Source of the DNA: Squalus acanthias
Lineage: Eukaryota
Direction of reading: 5' to 3'
DNA length: 64,000 nucleotides
Assembly: GCA_030390025.1 (NCBI GenBank)
Contig: CM059431.1
Coordinates: 116,624,001-116,688,000, forward strand
This document shows, in pieces, positions 1 through 64,000 of the stretch; within the stretch, counting starts at the first letter, position 1; each line of letters opens with the position of its first letter. A model generated the notes under the pieces. The model saw only the letters and a program-made list of their open reading frames with translations. It made no database searches and was not told the DNA's origin. A program made the translations under genes and the position numbers.

Positions 1-282
1 ACCAAGCGACGGGTCAGGCAATTAAGCTTATTTAAAGCTATTTAAAAGGTTGTTAAACACAAATTTACCAGGTATGTACTATTTTTACACCTTTTTCATG
101 AGGTTCACGGCGCTCGGGATCACGTCAGGTAAGGAAAGGAGGTCAGGTGTTGTGTCAGCATGGGTTGATTTACTAACTTGACAGCTGCAAATGGTCTATA
201 AAAGTTTCCATTTCATAGGTCTTCACTTTCCAAGGTTAGAAGCTGTTGTTTACTGCATTTGGAAGACAGATTGAGCTTTATA

Positions 283-353
283 AAATAAAATAGAAAATGC
301 TGGAGACACTCAGCAGGTCAGGCAGCATCTGTGAAGAGAGAAACAGAGTTAAC
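283..353 (-). repeat. Fragment of a short shark interspersed repeat (Penelope-terminal-like), cut by the MITE at 354
   Basis: Reverse complement matches 12628-12720 (gttaactctgtttctctct-cacagatgctgcctgacctgctga). Confidence 0.55.
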
Positions 354-1090
354 GGGCTGGATTTTCAATGACCCGTGGAGTCGGGTTTGGAGGCGTGTGG
401 GGGGTTAAAGTTGCAGATTCGGGGGTCCCGACCCCATCCCGACTCCATTCCGCCTCCACGCAATTTTACCAAAATCGGTCGTGGGGTTCCCGACTCCATC
501 CCGCCTCCAAGAGGCGGGATAGGCCATTAAAGCCCTTAACAAGCCCTAAATTGGCTCTGTAATGCCATTTTGAAACGTTTTAGCTAGTTTAACCCTTTTC
601 CGACGTGAAGTACGCCTGATGTGAAACACGCCAGTGAAACCTGGCGGGAGCACAAGTGGATAGCTGACTATCAGCTGCAGGTCCACTATTACAACGGAGA
701 TGTGATGAAGGTAGTAGTAGTATTAGGTCTGAAAGTCGCCTCTGATGCTGCTGCATTAAATGTCTTCAGAGACTGCCTGGGAGTACTTGGTTGCAAAAAA
801 AATGCTCTCTCTCTCTCTCTGAGATGCTGCTCATTCTGCATCCAGGTCCTCTCACAGCAAAGGCCAGGCAATCTCTGAGACCAGGCAGTCTCTGACCTGC
901 AATGATGACATCATCAGAGGCGACTTTCAGACTGAAACCACTAATTGGTTCATGGGTTCCCACATGTTGGAACTCAATTGCCCAATTAAGTGAAAATTGC
1001 ATCAATCTCCCACATCCAATTGCAGGCGGGTGGATAACACGAAATGCAGATGACACGACCCCAACCCGCCCCAGTATCAAAATCCAGCCC
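354..1090. mobile_element. PIF/Harbinger-type MITE (family A)
   Basis: TIRs GGGCTGGATTTT...AAAATCCAGCCC, flanks AAC/AAT (3-bp TSD-like), no real ORF; inverted copy at 26772-27547. Confidence 0.8.
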
Positions 1091-2448
1091 AATGTAATTG
1101 CTTGGTGTCATCTATTGATATTATATTTTCAAAGCCTTCCTATTTGTACCTTTTACAACTTGTAAACACTTCATCTAGGGTGTTCCATGCATTTCTTATT
1201 TACTTCAATTGGTTGTATTAAGAATCATGTCTCCTGTTTCTAAGTTTAACATAAAACTATTTTACGGCAGGTATTTCTTTTACTTGATGTAATTTTTTCA
1301 AAGGCACTTGTTTTTTTTTAATGTTCTGTGCACCTGTTCGACGTGTTAAATTTCGACACTTTACTTGGGTCATTCCATTGTGTTGGTTCCAATGTTCAGA
1401 CATAGAGGAACCTTCAGCCTGCTGTTTCAATAGGGCCATGTCTTTGTATTTACAAACATTTCCCATTTCAAAGCTTGTGGTGTTTTACAGCTTTGTGTTA
1501 ACAAACCATCTTATCTCATAAGCCTGTATTTCTGTTTTACGGCCTGTGTCGCGGAGGCTTTCAGATTTTTAACCCATTTGTCATGTTTTAATATTATCAA
1601 ATCTGTTTATCGGATGATGTATTTCTTGGAATATGGCTATTTCCTTCACAATGCTTGTGCAAATAAATAAGTGATTGTTAATAAAACTTCTCAAATGATT
1701 CGAGAATTGTTAGGTCAGGAAGTCTTGTTTGAGAGAAGTATCTTTGAAGTAAACAACTACGACTGTTTAGGAAAATAGACTGTTTTCAAAGGATTCAGGA
1801 ACAGATACACCATGAGGTCTTATTTGTAACATGTACCTTTGATGTAGGCCTACTATGGTGTATATAGGAGCATGGTTTTCAACAATTAGTTGGAGGGTTC
1901 AAAAGATACAGAAATCGAAAAGCTACTCTCTGTATACAAATAGATTGACCACCTGTGCTTTAAATCAATAAAGTCTGTTCCGTATACTCCACCATTGAAT
2001 GTCTCGTGCTTATTTGAAGCATGTAGTTGTGAACCTTAAAGGAAGGAGGTTGACTAACAGTTAATCCAACATTTGCCCCCTATATTTGTGGTAGCATTTA
2101 GTCTCCAGAAGCAGTTTTTGTCTTTGTTTCTACTTTGTACTTCAGTCCTGACACTCCTCAGTTTCATCTCCTTCAATTGCTCACTGGTTTTATTAACATT
2201 GAGCTTAGCTTATCATCATCTTTTTATTCTTTTTCACTGTATTACCTTATCTCTTCTTTCTTTAATATCACTGCACATTATATTGCTAAATCTATAATGA
2301 ACTGTTATACATTTACAACTAATAGATGTCTGTAAGCTTCTATCCTGCCTGACCGCAGTTTTTGTAATGTATAGATGTCCACGTGCTTCAACCTATAAAT
2401 ACTTTCCTCCGACTGGTATCTCGTGATGATTTTTATTTTGTTCTCAGG

Positions 2449-4094
2449 TGTAGAATTCGCAAATTATCGCGATTTAAAAATAATGAGAAAGAGACATACA
2501 GTTTCGTAAAAAACAGCTTTATTTCAGCAAAATGCTGTCATGTTTCAAAACGGACACAAGCAGCCTGTAAAATGGCCGCCACGCCTCGTGGCAGAAGGTT
2601 CTAGACTTTCAGCAGGCAGACAAGATGGCGTTTCAATAAACATTTCAGCAAGATCGGACAGGACTCAGCATATTGAGATAAGACAAGACGAGATTGTTTT
2701 GCATTTTAACACCCAAGCAAGGAATATAAGTGCTGGAATCGGGTTTTCCATGCACAAATGAGAGCTATTGTACTGGGCAATCAAGGGGCCCATCCAAAGG
2801 CATTGATACGCAAATTCCCCACGGCTCTACGATGAGAGAGCCGTTCGCGGGTACTCACAGCAAGAATTCGGAGGCCCCCAAAACCCCTCCAGGGAGACTC
2901 CTAGCCGGTTCCACAAGGGGAGAAATATTAACGGGTACTCAGACAGTTACAAGTATCACCGAAACCCATTAACAACAAGTACCACCCCATACAAGAAGTT
3001 TGAGCGCCAAAACATGACAAAAGATGAACATTAAGATTGGGCGGGAGATAAAGAATTACAGTCCTATAACTGTAGTAAACAAACATCCATCTTTCTCTTG
3101 ACTCTCTTGATTCGACCCCTGGCTCTCGTTTGCGGCCCACCGAGCTCTTGGTCCGCTGATCTTCCGGGAGTCAACCTCGTGGCTTGCCGCGAAGATCTGT
3201 GAAGAGCTGGGCTGCGAAGGCCGGTAAGCGGGTACACCATCCCGAGGGTCGGTAGACGGTGTAAGGACCCGAAGGCCCGACGAGACGAAACAAGACAAGA
3301 AGAAGAAGAAGACGACTGCACGTGCCGCCGCGGTCAGTAAACCCCGACCGCGCCCGAACTATAAAGACCATTTACAGGTTACCACACAAATTCTACCGCC
3401 AACTGGTGTCGGTCCAGAAAGACTCTTCTTTGAATTTTACCGGCTAACTGGTGTCGGGCACAGGAAGACTCTTCTTTGAGTTTTATCAGAGTTCCGAGGT
3501 CAACACAGATCTTCATGACAGCAGACGGTCCAGCCTGCTAGCCGGAGCAAAGCGAGTAAACAAGTGGGGTACAGAGACCCCTGATCCACACGTGAATAGT
3601 CAGGTGTTGTGGCGAAAACATCCGAGCAGCGTTTCGGAATTCTCCGAGTTATCACGAGTGGTGAGCATGAGTCTCGATCCTACAGATCTAGATTAGGACA
3701 GCTGTTGATAGGGGAGGGTTTTTGTTTTAAGGATAATTATAATGTGTGTCCCCTTTTACAATGTGTCGTGCGCTCCTCGTTTCCCTAAACCTAGTTTCCT
3801 AAATGTATGTAAGCTTGTATTGTCATTAATCTGTGCTTATGACATGTATTTCGTAATCTTGAACAATATGCAATAAAGATTTTCCATTTCGTACTATTCA
3901 ACCGGGTCTACCTGAGTTTTTCTCTGCATTATTGCTCTCGCACCTAAGTCCAGTGTCAGAACTGTAAGGGCGAGTGGGTCGAACCACTCACAGGTGTCTA
4001 GTGCTACCAGGCTGGCTGGAGACCAGAACAGGCAACAAGGCCTAACCCCGCACTAGCACCCAGGCTAAGCACAGAGCCACGCGAACCCCTTACA
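2449..4094 (+). mobile_element. Long solo LTR (~1.65 kb)
   Basis: Termini TGTA...TACA, 4-bp TSD CAGG (2445-2448, 4095-4098), AATAAA near 3872; splits a repeat whose uninterrupted form (ttgttcttaggatgtggg) is seen at ~6101. Confidence 0.8.
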
Positions 4095-5362
4095 CAGGAT
4101 GTGGGTAGTGCTACCAAGGCCACATTTAATGTCCATCCCTAGCTGCCCTGAAAAGGTAGTGCTGGGTCTTCTTCTTGAACCATTGCAGGCCTCATGGTGC
4201 TGATTCTCCCATGATGGAGTTTGGCAGGGAATTCCAAAGGGAAATGGCAGTATAAATCTCCAAGTCACTATGCTGCACAACTTGAAGGGGAACTTAGAGC
4301 AGATTGTGTTTCCATTGAAACTCTTGTTCTTCCCATGGTAGTGGTTGAAGTGAGAGAGAGGTGCTGTCTCATTTGAAATAAGGCCTGGCCCTCAAAATAA
4401 CTCAGGCGGATGGCATGAGTGCCCTTTCTGCCACCCACCCAAAGCCCGCCCAAAGTGAAAATTGGCCCAATTTTATATCACTATTGAAAAATTTCTATAG
4501 ACTATTGTAAAAATATTACAAGGTATCAAATAAGCTTCAGCCACCCCCATTTTCTGTCTTGCAAGATACCAATATACCACTAGAAACCTGGCCAAAGGAA
4601 CCATCTATAGATGTGGTTTCTCCTTCTAATTCTGCATCTACCATTAAAACTCAGTCAGCGTTCTGTTCTTTTTATTTATCATACCTACTGCAAGGCTAGA
4701 CAATCGATACACAAATAATTTCCCTTTAAAATAGCTGTAAAAATCAGTTTAAGGTTCATCCAAGCTTTCTGGCATGATGCTACAATATTGAGACACTAAT
4801 GATGAGCAGAACTGTTTTACTGCAGAATTTTCATTTTTTGTTGTATAAGTAATAAATATCTAAGAGTGTTATGAATTTTCCATGAAGTTTTTAATAAATA
4901 TAGCATCTATCTTTTAATCAAACTGCACTCTGATGTTTTGTTTCATATTTTGGCTGTATATATATATATGCAATAAAGAAACCATTAAAATACCTGGGGC
5001 TTTCTATATAATATGTTACAAGGATTTATTTTTTCAAATTTAAGTTCAAATGTTGCAAAAAGTAATGACTCAAGTGCATTGTACTATTTATTTTCCAAGC
5101 ATAATGCAAACTGTAGAAAACTATATTCATTTATCCAATAAAAAGCAACGTGTTCTTGATATTGCCCAGTTCAGAGCTACCTTGTGTAATAAGCTGCCAA
5201 GGAATTACATTTTGGAGCTTTCTTTTAAATATGATTCAGCACTTTTCCACTTTTCTTCTTACATGTCCATGGCTCCAAGCATTCTCCATTAAATTACTAG
5301 ATAAAAGCCAAGGAACTATTTGCAACATTTTGAGAACCAAAGTTACTGCGGTACAAAATTAT

Positions 5363-5510
5363 GGAATCATACAGCACAGAAGGAGGCCATTCAGCTCATC
5401 GTGGCTATGCCGGCTCTTTGAAAGAGTTACCCAATTAGTCCCACTCCCCTACTCTTTCCTCATAACCCTGCAAACTTTTCCTTTTCAAGTATATATCCAG
5501 TTCCCTTTTA
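5363..5510 (-). repeat. CR1-type LINE 3' end fragment
   Basis: acagcacagaaggaggccattcagc motif is the reverse complement of the CR1 3' UTR at ~20400-20445. Confidence 0.6.
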
Positions 5511-5511
5511 T

Positions 5512-5820
5512 TTATTAGTTCCTGGGATGTGGGCGTCACTGGCAAGGCCAGCATTTATTGCCCATCTTAAATTGCCCTTGAGAAGGTGGTGGTAAGCCAC
5601 CTTCTTGAACCGCTGCAGTCCATGTGGTGAAGGTACTCCACAGTGCTGTTAGGGAGGGAGTTCCAGGATTTTGACCCAACGGTGATGACGGAACAGCGAT
5701 ATATTTCCAAGTCAGGATGGTGTGTGACTTGGAGGGGAACTTGGAGGTGGTGGTGTTCCCGTGCACCTGCTGCCCTTGTCCTTCTAGATGGTAGAGGTTG
5801 CGGGTTTGGGAGGTGCTGTG
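5512..5820 (-). repeat. 3' end of a CR1/L2-group LINE (other degraded copies at ~4099-4370 and ~6100-6190)
   Basis: Minus-strand peptide GSKSWNSLPNSTV resembles a LINE ORF2 C-terminus; repeated gatgtggg...ggccacatttattgcccatc motif. Confidence 0.55.
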
Positions 5821-6413
5821 TAGAGCGAATTTTACGTGCCACTTATCAGCTCAAGCCTGGGTGTTGTCCAGGTCTTGCTGCGTGCGGGATCATGCATGAA
5901 GAATGGTCAATTGGGCGTGGTACCACAGGATCTGCCATTCCTATGGAGACTTATCCAGCACAAGTCCGAGCCTTCAGGGATAAAGGAATAAAAAAGAAGA
6001 TTTAAAAAAATCAAACATAATCCATAAAAAAGGATTTTTTCTTCAGTACTCTATTTCTTATGGTCCTTAAATATTTTACTTATCATATTTTACTTTTAGT
6101 TTGTTCTTAGGATGTGGGCAACACTGGCATGGCCACATTTATTACCCATCACTAGTTGCCATGGGAAGGTGACAGTAGGCCTTCTTGGCTGGTAGCAAGA
6201 GATAATTAAGAGTCAACACCCTTTTGAAAGTTACTATAAATCTGCTTCCACCACCCTTTCAGGCAGTGCATTCCAGATCAATACAACTTGCTACACAAAA
6301 AAACCCTCCTCATCTCCCAAATGGTTCTTTTGCCAATTACTTTAATTCTGTGTCCTCTGGTACCAGACCCCCCTGCCAGTGGAAACAATTGCTTCTTATT
6401 TACTCTAGCAAAA

Positions 6414-7092
6414 TGTAAGGAAATCTCTTAACTCAATTAAATGATTCCTCATGATTCAGGCTCGAGCGTGTTGTCCAAATGCAAGTTTATTACTCCGACA
6501 TCAATAGTATAATAACTATTACGGTTATACAGTAGACTCATACAACCTGGTTTCCTGCAGGCCCGAGGTGATCAAGCTTGGCCTCCGTAGGTGTTGGACT
6601 TCCAACCGTCCCGTGAGCTCTAACTACAAGAAGGCTGCTGCCTGTTCTTTTGTTTTCCTCTTTTGTCATCTGTCACATGTTCAAAAACCTTCCAGGCATC
6701 CTTAATGTACCCTCCCCTTTAATGTGAGTCATATCACATGATGCCCAGAATGTATATTGAAGCGAGGTTCCTTCTCACCAAATCTCCAGACCTTGACATA
6801 ATAGCCATCTTGGTGGTTCAACTGCTAATCAGTTTAACCTGAATCCTGCCTTGACATCGCAAAGGAACAGGAGACAACTTGGACAATCCCAGATAGTTAA
6901 TGTGACGTTGCTTGGGTGCTTCCATTGTTCTGGCCAATCCCTGATACTCGCACCTCACATGGAATGTAGCCAACCTGTCTGCTAGTTGCTACTCCCAACG
7001 TCCCGACTAATCTCCAATATTAGCACATCCTAATCAGACAATGGCCTAGAGATATGATGAGTAACTTTGATGGCACAAAGCAAGTTTTAACA
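6414..7092 (-). mobile_element. Probable solo LTR (~680 bp) inserted in a reverse CR1 fragment
   Basis: TGTAA...TTAACA termini, TTTATT at ~6486 (AATAAA on minus), CR1 sequence on both sides (~6225-6413, ~7097-7210); no clean TSD seen. Confidence 0.45.
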
Positions 7093-7211
7093 ATAGGCCT
7101 TCATAATTTTGAACATCTCTATTAAATCTCCCCTTTAAACTTCTCTGCTCTAAGAAGAACAATTCCAATTTCTCTAGTCTCTTCACATAACTGAAGTCCC
7201 TCATCCCTAGA

Positions 7212-7325
7212 ACAACATTACAACAGTGACTACACTTCAAAAGTACTTAATTGGCTGTAAAGCGCTTTGAGATGTCCGGTGGTCGTGAAAGGTGCTATAT
7301 AAATGCAAGTCTTTCTTTCTTTCTT
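7212..7325 (+). repeat. 3' end of SacSINE1-type SINE
   Basis: Matches reverse complement of 22500-22610; ends in (TTTC)n; another fragment on the minus strand at ~8237-8350. Confidence 0.7.
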
Positions 7326-7399
7326 TACTACCCTTTTAGTAAGTCTCCTCTGCACCCTCCTTGACCTCCTTCCTAAAGTGTGGTGCCCAGAATTGGACA

Positions 7400-8212
7400 C
7401 AATTTTGCCAGCCCTGAGAGGCGGGTTTGGAGGCGGGACTGCCAGGAAAATGGCAGAATCTGGGAGCGGGTACCCATCCCGCCCCAACCCATCTCCGTGC
7501 CATCTTCCCAGGAGGCGGGCACCCGACCTGCGCCGGGTCCTGTCTCCTCGAGGCTGGAAGGGGATTACAGCCACTTAACTGCCTGTTAACAGGTAGTTAA
7601 CAGGCAGTTAAGAGGATTATCCCCATTTTTCCAGCAGAGGTGCGGGCTTCCCGACGTTAAGAAGCCCCGCCAGGGTCAGCAAGGCGAGCAGTGGGTCTGC
7701 GGGGGTCGGAGGGGTCCAAAAGTGCACTGTGAAGGTGAGTGATGGGTGCAAGTGTGGAGAGGTGAGTATGTGAGGTGAATGAAAAGTGATAGAAAAAGTT
7801 TCCTTACCTTTGTTTCCTCCTGCAGGCTTCAATCGTTGGGGATGCGAAGGCTCCGGCATCTCAATGGCAGAGATGACAGAATGGCTGCTGCTTTCTGCTC
7901 ACAAAAGAGGTTTGGAGAGCCTTGAGTCCAAGAACTCACCAAACAACAGAGAATATCAGTGTTTGACAGCTTCTCAAAGCTGTCAAATGAGGACAATTTA
8001 TCTGTCAAAATTTTTTGACAGATGAAACGTCATACGCTGACGCTCTCTGTAACTGACTTTCCCTTAATTGGCCTGCTAAGCCCACTGGGCGGGCTTAACA
8101 AGGTCAATCAGGGAAAATAGCATGGGTTGGCCACAAGTCGATGGAGGCGGGACTAAAACCCGACAAGCAGCAGTCCCGCTTCCAACGCGCCCCCATTGGC
8201 AAAATCACCCCC
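7400..8212. mobile_element. Harbinger-type MITE, left end eroded
   Basis: aattttgcca at left and ggcaaaatcaccccc at right; GC-rich ggcggg subterminal motifs. Confidence 0.5.
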
Positions 8213-8655
8213 AATACTCCAGCTGAGGCCTAACCAAGAAAGAAAGGTGTGCATTTCTATAGTGCCTTTCACAACCACCAGACTTCCCAAGGCGCTTTAC
8301 AGCCAATGAAGTACTTTTTGAATTGTAGTCACTGTTGTAATGTAGGAAACCAGTGATTTATATAGATTTAGCATGACTTCCTTACTTTTTCCTCTATTTA
8401 TAAAGCTCACGATCCAGTAGGCTTTTATAACAGCCTTCTAAACTTGTCCTGCCACTTTCAAAGATTTGTATATGTGAAACCCCAGGTCTTTCTGTTCCTG
8501 CAATAAATAAGTATTTCACTGTAATGTGCCTTAGGTGTTGGCTGTCCAAGATTGCCAAATGTAAGATCTAAATGTAAGATTAGAATGCAGTTATCTGGAC
8601 CAAAGAGTAATGAATATGCAGTGGTCCAGGCTGGATCACTGATGCCAAAGACTCC

Positions 8656-10440
8656 GGGCTGGATTTTTATCAACCTTGGCGGGTCTGTGGTGGGCGACGT
8701 TGGTGGCGGGTTCCGGCCTCGCTGCTGGTTCCAGCCCACTGTCCAAAATGATTTTCTCCCAATTGGGCTTGTTAAGCTCGCCCAGCGTGTTTGCTGGCCA
8801 ATTGAAGGAAGCGGTTCTGATGACGTAATTTGATGACGCATCATCAGCCAGTTTCCTTAAAAGGGACCATGCGCAAATTGATTTTGACAGTTGTGCTGTC
8901 AGTGTTCTACAGCATTGAGGTGCTGCAAACACTGACAAGCACTGCACAAAGGTGCACGGCTGCACCCAGGCTCTCCCATGACTCCTTCCATACGCTTATG
9001 GAGAGAGTCACAGCATGCAGGGAGGTCCTCTTCCCTTCCAATGGGTGGAAGAGACCTCCCCAGGAGACCAACGCAGCCTGGTTGCACATTGCACAGGAGG
9101 GCACAAGCAGGGATGTCGTCAGGAGGACCAGGCTGCAGTTGCACAAACCTTTCAATGATCTCAGTAGATCACATAACGTTACTGCAAAGCCACACTCAAC
9201 CTCATCCTGCTGTGCCATTCATCACATCCCCATCACTCTGCCTTCCCTACCTTACTCCTGCACATCCTTACTCACACCAACATTCCTTGCACCTCCACCC
9301 ATCCCTCTTTATCTACATTATCACATCCCCATCTTATTAGCCATCCCTCACACGCATCCTCATCCTAGTGTAATCGTACCAACTAACAACACACAAGGGT
9401 AGGCAATTGGATATTTTATGCAATGTTCATGTAAAGTTTCTGTTAATGTGGTGTCAAACATTTAAACCTTTATTTTCAACACTTTGTATTCTTGGACAGA
9501 TTTGTGTGCATCTTTGGAAGTGGCTTAGTGAGTTGCAGTGAATGGTGAGACATAACGGTACCCTCTGCAATGGCGATGAATGTGAAAGGAATGGCTTGGG
9601 CATTGTAGGGATGCTTTATAGTGTTGGTGTGGGGTGGTGCCAACCTGGCGCATCATGTGACAGCCAGGGTGTACAGCGTCAAGTGAAGTAAATGTGGCCA
9701 TGGTGAGTCCATCCGAGGTCTCCCTGGCAGCAATGTGGTCGGGTGCTGATGCCCTGTGTCCTGTGCAGCATCAGTTGATTGCGGAGAAGGTTGGTGTTGT
9801 TGCTGCTGCTGCTGGTGTGCCTGGCACTGCTGGTGTTGGGACTGATCGTGGTGGGATTCTGAGGACCAAGGTGAGATAGTTTCAAGGGCACCAATGCTGA
9901 TGTAATAGATGACAGGTGAATTTGAGATGACAGACGCAATCTGTCAATGGTGAGAGAGGTTGTTCCAATCAGGTGACACTGGATAGAGAATTTGCTCCAA
10001 ACACTTGCAACCTGCATAAAGCTCAATCTGTCTTCCAAATGCAGTAAGCAACAGCTTCTGAGCTTGGAAAGTGAACAGCTGTGAGATGGGAGCTTTTATA
10101 GCACATTTGCAGCTGTCACGTAATGAGATGATTCCATGGCCATTCAAGTCCTGCCCTGATGTGATCCCTGAGCAGCGTGGAGCCCGTGGGCGACTTGGTA
10201 AACTCTGAAGGTGAGCTGAAAAGTTCCTAATGCTCTGTTAACAAGGTCATAATGACCTTAATTGCCCCCCCCCCCCCCCACTTCTGCGTGTCAGGTCTGC
10301 TCAGCGCTGACAGACCCAACATTTGGGAAAAGCACATGGTGGCAGGTTGACAGCGGGGTCCTGACCCACTGTCAAAAAAATCCATTTCCCACCCCACTCG
10401 TCACTGATCGCGTCCGCCGAACCCCCGGAAAATCCCCCCC
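8656..10440 (+). mobile_element. Non-autonomous PIF/Harbinger element carrying a Myb/SANT exon
   Basis: TIRs GGGCTGGATTTT/GAAAATCCCCCCC, 3-bp TSD TCC on both sides; internal Myb-like ORF. Confidence 0.8.
8940..9175 (+). pseudogene. Harbinger Myb/SANT-like DNA-binding protein exon (degenerate)
   Basis: AAPRLSHDSFHTLME...REVLFP...AWLHIAQE...RRT..Q..K.FNDL; homologous to 32860-33100. Confidence 0.75.
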
Positions 10441-10714
10441 TCCGTCTCAATTTGCAGGAATGGAATCATTAGCATTGATGGCGTGTGCTGCAGGTGTCTG
10501 CAAGTATGTTTCAGCAGCGTCCGTTCTGATCCACCCTTAAAAGGCAGAGAAACCCACAATCACTTTGCCGTATGTCCCCCTGAAGCCTTCCCCAGGCCAA
10601 AGAACCTGCCAGCTAAACAATCTTCAACTCACAGCAAAGGCCACCGATTTCCTCTGGATTAATTCCCATTGTCTTCACGCTTCAAGAGCCTTCAGCAGGG
10701 CTCTAACTTGGACT

Positions 10715-10853
10715 CTAGAGGAATCAAGGGATATGGGGTTCGGGTGCGAAAGTGGAGTTAAGATCGGAGATCAGTAATGATCTTATTGAATGGCGGAGCA
10801 GGCTCAAGGGGCCGTATGGCCTACTCCTGCTCTTAATTCTTATGTTCTTATGT
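10715..10853 (+). repeat. CR1 LINE 3' end with (TTCTTATG) tail
   Basis: gatcttattgaatggcggagcaggctc...ctactcctgctc hairpin and tail. Confidence 0.75.
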
Positions 10854-11827
10854 AGTCAGATCTCAGCAGGCAGGAATTCTGCTGAGAGCTTAGAAGGTAT
10901 CGATAGAATTCCTGGGCTAGTTCAGGAACGCTCCCAGACATACTGCTTGAGGTGGGAGATATGTCCATGCCACCACCCCCACTGGAAAATGGAAGGACTT
11001 AAAATAAAAGGTAAATTCCTGGTAGGCCTGGGTTCTGCCCCATTTTACGAGTCCCAAGTTGGAGATCCGCTGGCTTTCTATCTTGGCCCTGATCAGAATT
11101 TCTGGGCCACAAGTGTAAGGTTCAGACCACTAATTCCTACACACAGTTTACTTAATGGAAATGAACCAATGCAAAAATTTAAACAACTGTATTTAATCAT
11201 GCTGCAAAGTTTCTCTTCTAAAAAATTAAGATTAAAGATTGTGCAAAATCTTTCACATAGGATGTGTAAGTGGTACATTTGGACTTCTTTTGACCTATAA
11301 TATTCAATTCGCAGTATCGAACACATGGGCCCTAAATTTCCTCAGGCCATCTGTTGCTGTGTCTTTTCTATTATCCGATCAGATTTATTTATTATAACAG
11401 CATTTCTATTTACCAACTTGACTGTATCAGTAATATTGATTCAGATCACGCTTTGATGTGCAAATATACTCCATTCAAATATTATCCTTTGTGCAACACA
11501 ACATCACCATATAGACAATTGACATCATGCTTGATCATTTCAGCTGCTCTGGGAAAAAAAAGTTAGACCTCTGCTGTGTTTTCTCTCTGTGTTTGGAGAG
11601 CTGTGAATTCCCTGGCCATATTACATCTGCAAGCAAGACTGCAGTGTGCTGAAAATATTTAGAAGGTCAAGCTATTTTTACAAACAGAAACAGGAATGAT
11701 TCGGAAATGGTGCACAATGAGAGTGCATTTTCTCATTCTGTGAATGCAACTTGCTAAATTAGGTCAGAGGCCAACTTGCCTGATTTGTGAGATCTTTTTT
11801 TAAATTTGTGTGATGCCAAACTCAACA

Positions 11828-12148
11828 ATAGGAACATAGGAACATGAGCAGGCCATTCAGCCCCTCGAGCCTGTTCCACCATTCAATGAAATCGTGGCTT
11901 ATCTGCGACCTAACTCCATATACCCGCCTTTAGCCCATATCCCTTAATACCTTTAGTTAACTAAAAGCTATCAATCTCCGATTTAAAATTAACAATTGAT
12001 CTAGCATCAATTGCCGTTTGCGGAAGAGAGTTCCAAACTTCTACCACCCTTTGTGTGTAGAAGTGTTTCCTAATTTCACTCGTGAAAGGTCTGGTTCTAA
12101 TTTTTAGACTATGCCCCCTAGTCCTAGAATCCCCAACTAGCGGAAATG
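11828..12148 (-). repeat. CR1 LINE 3' fragment
   Basis: Begins with (ataggaac)n tail; nearly the same as 41080-41400. Confidence 0.75.
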
Positions 12149-12311
12149 TTAACAGTTTTTTGAGGCCTTCTTACCCGCCTCACTATACTCCCTAATTTGA
12201 AGCAATCTCATGCACCTTAGTCTTACACTGATGGTCACAATTTTTTTCATTGGTTCACTCCATTACCACTGCTCATCCACATAAAATGGACATGTAGAGA
12301 TTTAATGACAG

Positions 12312-12499
12312 TGGCCTCGAAATTCATCTCGGGCGGTGGTGCAAAATGGGTGATGTCGGATTGGCCGCCCGTTATACACAGCGCCTGATATTCCATTCCA
12401 TTGACTGTAATAGAACTGAATATCAGGCATTACGTATAACGGGCAGCTGATCTGATACCGCCTGTTTTGCACCACTGCCCGAGACGAATTTCCAGGCCC
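12312..12499. mobile_element. Palindromic ~190-bp MITE
   Basis: Whole element is an imperfect inverted repeat (GGCCTCGAAATTCATCTCGGGC...GCCCGAGACGAATTTCCAGGCC). Confidence 0.75.
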
Positions 12500-12604
12500 T
12501 GGTATTTGGAACTTGGCTTCTTAATGGTATTTTAGACATGTTACTGTTGGTTGTAAACTTTGTTTTTTTTTGCATTATTGGGTTACTTGATCTGCATTTT
12601 GATC

Positions 12605-12722
12605 GACGAAAGGTCATCGACTTGAAACGTTAACTCTGTTTCTCTCTCCACAGATGCTGCCTGACCTGCTGACATTTTCTGTTTCTACTTCAGATTTCCA
12701 GCATCTGCAGTATTTTCCTTTT
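12605..12722 (+). repeat. Penelope-terminal-like short repeat with 5'-truncated hammerhead core
   Basis: GACGA-A-AGGTC-atc-GACTT-GAAA-CGT-T-AAC; same family as 283-353. Confidence 0.55.
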
Positions 12723-13304
12723 GTATCTGCATTTTGATTATTGTATTATTTTCTGCAATTATTCCACCCTGATTTTATGCATTGCAAGACATTTTTTTAA
12801 CCACAGCCTTTGCTTCAAAAGTCTTACTCGTTGCTGCTTATATCAGCTGCAACAAGGAAATCTGCAGTTCTGCCCATGTTCCCTTGTACACCCTTTATAC
12901 CTGTGCTTACAGATTTTTAGCTAAAATTACGGGTTCGCTTTAAGTTAGAGAAGTTAACAGTTGACGTCCTCTGCCAATCGTGGCAGTCTCTGTGCTCATG
13001 AAAAATGCACGGGGAATTTATTCCAATTAGAGTCATAAACTGCTCTCGCAGATTCTGCCAAGTTAATTTGGCCACTTCTGTTGCACGAAGTACTGCGAGA
13101 GCACAATGATCCAGGTGGCATTTTAACTGGGAACCCTGACATTTATTTATTTCAAATGTTATAATGCATTAATTATAATAGAATGTTTGACCCATGTACC
13201 ACTTCAACATAGTCATTTACAGACATTAGAGAACTTAAACTATGAACAGATAAGTAGCAATTACCAAATCTCAAGGTTTAAAAAGTAATCCTTTAGTAGA
13301 TGTA

Positions 13305-13921
13305 GGCTGGGATTCTCTTTGGGGATATGTTCTGGTGGGCCAGGACTTCTGCCCAGCCCTTCAAATCCTCTCCAACTTCACCTAATGCACAGTGGACTGC
13401 TGGCAGGATTTCTGCTGCTAAGGGGGAGTCCACCAGTGCTAAGAGGGGAATATCCATGGTTCTGCAGTGGGGATGCGGTGAGGGACCTTAAAGTGACAGA
13501 TGCATCCAAAAGATTGGAACTGCTGTCCTACTGAAGGCCCCAAATGAGACCGAGACTTTCAGCAGGAAGTGCTTGGGGTCAGGCTGGAGGCAGAGGTGTC
13601 TGCTAGAGAGGGACATCAAGGCCATTGCTGCCACTTCCCGGGGCTTACCTGCAGCTTCCCAATGGCAGCCCCCAAAAGCGTCACAGAGTGGGGTGGACAG
13701 GAGGAAAAATCCTCTGGGCACCCAGGCCCCGTTCCTATACTGCCATTTGTATGTCGTGGTTGGGGAAGGAATGACCAGTGGCAATCCCAGCAGGAACAGA
13801 GAAAGAAAATTCCTGGTCATGGAGGTGAGACAGTGGTAAACCTCACCCACCCGGGTTTTCCATCATCCTCCGCCGCGATTTCACTTGATTTTGGGCAGGA
13901 TCATGAAAGAGAATCCCAGAT
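13305..13921. mobile_element. Harbinger-type MITE
   Basis: TIRs CTGGGATTCTCTTT...AAAGAGAATCCCAG. Confidence 0.6.
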
Positions 13922-14099
13922 GAAGGCTTTTTCTGCTGACGTAATGGCCTGGATATTCTATCCCCCGCCTGCCTGAAAATTGGGCAGAAGTGGCAAACCT
14001 GACCAGAAACTGGCCTTGGATTGCCCTTACAGAATGTCCACCGCATATTCTGCTGGTTTAACATGACTTCCTGGCTTTTAATTCAATTTCTCTATAAAT

Positions 14100-14475
14100 A
14101 AATACCAGTGCTTTGTTTGCTTTTTTTTAATGGCCTTCCTAACCTACTTTTAGTGATTTGTTTATCTGAATCCCTAGATCCCTTTGCTACTCTACCCCAT
14201 TTAGACTCTTATTATCCAAGCAGTATGTGGACTTCTTATTCTTCCTACCAAAATGCACCACCTCACACTTATCTACATTGAAATTCATTTGCTAATTATA
14301 CGGCTATTCTGCAAGCTTATCAACGTCTTCTTGCATTTTGTTGCATTGTTCCTTTGCATTAATTACATCCACCCACCCCCCACCCCAAATTTGGTGTCAT
14401 CTGCAAATTTAGAAATTGTACTTTTGATTCCCGAGTCCAAATCATTCATGTAAATTGTGAACAACAGTGGTTACA
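14100..14475 (-). repeat. Old CR1 RT fragment
   Basis: Minus strand reads ISKFADDTK-like motif (aatttggtgtcatctgcaaatt). Confidence 0.65.
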
Positions 14476-14479
14476 ACAC

Positions 14480-15090
14480 CAATCCTAGCCATTGACTCCA
14501 TCCCTCTCCCTGGCAATTGTCTGAGGCTGAACCTGACCGTTCAAAACTTTGGTGTCATATTTGACACCAAGATGAACTTTCAACTATATACCCACTTCAT
14601 CACCAAGACTGCCTACTTCCACCTCTGTAACATTGCCCGACTCCGCCCTTGCCTCAACTCATCTGCTGCAGAAACCCTCATTCATGTCTTTGTTACCTCA
14701 AGGCTTGACTATTCCAATGCTGTCCTGGCCAGCCTCCCATCTTCCCCTCTACATAAACTTGAGCTGATCCAAGACTCTGCTGCCCATATCCTAACTGGCA
14801 CTAAGTCTGTTCACCCATCACCCCTGTGCTCGCTGACCTATATTGGCTCCCTTTCTGGCAACACCTCAATTTTAAAATTCTCATCCTTGTTTCAAATCAT
14901 TCCATGGCCTCGCCTCTCCCTATCTCTGTAACCTCCTCCAGCCTTACAAGCCTTTGCGATATCTGTGCTTCTCCAATTCTGGCCTCTTGCGCATCCCCAA
15001 TTTTAATCACTCCACCATTGGTGGCAGTGCCTTCAGCAGCTTACGCCCTAACCTCTGGAATTCTCTTCCTAAACGTCTCCGCCTCCCTAC
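14480..15090 (+). pseudogene. L2-type LINE ORF2 C-terminal fragment
   Basis: AYFHLCNIARLRPCL...LIHVFVTSRLDYSNAVL...GGSAFS...LWNSLP. Confidence 0.8.
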
Positions 15091-18000
15091 CTCTCGCTCC
15101 TGTGCCATGTGGGGATTCCAGGACGCTTCCCGTGTCATTGACAATCACATGTGCAGGAAGTGTCGTCAGCTGGAGGAGCTCGAGCTCCGGGTTTCGGAGC
15201 TTGAGCAGCAACTAGCATCACCGCGGTGCATCCGCGAGGCTGAGAGTTACGTGGATAGCACGTTTCAGGAGGTGGTCACCCCGCAGCTAACGAGCGTGCA
15301 AGCAGAGAGGGAATGGGTGACTGCCAGACAGAAAAGGAGGACCAAGCAGGTAGTTCAGGAGTCCCCTGAGTGCATCTCGCTCTCCAACCAGTATTCTGTT
15401 CTGAGTACTGGTGAGGGCGATGGTTCCTCTGGGGAGTACAGCCAGAGCCAAGTACGCGGCACCACGGGTGGCTCAGCTGTACAGGGGGGGAGGAACAAGA
15501 GTGGAAGAGCAATAGCGGTAGGGGATTCGATATGGGAGCAGACAGGCGTTTCTGCGGCCACAGACATGACTCCAGGATGGTATGTTGCCTCCCTGGTGCC
15601 AGGGTTAAGGATGTCACTGAGCAGCTGCAGAACATTCTGAGGCAGGAGGGTGAACAGCCGGAGGTTGTGGTCATATTGGTACCAACGACATAGGTAGAAA
15701 GAGGGATGAGGTCCTGCAGGCAGATTTTAGGGAGCTAGGAAAGAGATTAAACAGCAGGACATCAAAAGTAGTAATCTCCGGATTACTCCCGGCGCCACAC
15801 GCAAGTGAGTATAGAAATAGGAGGACAGAGCAGATGAATGCGTGCCTGGAGAGATGGTGCAAGAGGGAGGGCTTCAGATACCTGGGGCATTCAGACCAGT
15901 TCTGGGGGAGATGGGACCTGTACAGGCCAGACGGGTTGCACCTCAACAGGGCAGGAACCAATATCCTCGCGGCGAGGTTTGCTAGTGCTGTTGCGGAGGG
16001 TTTAAGCTAATTTGGCAGGGGGATGGCCACCAGGATGTAACATTAGAAAGGGGAAATAAAGTGTTCAAAGGATTGGGAGAGGCGGAGAACACAAAAGTAA
16101 GAAATAGAGATAGGTAAGGTCCAACTAAGAGAGAATACAGGATGGTCGAAGATGGGTTTACATTGTATGTATGTGAACGCACAAAGCATAGCAAACATGG
16201 TAAGTGAGCTGCAGGCACAAATAGCCACATGGGAATATGATGTTGTGGCAGTAACTGAGACCTGGCTCAAAAAAGGGCATGATTGGATATTAAATATTCC
16301 TGGTTATAAGGTGTTCAGGAAAGATAGGGAAGGAAAGATAGGAGGTGGTGTGGCAGTATTGGTTAAGGAGAATGTTACAGTGCTGGAGATGGAGGATGTC
16401 CTGGAGAGGTCAAGGACAGAATTTATATGATTCGAGTTAAGAAATAATAGAGGTGCCATTACACTACTAAGTGTATTCTATAGACCACCAAATAGTGGGA
16501 AAGATATGGAGGAGCAAATTTGCAGAGAAATTACAGAGAGGTGCAAGAACTATAGAGTAGTAATAATGGGGGACTTCAACTATCCTATAGAGACTGGGAT
16601 CGTAATAGTGTAAAGGGCAGTGAAGGGGAAGAATTTCTAAAGTGTGTTCAGGAGAACTTTCTTGATCAGTATGTTTCCGGCCCGACAAGGGAGGAGACAT
16701 TGCTGGATCTGGTTCTGGGGAATGAGATAGGTCAAGTGGAGCAAGTGTCAGTAGGTGAACCCTTAGGGAACAGTGATCATAATATCATAAGGTTTAGATT
16801 AGCTATGGAAAAGGACAGGGAGCAATCTAGAGTAAAAATGTTTAACTGGGGGAAGGCTAATTTCAATGGGATGAGAACAGATCTGGCCTGGGTAAACTGG
16901 AATCAAAGATTGGCAGGCAAAACTGTAGTGGAACAATGGGCTGCCTTTAAAGAGGAAATAGTTCAGGTACAGTCGAGGTACATTCCCACAAGGGAGAAAG
17001 GTAGGGCAACTAAAATCAGAGCTCCCTGAATGATGAGACAGATAGAGAATATGATGGAGAAGAAAAGAAGCGCGTATGACAGATGTCAGCTTGCAAATAT
17101 ATCCGAGAATCAGGCGATATATAGAAAGTTCAGAGGGGAAGTGAAAAAGGAAGAGGGGCAAAGAAAGAGTATGAGAATAGATTGGCAGCTAACATAAAAG
17201 GGAATCCAAAAGTCTTCTATAGGCATATAAATAGTAAACAGGTAGTAAGAGGAGGGGTGCGGCTGAATAGGGACCAAAATGGAGACCTACGCATGGAGGC
17301 AGAGGGCATGGCTGAGGTACTAAATGAATACTTTGCATCTGTCTTTACCAAGGAAGAAGATGCTGCCAAAGTCATAGTGAAAGAGGAGGTAGTTGAGATA
17401 CTGGATGGGATAAAAGTTGTTAAGGGGGAGGTACTAGAAAGGCTGGCTGTACTTAAAGTAGATACGTCACCAGGACCGGATGGGATGCATCCTAGAATGC
17501 AAAGGGAAGTAAAGGTGGAAATTGCAGAGGTAATGGCCATAATCTTCCAACCCTCCTTGGATATGGGGTAGGTGCCAGAGGACTGGAGAATTGCAAAGTT
17601 ACACCCTTGTTCAAAAAAAGGGTGTAAGGATAAGCCCAGCAACTACAGGTCAGTCAGTTTAACCTCGGTAGTGGGGAAGCTGTTAGAAATGATACTCCAG
17701 GACAATATTAACAGTCACTTGGACAAGTATGGATTAATTAAGGAAAGCCAGCACAGATTTGTTAAAGGTAAATCATGTTTAACTAACTCGATTGAGTTTT
17801 TTGATGAGGCAACAGAGAGGGTTGATGAGGGCAATGCGGTTGATTTGGTATACATGGACTTCCAAAAGGTGTTTGATAAAGTGCCACATAATAGGCTTGC
17901 CAGCAAAGTTGAAGCCCATGGAATAAAAGAGACAGTGGCAGCATAGATACAAAATTGGCTAAGTGACAGGAAACAGAGTGTAGTGGTGAATGGTTGTTTA

Positions 18001-18498
18001 TCGGACTGGAGGAAAGTATACAGTGGTGTTCCCCAGGGGTGGGTACTAGGACCACTGTTTTTCTTGATATATATTAATGACTTAGACTTGGGTGTACAGG
18101 GCACAATTTCAAAATTTGCAGATGACACAAAACTTGGAAGTATAGTGAACAATGAGGAGGAGAGTGATAGACTTCAAGAGGACATGGTGGAACGGGTGGA
18201 CACGTGGCAGATGAAATTTAACGCAGAAAAGTGCAAAGTGATACATTTTGGTAGGAAGAACGAGGTTAAGCAATATAAACTAAATGGTACAATTGTAAAG
18301 GGGGTGCATGAACAGAGAGACCTGGGGGTATATGCGCACAAATCATTGAAGATGGTAGGGCAGGTTGAGAAAGCGATTAAAAAGCATATGGGATCCTGGG
18401 CTTCATTACCAGATGCGGAGATGCCGGTGTTGGACTGGGGTGGACAAAATTGAGAGGTCGCACAACACCAGGTTATAGTCCAACAGTTTTATTTGAAA

Positions 18499-18540
18499 TC
18501 ACAAGCTTTCGGAGCTAACGCTCGCCCCTTCCTCAGGTGA
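18499..18540 (-). ncRNA. Minimal type I hammerhead ribozyme (second arm)
   Basis: Minus strand TCAC-CTGAGGA-A-GGGGC-gagcgtta-GCTCC-GAA-AGCT-T-GTGA. Confidence 0.7.
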
Positions 18541-18943
18541 AGTAAATTAGATACAGAATCGCCAAAGCATATATAATCGGGATCTTGGGTTTATGTCACG
18601 ATACATGACGTGATCCGGACTCGAGTCGTCGTTAGCTTGTTCACAGATGTGATTCCCAGTAAAAAAGTAAAAATTTTCCCAGTAAAAAAGTAAAAATTTT
18701 AAAGCTTTTCGTTTTACATACAGACGGCAGCTTTTGACACGTTAGAACCCCTGCGACTACACCTCATTGTCTCAGTTGTATCTTGCTATGTCTTTGATGT
18801 GGTACCTTCCTGGCTGACTTAATTAACTTTATCACACCTCGGCAGATAGTCAGGATGATTTAATTTAGTGGTCTGCAATTGTAAGGTACACATGCTTAGT
18901 TTTCTATCTATATATGCTTTGGCGATTCTGTATCTAATTTACT

Positions 18944-18985
18944 TCACCTGAGGAAGGAGCAATCGATAGCTCCGAAAGCTTGTGA
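18944..18985 (+). ncRNA. Minimal type I hammerhead ribozyme
   Basis: TCAC-CTGAGGA-A-GGAGC-aatcgata-GCTCC-GAA-AGCT-T-GTGA: conserved core, stem I TCAC/GTGA, stem II, palindromic stem III. Confidence 0.7.
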
Positions 18986-19320
18986 TTTCAAATAAAACTG
19001 TTGGACTATAACCTGGTGTTGTGCGACCTCTCAATTTCATTACCAGAGGCATAGAGTACAAAAGCAATGAAGTTATGATGCACCTTTATAAAACACTGCT
19101 TTGGCCTCAACTGGAGTATTGTGTCCAATTCTGGGCACCGCAGTTTAGGAAGGATGTGAAGGCCTTAGAGAGGGTGCAGAAAAGATTTACAAGAATGGTT
19201 CTAGGGATGAGGGACTTCAGTTACGTGGATAGACTGGAGAAGCTGGGGTTGTTCTCCTTAGAGCAGAGAAGGTTGAGAGGAGATTTCATAGTGGTGTTTA
19301 AAATTGTGAGAGGCCTGGAC

Positions 19321-20102
19321 GGTAAGACATGCGGAAATCGCCCCGTCCAACAGTTTCCAAAGTTCAGACCTGTCGAACAGACAACACAAAACCCAATGAA
19401 TCTGTGAAACTTCTTTCACTTAAACATCAGCAAGAGATTACAAGTAAGCATCCAACAGTTATGTAGCGTATAATAATTCCCAATTATACCTCAGCATACA
19501 CAGAGCTATCCCTTTACTTTAAGCTCAAGCAAAACATCACATGTGTACTAACACCAGAAGTGGTCAATCCGGCAGTGACTAGACGTATGATTTCTGGCAA
19601 CTAACCAGGTCGCCCGGCTGCAGCCCCGAGTGTCTTGAAACAGCATCTTTTATACCCCAAAATTTGGCTACCCTCCCACTGTATACGTGTTGTTTTACAT
19701 GTCCCTAACTATATGGATATAATCTTCATTAGTTGTTTTTTTCAGTTACTCTTATCAATAGTCCGTTGAGCATTCATGGGCCTTCAAGGTTGGTTTTCCA
19801 TGGTCTGAAGATGTTTCCATAATTCAATAGTCTGTTCCCACAGGACTCTCAATGCATGCCTTCCTTATCTTGGTAAAAGGCAGCTGGCAGCCTTTCACAG
19901 CTTACAACCGTAACAGTTCATTTAGCAGAAAGTCTCTGTTCCTGCCCAAGGTCTCCTTTATCTGTCAATAGTTTTCATACAAAAATTCTCACAGGAACCA
20001 ACCTCTCAGCTTCCCGAAGCATGCTGGTATATTAAAATGTGGCTAACTTTTTAAGTTTGGTCAAGTTACAGAAAAAGTTATAGCAAATTGTTTGTTCTTA
20101 GA
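19321..20102 (-). mobile_element. Solo LTR of the env-bearing element family
   Basis: Near-identical to 28429-29217; CR1 resumes exactly after it; flanks GGAC/AGAC (4-bp TSD, one mismatch); TATAAAA on minus near 19650. Confidence 0.85.
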
Positions 20103-20308
20103 AGACAGAGTAGATAGAGAGAAAGTGCTCCTATTGGCGGACGGGTCGAGAACCAGAGGACACAGATTTAAGGTGATTGGCAGAAGAACCAAAGGCGACA
20201 TGAGGGAAAACTTTTTTATGCAGCGAGTGGTTAGGATCTGGAATTCACTGCCTGAAAGGGTGGTGGAGGCAGATTCAATCATGGCTTTCAAAAGGAAATT
20301 GAATAAGT

Positions 20309-21376
20309 ACCTGACGAAAAAAAGTTTCAGGGCTACGGGGAAAGCGTGGGGGAGTGGGACTACCTGATGTGCACTTGCAGAGAACTGGCATGGGCTCGAC
20401 GGGCTGAATGGCCTCCTTCTGTGCTGTAACCATTCTATGATTCTATGAATACAGAAGATAATGGCATGTTGCTTATCCCATGTTGGATTTGATCAATTGT
20501 GAAGCCTGTTTAAGTCAGCTCTGGAGCCAAGCTATTACCATTTCTGTGTGCAGGCCATTTCATTATTTGAAAACTGCATTGCGATTGCAAATAATTGGAT
20601 CCATTCGCTGAATAATGACCCTAATTGCTATTTTTGCAACACCAGGAAATCCGTGTCATTATTTGAAGCCCATGTTGGAAGCTGGCAGCCTCAACCCACA
20701 CCAGATGACATGACACTGATTTATCCAGGTGTCAACTGACCTTTTATCACTTCAGTTGTTGATGCACCACCCCCGCCATTTATTTAATAGGTTACCAGCG
20801 GCATTATGATCGAAAAACCTAGACCTTACAATATATTACAAGGCACAGTTAGTTTGTATTATTTATCAGCTAGTTCAGTTGGTAACGATGCTGTCACTGG
20901 GCCAGAGTTGTAGGTTCAAGTCCTCCATCATGACTGCAATTCATAGTCGAGGCTGACACTCCAGTGCAGTATTGAAAGGATACTGAATAATTGGGGCTGC
21001 TTTCCTTCAGATGTGACTTTAAACCAAAAGCCTGCTTAATTGTTCAGGTGGATGTTAAAATCTGATGATATTATTTGAAGAAGAGCGGGGAGTTTGTCCA
21101 ATGTCCTGGCCTCCGCCAACAATACCTGAACAAATAGATTAACTGGTCACTCATGGAATTGACATTTGTCAGATGGTTCTGGCGCAGAACAGCTACGCAG
21201 TTTGCCTACATAACAACACCCACTGCACTTCACTAAGTAATTCAATGGCCGGAATTTTGTGGGGTCCGTGCGGGCGCGATTGGAGGTGGGTCAGGTGGGA
21301 AATTTGAAATAAATTGGAGCGGGTCAGGAACCCGCTGTCATCCTGCCACCACGCACCTGTCCCTCAGGCGTGTTTG
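20309..21376 (+). repeat. Direct duplication, copy 1 (CR1 tail, unique DNA, old SINE, Harbinger left end)
   Basis: Aligns by eye to 29398-31166; near-identical ORFs 20548-20739 and 29638-29829. Confidence 0.9.
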
Positions 21377-21482
21377 TAACATTTTAAGTTTGGTCAAGTT
21401 ACAGCAAAATTTATTGCAAATTGTGTGTTCTTAGAAGTCTACCCTCAAGTGGCTGTGCACCAGAATCAAGGCTCACAGGCAC

Positions 21483-24385
21483 TTACAACTTGTAGGCTTT
21501 GTCTTCTTCCTTTGGTGTCTTCTGCAACAGTTTAATCCACTCTTGCTGCTTGCGTCTCCTGTTGACTCAACAAGTTATCGTTAGTAAATATAGCACAAAC
21601 ACCAACTGAACAAGGACCAAAACGTGGGAAATAATTCTTTTCCATGGATGAACCTCAATACTCACACCAATATCCCACCAGGACTAATCGTCCCCGACCT
21701 TAAGGATTGCTTTACGCAGTTCACGATTTTTCTGGGCCAGGGTATATTAGTAATTTTGGGACTGACTAACGCGTTTCATTAACTCTACCAAATGTTCTGG
21801 CAGAGGTGGAATGTCATAGCCGAGCCGAGTCACATACTGGTGTAATTGCTCTTTTAACGCATCTTCTACAGCGATATCTACTTGCCTATGCGAATAAATG
21901 CTGAATAAAATCCGCGCCCCAAGTCTTACAGGCTGACTGGGGTAAAACAAAAAGTTCCCGCCACAATAGATATGTCAGGTTTTTACCGTACTGGTATTCC
22001 CAGTGCATAGTGGTGACACAATATTCACCCTCCCATCGGTACGCAGATCCTACGGGGAAATGCTGTCCTGCAATCATTTTCATGGTGCAGTTCCATTCTA
22101 TCCCATCCCAATCAAACCTGCATGCAGGGGCTGCACATTCTACCTTGTCATAAGGGCAGTTGAATGTGTCCTGCGTTTGAGCACACCCGATAAGATCTGG
22201 GCCACCCATGTGGTCCCATCCGCTCTGGTCACGTATTTTGGGGGTTCGTCATACCTTATTAAGTGATCTCTCTGATGTACTATATTCTTCATGCAGAATA
22301 GAGGATTTGGGGTCGCATTTTTGGTCAAAATGGGATAATACAATACCGTATCTAACAGGGTGAAGTTGTTTTTTTCCTGCAAATGGCATCCATGTTTCAC
22401 CGGGTACACCTGTACCAACCCCCTGACTTTACACATATTCATGGTAAATTGGTAAGTGAACATTGCCCTTAGATGTCGGTTAGTCATCACGAGGGAAGAA
22501 AAGAAAGAAAGACTTGCATTTATATAGCGCCTTTCACGACCACCGGACGTCTCAAAGCGATTTACAGTCAATTAAGTACTTTTGAAGTGGAGTCACTGTT
22601 GTAATGTGGGAAACGCGGCAGCCAATTTGCACACAGCAACGTGGTAATGACCAGATAATCTGTTTTTTTTAGTGATGTTGATTGAGGGATAAATATTGGC
22701 CAGGACACCGGGGATAACTCCCCCTGCTCTTCTTCGAAATAGTGCCATGGGATCTTTCATGTCCACCTGAGAGAGCAGACGGGACCTCGGTTTAGCGTCT
22801 CATCCGAAAGACGGCACCTCCGACAGTGCAGCACTCCCTCAGCGCTGCACTGGAGTGTCAGCCTAGCTTTATGTGCTCAGGTCACTGGAGTGGGATTTGA
22901 AACTACAACCTTCTGACTCAGAGGCGAGTGTGCTACCCACTGAGCCACAGCATGCAGCTGCCCTTCAGCAATGCTCTGCAGGCTTTCACGGGCTTGTTCC
23001 ACTAACCAAGATCCATACATTACACACACATGATTTTGCTCGGCCTCACTAGAGGCATTCCGATCCTCCTTTAAAATTTGATTTATCTTTTTAGCATGGG
23101 ATTCTAAATGTTTAACCACATCCTGCAGATGAATGGTTATAATTTGGTCCTCTTCCAATTCCTCCTGTTCTAGACCATTCATTTTATTCAAAATTTCCCT
23201 CAAACGATTTCTAACCGCCTTTACGGATTGATCCAAATTAGCCAAATCAAGGCTATTAACCAGGAAGGTTCTGGTATTAAAAACAGTGGCTGCATCATTT
23301 ATCAGACCCCGTCGCCTTCTGATATGGTTCCCTTTAATCCCGTAACCAACATCATTTTCTTCAATGATCTCGGTACTATTTTCCCCAAAGTTATCGTTAA
23401 ATCCATTACCATCCCCTGAGCCCTTGCGATATAACGGTTCTCATTCCGATTCTGCCAATGTTATGCTGGCTCTTTCCCCAAAATCCCTCTATTAACTCCT
23501 GCATCATCCTCCCATATAACCGCGCTGTCTCTAGTTTGCACCAGTTCGGTATTCCCACCTCAGTCTGATACAATATTACCGGCACCACCTTGTGATGCAC
23601 ATCATGGTACAATATTAATCCGAGTTGGGATCTCTACCAACCCATTTGTCGGTCCCGGGGTGTGTTTAGGGCAAGTGACCTGGGTTGTATGTTGTCCTTC
23701 CCGGGATTGTGTTTTATTTATAGGGGGAGGGGTTTTTGGTCAAACTTTTAAATCTACTGCATGTATAACCACACTTCCGTCACCATGATAGGTGCTAATA
23801 CCGGTATCGTTGTTATACCATTGATAGAGTTCCTTGGCCCTATGGTGGGCAAACATCGTACAATTGGTCACATCCCTTTCAATCATAGACAAGTCGTCCA
23901 AATCATCCGACTGGAACCTATCTGACACTCCACTTGGGCTTACACATCCGTAAATTCCCTCATGAATTTTCCACCATCGGGGCCAGCACAACAGTGTCTC
24001 CCGCTGCTCGGGATTGGGTCGGCTTCCTACATTCCCCCGAGGGTTCCCTATCTGACAATGCCTTGAATGGTTACCTGGTTCTGCTTGTAAAAACCATACC
24101 CATGGCCAGGTGGGGCGATCTTTGCATTTTATGCATACCCTCCCTACCTTCCTGGATCTCATAAGTGGTAACCCATACTGTTGCTGAACACGTGGTTTCA
24201 CAATCACCCTTGATGTACTGGAGGGTAATGTTTCGAGTGACGTTCCAGGGTGGTGTCTCCGGAGCAACTGCAATCGAACTATTATAGGGAAAATAGTTAG
24301 TGTTGGTCCAGTATGCCGAATAGGCTGACTTGGATTCTTCGATATAGAGCAGAATCCTGATCATTGACCAGAATAATTCCTTCAT
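21483..24385 (-). pseudogene. env: Envelope / class I fusion glycoprotein (frameshifted, SINE-interrupted)
   Basis: N-terminal hydrophobic start, N-glycosylation sequons, furin-type RRRR (23309-23320) followed by GLINDAATVF and a heptad repeat, Cys-rich region (21886-22490), second helix, TM IISHVLVLVQLVFVLYLLTIT (~21570-21635), basic tail. Confidence 0.75.
22496..22951 (-). mobile_element. Full-length tRNA-derived Deu-domain SINE (SacSINE1-like) inserted in env
   Basis: A box TGGCTCAGTGG, B-box-like GTTTCAAATCC, Deu-like body, (TTTC)n tail; env-like peptide continues on both sides. Confidence 0.85.
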
Positions 24386-24505
24386 TTTATACAGTTCAAC
24401 CTCTCAATACTGATGTATTTTTTAAAACAAAACAAAACGGGACTTGCTACTTTTTTTTTACTGTATCGGGCAATTTTCAACTCCTACCACTGATGTCTTT
24501 TTATT

Positions 24506-25545
24506 TCATTTACTACGTCGTGGGGTAGGAGGTGTCTGTTGGATTTGTCTGCGGACAGGAGGTGGTTCCGGGCCTGGGGATGAGGAGGTTTCTACAGCTC
24601 CCATGTCCTGTCCACCTTCATCTGGATCATACTGTACCTGTGGAGGCACCATTTCAGGCAAGGGCGCATCATTGGGTGGGGGTACCCCGCTAGGTACCCT
24701 TTCTTCATCATCCCACTGGAGAGGATAAATCTGGCTCACCATGCTCATAATTGTGGTTTGTCTTCTTGAACTGCTAGTGGGCTGAAAATGCCTCATCTGT
24801 TTAATATGAAACCATTTAATTTTCTTAGGTAACCGAATCGCATACACCATAGGACTGGCTTTATCAACAATGTTATATGGTCTCTTGTAAAGAGGTTCAA
24901 ACACTCCCACCCTCGCATAGTTTCGTACCATTACCTGGCTCCCCATCTCCCATTCCTGGGGTTTACTTGGAGCCAGGTGTAATCGGTTGTGTTGGTGAGC
25001 CTTCCCAATGTTGTGGGCGGCCCTCAGGTGTATCCCCTTCAAAGTTTCCCAGAGGTCGCTCAGGAATTTGTCCCGAGTCACCCCCTTAACCTGCTTGTCA
25101 GTTAACGTGGTGACCAACAGGTGTGTGGGGGTTTGGATGGGTCTCCCCGTTACCAATTCGTGTGGGGAATGACCCGTTCCTTTGGATCTGTTACTACGTA
25201 TCTCCACAAGGATTAGGGGAAGTACCTCATCCCACTTAGTGTGCTGTTCGTTTAATTCCTTTTGCAGGGCCAACTTCAACGTATGGTTCATTCTTTCCAC
25301 AATCCCCGATGATTGTGGGTTTTGGGTCACATGCCATTTCCCTTTTATTCCAAGCAATTTCAGAGTGGCTTGCATTACCTGACCTGTAAAATAATTTCCC
25401 TGGCCTGACTCTACCATGCAAGGAAGTCCCCATCTGGAGAATACCTCTCTAACTAGGGTCTTGGCTGTCCACAATGCTGTGGCCGACTTGCGCGGGAAAG
25501 CTTCTACCCACCTGGTAATCTTGTACCATCAACACTCATCTGGCC
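24506..25545 (-). pseudogene. Retroviral/Gypsy-type integrase (core + GPY/F), N-terminus lost
   Basis: VEAFP...VFSRWGLP..VESGQG(SDQG decayed)..PQSSGIVERMN..TGHSPHELVTGRP..FEPLYKRPY. Confidence 0.9.
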
Positions 25546-26771
25546 CCCTGCTTAAAAGGAAAAACAGAAAAATCCATTGTGGCTTTCCTGCCAGCCCAAT
25601 GGGTTAATTGTCAATTCCTGATTCCCTTCAGTCACTGTGGGGAAACATCCACTCAAGTTAAAAAAATTGAAAATTTAACATTGCCCAAAATGTTCACAAA
25701 ACACACAGCTGGTTGTGAAAAGAGTTAACTTTTTTTTTTCAAAAGAAGACAAACCCAGATCCCATCAATTAATGTTAGCTTGTGTCACACAACTTCTCAC
25801 AGCTTTCAGGTAAATTTAAAACAAAATCTTTTTGCCTTTAAAACTTACAAAGATTCTGATCAATTCAATTCAGCAGGTAAAAAGCGTCAGACATCATAAA
25901 CATTCTGTGAAACAACTCCACACACAACAATAGCATTTCCTTTTTTTCCCCCCTGGTCACACATTCTTGAAATTGGTCAGAAATTTTAAAAATACCAATT
26001 GTTGATGTGATTGCCTCATGTCCGGAACTCGAGGCTTTCACACAATTTACACCAACCAGAATTTCACCGTGGCCACAATAAAAGTCTGCTTTAAACAGGT
26101 TAATTAACCTCAATAACTCTAATTTAATTCAAACCAATATCTTAAACTAACCAGTACCGCTTGAAAAAGTGGGAGGAGCTTCCCTCAGCTTGTAGCTTCG
26201 AAACATTCATACAAGTTTTTTTCAGACATCACTACACTGAAAAGAGAAAAGGGACAGAACCTTTCCTTTTCTCCTGTCTTTATTTCACCATAGGCTACTT
26301 GTCAAAAACTTAGAAAGTGGGCATCTCGGACATGCAGTAACCAAATTAAGAAAACAGTGCTTTGTAAACGTTCAATTAATTTAAAATCAAATCAAACAAT
26401 AGCTATTTTTTGTAATACAATTAGAACAAAGTACTTTCAAAAAGTCCAAATTAATTTCTACCAGATACGATTAGAAACCATGGCAACTGTAACTTCAAGG
26501 CTGAAGCTTATCTTTTGTAAAACAAACTGCTTCTGATTTACAGTTTGCTGTACAAGCTGTCCCAGTCAAAATATATCCACAGCAGTGTCTTTAACTTAAA
26601 AATACAAATCACAAAGTTTCTCCCACTTCTAGGTGCACAATCTTAAATTGAAATGAACATATTTAACACATCCATACTCTTAAAACTTCCAACATCCAAC
26701 AAAGGATTAAACGGCTTTAGCTCCATGCACAGAAAAGTGGGTGGAACTAAAACAAGCACAACAGACACTTT

Positions 26772-27547
26772 GGGCTGGATTTTGTCTTGGGGTCGGGTTG
26801 GGGTCGGGTAATCCGCATTTCGTGTTTCCCCCCCGACTCCAGAGTAATGTGGATGCCTGATGCAATTTTCACTTAATTGGGCAATTGAGTTGCAGCATGT
26901 GGGAACCCATGACCTAATTAGTGGTTTCAGTCTGAAACCCGCCTCTGATGATGTCATCATTGCTGACTGCCTGCTCTCAGAGATTGTCTGGCTGCTGGTG
27001 AGAGAGGACCTTTCTGCATTGCTTCTGATGTGAGTGGACCTGGATGCATATATATATATATATATATGAATGTGAGAGAGAGAGAGAGAGAGAGAGAGAA
27101 TTTTTTGCATCCAAGTCCTCTTACACCAAATCCCATGACATTGAATGTAGCAGTATCAGAGGCGACTTTCACACCTCATACTACTACTACTTTCATCACA
27201 TCTCCGTTGTAATAGTGGACTTGCAGCCGATAGTCAGCTATCCATTTGTGCTCCCGCCAGGTTTCACTGGAGTGTTTCACACCAGGCATACTTCACGTCA
27301 GAAAAGGGTTAAACTAGCTGCAATGTTTCAAAATAGCATTATAGGCCCAATTTAGGGCTTGTTAAGTGCTTTAATGGCCTCTCCCGCCTCTTGGAGGCGG
27401 GACGGAGTCGGGAACCCCGCGACTGATTTTGTCAAAATTGCGTGGAGGCGGGATGGAGTCGGGATGGGGTCGGAAACCCCGACCCCGCAAATTTAACCCC
27501 CCACACGCCTCCAAACCCGACTCCATGGGTCATTCAATATCCAGCCC
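26772..27547. mobile_element. Harbinger MITE family A, inverted relative to 354-1090; contains (TA)n and (GA)n
   Basis: TIR GGGCTGGAT...ATCCAGCCC; reverse-complement similarity to 354-1090. Confidence 0.85.
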
Positions 27548-27699
27548 TCCCTCTCAAAGACAGACTTTCAGACAAACTTCTTAAAATTGATAGTCAGGAA
27601 AACTTCCACACTTTAATAGACACTTTCACACAAACTGAAATTCAGCATCCTTTAAGGTTCCTTTCACTCAGCAAATCTTGTGTTTTATTTGTCTCGGCA

Positions 27700-28389
27700 T
27701 AGAAGCTGATAGCTTCCGTGTCGGTAAAACTTTAAGTTTCTCTTTTTTTTCCTACTTTTAAATCGGCATCTCAGCAGCTTTTCCTGGCTCCCCAAATCCC
27801 TGTTTTTTTCCTTCCTTTGCTGAGTTTTCAGATTGGTTAGCCTGCAACGTAGATCCTTTCCCCTCTTAACTCCCACTCTCTCTCCTGCTCTTTATGCTTC
27901 ACCTCCAGTTTCTTAATCCACTTATTACATTCACTGTGGTCACTACGAGCACTCCGTTCCTCTAGAGCCTGTTTCTGGGTGACCCTAAATGCAACCTTCA
28001 GGTCCTCATTGATCTTTTCTGCCTGTTCTGCCTGATGTCTCTGTTTGGATAGTTCTTTTGACACGGTATCGTACTGATTCTGATTATTTATACACTGGCT
28101 ATCGAGTTGTTGTTCTTTATTATACCACCTCTCCTCCTGTTCTAACTTTTCCTCGAGCCGGGTTCTACGTTCCCTTTCTTACTCTGTTTCTTTCCTTAAC
28201 TTGATCTTTACCCTTTCATCAGATTTAAACTGCCTCTGATAGGCCAATAACCAAACAGATGTCCTTACCCTTGGCCCACACATGGACCCTTGTGTCCACT
28301 GTCCAGCCTCCAATACTGGATCATTACCGTCGAAGAGGCAACTTCCCTGTCACATACTTAGTGACTAACTCATCCATTGACTTTGCCAT
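27700..28389 (-). pseudogene. gag N-terminal coiled-coil region (degenerate)
   Basis: ATG 17 nt downstream of PBS (MAKSMDELV...), then E/K/Q/R-rich heptads ERRTRLEEKLEQEE...SKELSKQRHQAEQAEKINEDLKVAF. Confidence 0.6.
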
Positions 28390-28405
28390 TGTCTGATCTG
28401 AATGG

Positions 28406-28423
28406 GTCCCTGTTCAGGCGCCA
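28406..28423 (-). promoter_or_regulatory. Primer binding site, tRNA-Lys(UUU)
   Basis: TGGCGCCTGAACAGGGAC, one mismatch to the canonical TGGCGCCCGAACAGGGAC, 5 nt from the LTR end. Confidence 0.9.
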
Positions 28424-28428
28424 AAATC

Positions 28429-29217
28429 TGTTTGACATGCGGAAATCGCCCCTCGCCCCGTCCAACAGTTTCCAAAGTTCAGACCTGTCGAACAGACAAC
28501 ACAAAACCCAATGAATCTGTGAAACTTCTTTTACTTAAAAATCAGCAAGAGATTACAAGTAAGCATCCAACAGTTATGTAGCGTATAATAATTCCCAATT
28601 ATACCTCAGCATACACAGAGCTATCCCTTTACTTTAAGCTCAAGCAAAACATCACATGTGTACTAACACCAGAAGTGGTCAATCTGGCAGTGACTAGACG
28701 TATAATTTCTGGCAACTGACCAGGTCGCCCGGCTGCAGCCCCGAGTGTCTTGAAACAGCATCTTTTATACACCAAAATTTGGCTACCCTCCCACTGCATA
28801 CGTGTTGTTTTACATGTCCCTAACTATACGGATATAATCTTCATTAGTTGTTTTTTTCAGTTACTCTTATCAATAGTCCGTTGAGCATCTGTGGGCCTTC
28901 AAGGTTGGTTTTCCATGGTCTGAAGATGTTTCCACAGTTCAATAGTCTGTTCCCACAGGACTCTCAAAGCATGCTTTCCTTATCTTGGTAAAAGGCAGCT
29001 GGCAGCCTTTCACAGCTTACAACCGTAACAGTTCATTTAGCAGGAAGTCTCTGTTCCTGCCCAAGGTCTCCTTTATCTGTCAAAGGTTTTCGTACAAAAA
29101 TTCTCACAGGAACCAACCTCTCAGCTTCCCGAAGCATGCTGGCATATTAAAATGTGGCTAACTTTTTAAGTTTGGTCAAGTTACAGCAAAAGTTATAGCA
29201 AATCGTGTGTTCTTAGA
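28429..29217 (-). repeat. LTR of env-bearing element
   Basis: ~790 bp, highly similar to 19321-20102; PBS on one side, PPT+env tail on the other. Confidence 0.9.
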
Positions 29218-29397
29218 AGTCCACCCTCAAGTGGCTGTGCACCCAAATCAAGGCTCACAGGCAGTTACAACTTGTAGGCTTTGTCTTCTACCTTCGGGGT
29301 CTTCTGCAACAGTTTAATCCACTCTTGCTGCTTGTGTCTCCTGTTGACTCAACAAGTTATCGTTAGTAAATATAACACAATCACCAACTGAACAATG

Positions 29398-31166
29398 ACC
29401 TGAAGGAAAAAAAAAATCAGGGCTACGGGGAAATGGCAGGGGAGTGGGACTAGCTGAAGTGCTCTCGCAGAGAGCTGGCATGGGCTCGACGGGTTGAATG
29501 GCCTCCTTCTGTGCTGTAACCATTCTATGATTCTATGAATACAGAAGATAATGGCATGTTGCTTATCGCATGTTGGATTTGATCAATTGTGAAGCCTGTT
29601 TAAGTCAGCTCTGGAGCCAAGCTATTACCATTTCTGTGTGCAGGCCATTTCATTATTTGAAAACTGCATTGTGATTGCAAATAATTGGATCCATTTGCTG
29701 AATAATGACCCTAATTGCTATTTTTGCAACACCAGGAAATCCGTGTCATTATTTGAAGCCCATGTTGGAAGCTGGCAGCCTCAACCCACACCAGATGACA
29801 TGACACTGATTTATCCAGGTGTCAACTGACCTTTTATCACTTCAGTTGTTGATGCACCACCCCCACCATTTTTATTTAATGGGTTACCAGCGGCATTATG
29901 ATCGAAAAACCTAGACCTTACAATATATTACAAGGCACAGTTAGTTTGTATTATTTATCAGCTAGTTCAGTTGGTAACGATGCTGTCACTGGGCCAGAGT
30001 TGTAGGTTCAAGTCCTCCATCATGACTGCAATTCATAGTCGAGGCTGACACTCCAGTGCAGTATTGAAAGGATACTGATTAATTGGGGCTGCTTTCCTTC
30101 AGATGTGACTTTAAACCAAAAGCCTGCTTAATTGTTCAGGTGGATGTTAAAAATCTGATGATATTATTTGAAGAAGAGCAGGGAGTTTGTCCAATGTCCT
30201 GGCCGACATTACTCCAGCAATACATAAGAATGTAAGAACATAAGAAACAGGAGCAGGAGTAGGCCAATCGGCCCCTCGAGCCTGCTCCGCCATTCAATAA
30301 GATCATGGCTGATCCAATCTTGGCCTCAACACCACTTTCCCGCTCTCTCCCCATACCCCTTCACTCCCTTGTAGTTCAAATGTCTGTCAATCTCCGCCTT
30401 GAATATATTCAATGACTCCGCCTCCACAGCTCTCTGGGGTGGAGAATTCCAAAGATTCACGACCCTCTGAGAGAATAAATTCCTCCTCATCTCCGTCTTC
30501 AATGGGCCACCCTTTATTCTGAATCTATGCCCCCTAGTTCTAGATATTTCCACTAGGGGAAACATCCTCTCAGCATCCACCCTGTCAATCCCCCTCAGAA
30601 TCTTATATGTTTCAATAAGATCACCTCTCATTCTTCTAAACTCCAATGAGTATAGGCTCAACCTTTCGTCATACGTCAACCTCTTCATCCCAGGAATCAA
30701 CCTAGTGAACCTTCTCTGCACTGCCTCCAATGCAAGTATATCCTTCCTTAAATATGGAGACCAAAACTGTATGCAGTACTCCAGGTGCAGTCTCACCAGC
30801 GCCCTGTAAAGTTACATTAAAACTTCCTTACTTTTATACTCCATACCGCTTGCAATAAAGGCCAACATTCCATTCGCCTTCCTAATTACTTGCTGTACCT
30901 GCATGCTAACTGTTTGTGTTTCATGTACTAGGACCTCCAGATCCCTTTGTACCGCAGCATTTTGTACCTGAACAAATAGATTAACTGGTCACTCATGGAA
31001 TTGCCATTTGTAAGATGGTTCTGGCGCAGAACAGCTACGCAATTTGCCTACATAACAACACCCACTGCACTTCACTATTAATTCAATGGCCGGAATTTTG
31101 TGGGGTCCATGCGGGTGAGATTGGAGGCGGGTCGGGAACCGCGCACCTTTCCCTCGGGCGCGTTTG
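29398..31166 (+). repeat. Direct duplication, copy 2 (with extra CR1 insert)
   Basis: Matches 20309-21376 apart from the insertion at ~30223-30964. Confidence 0.9.
30223..30964 (-). mobile_element. 5'-truncated CR1 LINE
   Basis: ORF 30326-30796 LEYCIQFWSPYLRKDI...TRGH...WNS; (CATAAGAA)n tail; absent from duplicate copy 1. Confidence 0.9.
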
Positions 31167-31522
31167 CCGGTGTGGCAGTGACCCGAACGACAGAGACGGA
31201 CGACCTAATTCAAATCATTATCACCTTGTTGTCAGACCCTTAATTGCCTTTTTTAGTCTCCCTTTCAAATTTCCCTGGCTGCCCATGGGATTCACACAGC
31301 TCGGGAACCACGTCTGTCAGCCTGAGGCGGGAGTTGAGTGGCCATTGCTCCAGCTAATTAGATGCCAGCAAGAAATGTACTATAAAAGCTCCCACCTCAC
31401 AGCTGATCACTTTCCTCAGGCAGAAGCTGTTGCTGACTGCATTCCCAGCACAGTTTTAGCTATCTACAAGCTGCAAGTGTTTGCAGCAAAGTCAACATCC
31501 AGTCTCACCTCATTGGTAGAAC

Positions 31523-33100
31523 TTATTCGAACCTTGGCAGAATTCTTCTCTCATCTCTACTTGACCCGCCATCAGAGGGGCCATGAGGACCCAAGTCTAT
31601 GCTGACATCCCTCTTAGACAGAAAGTCTATGAGCCTCTGCCATTTATGCTCCATAGATGGCCATCTATTCTCCATGGAGACCATGTGCTCCTGTGAGTGG
31701 CACATTAGCTGCTCCATGCATGTGGTCATCCTTTCCATGGAAGAGCCTGCAGTCGCCATCGCCTGCGACATAGTGGTGCTCATGTTGGAGATGGACTCCT
31801 CCATTCTCTGCACATTTGCAGACATCGCGGTCGCTAAACCTGTCAGAGCCTCCTGCACTTCTTCCTGCACCTCCAGGATCGCCCTCTTTCTCGATGGCCC
31901 CCGAGGCTCAGCATCTGCATGCAGCCAAGCAGAGCTGGGAGCGTCCTGTGCCCTCCGGCGAGGAGACTCCACTGCTGTCCCTGTCTCCACCATCTGCTCT
32001 TTCTGATTTGTGATAGACCAGGTGACAATACTACTCTATCTTGCGTGGGACCCACCGCAGTCTGCGTCTCTGTGCTGGTGCTGGGTGTGCTTATGTCTGG
32101 TGATGCTGTGCCCTCAGAGGCTGGAGGCTCCTCTGAGGAGTCATCTTCCTCTTCCTCCTGGACAGTTGGCGGGGGGGGTGGGGAGGTGGTGGTGCTCTTG
32201 ATGGACCTGTGGGAGAGTAAAGGGATGAGTTAGATATGCCATATGAAGAATGGGCACTGATACCATTATGCACATGATGACCATTCAGTGACTGATGACA
32301 GCAGTACCCATATGAGTGACTGATGTATGCCATGTAGCTGTTTGATATTTAATTCTATCAGCAGGTTGCTGAGATGTCCCCCTCTCTCCGTCTCCCACCT
32401 CCAGCTGCTCAGCCACTCCCGATACTTCGAATGCAGCCTCTTCTGCTGATGTTACAGTGGCCAATAATGGAGTGCCACCTCCAGTTCTCTCCCTCTCCCT
32501 CTTATTGTGTGCTCCCCTTTCTTCCAAGGAGAGAAAGAAGAGAAGGTTGAGTGAGAGTGATGGAATGAGTGTAAGGAATGGATGAGTTACATCTTTAGAG
32601 GGAGACTATAATGGATTGGGTGGCAATGCCAAGTGGCCTCCTTGTGTGTTGTTAGTTGGTATGATTGCACTAGGATGAGAGTGAGTGTGAGGGGTGGCTA
32701 GTAAGATGAGGATGTGATAATGTAGATAGAGAGGGATGGGTGGACGTGCAAGGTATGTTGGTGTGAGTAAGAATGTGCAGGAGTAGGGTTGGGAAGACAG
32801 AGTGATGCGGATGTGATGAGAGGCACAGCAGGATGAAGTTGAGTGTGGCTTTGTACTCAACTTTCCTGATCTAATGAGATCATTGAAGCATTTCAGGTAC
32901 TGCACCCAGGTCCTCCTGAACACATCCCTGCTATTCAACTCCTCTGCAATTTGGAGGCAGGCTCTTCTTGTCTCCTGGTGAGGTATCTTCCGCCCATTTG
33001 AAGAGAAGAGGACCTCCCTGCGTGCTCTCACTCCCTCCACAAGCATATGGAGGGAGTCATCGGAGAACCTGGGTGCAGCCCTCTGTCTCAGTGCAGTCAT
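31523..33100 (-). pseudogene. Harbinger Myb/SANT DNA-binding protein gene, multi-exon
   Basis: Exon 1 MTALRQRAAPRFSDDSL...RTWVQYLKCFNDL; exon 2 AHNKRERERTGGG; acidic linker; C-terminal coiled coil (31523-31993). Confidence 0.8.
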
Positions 33101-33532
33101 GTCTCCAAGTGTTTGGAGCAAACTAAACCTCCAGTACAGTGAGTGCAAACTCCTCGAGGAACCTTCAAATGCAATGCGGCCATGGCCCGACTGAAAACGC
33201 ATCATGGGTGACCTCATCAGACCCGCGCCATTTAATAGGGCCGCGTAACGCGCAGGGCGTGCTTAATAGGCCCTGACGTAAGAAAACTACTAGGCACTTG
33301 GATCTAAGCGTTAAACAAAGCTTTAATCAACTGTTTTTCAACATGGAGATCTAGTTGTGTCTTTATCTGGTTCCTGTTGAGGAATGTCCTAAGCAAGCTG
33401 GGCCCATGCCTGAGTATTTATACTCTCCCTGGACAGCGCCACCAGCAGGCCGCCCAGTAGTACTTCATACATGAATGACAAGATTCATGTCATTCTTCCC
33501 GCCTGAAAGATTGGAAGTCCGGCAGCTTCCTT

Positions 33533-36075
33533 CTACCGAATTAGCCGGACTAAGAATAGACGCAGTCGTTTGGTTCTCCATTGGAGGCCGGAAAGCACGT
33601 CTCCTCGGACCGTGTCTTGGTCCCGAGGTCGCTTGGTTCGTACAGGCGGGCTGGCAGAGTCCGTGTTGCCTTGATCGACCTGAGGGGGACTGGGGAGATC
33701 GTGACTCCGGGTGCGGGCCCTCACAGGCGCAGAGCTGGCTTCATCCTGCTCAGTAGCCAGTGATTGACCGGCGTCCTGGCTTTGGGTGGCCATCCCGCGG
33801 GGAGCGCTCTGTTCCCCGGGTTGATCTGGCGGAGTAGCTGGCCAATCCCTTGATGTCCCGGGTAGGGCGTCATCCTCGGAGGAGCGCGGAGTATCGGCGT
33901 CGTTAATACGGATCTCTCTATCGATTGGGTCCGTGGGACCGGTTGGGCAGAGAGCCAGATCCCGAAGTGAAACTGTGGACTCCCGGACATCAGGGTACTG
34001 CACGTATGCATATGTAGGATTGACATCCGTTAGTTCCACCTCGTCGACGAGGGGATCACTCTTGGAGGATCGGACGAATCTTCGGAGCAGCACAGAGCCA
34101 GGAGCTGCCAACCATGATGGTAGGGACGTCCCATGAGTGGAGCGACGCTGGAACCCGAAGAATCGTTCGTGAGGAGTAACATTGGTGGATGTAGAAAGAA
34201 GAGACCTGAGGAAATGCAACGCGTCAGGGAGCATAGTTGCCCACTGTTGGTCTGGTAGATCGCGTGACCTCAGTGCAAGATGAATAGCGTTCCAAATGAT
34301 AGCGTTGTATCTCTCAACCTGTCCGTTTCCAATAGGATGATACGGTGTCGTTTTACTTGTGGCAATTCCCATTTGGGAAAGATAACTTTTGAGTTCGCTT
34401 GACATGAAGGAGGGACCCCGATCAGAGTGGATGAAATTGGCCGTACCGCAAAGGGAAAAGACCTGATCGAGGCATTTGATCACTGTGGAAGTAAGCATAT
34501 TGGGACAGGGGAAAGCAAAGGGAAAGCATGAATATTCGTCCACGATAGTAAGCAAGTAGGTGTTTCGTGTTGAGGAAGGCAATGGCCCTTTAAAGTCAAT
34601 GCTGAGTCGCTGCATAGGCTGTGTAGCGTGTGTGAGCGAGCCATCCGACGGACGGAAGAATTGCAGTTTTAATTCCGTGCAAATTCTACAAGTGGAGCAT
34701 GTTCTTTTCACGTCTTCCGCAGAAAATGGGAGATTTTTAGATCGCACAAAGTGCAACATACGGGTAACGCCAGGATGGCATAAGTCAATATGAAGATCCG
34801 CAAGCGTCGAAGTTGACATGGAAGAGCTGGATGCACGCGTGAGGGTATCAGGGGCCACATTCTCCTTGCCGGGTCGATACTGTATGGTGTAGCCAAAGGC
34901 GGCCAATTCCATCCTCCAGAGCTGTATTTTGATCTTCTTGATTTTAGTGCGTTTCCGGTTATCCAGCATAAAGGCCACCGAGCGCTGATCGGTTATGAGC
35001 GTGAAATGGCGACGAGCGAGAAAATGATTCCATTTACGTACTGCTTCGATGATAGCCGTAGCCTCCTTCTCGACAGGAGGATAATGGAGCTCGCTACTCT
35101 GCAAAGTTCTAGACAGAAACGCAACGGGTTGACCGCCTTGATTCAAGGTAGCCGAGATCGCCACCTCCGATGCATCGCACTCGACCACGAAAGGGAGATT
35201 TTCAGTGATGGAATGAAGCGCGGCTTTTTCCAGTTGTTGCTTGAGGAGGTCGAAAGCTGAAATAGCCCTCGCCTCCAACGGAAATGACTTCGCGTGAAGC
35301 AGGGGCTGGATCTTGTCGGAAAAGTGAGGTGTCCACTTTGCATATTAGGCGAACATGCCGAGGGCCCGACGAAGAGAGCTGAGATTCGTAGGAGGAGGGA
35401 GCTCCTGAAGCGGACGAAGTCGCTCCGGATCCGGTTTGATGACACCATTGCCCACCCAGTAGCCAAGGATTATGACTGATGGTACTGATTTCACAGATTC
35501 GGACTCATTTAAGGTTAAGTTGCGATGACGGAGAACGTCAAGAAATTTCTGGAGGTTAGCATCATGCTCCTTCTGGTCATGACCAGCAATGGTGATATTA
35601 TCCAGATATGGAAAAATGTCTGTTACTGTTAAGTTCTCCTGTTTGACGAGGCTATCCATTGCCCGTTGAAAGACGGCCACCTCATTGGTGACCCCGAATG
35701 GAAGGTGACAAAACTGGTAAAGCCGACCATTGGCCTCAAAGCCGTATACTTTTTGTCAGAGTCCTTTAATGGTACTTGATGGTATGCGTCTTTAAGTCAA
35801 AAGTTGAAAATACCTTGTAGTTAGCAAGGTTATTGACCATGTCATCGATGCGTGGTAGTGGGTAGGCATCCAGGTCGGTATACTGGTTAATAGTTTGCGA
35901 GTAATCGATGCAAAGACGTTTCTTGTTTTGCTTCAGAGGATTTTTAACAACGACGACTTGAGCCCGCCAGGAAGATGAACATGGCTCAATGATACCATCA
36001 GCTAGAAGGCGAGGGATCTCTGCCTCGATAAAGGATAGGTCATCTTGGCTGAAACGTCGTGATTTAGTGGCTATG
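33533..36075 (-). pseudogene. pol: Gypsy pol (RT-RNase H-integrase), frameshifted
   Basis: RLCIDY, DAYPLP, PFGVTN, YLDN; CDAS..., EKEA, TDQ; H..H..C..C; IDFKGP, HSDRG, NGQVER. Confidence 0.92.
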
Positions 36076-36083
36076 GGCTTACA

Positions 36084-37400
36084 TCAGGGGGAAAGATTGG
36101 CAAACAAGGAGGGCTCGTCGAGCGAAGCCGCCGAAAGTGCACAAAACGGTACTTTGGAAATAGTAAGCTCCGGCTTTGATCTTCCAAACTCGAAAGTGAG
36201 TCTTTCGTGTTGTTTCTGGAAATCCTGTCCCAGGAGCACATCACTGCATAGGTTTTTGAGCACCCCGAGCCAGGTAGAGAAATAAGTGCGGCCATTGAGA
36301 ATAAGGTCGACAAGACAAAAGCCGGAAGAGTTGGTGGTCAGTGTCGTCAGAGCCATTGCTATTTCCCTGTCCGAGGGGTAAATACGCAGTTTTAACTTAC
36401 TGACAGCCTGCTCACTGATGAAGCTGTCAGAGCTGCATGAGTCGATTAATGCACTCAAAATGTGTCCATTTACCAAAACCTTTGTGGCTGTATGGGACAG
36501 GCTTTGGGGAAAAACAGCTGTGATGGGAGGAGGGGTAGTTTTATCCTTGACAGCTGTAACATTAGTAGTGGCTCTTGGGGGAGGAGCAGTTTTATAGGGA
36601 GCAGCTGTAACCCTAGAAGAGGCTCTTGACTGACATACTTTCGAGAAGTGGCCTTTCTCACTGCAATGATTGCAGATTGCATTACGAGCAGGACAAAATT
36701 TCCTATAATGAAATGCACCTCCACAGAAGAAACACTTCCTTTTAGATTGCCAAGATGCCGCTAGGGTAGGGTCGTCATCAGTTAGGATAGAGTCGTCATC
36801 AGTGAGGGCTTCCACCTGAGGCTTATCGGAGGAGTCACTAAAAGTGATAGCAGCAGTCCGTGCACGTGGTAAAAGATAGGCATCTGCATTTTTTTTTGCC
36901 AAGTCCAGAGAATATGCCTGGTCATAGGCAGCTTGTAACTCGAGGGTTTAATTCTCCAGCAGACGCTGGCGTATGAAGGGAGACGCAATTCCATTAATAA
37001 AAGAATCACTAATTAACTCCTCCTGGTACTGCTCAGCTGAGACAGCCTTGAGATTACAATCTTTGCTGAGCCTGCGAAGCTTTTGAAGGAATTCGTCAAG
37101 TGATACCCCGGGTTGTTGTCGAGTTGTGGCCAGTAGATGCCGAGCAAAAATTTTGTTTGGGGCCTTAACATATAGTTGCTGTAGTATTCGGATAGCGGAG
37201 TCATAGTCGACACAGTCTTCGATATAGTCAAATACATAAGGGGATACATAATTGGCAAGTATCTCTAACTTATCAGGAACATTCTCACCACATGCCCTGA
37301 GGTAGTTGCTGAAGGTACGAAACCAATGTTTCCATACCTTAGCAGTTGTAGGTGAATTTGGGTCTAGGTCAAGACGAGCGGGTTGGAGTAGTTTCTCCAT
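36084..37400 (-). pseudogene. gag: Gypsy gag + aspartic protease
   Basis: MEKLLQPARLDLDP..WKHW; two zinc knuckles CFFCGG.FH...C and CNHC...GHF...C; ALIDSCSS protease motif; one stop near 36948. Confidence 0.9.
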
Positions 37401-38236
37401 GATGGATTGATTACTATCTCTGGTTCCCTTCTACCGTTTGAGTCGTAGCCGTCTGTTCCCAAAACTACTCAGAGCGTGGAGCAGGTCCAGTTGATTAAAT
37501 TGACGTAAGAAAACTACTGGGCACTTGGTCTAAGCATTAAACAAAGCTTTAATCAACTGCTTTTCAACATGGAGATCCAGTTGTGTCCTTCACTAGTTCC
37601 TGTTGAGGAATGTCCTCAGCAAGCTGGGCCCATGCCCGAGTATTATACTCTCCCTGGACAGCGCCACCAGCAGGCCGTCCAGTATTACTTCATACATGAA
37701 TGACAAGATTCATGTCAGGCCCCATTAGCGCAAAGTCGATTTCTGCAGCAGGATGGGAGCACGAACGGTGACCCGCCAGGCCGACTGCCCGCACCCGACC
37801 CACCCAGGTAAAGAAAATTCCAGCCAATCTGTGAAGTGCTTTGACATGTTGCGACAAGGAGTTATGTAAATATAGTTCTTTCTTCTTTATACCAAAGTGT
37901 GCTTCTGCTATTGAATTTTTGTGAGCTCTTTTGCATAGAAATGAAGCATCTAAGTAAACTGGCACTGCTCATAATAGTTTTGGCAAAGTCAGCATCACAC
38001 TATTCTATTCACAGGTGCTTCAGATTATGGGCTAATTACCTTACTCATTCAGATTATCAGTGATGGGTCTGAACACACAATTCTTTTCGATTGCTGTACA
38101 CTAATTAAATCAGAAATAAAATATTCCATTTAGAGATAAGAATCTCTTCCCTGTGTTTGGACTATAGAGAAGGGTCATATATGGATAAGGGTTAAAATAA
38201 ATACCTCATATAGCACTGATCAAGCTTCAACAACTC

Positions 38237-38922
38237 CATTTACCAGAAATGGCAATAGTAATGCACCCGTAGGGACATCGGAAATGCCGGTTTCAGGCAT
38301 TCAGATCGGACGCCTGCCCTAGAGAAGGGTCTCTGCGGGGGGGAGAGTTCCGCTTTCTGCAGAACCTCCGCCCACTGAAAACACTTAGAAATCTTACGCC
38401 TGGTAAAAGCAGACGTAAGGCCTGCTTTTACCAGCATAAGAGTTGAAAAAAGTAAAAAAATATATATTTTTTTCACTCATTTATAATTTAAAAATACATT
38501 TAAAAAAGGTAAGTTTATTTTTTAGCCCCGTTAAAAACGTTAATTATTTTTTTCAAAAAATTAAATTTTTGTTTAAAATATTTAATTTAATGTAATTTTA
38601 AAAACGTGATTTTTAAATTTTTTATTTATTTAATGTTTTGATGTGTTTTTGGGGTGATCTCCATTCATACTTTTGACGGGTCTATCTGTCAAAAGTATGA
38701 AGGGAGATTCCTTTCTCCTATTGGCTAGCCTGGCCCACATGATCCCAGGGACGCTTGCGAACCACATGCGCCCCTGGGATACGTGGGCCCTGCACATTTC
38801 GACTGTGGAGAGGCCCAGGAGCGGAAGTGTCTGGACCTCGGGAGCCCTCGGGTAAGTGCATCGATTTTTTTCCGATAGGAGGCATCCGCACGCAGGAAGC
38901 CTCCTATCGGAAATTACGGTCC
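38237..38922. mobile_element. Probable Harbinger-type MITE with AT-rich core, left end eroded
   Basis: GC-rich arms around a very AT-rich centre (38450-38640); right end ggaaattacggtcc. Confidence 0.4.
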
Positions 38923-38961
38923 AATATTATACAATGGTTAGCTCAGTAACTATGATGTTTA

Positions 38962-39172
38962 AGAACATAATAAATTGGAGCAGGAGTAGGCCATACGGCC
39001 CCTCGAGCTTGCTCCGCCATTCAATAAGATCATAGCTGATCTTCGACATTAGCTCCACTTCCCTGCCCAATCCCCATGTCCCTGAATTCACTTAGAGTCC
39101 AAAAATCTATCGATCTCAGCCTTGAATATACTGAACGACTGAGCATCCACAGCCCTTTCGGGTAGGGAATTA
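38962..39172 (-). repeat. CR1 3' end fragment
   Basis: ggagcaggagtaggcc...gctccgccattcaataagatc. Confidence 0.75.
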
Positions 39173-39359
39173 TAAGAACAGTTTAACATGGCAAAGCACC
39201 ACAGAATGTTAGTTTTTGACTGATTTTAAAATTTTTATTTTAAAATGCTGTGCAACTGGAAGCTGCAGAGACATTTGAGATCACGATTCGTGGTTTTGAT
39301 GCCATCTCTGCTCTCCGGGGAGAAATAGTGAATTGTTAGCACTTCATGTTCTGTACTTG

Positions 39360-39800
39360 CAAACTTACATTCATAGATGCTGAAGAAGTTGTCAGTGAGT
39401 CACAATCAAGTGGATTTTGAACTGTTGCCTGATCATTATGTTTGTGATGAACCCGCAGTTCAGGATGATTACATTTGGCATGGTTTTCACCATTTGATAG
39501 GGCTGCATTCATTCAGAAGAAGATTATTGATCTTGTTCATGAGAGTCATTATTGTAAGAATAAAGCAAAGATATATCAATTCCCTAGAACCAACGCTCAC
39601 ATCAAAGAATGTGTTACTTGTAGACAGTGGTACGCTTACAGGTACTCATACAGAACTACTTCACCGTGCTTCTCCCTAAACACTGCATGAGTAAAAGTTG
39701 CCATGTTGAGACCTTTTGAATTTGTGTCACATGATTGGCAATATGCAATAACAATCATGGACTACTATAACAAGTAACCTGAAATTACTCTATTTTCACA
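39360..39800 (+). pseudogene. Ancient Gypsy integrase zinc-binding region remnant
   Basis: QKKIIDLVHESH...HIKECVTCRQ (H-H-C-C spacing). Confidence 0.55.
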
Positions 39801-39940
39801 ACCAGATACAAGCATAGGAGCAAAGACCGAAAAAAAAATAGTAGGGACCTAAGGCCTGCCTACATGCCTTCACTCAATCCACTCAAGCTAACTATCTTGA
39901 CAATAAACTCGAACAAAGTTACCTGACTCAGTGATTCTTA

Positions 39941-40680
39941 GGGGAAAAATTGGGTATAGCCCATTTTGGGGCGCTAACCTCGCCGGGGCACTAATTTTAG
40001 TGCCCCGAAAAAGTTAGTGCCCCCACCCTGTAAATTCTCCAGTAGCACCCCAAGCAGCAGGTGGCGCACTACTGGAAGCGCTCCACCTCCTTCTTGGGGC
40101 GCTACTACTCAACGTCGCAGCGCTACGTGCAGCAGTGCCACACGCGGCGGCACATAGCGCCGTGTCATTGCAGGCCTCTTCCCCTGATTAAAGGGGCCTA
40201 GCGCTGCGTGCACCAGGGACCCTGCTGGACCACCAGGGAGCGGGGTGCCGTGGAAACAGCCCGGCACTCGAGAGGAGTGCTGGGCTGAGCGATCGCGGCC
40301 GACACACCGCATACAAACGTGAAAGGGGGCAGGTGATGGCAGTCAGCCAAAATTAAAATGGCCACCCGACTCCTGCCCTTTAAATTGCGCCGCCTGCTAC
40401 ACCTGCTACAAAACCGCCCCCTGATCCGGTCACACATATCGCCCGGCGATAGGTCAGGGGACGCAAGGGAAGTTTGCGGCCGGGGCGCAAATGGGGAGCT
40501 GCGCAAGACGCTGACGTCATCATCGCCGGAGCAGCGGAGCGGGGCACTACCGGCTACCACCACCGCTAACCTGCCGCTGAATTTCGTGGGAGGCGTCAGC
40601 AGCGTCGCGCCCGGGTGCTCGGGCATTTGCACCCCCGGGGGGCGCTAACGGGAGGTGCAAAGCAACCTAATTTCTAGCCG
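39941..40680. mobile_element. GC/CpG-rich Harbinger-type MITE (family B)
   Basis: GGGGAAAAATTGGGT...ACCTAATTTCTAGCC; subterminal gcgctaacgggagg shared with 41528-42425. Confidence 0.7.
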
Positions 40681-41077
40681 AATAAGTCTCTTGTGAACTG
40701 AAACTTGTGCCTGTATTCTTTGCTGGGTAGGAGCAAACCTAGATTTATCAATGAATCCCAAATCATGGTAAATCGCTTACTGAAGAAAGCGTGGATTGTC
40801 CACCATGTTCTGCCATCTTCTCAGAAGCGAAAAAGAACCACACCAGTAGACCACTGTGTGCTGGCTAACTTGACAGATAACATTATTTACAGAGGTAGAA
40901 AAATGAATAAGATATACTTTGAGCAAAAATAACAGACTTGCATTAACTTAAACTGGGGTGATGGTTTAAACAGATAAAATAGTTCGTTCAGATAATCTCA
41001 GCAAGTCCTTAAAAATACAAGATTGATTTCTTATGGAGCTGCTAGGACCTTAGCACACCATACAGAAAAACGGAACT

Positions 41078-42850
41078 ATAGAAACATAGGAACAGGAGGA
41101 GGCCATTCAGCCTCTTGAGTCTGTTCCGCCATTCAATGAGAGCATGGATGATCTGCGACCTAACTCCATATACCCGCCTTTGGCCCATGTCCCTTAATAC
41201 CTTTGGTTAATAAAAAGCTATCAATCTCTGATTTAAAATGAACAATTGATCTAGCATCAATTGCTGTTTGCGGAAGAGAGTTCCAAACATCTACCACCCT
41301 TTGTGTGTAGAAGTGTTTCCTAATTTCACTCCTGAAAGGTCTGGCTCTAATTTTTAGACTATGCCCCCTAGTCCTAGAATCCCCAACCAGTGGAAATAGT
41401 TTTGTTCTATCTACCCTATCAGTTCCCCTTAATATCTGAAAACTTTGATCAGATCACCCCTTAACCTTCTAAATTCTAGGGAATACAGCCCTAATTTGGG
41501 TAATTTCTCCTCGTAACTTAACCCTTGGGGGGAGAAATTCAGTATCGCCCCATTTGGGGCGCAATTATCGGCCGGACGCAAAGATTAGCGCCTGGCGCTA
41601 ATTATCGCCACCGACTGCAAACTTGACTTTTATCGCCCCTGGAGGTGATTGGAGCGCTAAATCAGGCACTTCACACCTGTCTTAAGGCGCAAAGGCCGAT
41701 GAGCGAGGCGCTACCTCAGAGCGCTGGCGAAGCTCATGTGATGTCAGTCAGCAATGGAACACACACACAATGGCACCGGCCAGTTCTTAAAGGGGATGGT
41801 TGATCTTGCTTTCCATCTACATCCTGCTCATTGCAGCCTTGAATCCCGGCCTGGAGAGACCTGCACATCAAATCTGCTGGAAAGAACAATGGAGAGTACC
41901 AGGGAAAGAGCTTAGAGTGCAGCCCCAACAGTCTCTTCTAAATCGATACAAGGAATGGCAAATCAAAATGAACCTGCAAAGTGCTGCTCAGTACCCAATA
42001 CTCCTTCACAGAGCCTTGAATCTCTCCAGAAGTCTCTCTCTCTCTCTCTCTCTCAGAATGCGTGGTTCAAAAATGGCACCAACAATAAAAGGCAGGAAGC
42101 GGTCGCCTTTAAATAGCGCTCCCCCAGTCCCTTCCTGACTGCAAAACGCTCCCCTCAACCTGTCGTTGCTAGCGTCAGGCGGTAAGGCAGGGGGCGCCAC
42201 TCAATATCTGCTCCGGGACGATACTGGGGCGTTGCGCACTCGACTGACGTCACGATCTGCCGGCGCAGGAGATCGTGGCGGTAGTGTTTAGCGCCGCCGC
42301 AAAATGTCTAGTTAATTTCGCGAGCGGAGCAAACATCGCCGCGCCTGGGCGCTAGATGCTTTGCGCCCCATTAGCGCCCTCTTAAGGCGCTAACGGGAGG
42401 CGCAACCAACTGAATTTTCCCCCCCAGTCCAGGTATCATTCTGGTAAAGCTACGCTGCACTTCCTCCAAGGCAAATATATCCTTCCTAAGGTGTGATGCC
42501 CAGACCTGCTCACAGTACTCCAGGTGTGGTCTAACCAGGGCTTTGTAAAGCTACAGCATAACTTCTACCCCCTTGTACTCTAGTCCTTCAGATACAAAGG
42601 CCAGCATTCCATTAGCCTTTTTGATTATTTTCTGTATCTATTCATGACATTTTAATGATATATGTACCTGAACCCCTAAGTCTCTTTGGACATCCACTGC
42701 TTTTAGCTTTTTACCATTTATAGAGTCCCCTGTTCTATCCTTTTTAGGTCCAAAGTGGATGACCTCACATTTGCTTACATTGAAATCCATTTGCCACAGT
42801 TTTGTCCATTCACTTAATCTTTGTAATTTTATGCTTTCATCTACACTATG
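41078..42850 (-). repeat. CR1 3' portion, split by MITE
   Basis: Tail at 41078, contiguous reverse CR1 sequence on both sides of 41528-42425. Confidence 0.8.
41528..42425. mobile_element. Harbinger-type MITE (family B relative)
   Basis: TIRs GGGGGAGAAATTCAGT / ACTGAATTTTCCCCC. Confidence 0.8.
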
Positions 42851-44248
42851 AGAGAGTCCCTAGGTTATGAGATACCATTTCCCTTGAAGAGGAAGTGCAG
42901 CCCTTGAAGATGACATCACCCATCACGTTTGATTGAACAATCCCACAAAGCAGCAAAGGCGTATTACTCCACATTGATGCCACCAATCCTAAGTCACAAT
43001 TCGCAATATGTTATCTAATTGTTTGGAATACAGAGCCATCTATATCCAGCAGTTAAGTAACACATTTGAAACCCATTGCCCCAGCCATCAGAAGGGATCC
43101 TGTTATCAGCTGTTTTCCCACCGACTGTCTGCTTCCATTATGTAACTTAGCAGATAGAAAATAGTCTCCATTTTAGATCCAGCTATTTAAAAAAAAGACA
43201 GAAATTTGTCACACTAAAGAGATTTAGGTTCAGCAGACCTTTAAACTAAAATCTGTCAGGAAGCAAAGAAATATTAGTGAGATACTCAATCTGTAATTAC
43301 TATCAATTTGCCAGTTGCAGTGAGACTGACAGCATCTGTTAACATCTATGACATTGGCTCCTTTCAGCCACTGTCTAATGATTGTGCAGTGATCAGTCAA
43401 CTATGTTGCATTGCTTAGAGCAAGTTACAGACACCTTATTCAAGAGACAGATCACTACATGCACATGCCTTGAACAAAGCAGTAGCAAATGGAATTTGAG
43501 CATGTTCCACGACATGGTTGAATTAGCAAAGGACGCTGGGTTCTGTCTACTGCAAGCAAGAACAAACATGGGCAAATATTCACAATATCTTTGCACTCTT
43601 ACAGAGGAAAGCATTTGAATAAATTAATATCCAAGCTTGCTAAATGTCAAAAGTGTAATTACACATGTGTATGCCAATTACTCTGGCCTCTATGCATGAT
43701 TCTTCTAAGCCAATCATTTGTGATATATGAATGTTATAGCTAGCTTTGCACTAGATGGGGGCTAAATTGGGCACTTTGTGTGTGTTTTTTAGATGCTACA
43801 CAGCAACCTAACGCTAGCAAATGGCATCCGAGATGAGCGTGCACACCTCCAATGGGAAGTGCGCAGGACGCCATCTTGGTAAAGGGGTTTGCGCGTGCGC
43901 ACTTAACAACCGCTGGCAACATGCAGAGTAGGCAGACTATGACGTCAATCAGTGTGCAAAGCTGATTTGATGCCAGCACTGCCATTTTCCAACTACACAC
44001 TGCAGCCAACGCCCTGCCTTAACCTTGCATAGCTAAACACGATGTTAAACAGTATGAAGGACCCCCCTCAACAGCGTTCTTTAAAGGGATCATGATCTAT
44101 TTACAGGTTAGTTGCTGAATTATTTCTTCTGGCTGCTGGTGCAATTTTACATGTTTTTGGAGCTTTCCTATACTTGGCTAAAGTTTGAATATTCTACAGG
44201 GAGTGGTCTAGCTTGCGCTGAAACAAGCTGCTTCCAGTCTTTTGTGGC

Positions 44249-45368
44249 ATGGTAGGGCATGACTGGGAATTGAACATGACTGGGAGAATGAAGAGAGGCC
44301 ACGCAGAGCAGGACAAGCTGCTAGAAGAGGGAGGAGGGGGAGAAGGGCTCTGAGCAGGAGGTCGTGTCCACTGAGGGTCTTTAGGGGGTAATTCTCTTAC
44401 CTCAACTTCAGCGAGGACCAATGCTTGAGATGTCTTTGCTTCAGAAAAAAGTTCGTGACTGAAATCTGCCAACTGCTACAGCCACAAATGTGACCTCAAA
44501 GCAGGGCAAGGGCAGCATTGTGTATGGCTCTCAAGGTGACCGTGGCTCTTAACTTTTATGTGTTTGGCAGTTTACAGTACACTCCTGCATAAGGAACGTC
44601 ACTGAGGCTCTCCGTACACAGAGAAATAGTTTAATCTCATTCCCTCTTGCCAGAGACAAGCGGGTGGAGCGAGCACGAGGGCTTGCAAGCTTCCCCATGG
44701 TGCAGGGTGCTATTGACTGCATGCACATTGCCTTTTGTGCGCCTCATGTGAACTCTGCCATTTTCTTGAACCAGAAGGGATTCCACTCCCTCAATGTGAA
44801 GCTAGTATGTGACTACAGGCAGCGCATCATGCAGGTGAATGCCCGTTATCCTGGCAGCAGTCACGATTCCTTCATTCTGCAGCAGTCCTCTGAATTTGGC
44901 CCATCATGGCAAGTCAAAGGCTGGCTACTGGTTGACTAGGGTTATCCACTCATGATATGGCTCAGGACTCCAATCCGGAACCCATGCACACGTGCACAGC
45001 AGGGCTGCAATGAGAGCTATGCTGACATAAAGAAAAGTATAGAGCACACCTTCGGCATCCTCAAGCAACGCTTCCACTGCCTGGAATGCTCTGGTGGAGC
45101 CCTGCAGTACTCAGCTGAGTGGGTATCAAGATTTGTTGTAGTATGCAGCATGCTGCACAACCTTGCCACTATGAGGGACCAGCCCTTGCCATCACCTGTC
45201 AGGGAAGAAGCTAAGGAGCTGGAGCATGAGGTAGAGGCAGAGGAGGAGGAGGAGGAGGAAGTGCAACAGGAAGTGGAAGAACATGAAGAGGAAAGGAGGT
45301 TACAAAGTAGACAGCCCCTTTCTGCCCGGGCTCTACGTGATCAAATAATTCATGCGAGATACCAGTAA
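44249..45368 (+). pseudogene. Harbinger DDE transposase (HARBI1-like)
   Basis: VQGAIDCMHI, KGFHSLNV..VCD, ARYPGSSHDSFIL, GWLLVD*GYP, IEHTFGILKQRF; stops and deletions. Confidence 0.92.
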
Positions 45369-45539
45369 CCTCAACCGGAACTCCCCATTCACCAACAGTC
45401 CCACTCTCCTTACCTTTCCTCTATCACTGACCTTCACATTGTCCTCTTTCTGACAACACAAAAATGAAAACCACCAGAAAATGCACATTGTATTCAAATT
45501 TTATAAATTCAATCATTACATAATGCATAAAAAAATAAA

Positions 45540-46900
45540 CTAATCACCCTTACGCAAACCCTTAGTGCCTGTCTTCTGTGTGCCTTTTCCTGTCCTAGGG
45601 CTCCTACGTGGTGCTTCCCCAATGGCTGCAGCATGGGTGGTGGAAGGCTGCTGACCTTCAATTAAGGAGGCTGCAGGTGGCCTTGGAGGGCGACCTCGAG
45701 CAGCTCGGTGCTTAGAGGTCGCATCTTCAGACTGCACTAACTCTGCCTGGGCTGCAGCAGTCTGGCCTGACAGTCTGACAGGCAACAGCAAGGACACTGA
45801 TAGAGTGGCAGGGATGGGAGCAGGAATGCAGTCATCCTGAGAGAGGACAGCAGGTTAATGCTCCATGGAGCTACTGCCACTCTCCTGGGGCGGTGTCTCA
45901 GCAGTTCTGCTGATCTGTTGGAGAACAGATTGATGGATTGCTGTGATGCCTTTGAAGCCCTGTTGAACAGTTGTATCCTGAGCCACAACGGCAGCAGTAT
46001 AAGCTTCCAAGGCAGCAGTCTGAGCTTCCACTACAGCACTTACACTTTTGATGGAAGCTGTCTGTGCTGCAGTGTAAGCTATTTGTGCTGCAATGCAAGC
46101 TGTGAAATTGGCCATCAGATGCTGCATCATGGTGGGTTCCACAGGTGTGTTGATGGAGGTGACCACCTGTTCCATAAAGGAAAGGATGAGCTCCAAGCTC
46201 TGCGCAAAGCCTTGTGCCAAATTGGTGCTGGACTCCTCCGTGCTCCTTGACATCGTGCATAGGCTTTCTGGCAGGCTTTCCAGTGCACCAAGCATTTGGT
46301 TATGTATACCCAGCAGCCTTCTTCTGTAGCCTGGCCCATCAAAGTCCTCATCTTAGTCCTGTGCAGAAGACCTTGGCCTCCATTGAGCTGGCACTGGCGC
46401 TATCCTTTCCCCCCACACTGGCTCCTATGCATTTGTGTCCAGTATGTCACCACGTACAGATCCCTCCTTTATCCTAGCCTCTAAAATACGCGCAGTATCA
46501 GTATCTGAGCTGGTGGCTGCAAATGTAAGATCGTGTGATGGTGAGTCTTCATCTTCACTGTCTTCTTCCTCTCACTGGGAAGGTTCCAGTTCTTGGCTAT
46601 CTGAAATGAAAAAGGGACAAGGGTTGGGTTGTGGTGAGGGAAAAGGAGAAAGTAAAAAGTGCATGCTTACACAATCTGCAGCTTGTGAGTCAGAAGAGGT
46701 AGTGAGATGATGGAGAAGTGGGATGAGAGAAGGAGGATTAGGTATGCAGATACCCTCATCATTGATCCCTCCAGCCTCGACAGTGGCCAGAGCCTTAGTG
46801 ATGCCCCTTCCCATGATGGCCAGTACTGCCTCTGCCATAGGGGTTAAAACATGCAGGCATTCTTTGCTGCTGCCTCCTGTTATGCACCACCTTCTCCTGC
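45540..46900 (-). pseudogene. Harbinger Myb-protein 3' exons
   Basis: ITGG exon near 46880, acidic linker, Ala-rich coiled coil (45855-46295), basic C-terminus RGRPPR... Confidence 0.65.
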
Positions 46901-48243
46901 AAGAAAGAGGGAAGTGTGGCATTGAGTGTCCTGCAATATGTTTGGGTTATGTGGCTGTCATGGTTGAATAGCTGCTAGTGTGTGCGAGCTGTGAGTTGTG
47001 GGTGCGAGGGTTGCAACAGTGCTAAGTGTTTGAGGGTGAGGTAAACCATATGAATTGAAGAGTTGAGTACTGACTGATAGAGATTGTTGGTCGGTGGGTG
47101 ATGGGGTGTAGAGACTTGAGCAATGGATGGGAGGGAGAGAGAAAACGGGGAACTACAGATGAGTTAGCCTGACATCAGTAGTAGGGAAAATGCTAGAATC
47201 TATTATTAAGGACGTGGTAACAGGGCACTTAGAAAATAATAATAGGATTGGCAGAGTCAATACGGATTTATGAAAGGGAAATCATGTTTCACGAATTTGT
47301 TAGAGTTTGAGGTTGTAACTAGCAGAATAGATAAAGGGGAACCAGTGGATGCGCTGTATTTGAATTTTCAAAAGGCATTCAATAAGGTGCCACACAAGAG
47401 GTTATTAAACAAAATTATGGCTCATGGGATTGGGGGTAAATCTTCTTCTTCTTAGGCAGTCCCTCGGAACCGAGGATGACTTGCTTCCACACTAAAAATG
47501 AGTTCTCAGGTGACTGATGAGTCCAATGCGGGACCTACAGTCTCTGTCACAGGTGGGGCAAACAGTGATTGAAGGGGCGGGTGGGTGGGGTGCTTGGGTT
47601 GACGTGCGCTCCTTCCGCTGTTTGCGCTTGGCTTCCGCTTGCTCCCGGCGAAGAGACTCGAGGTATTCGGCGCCTTTCCGAATGCTTCGCTTCTCTTGTG
47701 CGGTTTTGGGCCAGGGATTCCCAGGTGTCGGTGGGGATGTTGCTCTTTTTCAAAGAGGCTTTGAGGGTGTCCTTGAAGCAAGTCAGCAGAGAGTGCTGTG
47801 AGTTTGGGTAAGTGGGAGTAGCTCTTTAATTGTTAGTTCTCTTTAAATCATTCTTGATAAGAGTACTTAAGCAGTTTAAGTGAAGGAGAAAAGTTAACTA
47901 TTTGGGATTCTGTTGGTTTAAGAAGAGTAAAACAGTTATTGGTTTATCAAAAGAGGAAGAAGAGTAAAACAAGGTTACACTGCAGTAGCAGTAAATTGGC
48001 ACAGCAGGCAGTGGAAACCAGTTTTCTAATCAATCAGCAGGGGTCTAGGTCAGAGGGCGGGGCCAATTCATTGGTACCTGTATATAGGTGGAGCTGTTGC
48101 TAAACCCGAGACACTACACTAGTAGTGTCTCCCACCCTCCCACCTCCTCTAACCTTTAGGGGTAGAGGGAATTTAAAAGGTAGGTTCGATTTATATTTTG
48201 TTTTCAGGGACTTAACTTAATAAAGTAATATAAGGGTTAAGTC

Positions 48244-49188
48244 ATGGCAGGAAATCTCGGAACCGTGTCGTGCTCCTCCTGTGCTATGTGGGAAATCAGG
48301 GACACTTCCAGTGTCCCTGACAACTATGTGTGCAGGAAGTGCGTCCAGCTGCAGCTCCTGACGGACCGCATGGTGGCACTGGAGCTGCGGATGGACTCAC
48401 TCTGGAGCATCCACGATGCCGAGAACTTTGTGGATTACTCATTTAGTGAGTTGAACACACCGCGGGTAAAGGCTAGGTCAGACAGTAAATGGGTGACCAA
48501 GAGGCAGGGCAATATCAGGAAGGTAGTGCAGGAGTCCCCTGCGGTCGTCTCCCTCCAAAACAGATATACCGTTTTGGATACTGTTGGGGGAAATGACCTA
48601 CCAGGGGAAGGCACCAGCAGCCAGGTTCATGGCACCATGGCTGGTTCTGCTGCACAGCAGGGTGGGAAAAAGAGTGGTAGAGCTATAGTGATAGGGGACT
48701 CAATTGTAAGGGGAATAGACAGGAGTTTCTGTGGCCGCAACCGAGATTCCAGGATGGTATGTTGCCTCCCTGGTGCAAGGGTCAAGGATGTCTCGGAGCG
48801 GCTGCAGAACATCCTGGAAAGGGAGGGTGAAGAGCCAGCTGTCGTGGTGCATGTAGGTACCAACGATATAGGTAAAAAGCGGGAAGAGGTCCTACAAGCA
48901 GAATTTAGGGAGCTAGGAGCTAAGTTGAAAAGTAGGACCTCAAAGGTAGTAATCTCTGGGTTGCTACCAGTGCCACGTGCTAATCAGAGTAGCATGAACA
49001 GGATAGCGAGATTAAATATGTGGCTTGAGCAGTGGTGCAGGAGGGAGGGATTCAAATACCTGAGGCATTGGAACCAGTTCTGGGGGAAGTGGGACCTGTA
49101 CAAAAGGGACGGTCTGCACTTGGGCAGGACTGGAACCGATGTCCTCGGGGTAATATTTGCTAAGGCAGTTCGGGAGGATTTAAACTAA
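48244..49188 (+). CDS. CR1 ORF1p (zinc finger, coiled coil, SGNH esterase-like)
   Basis: Intact 314 aa: CSSC/CRKC, IGDSIVR, HVGTND, DGLHL. Confidence 0.92.
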   Translation: MAGNLGTVSCSSCAMWEIRDTSSVPDNYVCRKCVQLQLLTDRMVALELRMDSLWSIHDAENFVDYSFSELNTPRVKARSDSKWVTKRQGNIRKVVQESPAVVSLQNRYTVLDTVGGNDLPGEGTSSQVHGTMAGSAAQQGGKKSGRAIVIGDSIVRGIDRSFCGRNRDSRMVCCLPGARVKDVSERLQNILEREGEEPAVVVHVGTNDIGKKREEVLQAEFRELGAKLKSRTSKVVISGLLPVPRANQSSMNRIARLNMWLEQWCRREGFKYLRHWNQFWGKWDLYKRDGLHLGRTGTDVLGVIFAKAVREDLN

Positions 49189-49235
49189 TATGGCAGGGGA
49201 ATGGGAACCTATGTAGCGAAACAGGGGGAAGTAAT

Positions 49236-52172
49236 ATGCAGTCAGAAACAAATGTTAGAAGGGTGAGAAACAATAAGGGAAATCCGAGTAAACAAAGGCA
49301 AGAAACACAAAGGGCCATACTAAATCATAAGTCTAAAAGGACAAAGGGTGTTAATAAAACAAGCCTAAAGGCTCTGTGTCTTAATGCAAGGAGTATCCGT
49401 AATAAGGTGGATGAATTGACTGTGCAAATTGATGTTAACGGATATGATGTGATTGGGATTACAGAGACGTGGCTCCAGAACAATCAAGGCTGGGAACTGA
49501 ATATCCAGGGGTATTCAACATTCAGGAAGGATAGAATAAAAGGAAAAGGGGGTGGGGTAGCATTGCTGGTTAAAAAGGAGATTAATGCAATAGCTAGGAA
49601 GGACATCAGCTTGGAGGATGTGGAATCAATATGGGTTGAGCTGCAGAACACCAAAGGGCAGAAAACATTAGTGGGGGTTGTGTACAGACCTCCAAACAGT
49701 AGTAGTGAGGTGGGGGAGGGTATGAAACAGGAAATCAGAGGTGCATGCAAAAAAGGCGCAGCAGTTATCATGGGTGACTTTAATATGCATATAGATTGGG
49801 CTACTTAAACTGGAAGCAATATGGTGGAGGAGGATTTCCTGGAGTGTTTAAGGGATGGTTTCCTAAACCAATATGTTGAGGAACCAACTAGAGGGGAGGC
49901 CATCCTGGACTGGGTGTTGTGTAATGAGGAAGGACTAATCAGCAATCTTGTGGTGCGAGGCCCCTTGGGGAAGAGTGACCATAGTATGGTGGAGTTCTAC
50001 ATTAGGATGGAGAAGGAAACAGTTAATTCAGAGACCATGGTCCAGAACTTAAATAAGGGCAACTTTGAGGGTATGAGGCATGAATTGGCAAGGTTAGATT
50101 GGCAAGCGATATTTAAGGGGTTATCAGTGGAAGGGCAATGGCAGACATTTAGAGATCGCATGGAAGAACTACAGCAATTGTACATCCCTGTCTGGCGTAA
50201 AAATAAAAAAGGGAAGGTGGCTCAACCATGGCTAACAAGGGAAATCAGGGATAGTATTAAAAGCAAGGAAGTGGCATACAAATTGGCCAGAAATAGCAGC
50301 AAACCCGGGGACTGGGAGAACTTTAAAACTCAGCAGAGGAGGATGAAGGGTTTGATTAGAGCAGGGAAAATAAAATATGAAAGGAAGCTTGCGGAGAACA
50401 TTAAAATGGACTGCAAAAGCTTCTATAAATATGTAAAAAGAAAGAGGTTAGTAAAAACAAACGTAGGTCCCCTGCAGTCAGAAACAGGGGAAGTCATAAT
50501 GGGGAACAAAGAAATGGCAGATCAATTGAACAAGTACTTTGGTTCGGTGTTTACTGTGGAGGACACAAACAACCTTCCGGAAATAAAAGAGATCAAAGGA
50601 TCTGGTACGAGGGAGGAGCTGAGGGAAATCCTTATCAGTCGGGAAAAGGTGTTGGGGAAATTGATGGGACTGAAGGCTGATAAATCCCCAGGGCCTGATG
50701 GTCTGCATCCCAGAGTACTTAAGGAGGTGGCCTTGGAAAAAGTGGATGCATTGACGATCATTTTCCAACATTCCTTAGACTCTGGATCAGTTCCGAAGGA
50801 GTGGAGGGTGGCTAATGTAACCCCTCTTTTTAAAAAAGGAGGGAGGGAGAAAGCAGGGAATTATAGACTGGTCAGCCTGACATTGGTGGTGGGTAAAATG
50901 ATGGAATCAATTATTAAAGATGTAATAACAGACCATTTGGAAAGTGGCGACATGATAGGTCCAAGTCAGCATGGATTTGTGATAGGGAAATCATGCTTGA
51001 CAAATCTTCTGGAATTTTTTGAGGATGTTTCCAATAGGGTGGACGGGGGGGAACCAGTAGATGTGGTGTATTTGGATTTTCAGAAGGCCTTCGACAAGGT
51101 CCCACACAAGAGATTGGTGTGCAAAGTTAAAGCACATGGGATTGGGGGTAATGTGTTGACGTGGATTGAGAACTGGTTGGCACACAGGAAACAAAGAGTA
51201 GGAGTAAATGGGTACTTTTCAGAATGGCAGGCAGTGACCAGCGGGGTACCGCAGGGTTCGGTGCTGGGGCCCCAGCTGTTTACATTATATATTAATGATT
51301 TGGACGAAGGGATTAATTGTAATATCTCCAAATTTGCGGATGACACTAAATTGGGAGGAAGTGTGAACAATGAGGAGGATGCTAGGAGGCTACAGAGTGA
51401 CATGGACAGGTTGGGTGAATGGGCAAATGTATGGCAGATGAAGTACAATGTGGATAAATGTGAGGTTATCCACTTTGGTGGTAAAAATAGGGAGGCAGAC
51501 TATTACCTGAATGGTGGCAGATTAGGGAAAGGGGAGGTGCAACGAGACCTGGGCGTCATGGTACATCAGTCACTGAAGGTGGGAAGGCAAGTGCAGCAGG
51601 CAGTCAAGAAAGCAAATGGCATGATGGCCTTCATAGCAAGGGGATTTGCGTACAGGAGTAGGGAGGTGATGCTACAGTTGTACAGGGCCTTGGTGAGGCC
51701 ACACCTGGAGTATTGTGTGCAGTTTTGGTCTCCTAACTTGAGGAAGGACATTCTTGCTATTGAGGGAGTGCAACGAAGGTTCACTAGATTGATTCCTGGG
51801 ATGGCCAGACTGACATATCAAGAAAGACTGGATCAACTGAACTTGTATCCTCTGGAGTTCAGAAGAATGAGGGGGGATCTTATAGAGACGTTTAAAATCC
51901 TGACTGGTTTAGACAAATTAGATGCGGGCAGAATGTTTCCAATGTTAGGGAAAACTAAAACCAGGGGTCACAGTCTAAGGATAAAGGGGAAGCCATTTAA
52001 GACTGAGATGAGGAGGAACTTCTTCACCCAGAGAGTGGTGAATCTGTGGAATTCTCTACCACAGAAGGTTGTTGAGGCCAGTTCGCTAAATATATTCAAA
52101 AGGGAGTTAGATATAATACTCACAACTAGGGGGATCAAGGGGTATGGCGAGAAAGCAGGAATGGGGTACTGA
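49236..52172 (+). pseudogene. CR1 ORF2p (APE endonuclease + RT) with a single in-frame stop at 49806-49808
   Basis: ORFs 49236-49808 and 49821-52172 share a frame; ITETWL, GDFN, SDH, GVPQGSVLGP, FADD. Confidence 0.93.
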
Positions 52173-53899
52173 GGTAACATGTTCAGCCATTAACTCATTG
52201 AATGGCGGTGCAGGCTCGAAGGACCGAATGGACTACTCCTGCACCTATTTTCTATGTTTCTATGTTTCTATTTCCTCTGCCCACCTGGGGCTCTCTTGCC
52301 ATCTCGGAGCTCCGAGTAGAGCGCTTGTTTTGGGAGTCTCGTATCAGGCATGCGGATGATGTGGCCTGTCCATCGGAGCTGATCGAGCGTGGTCAAAGCT
52401 TCGCTGCTGGGGATTTTGGCCTGAGCGAGAACGTTGGTGCGCCTATCCTGCCAATGGATTTGTAGGATCTTGTGGAGGCAGCGTTGGTGGTACCTCTCCT
52501 GTGCTTTGAGGTGCCTGCTGTACATGGTCCATGTGTCTGAAGCATACAGAAGGGCAGGTATCACTAATGCTCTGTAGACTATGAGCTTGGTGCTGGGTTT
52601 GAGGTCCTGGTCTTCAAACACTCTCTTCCTTAGGCGACCGAAGGCTGCACTGGCACACTGAAGGCGGTATTGGACTTCGTCATCGATGTCTGCCCTTGTT
52701 GACAGTAGACTCCCGAGGTATGGAAAGTGGTTCACGCTGTCCAAGGCCTCGTCATGGATTTTGATAATTGGAGAGCAGTACTGTGTGGTGGGGGCAGGTT
52801 GGTAGAGGACAAATATACAAGCATGGTTAACAGACAGAAAACAGAGAGTAGGAATAAACGGGTAATTTTCGGATTGGCAAGGATCAGTGCTTGGGCCACA
52901 GCTATTCACAATCTATCTCAATAATTTGGATGAGGGGACCAAATGTAACATATCCAAGTTTGCTGATGATAAAAAGCTAGGTGGGAATGTAAGTTGTAAG
53001 GAGGATGCAAAGAGGCTTCAAGGGGATATAGACAAGCTAATTGAGTGGGCAAGAACATGGCAAATGGAATATAATGTGGAGAAATGTGAAGTTATCCACT
53101 TTAGTAGGAAAAATAGAAAAGCAGAATATTTTTTAAATGGTGAGAGATTGGGAAATGTTGGTGTTCAGAGGGATCTGGGCATCCTTGTACACAAATCACT
53201 GAAAGTTAACATTCAGGTACAGCAAGCAAATAGGAAAGCAAATGGTATGTTGGCCTTTATTACAAGAGGATTTGAGTATAAGGCCCTGGTGAGACCACAC
53301 CTAGAGTATTGTGTACTCCTTACCTAAGGAAGGATATACTTGCCATAGAGGGAGTGCAACGAAGGTTCATCGGACTGATTCCTGAGATGGGGGGATTGTC
53401 CTATGAGGAGAGATTGAGTAGACTCGGCCTATATTCTCTAGAGTTTAGAAGAATGAGAGGTGATCTCATTAAAACATACAAAATTCTTACAGGGTTTGAC
53501 AGCGTAGATGCAGGGAGGATGTTTCCCCTGGCTGGGGAGTCTAGAACCAGGGGTCATAGTCTTAGAATAAAGGGAGATTTAGGACTGAGATGAGGAGAAA
53601 TTTCTTCACTCAGAGGGTGGTGAATCTTTGGAAATCTCTACCCCAGAGGGCTGTGGAGGCTCAGTCATTGAGTATATTCAAGACAGAGATCGATAGATTT
53701 GTGGATATTAAGGGAATCAAGGGATATGGGGATAGTGCAGGAAAGTGGAGTTGAGGTTGAAGATCAGCCATGATCTTATTGAATGGCGGAGCAGGCTCGA
53801 GGGGCCAAATCGCCTACTCCTGCTCCTATTTCTTATCTTATGTTCTTATGATGCTAATAGTGCAGTTGATAGGATCTGCCATTTATAGATGAACCCACT

Positions 53900-54144
53900 C
53901 AACTTGACAACTCGTGTCAGATCGTTAAACCTCTTCCTGCACTGCATCCATGTTCTTGGAGCAACACTCCTGGCATTGACCTCTGCACCGCTACTTGTTC
54001 CCACTGCCTCCTGAGCAGATATCTGGAGGGTCTGCTGCCCCCCTGTGGATATAGGCAGTCTTTCCTTCTTTCCATCTCTTGCACCAACACCTCCAGTTCA
54101 CTGCCAGAAAAACGTGCTGCTCACTCTTTTGCATGTTCAGCCAT
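53900..54144 (-). pseudogene. Harbinger Myb/SANT exon 1
   Basis: MAEHAKE*AARFSGSELEVLVQEMERRKDCLYP...RRQWEQVA / EVNARSVAPRTWMQCRKRFNDL. Confidence 0.8.
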
Positions 54145-55059
54145 CCCTCAAAATATCACAGCCCAGAATAATTTTCAAAAAAACTCCCACCATTTCTTGC
54201 AGCCACAATGTACCTACCCTTTAAGGGATGCAGGCTACCTTTAAGAAGTGCTAGCCACTCGCGATATTGACCCCCCCCTGCTGATGCGTGCAGCCAATGA
54301 AAAGCGCAGGGAACAGTGGCTGCACACAGAAATCATTTAAAACATTAGGCAGAGCCAATTTACCATGCTACCTGCAACACAATGAACAGGTGCGGGTTAT
54401 TCACGTACCGCCATCCCCATGCCCATTTTTGGGGGTTAACCCATTTAACCCCCATTGTTTGTTAAATTATAGAGATTTTATTAGCATTAATAGAATGCCA
54501 GCTAACTTTAACCCATGTTCCTAAATTTATCTCCTGGGAGTGCGCCATTGTAATATGCATTAATGCGCTAACCCAACAATTGTGAGCAGCAATTCATGGG
54601 AAATGTGCACATATAGTCAGTATTCAATGAATTTGCATATTGCATCAAGTTACTACAATTGAACCTAGCAGACAAGGAGGAGGGAGCAGACAGTGTTCGA
54701 GGGGTGCACAGATGAGGAGTAAGGCTGCAGGAGTATTTCAGCGAATGCAATAACATTGGTGTTAAAAAAGCCTCTGGTTAGTGAAGATTTTGCAGGAAGA
54801 GTGGCAGGAGAAGCAGAAGATCACAGGCCAGGTGTTTGAGGACACAGGAAGCAGACATTCAACATGTAAAGAGGCTGTACCTCAACAGGGAATGATCTCT
54901 GACCTGTTTCAGTTCCAAATTTGCAACTATGGAGCAATATCCAGCTGGCAATTTCAGTGGAAGGGAGACTGACCACCATACTTAAACTCAACACCAAAGG
55001 ATCTTTCCAAGCACCAGCAGGATATTTCACTTGGATCTGCCAGTAGATTATAGAAATAA

Positions 55060-55496
55060 AGGAGCTGACACTGAGCCATAGAATGAAAGAAGGGATCAAA
55101 AGCCTGTTTAAAACAATGGATTTAAAGAAGGTTTTCAAAGATTGAGAGAAATAGAAAGGTGGAAGAGTTCAGAGAGGGAGTTTTAGAAGCCTGGAAGCCT
55201 GAAGGCTCTGCCACCAATTATGGGACAAAGGGAGGAGTGGATGGTCAAAAGGCTAAGAGTTGGAGTACCAAATGCTGTGGGGCCAGACTTAAGGCTTGAA
55301 GAGGTTACACAGGTAGGGTGGGGCAAAGCCATGGAGTGATTTGAATATGAGCATGAAGAGCCAATGCAGGTCTGCAAGGATGGGAGTGACGAGCAAGTGA
55401 GACAGGATTCAGGAAGCTGAACATTAAACAAGTTGAAGTTTGTAGAGGGCGGAAATGGGGACTGGGAAGGAAGGCATTGGAGAATGCGAGTCTAGA
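55060..55496 (-). repeat. Old L2 fragment
   Basis: Minus-strand SRLAFSNAFL...IIGGRAF, similar to 14690-15060. Confidence 0.6.
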
Positions 55497-55522
55497 GGAA
55501 TAATAAGGGGAAAAAAACATTA

Positions 55523-58021
55523 GTGGGCGTAGTCTATAGGCCTCCGAACAGTTGCAACTCTATTGGACGGAGTATCAATCAGGAAATAGTTGAGGCATGT
55601 AATAAGGGAACATCTATAATTATGGGGGATTTTAACTATCATATTAATTGGACAAATCAAATGGGGCAGGGCTGCCTTGAGGATGAGTTCATTGAGTGTA
55701 TTAGGGATGGGTTTCTTGAGCAGTATGTAACTGAACCGACCAGGGGGCAAGCAACCTTAGATCTGGTCCTGTGTAACGAGACAGGATTAATTAAAAATGT
55801 CCTAGTAAAGGATCCCCTTGGAATGAGTGACCATAACATGGTTGAATTCCATATTCAATTAGAGGGTGAGAAGGTTGGATCTCAAACAAGCGTGCTAAGC
55901 TTGAATAAAGGAGACTATGAAGGTATGCGAGCGGAATTGAGTAGAGTGGATTGGGAAAATAGATTAAAGGGTAAGACGACACATGATCAGTGGTGTACAT
56001 TCAAGGAGTTATTTTACAACTTCCAAAAAAAATATATTCCACTGAAAAGAAAAGGGTGTAAAAGAAAGGACAGTCATCCGTGGCTAAGTAAAGAAATTAA
56101 GGATAGTATTCGACTAAAAACAAGGGCATATAAGGTAGCGAAATCTAGTGGGAGGACAGAGGATTGGGAAAACTTTAAAAGGCAGCAAAAAATAACAAAA
56201 AGATTGATTAAGAAAGGGAAGATAGATTATGAAAGTAAATTAGCAAAAAATATAAAAACAGATAGTAAGAGTTTTTATAGTTATATAAAAAGAAAAAGGG
56301 TGGCTAAAGTAAATGTTGGTCCCTTAGAGGATGAGACCGGGAAATTAATGGTGGGAAATATGGAGATGGCAAAAACACTGAATGAATATTTTGTATCAGT
56401 CTTTACAGTAGAGGAAACTAAGAATATCCCAACACTGGACAAACAGGGGGCTATAGGGGGAGAGGAGCTAAACACGATCAAAATCACTAAGGAAGTGGTA
56501 CTCGGTAAAATAATGGGACTCAAGGCGGATAAATCACCTGGACCTGATGGCTTACATCCTAGAGTCTTGAAGGAAGTGGCGGTAGGGATTGTAGATGCAT
56601 TGGTAATAATTTTTCAAAACTCCCTGGATTCCGCTAAGGTCCCGGCAGACTGGAAAACTGCTAATGTAACACCCTTATTTAAAAAGGGCAGTAGACAGAA
56701 GGCTGGTAACTATAGACTGGTTAGCCTAACATCTGTGGTAGGTAATATTTTGGAGTCCATTATTAAGGAAACAGTAACAGGACATTTGGATAATCATAAT
56801 TTAATAGGACAAAGTCAGCATGGTTTTACGAAGGGGAAGTCATGTTTGACAAATTTGCTGGAGTTCTTTGAGGAAGTAACATATAGAGTGGATAAAGGGG
56901 AACCAGTGGACGTAGTGTATTTAGACTTCCAAAAGGCATTTGACAAGGTGCCACACAAAAGATTATTGCTTAAGGTAAAAAATCACGGGATTGGGGGTAA
57001 TATTCTGGCATGGATAGAGGATTGGCTATCTAACAGAAAGCAAAGAGTTGGGATAAATGGTTCATTCTCAGACTGGCAATCAGTAACTAGTGGTGTTCCA
57101 CAGGGGTCAGTGCTGGGTCCCCAACTCTTCACAATCTATATTAACGATTTGGAGGAAGGGACCAAGTGTAACATATCAAAATTTGCAGATGATACAAAGA
57201 TGGGAGGGAAAGTAGTGAGTGAGGAGGACATAAAAAACCTGCAAGGGGACATAGACAGGCTAAGTAAGTGGGCAGAGATTTGGCAGATGGAATACAACAC
57301 TGGAAAGTGTGAGGTGATGCACTTTGGCAGGAAAAATCCTAGAGCAATTTATTATCTTAATGGCAAGAAACTGGAGAGTACTGAAGTGCAAAGGGATCTG
57401 GGGGTCCTGGTGCACGAAACTCAAAAGGTTAGTATGCAGGTGCAGCAAGTGATTAAGAAGGCAAATGGAATGTTGGCTTTCATTGCTAGGGGGATAGAAT
57501 ATAAAAATAGGGAGGTATTGCTTCAGTTGTACAAGGTATTGGTGAGACCGCACCTGGAATACTGCATACAGTTTTGGTGTCCTTACTTAAGGAAAGATAT
57601 CCTTGCTCTCGAGGCAGTGCAAAAAAGGTTCACTCGGTTAATCCCGGGGATGAGGGGGTGGTCATATGAGGAGAGGTTGGGTAGATTGGGACTCTACTCA
57701 TTGGAGTTCAGAAGAATGAGAGGCGATCTTATTGAAACATATAAGATTGTGAAGGGGTTGGATCGGGTGGATGCGGGGAGGATGTTCCCGATGACGGGTG
57801 AGACGAGAACTAGGGGACATAGTCTTAGAATAAGGGGCTGCTCTTTCAAAACTGAGATGAGGAGGAACTACTTCACTCAGAGGGTGGTAGGTCCATGGAA
57901 TATGCTGCCACAAAAAGCTGTAGAAGCTACAACATTAATTAAATTTAAAACAGAAATAGACAGTTTCCTGGAAGTAAAGGGCATTAAGGGTTACGGGGAG
58001 CGGGCAGGAATTTGGACATGA
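55523..58021 (+). CDS. CR1 ORF2 (5'-truncated, open over 832 aa)
   Basis: YRPP, GDFN, SDH, RT motifs, C-terminal TRGH; element spans ~55497-58257. Confidence 0.9.
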   Translation: MGVVYRPPNSCNSIGRSINQEIVEACNKGTSIIMGDFNYHINWTNQMGQGCLEDEFIECIRDGFLEQYVTEPTRGQATLDLVLCNETGLIKNVLVKDPLGMSDHNMVEFHIQLEGEKVGSQTSVLSLNKGDYEGMRAELSRVDWENRLKGKTTHDQWCTFKELFYNFQKKYIPLKRKGCKRKDSHPWLSKEIKDSIRLKTRAYKVAKSSGRTEDWENFKRQQKITKRLIKKGKIDYESKLAKNIKTDSKSFYSYIKRKRVAKVNVGPLEDETGKLMVGNMEMAKTLNEYFVSVFTVEETKNIPTLDKQGAIGGEELNTIKITKEVVLGKIMGLKADKSPGPDGLHPRVLKEVAVGIVDALVIIFQNSLDSAKVPADWKTANVTPLFKKGSRQKAGNYRLVSLTSVVGNILESIIKETVTGHLDNHNLIGQSQHGFTKGKSCLTNLLEFFEEVTYRVDKGEPVDVVYLDFQKAFDKVPHKRLLLKVKNHGIGGNILAWIEDWLSNRKQRVGINGSFSDWQSVTSGVPQGSVLGPQLFTIYINDLEEGTKCNISKFADDTKMGGKVVSEEDIKNLQGDIDRLSKWAEIWQMEYNTGKCEVMHFGRKNPRAIYYLNGKKLESTEVQRDLGVLVHETQKVSMQVQQVIKKANGMLAFIARGIEYKNREVLLQLYKVLVRPHLEYCIQFWCPYLRKDILALEAVQKRFTRLIPGMRGWSYEERLGRLGLYSLEFRRMRGDLIETYKIVKGLDRVDAGRMFPMTGETRTRGHSLRIRGCSFKTEMRRNYFTQRVVGPWNMLPQKAVEATTLIKFKTEIDSFLEVKGIKGYGERAGIWT

Positions 58022-58338
58022 GTCTAGGTTCGGATCGGTCATGGCCCTGTGGGTAGTGGAGCGGGCCCAGGGACTGTGTAGCCTGATTCTGCTCCTATTT
58101 CGTGTGTGCAATTCTGTTAGATGCAGGAGATGGTTCTGTGATAGATAGTAGATTGGCGGTTAGGATCAGATCAGCCATGATCTTATTGAATGGCGGAGCA
58201 GGCTCGAGGGGCCGATTGGCCTACTCCTGCTCCTATTTCTTATGTTCTTATGTTCTTAAAAGTATGAACAAGGATTTCAGTGGCAGTGGGGGTGAGGTAG
58301 GGGCCCAGGCAAGCAATATTCCAGAGATGGAAGTCACA

Positions 58339-58463
58339 GGGCTGGATTTTGATACTGGGGCGGGTTGGGGTCGTGTTATCCACCCGACTGCAATTGGATG
58401 TGGGAGATTGATGCAATTATCACCTAATTGGGCAATTGAATTCCAGCATGTGGGAACCCATGA
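58339..58463. repeat. Truncated end of MITE family A (repeated at 61783-61907)
   Basis: GGGCTGGATTTTGATACTGGGGCGGG... is the reverse complement of ~950-1090. Confidence 0.85.
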
Positions 58464-59647
58464 AGATTAAACTAACTAGTGGGGGGGAGGTTCCTAGAGA
58501 GCAAATAATAAAAATGACAACAGAGAAGGTCATAGTCTTAGGTAGCAGTGGGGAAATTAAAAACCAGAGTGTGTCAGGAAGGGGCAGAAGGTATGGAGTA
58601 AAAGGTAAAGTAATAAAAAGGGCAAAAGCAGGAACTAAGTGTCACAAAACATATTTGAAATTTCTCTATCTGAATGCATGTAGCATTCGTAACAAAATAG
58701 ACGAGTTAATGGCAGAAATAACTACATATGGGTATGATCTTGTGGCCATTACAGAAACATGGCTGCAGGGTGACAATGCCTGGGAATGAAACATACCAGG
58801 TTATTTAATGATCAGGAAGGACAGGCAGGAAGGAAGGGGAGGTGGGGTGGCTATGTTAATAAAGGAAGGAATCACTGTAATACAGAGAAATGATATTGGG
58901 TCAAAAGATCAGGATAATGAAACAGTTTGGGTGGAGATAAGGAATAATAAGGGGAAAAAAACACTAGTGGGCGTAGTCTATAGGCCTCCGAACAGTTGCA
59001 ACTCTGTTGGACGGAGTAGCAATCAGGAAATAGTTGAGGCTTGTAATAAGGGAACATTTATAATTATGGGGGATTTTAACTATCATATTAATTGGACAAA
59101 TCAAATTGGGCAGGGCTGCCTTGAGGATGAGTTCATTGAATGTATTAGGGATGGGTTTCTTGAGCAGTATGTAACTGAACCGACCGGGGGCAAGCAACCT
59201 TAGATCTGGTCCTGTGTAACGAGACAGGATTAATTAAAAATGTCCTAGTAAAGGATCCCCTTGGAATGAGTGACCATAACATGGTTGAATTCCATATTCA
59301 ATTAGAGGGTGAGAAGGTTGGATCTCAAACAAGCGTGCTAAGCTTGAATAAAGGAGACTATGAAGGTATGTGAGCGGAATTGAGTAGAGTGGATTGGGAA
59401 AATAGATTAAAGGGAAAGATGATACATGATCAGTGGTGTACATTTAAGGAGTTATTTTACAACTTCCAAAAAAATATATATTCCACTGAGAAGAAAAGGG
59501 TGTAAAAGAAAAGACAGTCATCCGTGGCTAAGTAAAGAAATTAAGGATAGTATTTGACTAAAAACAAGGGGCTCTAAGGTAGCCAAATCTAGTGGGAGGA
59601 TAGAGGATTGGGAAAACTTTAAAAGACAGCAAAAAATAACAAAAAGA

Positions 59648-61465
59648 TTGATTAAGAAAGGGAAGATAGATTATGAAAGTAAATTAGCAAAAAATATAAA
59701 AACAGATAGTAAGAGTTTTTATAGTTATATAAAAAGAAAAAGGGTGGCTAAAGTAAATGTTGGTCCCTTAGAGGATGAGACCGGGAAATTAATGGTGGGA
59801 AATATGGAGATGGCAAAAACACTGAATGAATATTTTGTATCAGTCTTTACAGTAGAGGAAACTAAGAATATCCCAACACTGGACAAACAGGGGGCTATAG
59901 GGGGAGAGGAGCTAAACACGATCAAAATCACTAAGGAAGTGGTACTCGGTAAAATAATGGGACTCAAGGCGGATAAATCACCTGGACCTGATGGCTTACA
60001 TCCTAGAGTCTTGAAGGAAGTGGCGGTAGGGATTGTAGATGCATTGGTAATAATTTTTCAAAACTCCCTGGATTCCGCTAAGGTCCCGGCAGACTGGAAA
60101 ACTGCTAATGTAACACCCTTATTTAAAAAGGGCAGTAGACAGAAGGCTGGTAACTATAGACTGGTTAGCCTAACATCTGTGGTAGGTAATATTTTGGAGT
60201 CCATTATTAAGGAAACAGTAACAGGACATTTGGATAATCATAATTTAATAGGACAAAGTCAGCATGGTTTTACGAAGGGGAAGTCATGTTTGACAAATTT
60301 GCTGGAGTTCTTTGAGGAAGTAACATATAGAGTGGATAAAGGGGAACCAGTGGACGTAGTGTATTTAGACTTCCAAAAGGCATTTGACAAGGTGCCACAC
60401 AAAAGATTATTGCTTAAGGTAAAAAATCACGGGATTGGGGGTAATATTCTGGCATGGATAGAGGATTGGCTATCTAACAGAAAGCAAAGAGTTGGGATAA
60501 ATGGTTCATTCTCAGACTGGCAATCAGTAACTAGTGGTGTTCCACAGGGGTCAGTGCTGGGTCCCCAACTCTTCACAATCTATATTAACGATTTGGAGGA
60601 AGGGACCAAGTGTAACATATCAAAATTTGCAGATGATACAAAGATGGGAGGGAAAGTAGTGAGTGAGGAGGACATAAAAAACCTGCAAGGGGACATAGAC
60701 AGGCTAAGTAAGTGGGCAGAGATTTGGCAGATGGAATACAACACTGGAAAGTGTGAGGTGATGCACTTTGGCAGGAAAAATCCTAGAGCAATTTATTATC
60801 TTAATGGCAAGAAACTGGAGAGTACTGAAGTGCAAAGGGATCTGGGGGTCCTGGTGCACGAAACTCAAAAGGTTAGTATGCAGGTGCAGCAAGTGATTAA
60901 GAAGGCAAATGGAATGTTGGCTTTCATTGCTAGGGGGATAGAATATAAAAATAGGGAGGTATTGCTTCAGTTGTACAAGGTATTGGTGAGACCGCACCTG
61001 GAATACTGCATACAGTTTTGGTGTCCTTACTTAAGGAAAGATATCCTTGCTCTCGAGGCAGTGCAAAAAAGGTTCACTCGGTTAATCCCGGGGATGAGGG
61101 GGTGGTCATATGAGGAGAGGTTGGGTAGATTGGGACTCTACTCATTGGAGTTCAGAAGAATGAGAGGCGATCTTATTGAAACATATAAGATTGTGAAGGG
61201 GTTGGATCGGGTGGATGCGGGGAGGATGTTCCCGATGACGGGTGAGACGAGAACTAGGGGACATAGTCTTAGAATAAGGGGCTGCTCTTTCAAAACTGAG
61301 ATGAGGAGGAACTACTTCACTCAGAGGGTGGTAGGTCCATGGAATATGCTGCCACAAAAAGCTGTAGAAGCTACAACATTAATTAAATTTAAAACAGAAA
61401 TAGACAGTTTCCTGGAAGTAAAGGGCATTAAGGGTTACGGGGAGCGGGCAGGAATTTGGACATGA
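59648..61465 (+). pseudogene. CR1 ORF2 RT portion, second unit (upstream part has stops/frameshifts)
   Basis: Peptide identical to last 605 aa of 55523-58021; upstream pieces 58436-58789, 58808-59203. Confidence 0.9.
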
Positions 61466-64000
61466 GTCTAGGTTCGGATCGGTCATGGCCCTGTGGGTAG
61501 TGGAGCGGGCCCAGGGACTGTGTAGCCTGATTCTGCTCCTATTTCGTGTGTGCAATTCTGTTAGATGCAGGAGATGGTTCTGTGATAGATAGTAGATTGG
61601 CGGTTAGGATCAGATCAGCCATGATCTTATTGAATGGCGGAGCAGGCTCGAGGGGCCGATTGGCCTACTCCTGCTCCTATTTCTTATGTTCTTATGTTCT
61701 TAAAAGTATGAACAAGGATTTCAGTGGCAGTGGGGGTGAGGTAGGGGCCCAGGCAAGCAATATTCCAGAGATGGAAGTCACAGGGCTGGATTTTGATACT
61801 GGGGCGGGTTGGGGTCGTGTTATCCACCCGACTGCAATTGGATGTGGGAGATTGATGCAATTATCACCTAATTGGGCAATTGAATTCCAGCATGTGGGAA
61901 CCCATGAAGATTAAACTAACTAGTGGGGGGGAGGTTCCTAGAGAGCAAATAATAAAAATGACAACAGAGAAGGTCATAGTCTTAGGTAGCAGTGGGGAAA
62001 TTAAAAACCAGAGTGTGTCAGGAAGGGGCAGAAGGTATGGAGTAAAAGGTAAAGTAATAAAAAGGGCAAAAGCAGGAACTAAGTGTCACAAAACATATTT
62101 GAAATTTCTCTATCTGAATGCATGTAGCATTCGTAACAAAATAGACGAGTTAATGGCAGAAATAACTACATATGGGTATGATCTTGTGGCCATTACAGAA
62201 ACATGGCTGCAGGGTGACAATGCCTGGGAATGAAACATACCAGGTTATTTAATGATCAGGAAGGACAGGCAGGAAGGAAGGGGAGGTGGGGTGGCTATGT
62301 TAATAAAGGAAGGAATCACTGTAATACAGAGAAATGATATTGGGTCAAAAGATCAGGATAATGAAACAGTTTGGGTGGAGATAAGGAATAATAAGGGGAA
62401 AAAAACACTAGTGGGCGTAGTCTATAGGCCTCCGAACAGTTGCAACTCTGTTGGACGGAGTAGCAATCAGGAAATAGTTGAGGCTTGTAATAAGGGAACA
62501 TTTATAATTATGGGGGATTTTAACTATCATATTAATTGGACAAATCAAATTGGGCAGGGCTGCCTTGAGGATGAGTTCATTGAATGTATTAGGGATGGGT
62601 TTCTTGAGCAGTATGTAACTGAACCGACCGGGGGCAAGCAACCTTAGATCTGGTCCTGTGTAACGAGACAGGATTAATTAAAAATGTCCTAGTAAAGGAT
62701 CCCCTTGGAATGAGTGACCATAACATGGTTGAATTCCATATTCAATTAGAGGGTGAGAAGGTTGGATCTCAAACAAGCGTGCTAAGCTTGAATAAAGGAG
62801 ACTATGAAGGTATGTGAGCGGAATTGAGTAGAGTGGATTGGGAAAATAGATTAAAGGGAAAGATGATACATGATCAGTGGTGTACATTTAAGGAGTTATT
62901 TTACAACTTCCAAAAAAATATATATTCCACTGAGAAGAAAAGGGTGTAAAAGAAAAGACAGTCATCCGTGGCTAAGTAAAGAAATTAAGGATAGTATTTG
63001 ACTAAAAACAAGGGGCTCTAAGGTAGCCAAATCTAGTGGGAGGATAGAGGATTGGGAAAACTTTAAAAGACAGCAAAAAATAACAAAAAGATTGATTAAG
63101 AAAGGGAAGATAGATTATGAAAGTAAATTAGCAAAAAATATAAAAACAGATAGTAAGAGTTTTTATAGTTATATAAAAAGAAAAAGGGTGGCTAAAGTAA
63201 ATGTTGGTCCCTTAGAGGATGAGACCGGGAAATTAATGGTGGGAAATATGGAGATGGCAAAAACACTGAATGAATATTTTGTATCAGTCTTTACAGTAGA
63301 GGAAACTAAGAATATCCCAACACTGGACAAACAGGGGGCTATAGGGGGAGAGGAGCTAAACACGATCAAAATCACTAAGGAAGTGGTACTCGGTAAAATA
63401 ATGGGACTCAAGGCGGATAAATCACCTGGACCTGATGGCTTACATCCTAGAGTCTTGAAGGAAGTGGCGGTAGGGATTGTAGATGCATTGGTAATAATTT
63501 TTCAAAACTCCCTGGATTCCGCTAAGGTCCCGGCAGACTGGAAAACTGCTAATGTAACACCCTTATTTAAAAAGGGCAGTAGACAGAAGGCTGGTAACTA
63601 TAGACTGGTTAGCCTAACATCTGTGGTAGGTAATATTTTGGAGTCCATTATTAAGGAAACAGTAACAGGACATTTGGATAATCATAATTTAATAGGACAA
63701 AGTCAGCATGGTTTTACGAAGGGGAAGTCATGTTTGACAAATTTGCTGGAGTTCTTTGAGGAAGTAACATATAGAGTGGATAAAGGGGAACCAGTGGACG
63801 TAGTGTATTTAGACTTCCAAAAGGCATTTGACAAGGTGCCACACAAAAGATTATTGCTTAAGGTAAAAAATCACGGGATTGGGGGTAATATTCTGGCATG
63901 GATAGAGGATTGGCTATCTAACAGAAAGCAAAGAGTTGGGATAAATGGTTCATTCTCAGACTGGCAATCAGTAACTAGTGGTGTTCCACAGGGGTCAGTG

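What the first reader, a model, noticed from the sequence alone, without database searches (positions are those of the whole stretch)
20309..31166. Provirus is circularly permuted and flanked by ~1-kb direct repeats: non-integrase capture of an LTR circle or concatemer?
Seen: the viral segment starts inside an LTR (21377), runs env-IN-gag-PBS-complete LTR, then continues into PPT and env tail again (29218-29400, repeating ~21436-21620). Neither junction is an LTR end; the right junction has ACC microhomology. Host DNA 20309-21376 is repeated at 29398-31166. Inference: a 1-LTR circle or tandem provirus was copied in by template switching/break repair, producing a kilobase duplication, 200 bp from a solo LTR of the same family.
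Basis: partly seen in the sequence, partly recalled or inferred. Interest (0 to 1): 0.7.

Follow-up and report, generated by a model that had tools for sequence, protein, structure and literature searches.

The report
Provirus partly recopied beside itself
A broken retrovirus-like element in what is probably a shark genome was partly copied to a spot about 1.3 kb from where it first inserted, duplicating a kilobase of host DNA; it looks like a local DNA-repair rearrangement of one old insertion, not a new way for viruses to integrate.

Summary
The structure is in the sequence as described. An 8.0-kb viral segment (21377-29400) has a 242-bp terminal redundancy and lies between two copies of about 1.07 kb of host DNA. 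Neither junction is an LTR end.

The donor is not an independent circle. The solo LTR (19321-20102), the LTR tip and the full LTR carry the same letter in the terminal dinucleotide; laid family contigs mostly read another. The solo and full LTR share further such sites. The solo LTR sits in a LINE with a 4-bp target duplication (3 of 4 letters match), as after ordinary integration.

Best reading (0.6): this provirus was partly recopied 1.3 kb downstream by template-switch or break-repair duplication. One junction is blunt, the other has 12-of-15 homeology. The original then collapsed to a solo LTR, and gene conversion homogenised the middle of the host repeats (10 of 812 differences against 23 of 189 at the edges).

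Rivals: recapture of the excised 1-LTR circle (0.15), one-ended integration (0.12), haplotype misjoin (0.08). Contig depths in two samples fit two host copies, but neither junction appeared in the read tables shown. A single dead locus made by known processes.

The parts
19040..19320 (+). CR1-type LINE relic, part upstream of the LTR insertion (family label recalled; start approximate)
   Evidence: RT C-terminal-like frame 19012-19407; matches other LINE copies in the window
19321..20102 (-). LTR1: solo LTR, site of the original integration; flanked by 4-bp target duplication 19317-19320 / 20103-20106 (3 of 4 letters match)
   Evidence: other LINE copies resume at 20103 (joints)
20103..20311 (+). 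LINE remainder, 209-bp spacer between LTR1 and host repeat 1; not repeated in copy 2
20312..21376 (+). Host repeat R1: LINE 3' end, single-copy-type core (about 20450-20860), SINE-like piece, first 130 bp of a DNA-transposon-like repeat cut at the junction
21377..21435 (-). LTR tip (59 bp of U3 end); left junction J1 at 21376/21377, no microhomology
21436..24403 (-). PPT-like stretch and broken env-like gene (basic cleavage-like site, coiled coil, TM tail), with SINE-like inserts near 22500-22940; 21436-21618 is the repeated env tail
   Evidence: weak lead
24506..25528 (-). Integrase remnant, N-terminal part missing
25560..27690 (.). Non-coding, partly AT-rich stretch where PR/RT/RNase H would lie; contains a 780-bp repeat with short terminal inverted repeats (26767-27547, 81% to 354-1095); boundaries approximate
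27690..28400 (-). Broken gag-like, coiled-coil-rich reading frames; no family hit
28406..28423 (-). Primer binding site (tRNA-Lys-like; assignment recalled)
   Evidence: sequence
28429..29217 (-). LTR2: complete LTR, PBS on one side and PPT/env on the other (internal-LTR or 1-LTR-circle arrangement)
29218..29400 (-). Second PPT and env tail (183 bp); right junction J2 ends in a 15-bp homeology (29386-29400) to LINE 20297-20311
29401..31166 (+). Host repeat R2, interrupted by an inverted LINE 3' fragment (30224-30964, 3 letters duplicated); the transposon-like repeat at its end runs on into downstream DNA

Best explanation
One LTR element integrated normally into a LINE at 19321. At or fairly soon after that time, host replication or break repair recopied part of it 1.27 kb downstream. 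Synthesis that had passed the host segment R jumped back into the inner LTR 59 bp from its end (J1, blunt) and copied the internal region and the next LTR. It passed from that LTR into PPT and env again through LTR-LTR homology (a tandem-provirus intermediate or a homologous switch). It left env after 183 bp and rejoined the LINE at a 15-bp homeology (J2), so R now flanks the copy on both sides. This may have been one multi-switch event, or a tandem duplication followed by a templated patch that replaced the 209-bp LINE spacer with env tail, or an uneven exchange between two alleles. Afterwards the original provirus collapsed to the solo LTR, gene conversion homogenised the centre of R and part of the LTR, and further LINE/SINE/MITE insertions accumulated. 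Shown: anatomy, junction types, shared marks, mosaic divergence. Inferred: order of events, template switching, gene conversion. The element has lost most of pol and has no evident function.
For: (1) The same letter stands in the terminal dinucleotide at 20101, 21434 and 29216. Contigs laid at 21434 read another letter at depth 87.3 of 107.2 (X1), 51.2 of 51.2 (X5), 193.1 of 193.1 (X22) and 71.2 of 71.2 (X24); the X1 remainder (about 20) is about two units of the 8-9 single-copy depth. (2) Of the 11 LTR-range sites shown, LTR1 and LTR2 agree with each other and differ from the listed contig letter at 6; LTR1 alone differs at 5; a 2-bp indel at 19736 is also shared. (3) LTR1 has a 4-bp target duplication. 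(4) J2 lands in the same LINE copy that holds LTR1, and the blocks are colinear: LTR1-R1 gap 209 bp, LTR2-R2 gap 183 bp. (5) J2 homeology 12 of 15; background 5 of 335,350. (6) Arms: 14 of 99, 10 of 812, 9 of 90 differences; 0 of 200 shuffles as clustered. Both copies changed at the left edge (R1 matches the outgroup at 7, R2 at 3, neither at 4 of 14). Raised divergence at block edges is described for converted duplicates (PMC2588116, passages). (7) The three LTR tips form a star (2, 3, 1 private changes in 59 bp), and the terminal redundancy (6.2%) is not distinguishable from the less homogenised 535 bp of the LTR (21 of 535; P=0.20), so rearrangement and integration are of similar age. (8) Depth divided by window k-mer multiplicity is 8.5, 9.2, 8.1 in X1 and 25.2, 18.5, 25.8 in X5.
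Against: It needs several steps, and none of the intermediates (full provirus allele, tandem allele) was seen. The repeat edges (23 of 189) are more diverged than the core is between species (33 of 610 in organism J; P=0.003), which is hard to square with an event younger than that split; the left edge and two deletions (33, 18 bp) in R2's right edge remain unexplained. J1 has no homology. The marker table is cut (40 of 319 rows) and biased to well-supported sites; shared letters could partly be subfamily marks or conversion. Neither junction appears among the 15 of 477 joints shown. One X1 contig runs through 20950-21272 unbroken where the LINE-bearing copy should fork the graph.
Confidence: 0.6

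Rival explanations
1. Excise and recapture: LTR-LTR crossover released a 1-LTR circle and left the solo LTR; the circle was then copied into a break 1.27 kb away, running slightly more than one round, with duplication of R.
For: Explains the solo LTR, the shared marks and the PBS-LTR-PPT arrangement in one chain; segment length is one unit (7782 bp) plus 242 bp.
Against: A circle opened once gives at most one unit, so rolling copy is needed. It gives no reason for the near-equal LTR-to-R spacing (209 against 183 bp). It predicts LTR1-LTR2 at least as diverged as the terminal redundancy; observed 23 of 779 against 15 of 242 (P=0.03), unless conversion is also invoked.
Confidence: 0.15
2. One-ended integration: the incoming DNA had a non-canonical U3 terminus, integrase joined one end, and host polymerase extended the other end over host and viral templates (LINE, R, viral DNA, R) before recombination sealed it; the solo LTR formed later.
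For: The private mark lies in the U3 terminal dinucleotide and is in all three ends, as expected if it predates integration. In HIV/ASLV experiments a poor end gives truncated viral ends, appended viral or host pieces, short junction homology and duplications of hundreds to thousands of bp (PMC5041404, passages). Star-like ages fit. The two letters after LTR1 equal the two letters after the inner LTR ends, so an unprocessed end cannot be excluded.
Against: The marked end of LTR1 joins the LINE exactly where a concerted 4-bp staggered integration puts it; the two odd junctions are elsewhere. LTR1's other terminus is also non-canonical, so later decay can produce such changes.
Confidence: 0.12
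3. Assembly artefact: two haplotypes (solo LTR; rearranged tandem provirus) were joined at J1.
For: The centre of R differs by only 1.2%, an allele-like level; contig depth ratios cannot tell a fixed duplication from a heterozygote; junctions not seen.
Against: J1 has no homology for an assembler to join on. The edges differ by 10-14% with 33- and 18-bp gaps. Two samples from different studies give the same 2:1 ratio, and X5 holds a contig that starts exactly at 21123 and mixes R2-type and R1-type letters. Both samples would have to be heterozygous.
Confidence: 0.08
4. Capture of an independent incoming viral circle or concatemer, unrelated to the solo LTR.
For: Neither end of the segment is an LTR end; integrase-independent insertion is known.
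Against: Shared marks tie the segment to LTR1; the LTR-range contigs listed differ from LTR1 by about 5-11% against 3% for LTR2; insertion 200 bp from an LTR in the same orientation would be coincidence.
Confidence: 0.04

Closest known systems
Tandem LTR elements sharing an internal LTR (PMC11899658, 9 passages read)
   Same: LTR with internal sequence on both sides; coexistence with solo-LTR products; attributed to LTR-LTR recombination or complex insertion, mechanism often undecidable
   Different: Here the tandem is cut to one unit plus 242 bp, displaced from the integration site and flanked by a host duplication
HERV-K(HML-2) loci with long flanking duplications (PMC5488345, parts 2-3 of 4 read)
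   Same: ERV sequence between long host direct repeats (up to 450 bp), one case a truncated provirus; authors consider later rearrangement ('pseudo-TSD')
   Different: Repeat is 1.07 kb; neither junction is an LTR end; the donor's solo LTR lies outside the repeats
Aberrant one-ended HIV/ASLV integrations (PMC5041404, 12 passages read)
   Same: Truncated viral ends, short junction homology, large host duplication, several templates appended
   Different: There one end of the insert is usually a normal integrase junction; here the normal junctions belong to the separate solo LTR and both look concerted
FoSTeS/MMBIR-type complex duplications (recalled, no paper read)
   Same: Several local template switches, one with imperfect homology, one blunt
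   Different: Template is a provirus, and one switch is hidden in LTR homology
Lokiretroviruses (PMC7947760, abstract and 9 passages)
   Same: gag-pol-env order, env with basic cleavage site, coiled coil and TM, weak features of F-type fusion proteins; coiled-coil-rich 5' frames
   Different: RT is absent, so the defining test cannot be done; the term search of that paper found no shark or cartilaginous host

Membership tests
Integrase-made provirus / solo LTR (LTR1) | Junctions at both LTR termini with 4-6 bp target duplication | tested here: met
   4-bp duplication, 3 of 4 letters match; LINE copies resume at 20103. An unprocessed end with 2-bp overlap reads the same.
Integrase-made provirus / solo LTR (LTR1) | Canonical terminal dinucleotides | tested here: not met
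   Both LTR1 termini deviate by one letter; the U3 deviation is shared with the other two local ends
Integrase-made provirus (segment 21377-29400) | Ends at LTR termini, short target duplication | tested here: not met
   Ends lie inside an LTR and inside env; duplication is 1.07 kb
Inserted 1-LTR circle | Single complete LTR with PBS on one side and PPT on the other | tested here: met
   28406-29230
Inserted 1-LTR circle | Permuted length of at most one unit | tested here: not met
   One unit plus 242 bp
Inserted 1-LTR circle | Donor independent of a resident provirus | tested here: not met
   Marks shared with LTR1; a circle from this same provirus is not excluded
One-ended aberrant integration | One viral end unusable by integrase at the time of integration | tested here: inconclusive
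   Non-canonical U3 terminus in all three ends, but the junction position fits concerted integration
One-ended aberrant integration | Whole structure formed in one step from an empty site | not testable with these tools
   No genome held; needs orthologs or alleles
Duplicate under interlocus gene conversion | High identity in the middle, raised divergence at both edges | tested here: met
   10 of 812 against 23 of 189; 0 of 200 shuffles
Duplicate under interlocus gene conversion | Paralogs closer than orthologs while the duplication predates the split | tested here: inconclusive
   Centre 1.2% against 4.7-5.4% to organisms K and J; presence of the duplication in J and K unknown
Lokiretrovirus | RT groups as sister to other retroviruses | not testable with these tools
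   No RT found in this copy
Lokiretrovirus | Env with detectable similarity to PF00523 fusion proteins | tested here: inconclusive
   No Pfam hit; Atlas 0.92 to clusters with Baculo_F in 11-32% of members, 0.88 to Fusion_gly, recognition below threshold; second fragment gave nothing

The most novel reading that the evidence does not exclude
The locus is a germline fossil of a one-ended integration: a reverse-transcription error altered the U3 attachment end, and host repair synthesis built the host duplication and the permuted viral copy in the same event, as so far shown in HIV/ASLV experiments. If so, ERV loci with altered termini should be enriched for such local duplications, which can be tested genome-wide.
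Probability: 0.12. Interest if true: 0.55.

Novelty: new member of a known kind. Interest (0 to 1): 0.27.

Why it matters
It is a clear worked case of a provirus seeding a complex local duplication, and a caution: a permuted provirus between long repeats can mimic circle capture, and divergence of such arms or LTRs cannot be used for dating when conversion has acted. Recombination between the two arms would remove the 9-kb insert and leave a false 'empty' allele. No host function is indicated. It would matter more if the altered U3 end proved causal, since that would link natural germline ERV rearrangements to one-ended integration.

Tried and rejected
No whole genome is held, so no genome-wide LTR survey or ortholog comparison was possible. 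Metagenome scans for LINE relatives to polarise the left edge: 0 hits and 1 hit whose locus matched the window only over the 21-bp pattern. Viral-contig scan with IN: 0 loci. Homolog search with the env fragment: 0 of 770 candidates. Second Atlas query: nothing useful. In the read laying (4 of 24 listed runs; 19000-22450 only), high-copy LINE/SINE contigs swamped the tables; the absence of junction joints, and the absence of the local mark in X5, X22 and X24, are not evidence of absence because contigs drop rare variants and X5 was read to about 55%. Earlier-findings look-ups returned nothing. Rejected: DIRS/Ngaro split repeats (a DDE integrase and PBS are present); simple deletion from an ordinary provirus (cannot give PBS-LTR-PPT-env or the host duplication); one-sided error-prone synthesis as sole cause of the left-edge divergence (both copies changed, though the outgroup is only 76-77% alike); direct dating by arm divergence (mosaic). 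Paper searches listed no report of a permuted ERV between kilobase repeats beside its own solo LTR; the library is partial and supplements were not read.

Full report
What is there. Self-comparison of the window and pairwise alignments confirm the layout. A solo LTR (LTR1, 19321-20102) interrupts a LINE. After 209 bp more of that LINE comes host segment R1 (20312-21376). Then follow a 59-bp LTR tip, env-like and integrase remnants, a non-coding stretch, gag-like frames, a primer binding site, a complete LTR (LTR2, 28429-29217) and 183 bp of PPT and env tail again. Host segment R2 (29401-31166) closes the structure; it carries a 741-bp LINE insertion and runs on into downstream DNA colinear with another copy of the same transposon-like repeat. 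The element lies on the minus strand. Its integrase is 60-61% identical to two shark proteins, so the host is probably a cartilaginous fish (inference). tblastn with those relatives matched only the integrase core onward, so most of pol is gone.

Junctions. J1 (21376/21377) has no shared letters. LTR1, by contrast, has a 4-bp target duplication with one mismatch; LINE contigs resume at 20103. Two letters at that junction fit both virus and host, so an unprocessed end would read the same.

Is it real? No genome is held. Five of the 24 listed runs come from two samples of one organism. I laid four runs on 19000-22450. Of the 32 pieces shown I used the 6 from organism A with at most 2 substitutions. 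Their depth divided by the window's own k-mer multiplicity is 8.5, 9.2, 8.1 in X1 and 25.2, 18.5, 25.8 in X5, so the core of R is at about twice the depth of the near-identical viral pieces in both samples. An X5 contig begins exactly at 21123, where R1 and the LINE-bearing R2 merge, and mixes letters of both. Against this, an X1 contig crosses that place unbroken, neither junction is among the 15 of 477 joints shown, and the ratio would be the same in a heterozygote. Misjoin is unlikely (0.08) but not excluded.

Where the segment came from. The three local LTR ends carry the same letter in the terminal dinucleotide (20101, 21434, 29216). Contigs laid at 21434 read another letter at depth 87.3 of 107.2 in X1 and at all depth in X5, X22 and X24. 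The X1 remainder is about two single-copy units, which the tip and LTR2 account for. Of 11 LTR-range sites shown, LTR1 and LTR2 side together against the listed letter at 6, LTR1 stands alone at 5, and a 2-bp indel is shared. The table is cut (40 of 319 rows) and contigs drop rare variants, so this is good but partial evidence. LTR2 differs from LTR1 at 23 of 779 sites, whereas the listed LTR-range contigs differ by about 5-11%. J2 falls in the very LINE copy that holds LTR1, and the LTR-to-R gap is 209 bp in one block and 183 bp in the other. Together these tie the permuted segment to the provirus that integrated at 19321.

Ages. The arms are mosaic: 14 of 99 differences at the left edge, 10 of 812 in the centre, 9 of 90 (6 at CpG) plus 33- and 18-bp gaps at the right edge; 0 of 200 shuffles were as clustered. 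With a distant in-window outgroup, both copies have changed at the left edge (7, 3 and 4 undecided of 14). High identity in the middle with diverged edges is the pattern described for duplicates under gene conversion (PMC2588116; 6 passages read). The terminal redundancy differs at 15 of 242, not distinguishable from the less homogenised part of the LTR (21 of 535, P=0.20) or from the core's distance to organism J (33 of 610, P=0.63). The three tips form a star (2, 3, 1). The rearrangement thus seems about as old as the integration, roughly 4-6% divergence. The edges are more diverged than that (P=0.003 against J), which I cannot explain; faster change in repeats or conversion from other repeat copies are possibilities.

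Mechanism. The best reading (0.6) is a local duplication by template switching or break repair of a normally integrated provirus, with a hidden LTR-to-LTR switch or tandem intermediate, followed by solo-LTR formation and conversion. Whether it was one multi-switch event, a tandem duplication plus a templated patch, or an uneven exchange between alleles cannot be told. Recapture of the circle excised from this provirus (0.15) needs more than one round of copying and does not explain the colinear spacing. One-ended integration (0.12) is attractive because the private mark lies in the U3 terminus, and such ends give kilobase duplications and appended templates in HIV/ASLV experiments (PMC5041404; 12 passages). 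However, the marked end sits exactly where concerted integration puts it. An independent incoming circle (0.04) is disfavoured.

Comparison with what is known. Tandem elements sharing an LTR are common and polymorphic in plants, and their origin is often undecidable (PMC11899658; 9 passages). HERV-K loci with flanking duplications up to 450 bp are known, with later rearrangement considered (PMC5488345; parts 2-3 of 4). Searches (listings only) showed no report of this exact combination, but the library is partial and no supplements were read. The element's family is open: the env fragment gives a weak lead to F-type fusion proteins, as described for lokiretroviruses (PMC7947760; abstract and passages; bioRxiv 10.1101/2023.10.26.564294, 7 passages; PMC9040795, term search without hits), but RT is missing. 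The labels CR1, Harbinger-like, tRNA-Lys PBS and FoSTeS/MMBIR are recalled, not from a call.

Verdict. Observation confirmed in the assembly; interpretation partly supported. A single dead locus shaped by known processes, with a small chance of being a natural fossil of one-ended integration. Interest 0.27.

Noticed in passing
window 55496-64000: Tandem array with a 3444-bp unit, at least 2.47 copies running off the window; units 99.3% and 98.6% identical; contains LINE-like pieces. Recent duplication or assembly artefact.
   Followed up: partly
window 25560-27690: Non-coding, partly AT-rich DNA replaces most of pol; it ends in a pyrimidine run and AG just before the integrase remnant, resembling a splice acceptor. 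Captured host DNA or a non-autonomous subfamily feature.
   Followed up: no
window 21436-24403 and 27690-28400: Env has weak features of F-type fusion proteins and the 5' frames are coiled-coil-rich, so the family may be lokiretrovirus-like; term searches of two papers on that group found no shark host. Integrase relatives occur in two sharks and, more distantly, coelacanth.
   Followed up: partly
window 34115-35431: A second, distant LTR-element pol remnant on the minus strand (27-36% identity by tblastn).
   Followed up: no
window 31085-33262: DNA-transposon-like relic with a Myb/SANT frame (PF13873, E 5e-8); its first 130 bp form the right edge of the host repeat.
   Followed up: partly
window 18447-19037: 129-bp inverted repeats, 96.9% alike, around a 330-bp core, inserted in the LINE upstream of LTR1; MITE-like.
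   Followed up: no
window 21111-21124 and 30205-30223: The two arms differ by small indels exactly at the site where R2 carries its LINE insertion, although both flanks are near-identical.
   Followed up: no
window 20312-20410 and 29401-29500: Left edge of the repeat is 14% diverged with only 1 of 14 differences at CpG, more than any other duplicated part; unexplained.
   Followed up: partly

Follow-up and report, generated by a model that had tools for sequence, protein, structure and literature searches.

The ETn elements of the mouse, which are mobilised by MusD, are a non-autonomous endogenous retrovirus (ERV) family that spread in trans. In cartilaginous fish, an endogenous foamy virus was reportedly described by Wang, Chen and Cui in 2023. 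According to the accessible parts of other reports, shark FLERVs group with the frog XtrFLERV and were detected by pol alone (PMC5512871), Gag and Env domains were not detected in the catshark ERV-Spuma.0-Sca (PMC10699275), and CmiERV lineage I groups with SnRV (PMC4422223). In the accessible text of two further papers, foamy viruses are also described as having an F-like Env (PMC11468914), and the integrase of lokiretroviruses is closest to CGIN1 (Wang and Han, PMC7947760). In this study, we examined a 64,000-nucleotide stretch of the Squalus acanthias genome, the whole of which is referred to as the window hereafter. The element found in it is a dead member of an old ERV family of this shark that is non-autonomous and has many copies.

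Anatomy of the window provirus

An env-bearing LTR element had been reported at 21483..28423 in an initial annotation made from the sequence, and every feature named there was indeed found on the minus strand at the stated coordinates. The window copy retains its LTRs and primer binding site (PBS), the N-terminal coiled coil of gag, 1.1 kb of non-coding sequence, the integrase's C-terminal half, and a full-length env; CA/NC, PR, RT, RNase H, and the N-terminal half of the integrase are missing. The features are as follows.

19321..20104, minus strand: 3′ LTR, positions ~180–966 (97% identical to 29219–28453; K2P 0.030, 777 sites)
20105..21376, no strand assigned: block interrupting the 3′ LTR (duplicated upstream flank of the element plus a CR1-like LINE fragment)
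21377..21612, minus strand: 3′ LTR, first ~240 bp (93.8% identical to 29400–29159; K2P 0.062, 237 sites)
21483..24385, minus strand: env (ATG at 24385, final stop at 21485–21483; three-frame reading and tblastn with P0001)
21570..21635, minus strand: Env transmembrane anchor; its coding sequence overlaps the beginning of the 3′ LTR
about 22499..22955, minus strand: SINE-like insert in env, 458 bp, at the end of HR1
23309..23320, minus strand: furin-type site RRRR, separating SU from the fusion subunit
24506..25528, minus strand: integrase remnant (last third of the catalytic core, SH3-like/GPY-F C-terminal domain, Pro/acidic tail)
25700..26771, minus strand: family-specific 1.1-kb non-coding segment between the gag and integrase remnants
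26772..27574, minus strand: window-specific insertion of a SINE-like dispersed repeat (another copy at window 354–1095)
27685..28388, minus strand: gag remnant, N-terminal coiled-coil part alone (ATG at 28388; ORFs and tblastn)
28406..28423, minus strand: PBS for tRNA-Lys(UUU), 5 nt past the LTR
28429..29394, minus strand: 5′ LTR, ~966 bp (matched to the 3′ LTR pieces by self-BLAST and alignment; also found flanking sister copies)

The 5′ LTR starts with TGTTCAG and ends with ACA. A rearrangement that splits the 3′ LTR is an addition to the initial annotation: the interrupting block, which lies outside the provirus proper, is 96.5% identical to 29386–31165 (K2P 0.031, 815 sites), save for an insertion of ~760 bp there. 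The PBS, annotated as a Lys site, reads TGGCGCCTGAACAGGGAC at 28423→28406, with one CpG-type difference from the usual family sequence. Among 14 sister copies, 12 carry a PBS-like site, and three of these read TGGCGCCCGAACAGGGAC. A tRNA-Lys(ttt) gene of this shark has the complement of TGGCGCCCGAACAGGGAC as its 3′ end (420 matches of the pattern versus 0 in the control), which confirms the annotated assignment.

The gag remnant comprises the first ~230 codons, broken by one frame change and one in-frame stop. The annotated heptad-rich start was recovered: the ORF pieces 28349–28179 and 28178–27837 contain 54% charged residues with heptad-like spacing. Their homologue is the first ~225 aa of Gag in the closest autonomous relative described below (624 aa in total; 25–39% identity), and a tblastn match with that Gag was confined to its residues ~24–224. 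The 1.1-kb segment has no ORF, no Pfam match, no similarity to the autonomous relative, and no codon periodicity (p = 0.14); no other part of the family is as well conserved, its mismatch rate among copies (6.9%) being the lowest. The adjacent dispersed repeat occurs in none of the 14 sister copies, 11 of which are contiguous there, while one has a different insert and two have no such region. The integrase ORF (25528–24506) matched Pfam rve at profile positions 34–102 only and has an SH3-like C-terminal domain. It begins at the equivalent of residue 957 of the relative's Pol (P0002), to which it is 63% identical; the next matches were ‘NYNRIN-like’ proteins of frogs and sequences of Xenopus tropicalis and Latimeria. 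As for the annotated GPY/F motif, its region is present and sister copies read KGPY, but the motif itself is degenerate in the window copy.

The env gene comprises ~810 codons without the insert, against ~800 in the annotation, whose order of elements from RRRR to the transmembrane anchor also held. The gene encodes a signal peptide, an SU of ~300 aa, RRRR, HR1, Cys-rich beta domains, a second helix (HR2; ~21881–21750), the transmembrane anchor, and a short tail. The sequence R-x-K/R-R was found at the equivalent place in four of the six family proteins checked. Beyond the cleavage site lie ~430–455 aa (annotated as ~450), and CX6CC, likewise noted as missing, is absent from the ectodomain in all six. 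The transmembrane peptide is also readable in the 5′ LTR copy (ORF 29349–29582). The damage consists of five frame changes, five in-frame stops, and the SINE-like insert, which the annotation had also recognized; 13 of the 14 sister copies have a continuous env without it, and the 14th is truncated there.

Fold and relatives of Env

The Env structure was modelled by AF2 on P0001, an ORF of 586 aa that occurs naturally in a sister copy, with an alignment of 39 sequences (pLDDT 72, core ~90). In a Foldseek search of the PDB, a check that the annotation had proposed, the matches listed were all paramyxo- or pneumovirus F proteins (best, 1ztm_B; E = 6.8e-12). VIA-align gave Z 10.5 for Nipah F 8dmj_A (rmsd 5.5, 293 aligned) and Z 8.3 for foamy Env 8rm0_A (rmsd 5.2, 275 aligned). 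By the tool's own caution, Z near 8 can mean a common arrangement; the F proteins, at 9–10.5, match better, though not overwhelmingly. The BFVD matches were mononegaviral glycoproteins, baculovirus F, the WEHV-1 Env (2.5e-7), and feline foamy gp130 (2.3e-5). At the profile level, the family Env reached foamy Env 8ozh_A among PDB sequences (E = 2.6e-4), and hhalign gave 91% against eight foamy Envs (E = 1e-6, 123 columns) and 92% against a fish retrovirus Env (E = 5.8e-7, 276 columns). Neither Pfam PF00523 nor Foamy_virus_ENV was found in any of the 39 family members, and PF00523 was also absent from the Env of the young autonomous family, an open frame of 853 aa. Homologues of Env numbered 44 among 1.84 billion representatives, and the named ones are all from sharks, a skate, and frogs.

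At the fold level, the modelled Env belongs among the class I fusion glycoproteins, with the F/foamy-Env type, which bears out the annotation's view of it as F-like rather than gamma-type. Such an Env is not diagnostic of a lokiretrovirus, because foamy viruses and another fish retrovirus share it. By analogy with paramyxovirus F and foamy Env, the trimer, when active, would have been cleaved at RRRR and would then have refolded from a metastable prefusion form to a six-helix post-fusion form, merging the membranes.

Lineage and spread of the family

Because the window copy has no RT, its placement depends on the closest autonomous relative, an abundant and young family of the same genome whose integrase and Env are, respectively, 57–63% and 38% identical to those of the window family. 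Its Pol contains RT, Ty3-like RNase H, RNase_H, and IN domains, its Gag carries a CCHC knuckle, and gag-stop-pol lies within one frame. In the RT tree (41 rows × 412 columns), a shark/frog/coelacanth clade (83/99) was found inside the canonical-retrovirus clade (100/99). P0004, the sole lokiretrovirus Pol included, which was so called from near-identical motifs in published consensus sequences, fell outside. A mixture model left the topology unchanged; long branches lead to the foamy, beta, and lenti rows, and group names were assigned once the tree was known. In the IN tree, the window integrase and the autonomous shark family form one clade (100/100), which is placed with P0004 and NYNRIN (87/97); thus, part of the genome is Loki-like. 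Judged by its nearest complete relative's Pol, the lineage falls in the shark-frog-coelacanth clade within canonical Retroviridae.

A DNA search of the genome detected at least 85 matching pieces (40 of 934 candidates were scored), and the comparisons among sister copies rest on the 14 fetched. The order gag N-terminus, 1.1-kb segment, integrase C-terminus, and env was found in 12 of them, the other two being truncated upstream. The similarity to Pol begins at P0002 residue 957–1008 in the window and 13 of the 14 copies, and residues 1–956 have no match in the window or any of the 14. The RT-containing copies that the annotation had hoped to reach were absent from this sample, as was a full-length parent. 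Mismatches among copies by codon position were 637/569/1187 in env (p = 2.5e-63), 239/272/503 in the integrase remnant (p = 1e-27), and 299/253/278 in the non-coding control (p = 0.14). Third positions thus differ about twice as often in both coding parts, and therefore the pol-less lineage, or parents repeatedly producing it, evolved under protein-level selection while spreading. Since the family has no polymerase, Gag-Pol for its copying would have been supplied by a related complete virus.

We regard the element, with a probability of about 0.7, as a dead, pol-less shark ERV with an F/foamy-type Env, belonging to the canonical-retrovirus clade, most likely to the shark/frog ‘foamy-like’ or SnRV-like ERVs, and not as a lokiretrovirus. 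The annotation had instead taken it for a lokiretrovirus or a sister group, which would be the first in cartilaginous fish. The F fold of Env, the dual RNase H of the autonomous relative, and the coiled coil of gag (cf. ‘Spc7-Gag-Pol’ of Loki-Xtr in the supplement of Wang and Han) agree with that view, and the integrase phylogeny that had been proposed as a check partly upheld it. The RT tree, however, sets P0004 outside the canonical retroviruses that contain the relative's RT, and the AU test rejects a Loki and shark clade (p = 0.0012). Dual RNase H and F-fold Env also occur in other retroviruses, and the SMC-like gag expected of lokiretroviruses was not recovered, Pfam detecting neither an SMC nor a Spc7 domain there. 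In Env, besides the missing PF00523 signal, the ~110-aa F2 and the hydrophobic peptide straight after RxKR of the published Loki Env consensus are both absent, and the family motifs IPPL[TSP] and WWD[VS] occur 0 times in the Loki Env supplement. The annotation named no chondrichthyan lokiretrovirus, in agreement with the supplement of Wang and Han: all six chondrichthyan genomes that they screened were Loki-negative, and one of them, that of Chiloscyllium punctatum, holds an Env homologue (P0014). Membership in the lokiretroviruses or a sister group of them is very improbable.

That the clade is a distinct major retroviral lineage yet to be named, being neither foamy-like nor a lokiretrovirus, is also unlikely, if less so. 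As a mosaic, it would combine an RT of the canonical type with an integrase of the Loki/NYNRIN type, a Gag bearing a coiled coil and a CCHC knuckle, and an Env that has the F fold and a large Ig-like SU. The clade joins no named group in the RT tree, where it is one of four branches whose order is not resolved, apart from mammalian foamy viruses; forcing the two together costs 9.4 lnL and is borderline rejected (AU p = 0.049). The RT and IN trees differ on the clade's neighbours, Gag and the gag-pol arrangement differ from those of foamy viruses, the PBS is Lys(UUU) rather than Lys1,2, and the Env homologues are few. This isolation may, however, be a sampling effect, because the trees include neither fish FLERVs nor a named SnRV. 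As far as the accessible text goes, published Pol trees already unite elephant-shark and Xenopus ‘FLERVs’ or set them beside SnRV (PMC5512871, PMC4422223), with a host pattern that fits the clade, and the Env profile reaches foamy Env. The clade most likely corresponds to the ERVs described in the literature as shark/frog ‘foamy-like’ or SnRV-like, an inference because the trees include no published shark or fish foamy-like ERV. In that case, a lineage described so far mainly from pol, according to the accessible sources, has its gag and env identified and its Env fold assigned here. Regarding the mode of spread, repeated reverse transcription of a spliced, env-type subgenomic RNA from full-length viruses, in place of a helper-mobilised deletion lineage, would account both for the junctions, identical in all informative copies, and for the purifying selection seen in env and even in the truncated, presumably useless integrase piece. 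We consider this unlikely. No full-length parent was among the 14 copies. In addition, the 1.1-kb segment is the most conserved part and has no counterpart in the complete relative, which fits better with a derivative that arose once and carries a cis-acting element of its own.

Comparison with known systems

Families of the ETn/MusD type are likewise internally deleted, keep the LTR and PBS intact, and reach a high copy number without their own polymerase; the classic examples lost env, whereas the shark family kept it at full length under selection. Paramyxo- and pneumovirus F proteins, the best structural matches of Env, share with it the order of cleavage site, HRA, beta domains, HRB, and transmembrane anchor. 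The identity is only 9–13%, without a Pfam match; the N-terminal subunit of the shark Env is ~3 times longer and may itself bind a receptor, and its post-cleavage peptide is weakly hydrophobic. Foamy gp130 (8rm0, 8rm1, 8ozh; accessible text of PMC11468914) resembles the shark Env in its class I fold of the F type (Z 8.1–8.3), in furin cleavage, and, at the profile level, in the sequence of the Cys-rich domains. However, the shark Env is ~810–850 aa long versus ~990, has no long leader peptide, and gave no Foamy_virus_ENV match, and the autonomous relative differs from foamy viruses in its CCHC Gag and gag-stop-pol.

Lokiretroviruses, as described in the accessible text of Wang and Han (2020, PMC7947760), are also vertebrate ERVs with an F-like Env, dual RNase H, an NYNRIN/CGIN1-type integrase, and an N-terminal coiled coil before Gag, as in the shark lineage. 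In contrast, the closest complete relative has an RT that is not of the Loki type, and the shark proteins show neither the PF00523 signal and short-F2 layout in Env nor a detected SMC/Spc7 domain in gag. CmiFLERV/CmiERV lineage I, XtrFLERV, and ERV-Spuma.0-Sca match in their hosts (sharks, Xenopus, and coelacanth), a likeness by published description only. In the accessible accounts, these shark/frog ‘foamy-like’ ERVs have a Pol with RT, Ty3-like RNase H/tether, RNase H, and IN, like P0002, and are old and multi-copy with an LTR divergence of a few percent, as here; compared with them, the window family is a pol-less derivative.

Structure of the provirus and its family

In the window (G000:C7:116624001-116688000), the element runs on the minus strand; its features, in window coordinates, are as follows.

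Features of the provirus
29394→28429, minus strand: 5′ LTR of ~966 bp, starting with TGTTCAG (length from mapping onto 14 sister copies)
28423→28406, minus strand: primer-binding site (PBS) TGGCGCCTGAACAGGGAC, five bases past the LTR
from 28388, minus strand: gag remnant, first ~230 codons only
27574–26772, minus strand: dispersed-repeat insertion, seen in none of the 14 sister copies
26771–25700, minus strand: non-coding segment of 1.1 kb between the gag and integrase remnants
25528–24506, minus strand: integrase remnant ORF, starting mid-core where residue 957 of P0002 (the Pol of the closest autonomous relative) aligns
24385 (ATG) to 21485–21483 (stop), minus strand: env
21612–21377, minus strand: 3′ LTR, first ~240 bp
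between 21377 and 20104: interrupting block of 1.27 kb, a duplicate of the element's upstream flank plus a CR1-like LINE piece
20104–19321, minus strand: 3′ LTR, positions ~180–966

Paired LTRs, a tRNA PBS, the gag/pol/env order and many dispersed copies were all found, as in a provirus. PBS-like sites occur in 12 of the 14 sister copies from the same genome, and in three of these the reading is TGGCGCCCGAACAGGGAC. The complement of TGGCGCCCGAACAGGGAC (15 nt, without the CCA) has 420 occurrences in the genome, versus 0 for the reversed control, and at one sampled genome site it forms the 3′ terminus of a tRNA-Lys(ttt) gene. Therefore, the PBS corresponds to tRNA-Lys(UUU). The lysine PBS read in the initial annotation was right in this respect, as were the gag start rich in heptad repeats (charged and heptad-like over the ~230 codons) and the GPY/F integrase: the integrase remnant ORF extends through the SH3-like/GPY-F C-terminal domain. 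In Pfam, the gag N-terminus gave weak generic coiled-coil matches, and neither SMC nor Spc7 was matched. ARAGORN found no tRNA within the window, and Rfam found no family in 19000–31500. Elsewhere in this genome, the tRNA-Lys(ttt) 3′-end pattern recurs about every 1.78 kb at G000:C29:11697240-11721402; one of the units proved to be a tRNA-Lys(ttt) gene, and the region probably holds such genes in a tandem array.

The window copy lacks CA/NC, protease, RT, RNase H and the N-terminal half of the integrase. In this copy and in 13 of the 14 sister copies, the similarity to Pol starts only at P0002 residue 957–1008, and the segment order is identical in 12 of the 14 sister copies, the other two being truncated upstream. 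The family comprises at least 85 DNA pieces (40 of 934 candidates scored) and at least 150 env copies scored by protein search, in a genome of 3.7 Gb. The shared start of the Pol similarity, the common segment order and the many copies therefore identify the window's family as a non-autonomous deletion derivative that has grown to high copy number.

For the split 3′ LTR, the K2P distance is 0.062 in the first part (237 sites) and 0.030 in the second part (777 sites), and that of the duplicated flank, whose upstream copy lies at 29394–31165, is 0.031 (815 sites). The provirus probably integrated first, and a local duplication took place later, a course of events that does not account for the LINE piece at 20107–20295. 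The 2-kb direct repeats at 19338–21292 and 28453–31133 were considered as the LTRs and ruled out: the sister copies show an LTR of ~966 bp, and the remainder is duplicated flank. No clean target-site duplication was found at the provirus. The 3′ fragment of a CR1-like LINE lies at 20107–20428 and at 29386–29518, with the 5′ LTR of the provirus adjoining, and related pieces lie at 5370–5509 and 6220–6406. The ORF of this fragment ends in RVV..WNSLP, a typical motif of CR1-like LINEs. At the far end of the window, a tandem repeat with a period of 3,444 bp occupies 55496–64000 (55496–60556 and 58940–64000 are 99.5% identical), within a region of strongly positive GC skew (0.16–0.35 from ~46 kb on). 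Finally, the family copies differ from the window copy by 7–14%, a divergence that puts its age at tens of millions of years at least, according to which substitution rate is taken for sharks; this rate is poorly known, and Han (2015, PMC4422223) assumed 2.2e-10 per site and year.

The envelope protein and its predicted fold

The env of the window copy is damaged by five frame changes, five in-frame stops and a 458-bp SINE-like insert (22956–22498). The Env analyses were performed on a natural 586-aa open frame of a sister copy (P0001; L027:2204-3961), not on a repaired window env. P0001 spans the SU C-terminus, the RRRR, HR1, a Cys-rich region, HR2 and the TM, and the motifs follow the F-type order: cleavage site, HRA, beta domains, HRB and TM. 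The peptide after the RRRR is weakly hydrophobic, and the SU is ~260–410 aa long in the family Envs read whole (P0014, a homologue from Chiloscyllium punctatum; P0023; and an open 853-aa Env). The CX6CC motif is absent from the ectodomain in all six family proteins checked.

Direct searches with P0001 gave nothing specific in Pfam and, with phmmer against the PDB sequences, chance matches. When 1.84 billion representatives were searched exhaustively with HMMER, only 44 relatives came up at E ≤ 1e-3; among the ten proteins looked up by name, the named Env homologues are from three sharks, one skate and two frogs (Chiloscyllium punctatum, Mustelus asterias, Pristiophorus japonicus, Rhinoraja longicauda, Pelodytes ibericus and Mantella aurantiaca). 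None of the 39 family members matched Pfam PF00523 (E ≤ 0.01), and neither did P0001 or the open 853-aa Env. None of the 39 matched Foamy_virus_ENV (PF03408) or TLV_coat, the latter being matched by the control retrovirus L042; Baculo_F was matched by one member at 1.1e-3. A profile search with alignment A1 against a set of 5.8 billion proteins gave no match, though family members are in the set; the candidates were probably crowded by coiled-coil words.

The fold of P0001 was predicted by AF2 with a 39-sequence alignment (38 relatives and P0001), and the model has a pLDDT of 72, reaching ~90 in the beta-rich core; a single-sequence model (pLDDT 35) was discarded. Foldseek gave 255 matches in the PDB at E ≤ 1e-3, the best being 1ztm_B (6.8e-12), and all among the matches listed are paramyxo- or pneumovirus F. 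In VIA-align, F-type proteins were matched with Z of 8–10.5 over residues 45 to ~500: Z is 10.5 for the post-fusion Nipah F (rmsd 5.5, 293 aligned); for the foamy-virus Env it is 8.3 in the pre-fusion form (rmsd 5.2, 275 aligned) and 8.1 in the post-fusion form. In BFVD, the matches include mononegaviral glycoproteins, baculovirus F, the Env of walleye epidermal hyperplasia virus 1 (2.5e-7) and the gp130 of feline foamy virus (2.3e-5). The predicted structure shows the Env to be a fusion protein of the F type and not of the gamma type. The likeness to paramyxo/pneumovirus F exists at the fold level only, with no PF00523 match in sequence. An F-protein-like envelope devoid of CX6CC had been proposed from the sequence alone, and the proposal is upheld by this fold and by the six ectodomains; the Foldseek comparison suggested at that time returned F proteins, and the gamma-type TLV_coat was not matched.

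Similarity to foamy viruses was also found at the profile level. The family profile matched a foamy Env among the PDB sequences (hmmsearch, E 2.6e-4), and hhalign aligned it with eight foamy-virus Envs over 123 columns of the Cys-rich domains (91%, E 1e-6); these eight are from IMG/VR genomes, and all of the four scanned match Pfam Foamy_virus_ENV. The family Env is homologous to the foamy virus Env, and the relation is distant, because PF03408 is not matched. L041, a fish-type retrovirus record in IMG/VR (10,688 nt), has a gag-stop-pol arrangement, an IN whose C-terminal domain is of the MLV type, and an Env of 1134 aa without a Pfam domain. With this Env, hhalign gave 92% (E 5.8e-7) over 276 columns including the cleavage region. 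This homology and the BFVD match to the walleye virus Env suggest that F-type Envs are widespread among fish retroviruses.

A complete relative and the placement of the lineage

The same genome contains a young complete relative of the window's family. At least 97 RT copies are 90–91% identical to P0002, in open frames of up to ~1500 aa. In a sampled copy, the Gag of 624 aa begins with a coiled coil and contains a CCHC knuckle; an in-frame stop and then pol come after it. The knuckle matches Pfam zf-CCHC at E 0.0036, which is below the curated cut-off, and shows the C-x2-C-x4-H-x4-C spacing in the ORF. The gag remnant of the window is homologous (25–39% identity) to residues ~24–224 of this Gag. 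P0002 carries RVT_1, RT_RNaseH/RT_RNaseH_2, RNase_H, Integrase_H2C2 and rve; its dual RNase H (PF17917/PF17919 at 448–580 and PF00075 at 628–770) corresponds to a region deleted in the window copy. Neither Spuma_A9PTase nor Gag_spuma was matched by P0002 or by the relative's Gag, and the true foamy Pol L053 does match Spuma_A9PTase. As for env, most of the 108 scored copies of the young family are open over ~840–860 aa and are 95–98% identical to the sampled copy; the idea that this family lacks the fusion subunit was rejected, the one copy sampled for it being the exception. The family looks recently active. An open Env sampled from it aligns with P0001 along the full 586 residues at 38% identity (E 4e-135), and the window integrase is 63% identical to P0002. 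Judging from these identities, the old pol-less family of the window and the young complete family are evidently two branches of one retroviral group.

The nearest named relatives of P0002 are frog 'NYNRIN-like' proteins (40–42% identity over 97–98% of the length), followed by Xenopus tropicalis and Latimeria proteins. NYNRIN matches the integrase at E 1e-13, and the best solved-structure match is the prototype foamy virus (PFV) integrase. The foamy, lentivirus-like and betaretrovirus-like genomes in the trees are from IMG/VR, identified by Pfam content. P0004, the only Loki sequence in the trees, has long stretches nearly identical to the consensus Pols in the supplement of Wang & Han, and so was used as the lokiretrovirus reference.

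In the RT tree (41 rows × 412 columns, LG+G4, Gypsy outgroup; 29 of the 60 found proteins and 12 viral Pol ORFs), P0004 is sister to all canonical retroviruses (branch supports 100/99), as published. A shark-frog-coelacanth clade holding P0002 (83/99) lies inside the canonical retroviruses, and a mixture-model quick tree agrees; within them, the tree does not resolve the order of the clade, L041, a gamma/epsilon-like group, and foamy + beta + lenti. Joining Loki with the shark clade was rejected (delta lnL 28.1, AU p 0.0012), and joining five mammalian foamy viruses with it was borderline (delta lnL 9.4, AU p 0.049), in both cases with groups named after the tree had been seen and with long branches. 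The RNase H tree was uninformative, with no resolution. In the IN tree (43 rows × 360 columns), the window integrase joins the shark autonomous family (100/100), and this group lies with frog, Xenopus, Latimeria, P0004 and mammalian NYNRIN (87/97). The mammalian NYNRIN integrase-like domains group there with the frog 'NYNRIN-like' Pol proteins (94/72), and the retrovirus that donated NYNRIN may have been one of this wider shark-frog-coelacanth-Loki integrase group.

The initial annotation had assigned the element to the lokiretroviruses or a sister group and had proposed an integrase phylogeny as a check. The assignment itself is not supported: the window copy has no RT, and the RT of its relative P0002 lies inside the canonical clade, the Loki grouping being rejected. 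The integrase does group with P0004 and NYNRIN. An F-like env by itself is insufficient for calling a lokiretrovirus. The neighbours of the clade differ between the RT and the IN tree, in line with the published proposal of integrase-module swaps among retroviruses. The element is a well-characterised new member of a known fish/amphibian kind of retrovirus, and the shark-frog-coelacanth clade most likely corresponds to the published shark/frog 'foamy-like' ERVs (FLERVs) or ERVs like snakehead retrovirus (SnRV); because none of those published sequences is in the trees, we infer this from the host pattern and the domain content.

Spread of the pol-less family and comparison with known systems

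Codon positions were compared among the 14 copies, with no consensus built. The mismatches at positions 1, 2 and 3 are 637, 569 and 1187 in env (rates 0.086, 0.077 and 0.161; p 2.5e-63) and 239, 272 and 503 in the integrase remnant (p 1e-27); those in the 1.1-kb middle segment are 299, 253 and 278, with no periodicity (p 0.14). The third-position excess in env and the integrase remnant points to much of the inter-copy divergence having arisen while the sequences were still selected as proteins. The middle segment (25700–26771) is the most conserved region, with 6.9% mismatches versus 9.6–13.5% elsewhere, including env and the LTR, and is present in all informative family copies. It resembles nothing in the complete relative, and the origin search found no source; it may be a cis-acting element.

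Concerning the spread, the pol-less lineage would most likely be helper-dependent, receiving Gag-Pol from a complete relative and keeping its own Env. The pol-less copies could alternatively represent repeated reverse transcription of spliced RNA from full-length parents; however, no such parent is present among the 14 copies fetched. For an ERV family to lack pol and yet bear an env that stayed under selection is unusual. A broader joint reading, to which we give a probability of roughly 0.2, is that the shark-frog-coelacanth elements form a distinct ancient lineage bridging lokiretroviruses and canonical retroviruses, in which an RT of the canonical type is combined with an integrase of the Loki/NYNRIN type, a coiled-coil Gag, and an Env that has the F fold and a large SU. 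The F-type Env would then be the ancestral envelope of retroviruses and lokiretroviruses and not a one-off capture from Mononegavirales, since Env homologues also exist in foamy viruses and other fish retroviruses; the window's family would then represent a 'satellite' provirus that depended on a helper, brought its own envelope and was selected without a polymerase. Two features, the mosaic RT/IN signal and the env-bearing family without a polymerase, are worth pursuing. The young relative with open gag, pol and env matters for genome annotation and for studies of shark retrovirus activity.

Knowledge of the shark/frog 'foamy-like' ERVs has been limited mostly to pol, and a gag and an F/foamy-type Env are now assigned to what is most likely this group. 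Wang, Chen and Cui reportedly described a cartilaginous-fish endogenous foamy virus in 2023, and their description may already cover gag and env of this lineage. In earlier work, shark FLERVs cluster with a Xenopus tropicalis FLERV, only pol being detected in both (Aiewsakun & Katzourakis 2017, PMC5512871), an elephant-shark lineage adjoins SnRV (Han 2015, PMC4422223), and in a catshark 'ERV-Spuma' neither a Gag nor an Env domain could be recognised (Song et al. 2023, PMC10699275).

Lokiretroviruses are defined by Wang & Han (2020, PMC7947760) by the RT position, an Env matching PF00523 and an IN close to CGIN1, and none of the six chondrichthyan genomes screened there is given as Loki-positive. 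The Loki Env consensus in the supplement (PMC7947760) has an N-terminal subunit of ~110 aa and a hydrophobic peptide after RxKR, and the Env motifs of the window's family are absent from the Env consensus sequences found there. The present group differs from the lokiretroviruses in its long SU (~260–410 aa), its weakly hydrophobic post-cleavage peptide, the lack of a PF00523 match and the RT of the relative. It resembles them in the integrase, which is nearest to the CGIN1/NYNRIN type, and in the dual RNase H of P0002, a feature common to canonical retroviruses too. From the gamma-type Env it differs in lacking both an ectodomain CX6CC and a TLV_coat match.

The foamy Env is structurally F-like, as shown by Fernandez et al. 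(2024, PMC11468914), and our data add a chondrichthyan case to the connection, recognised only recently, between the fusion proteins of retroviruses and paramyxoviruses. The group differs from the true foamy viruses in the CCHC Gag of the relative, gag-stop-pol in one frame and the Lys(UUU) PBS, and it resembles them in the profile and fold of the Env.
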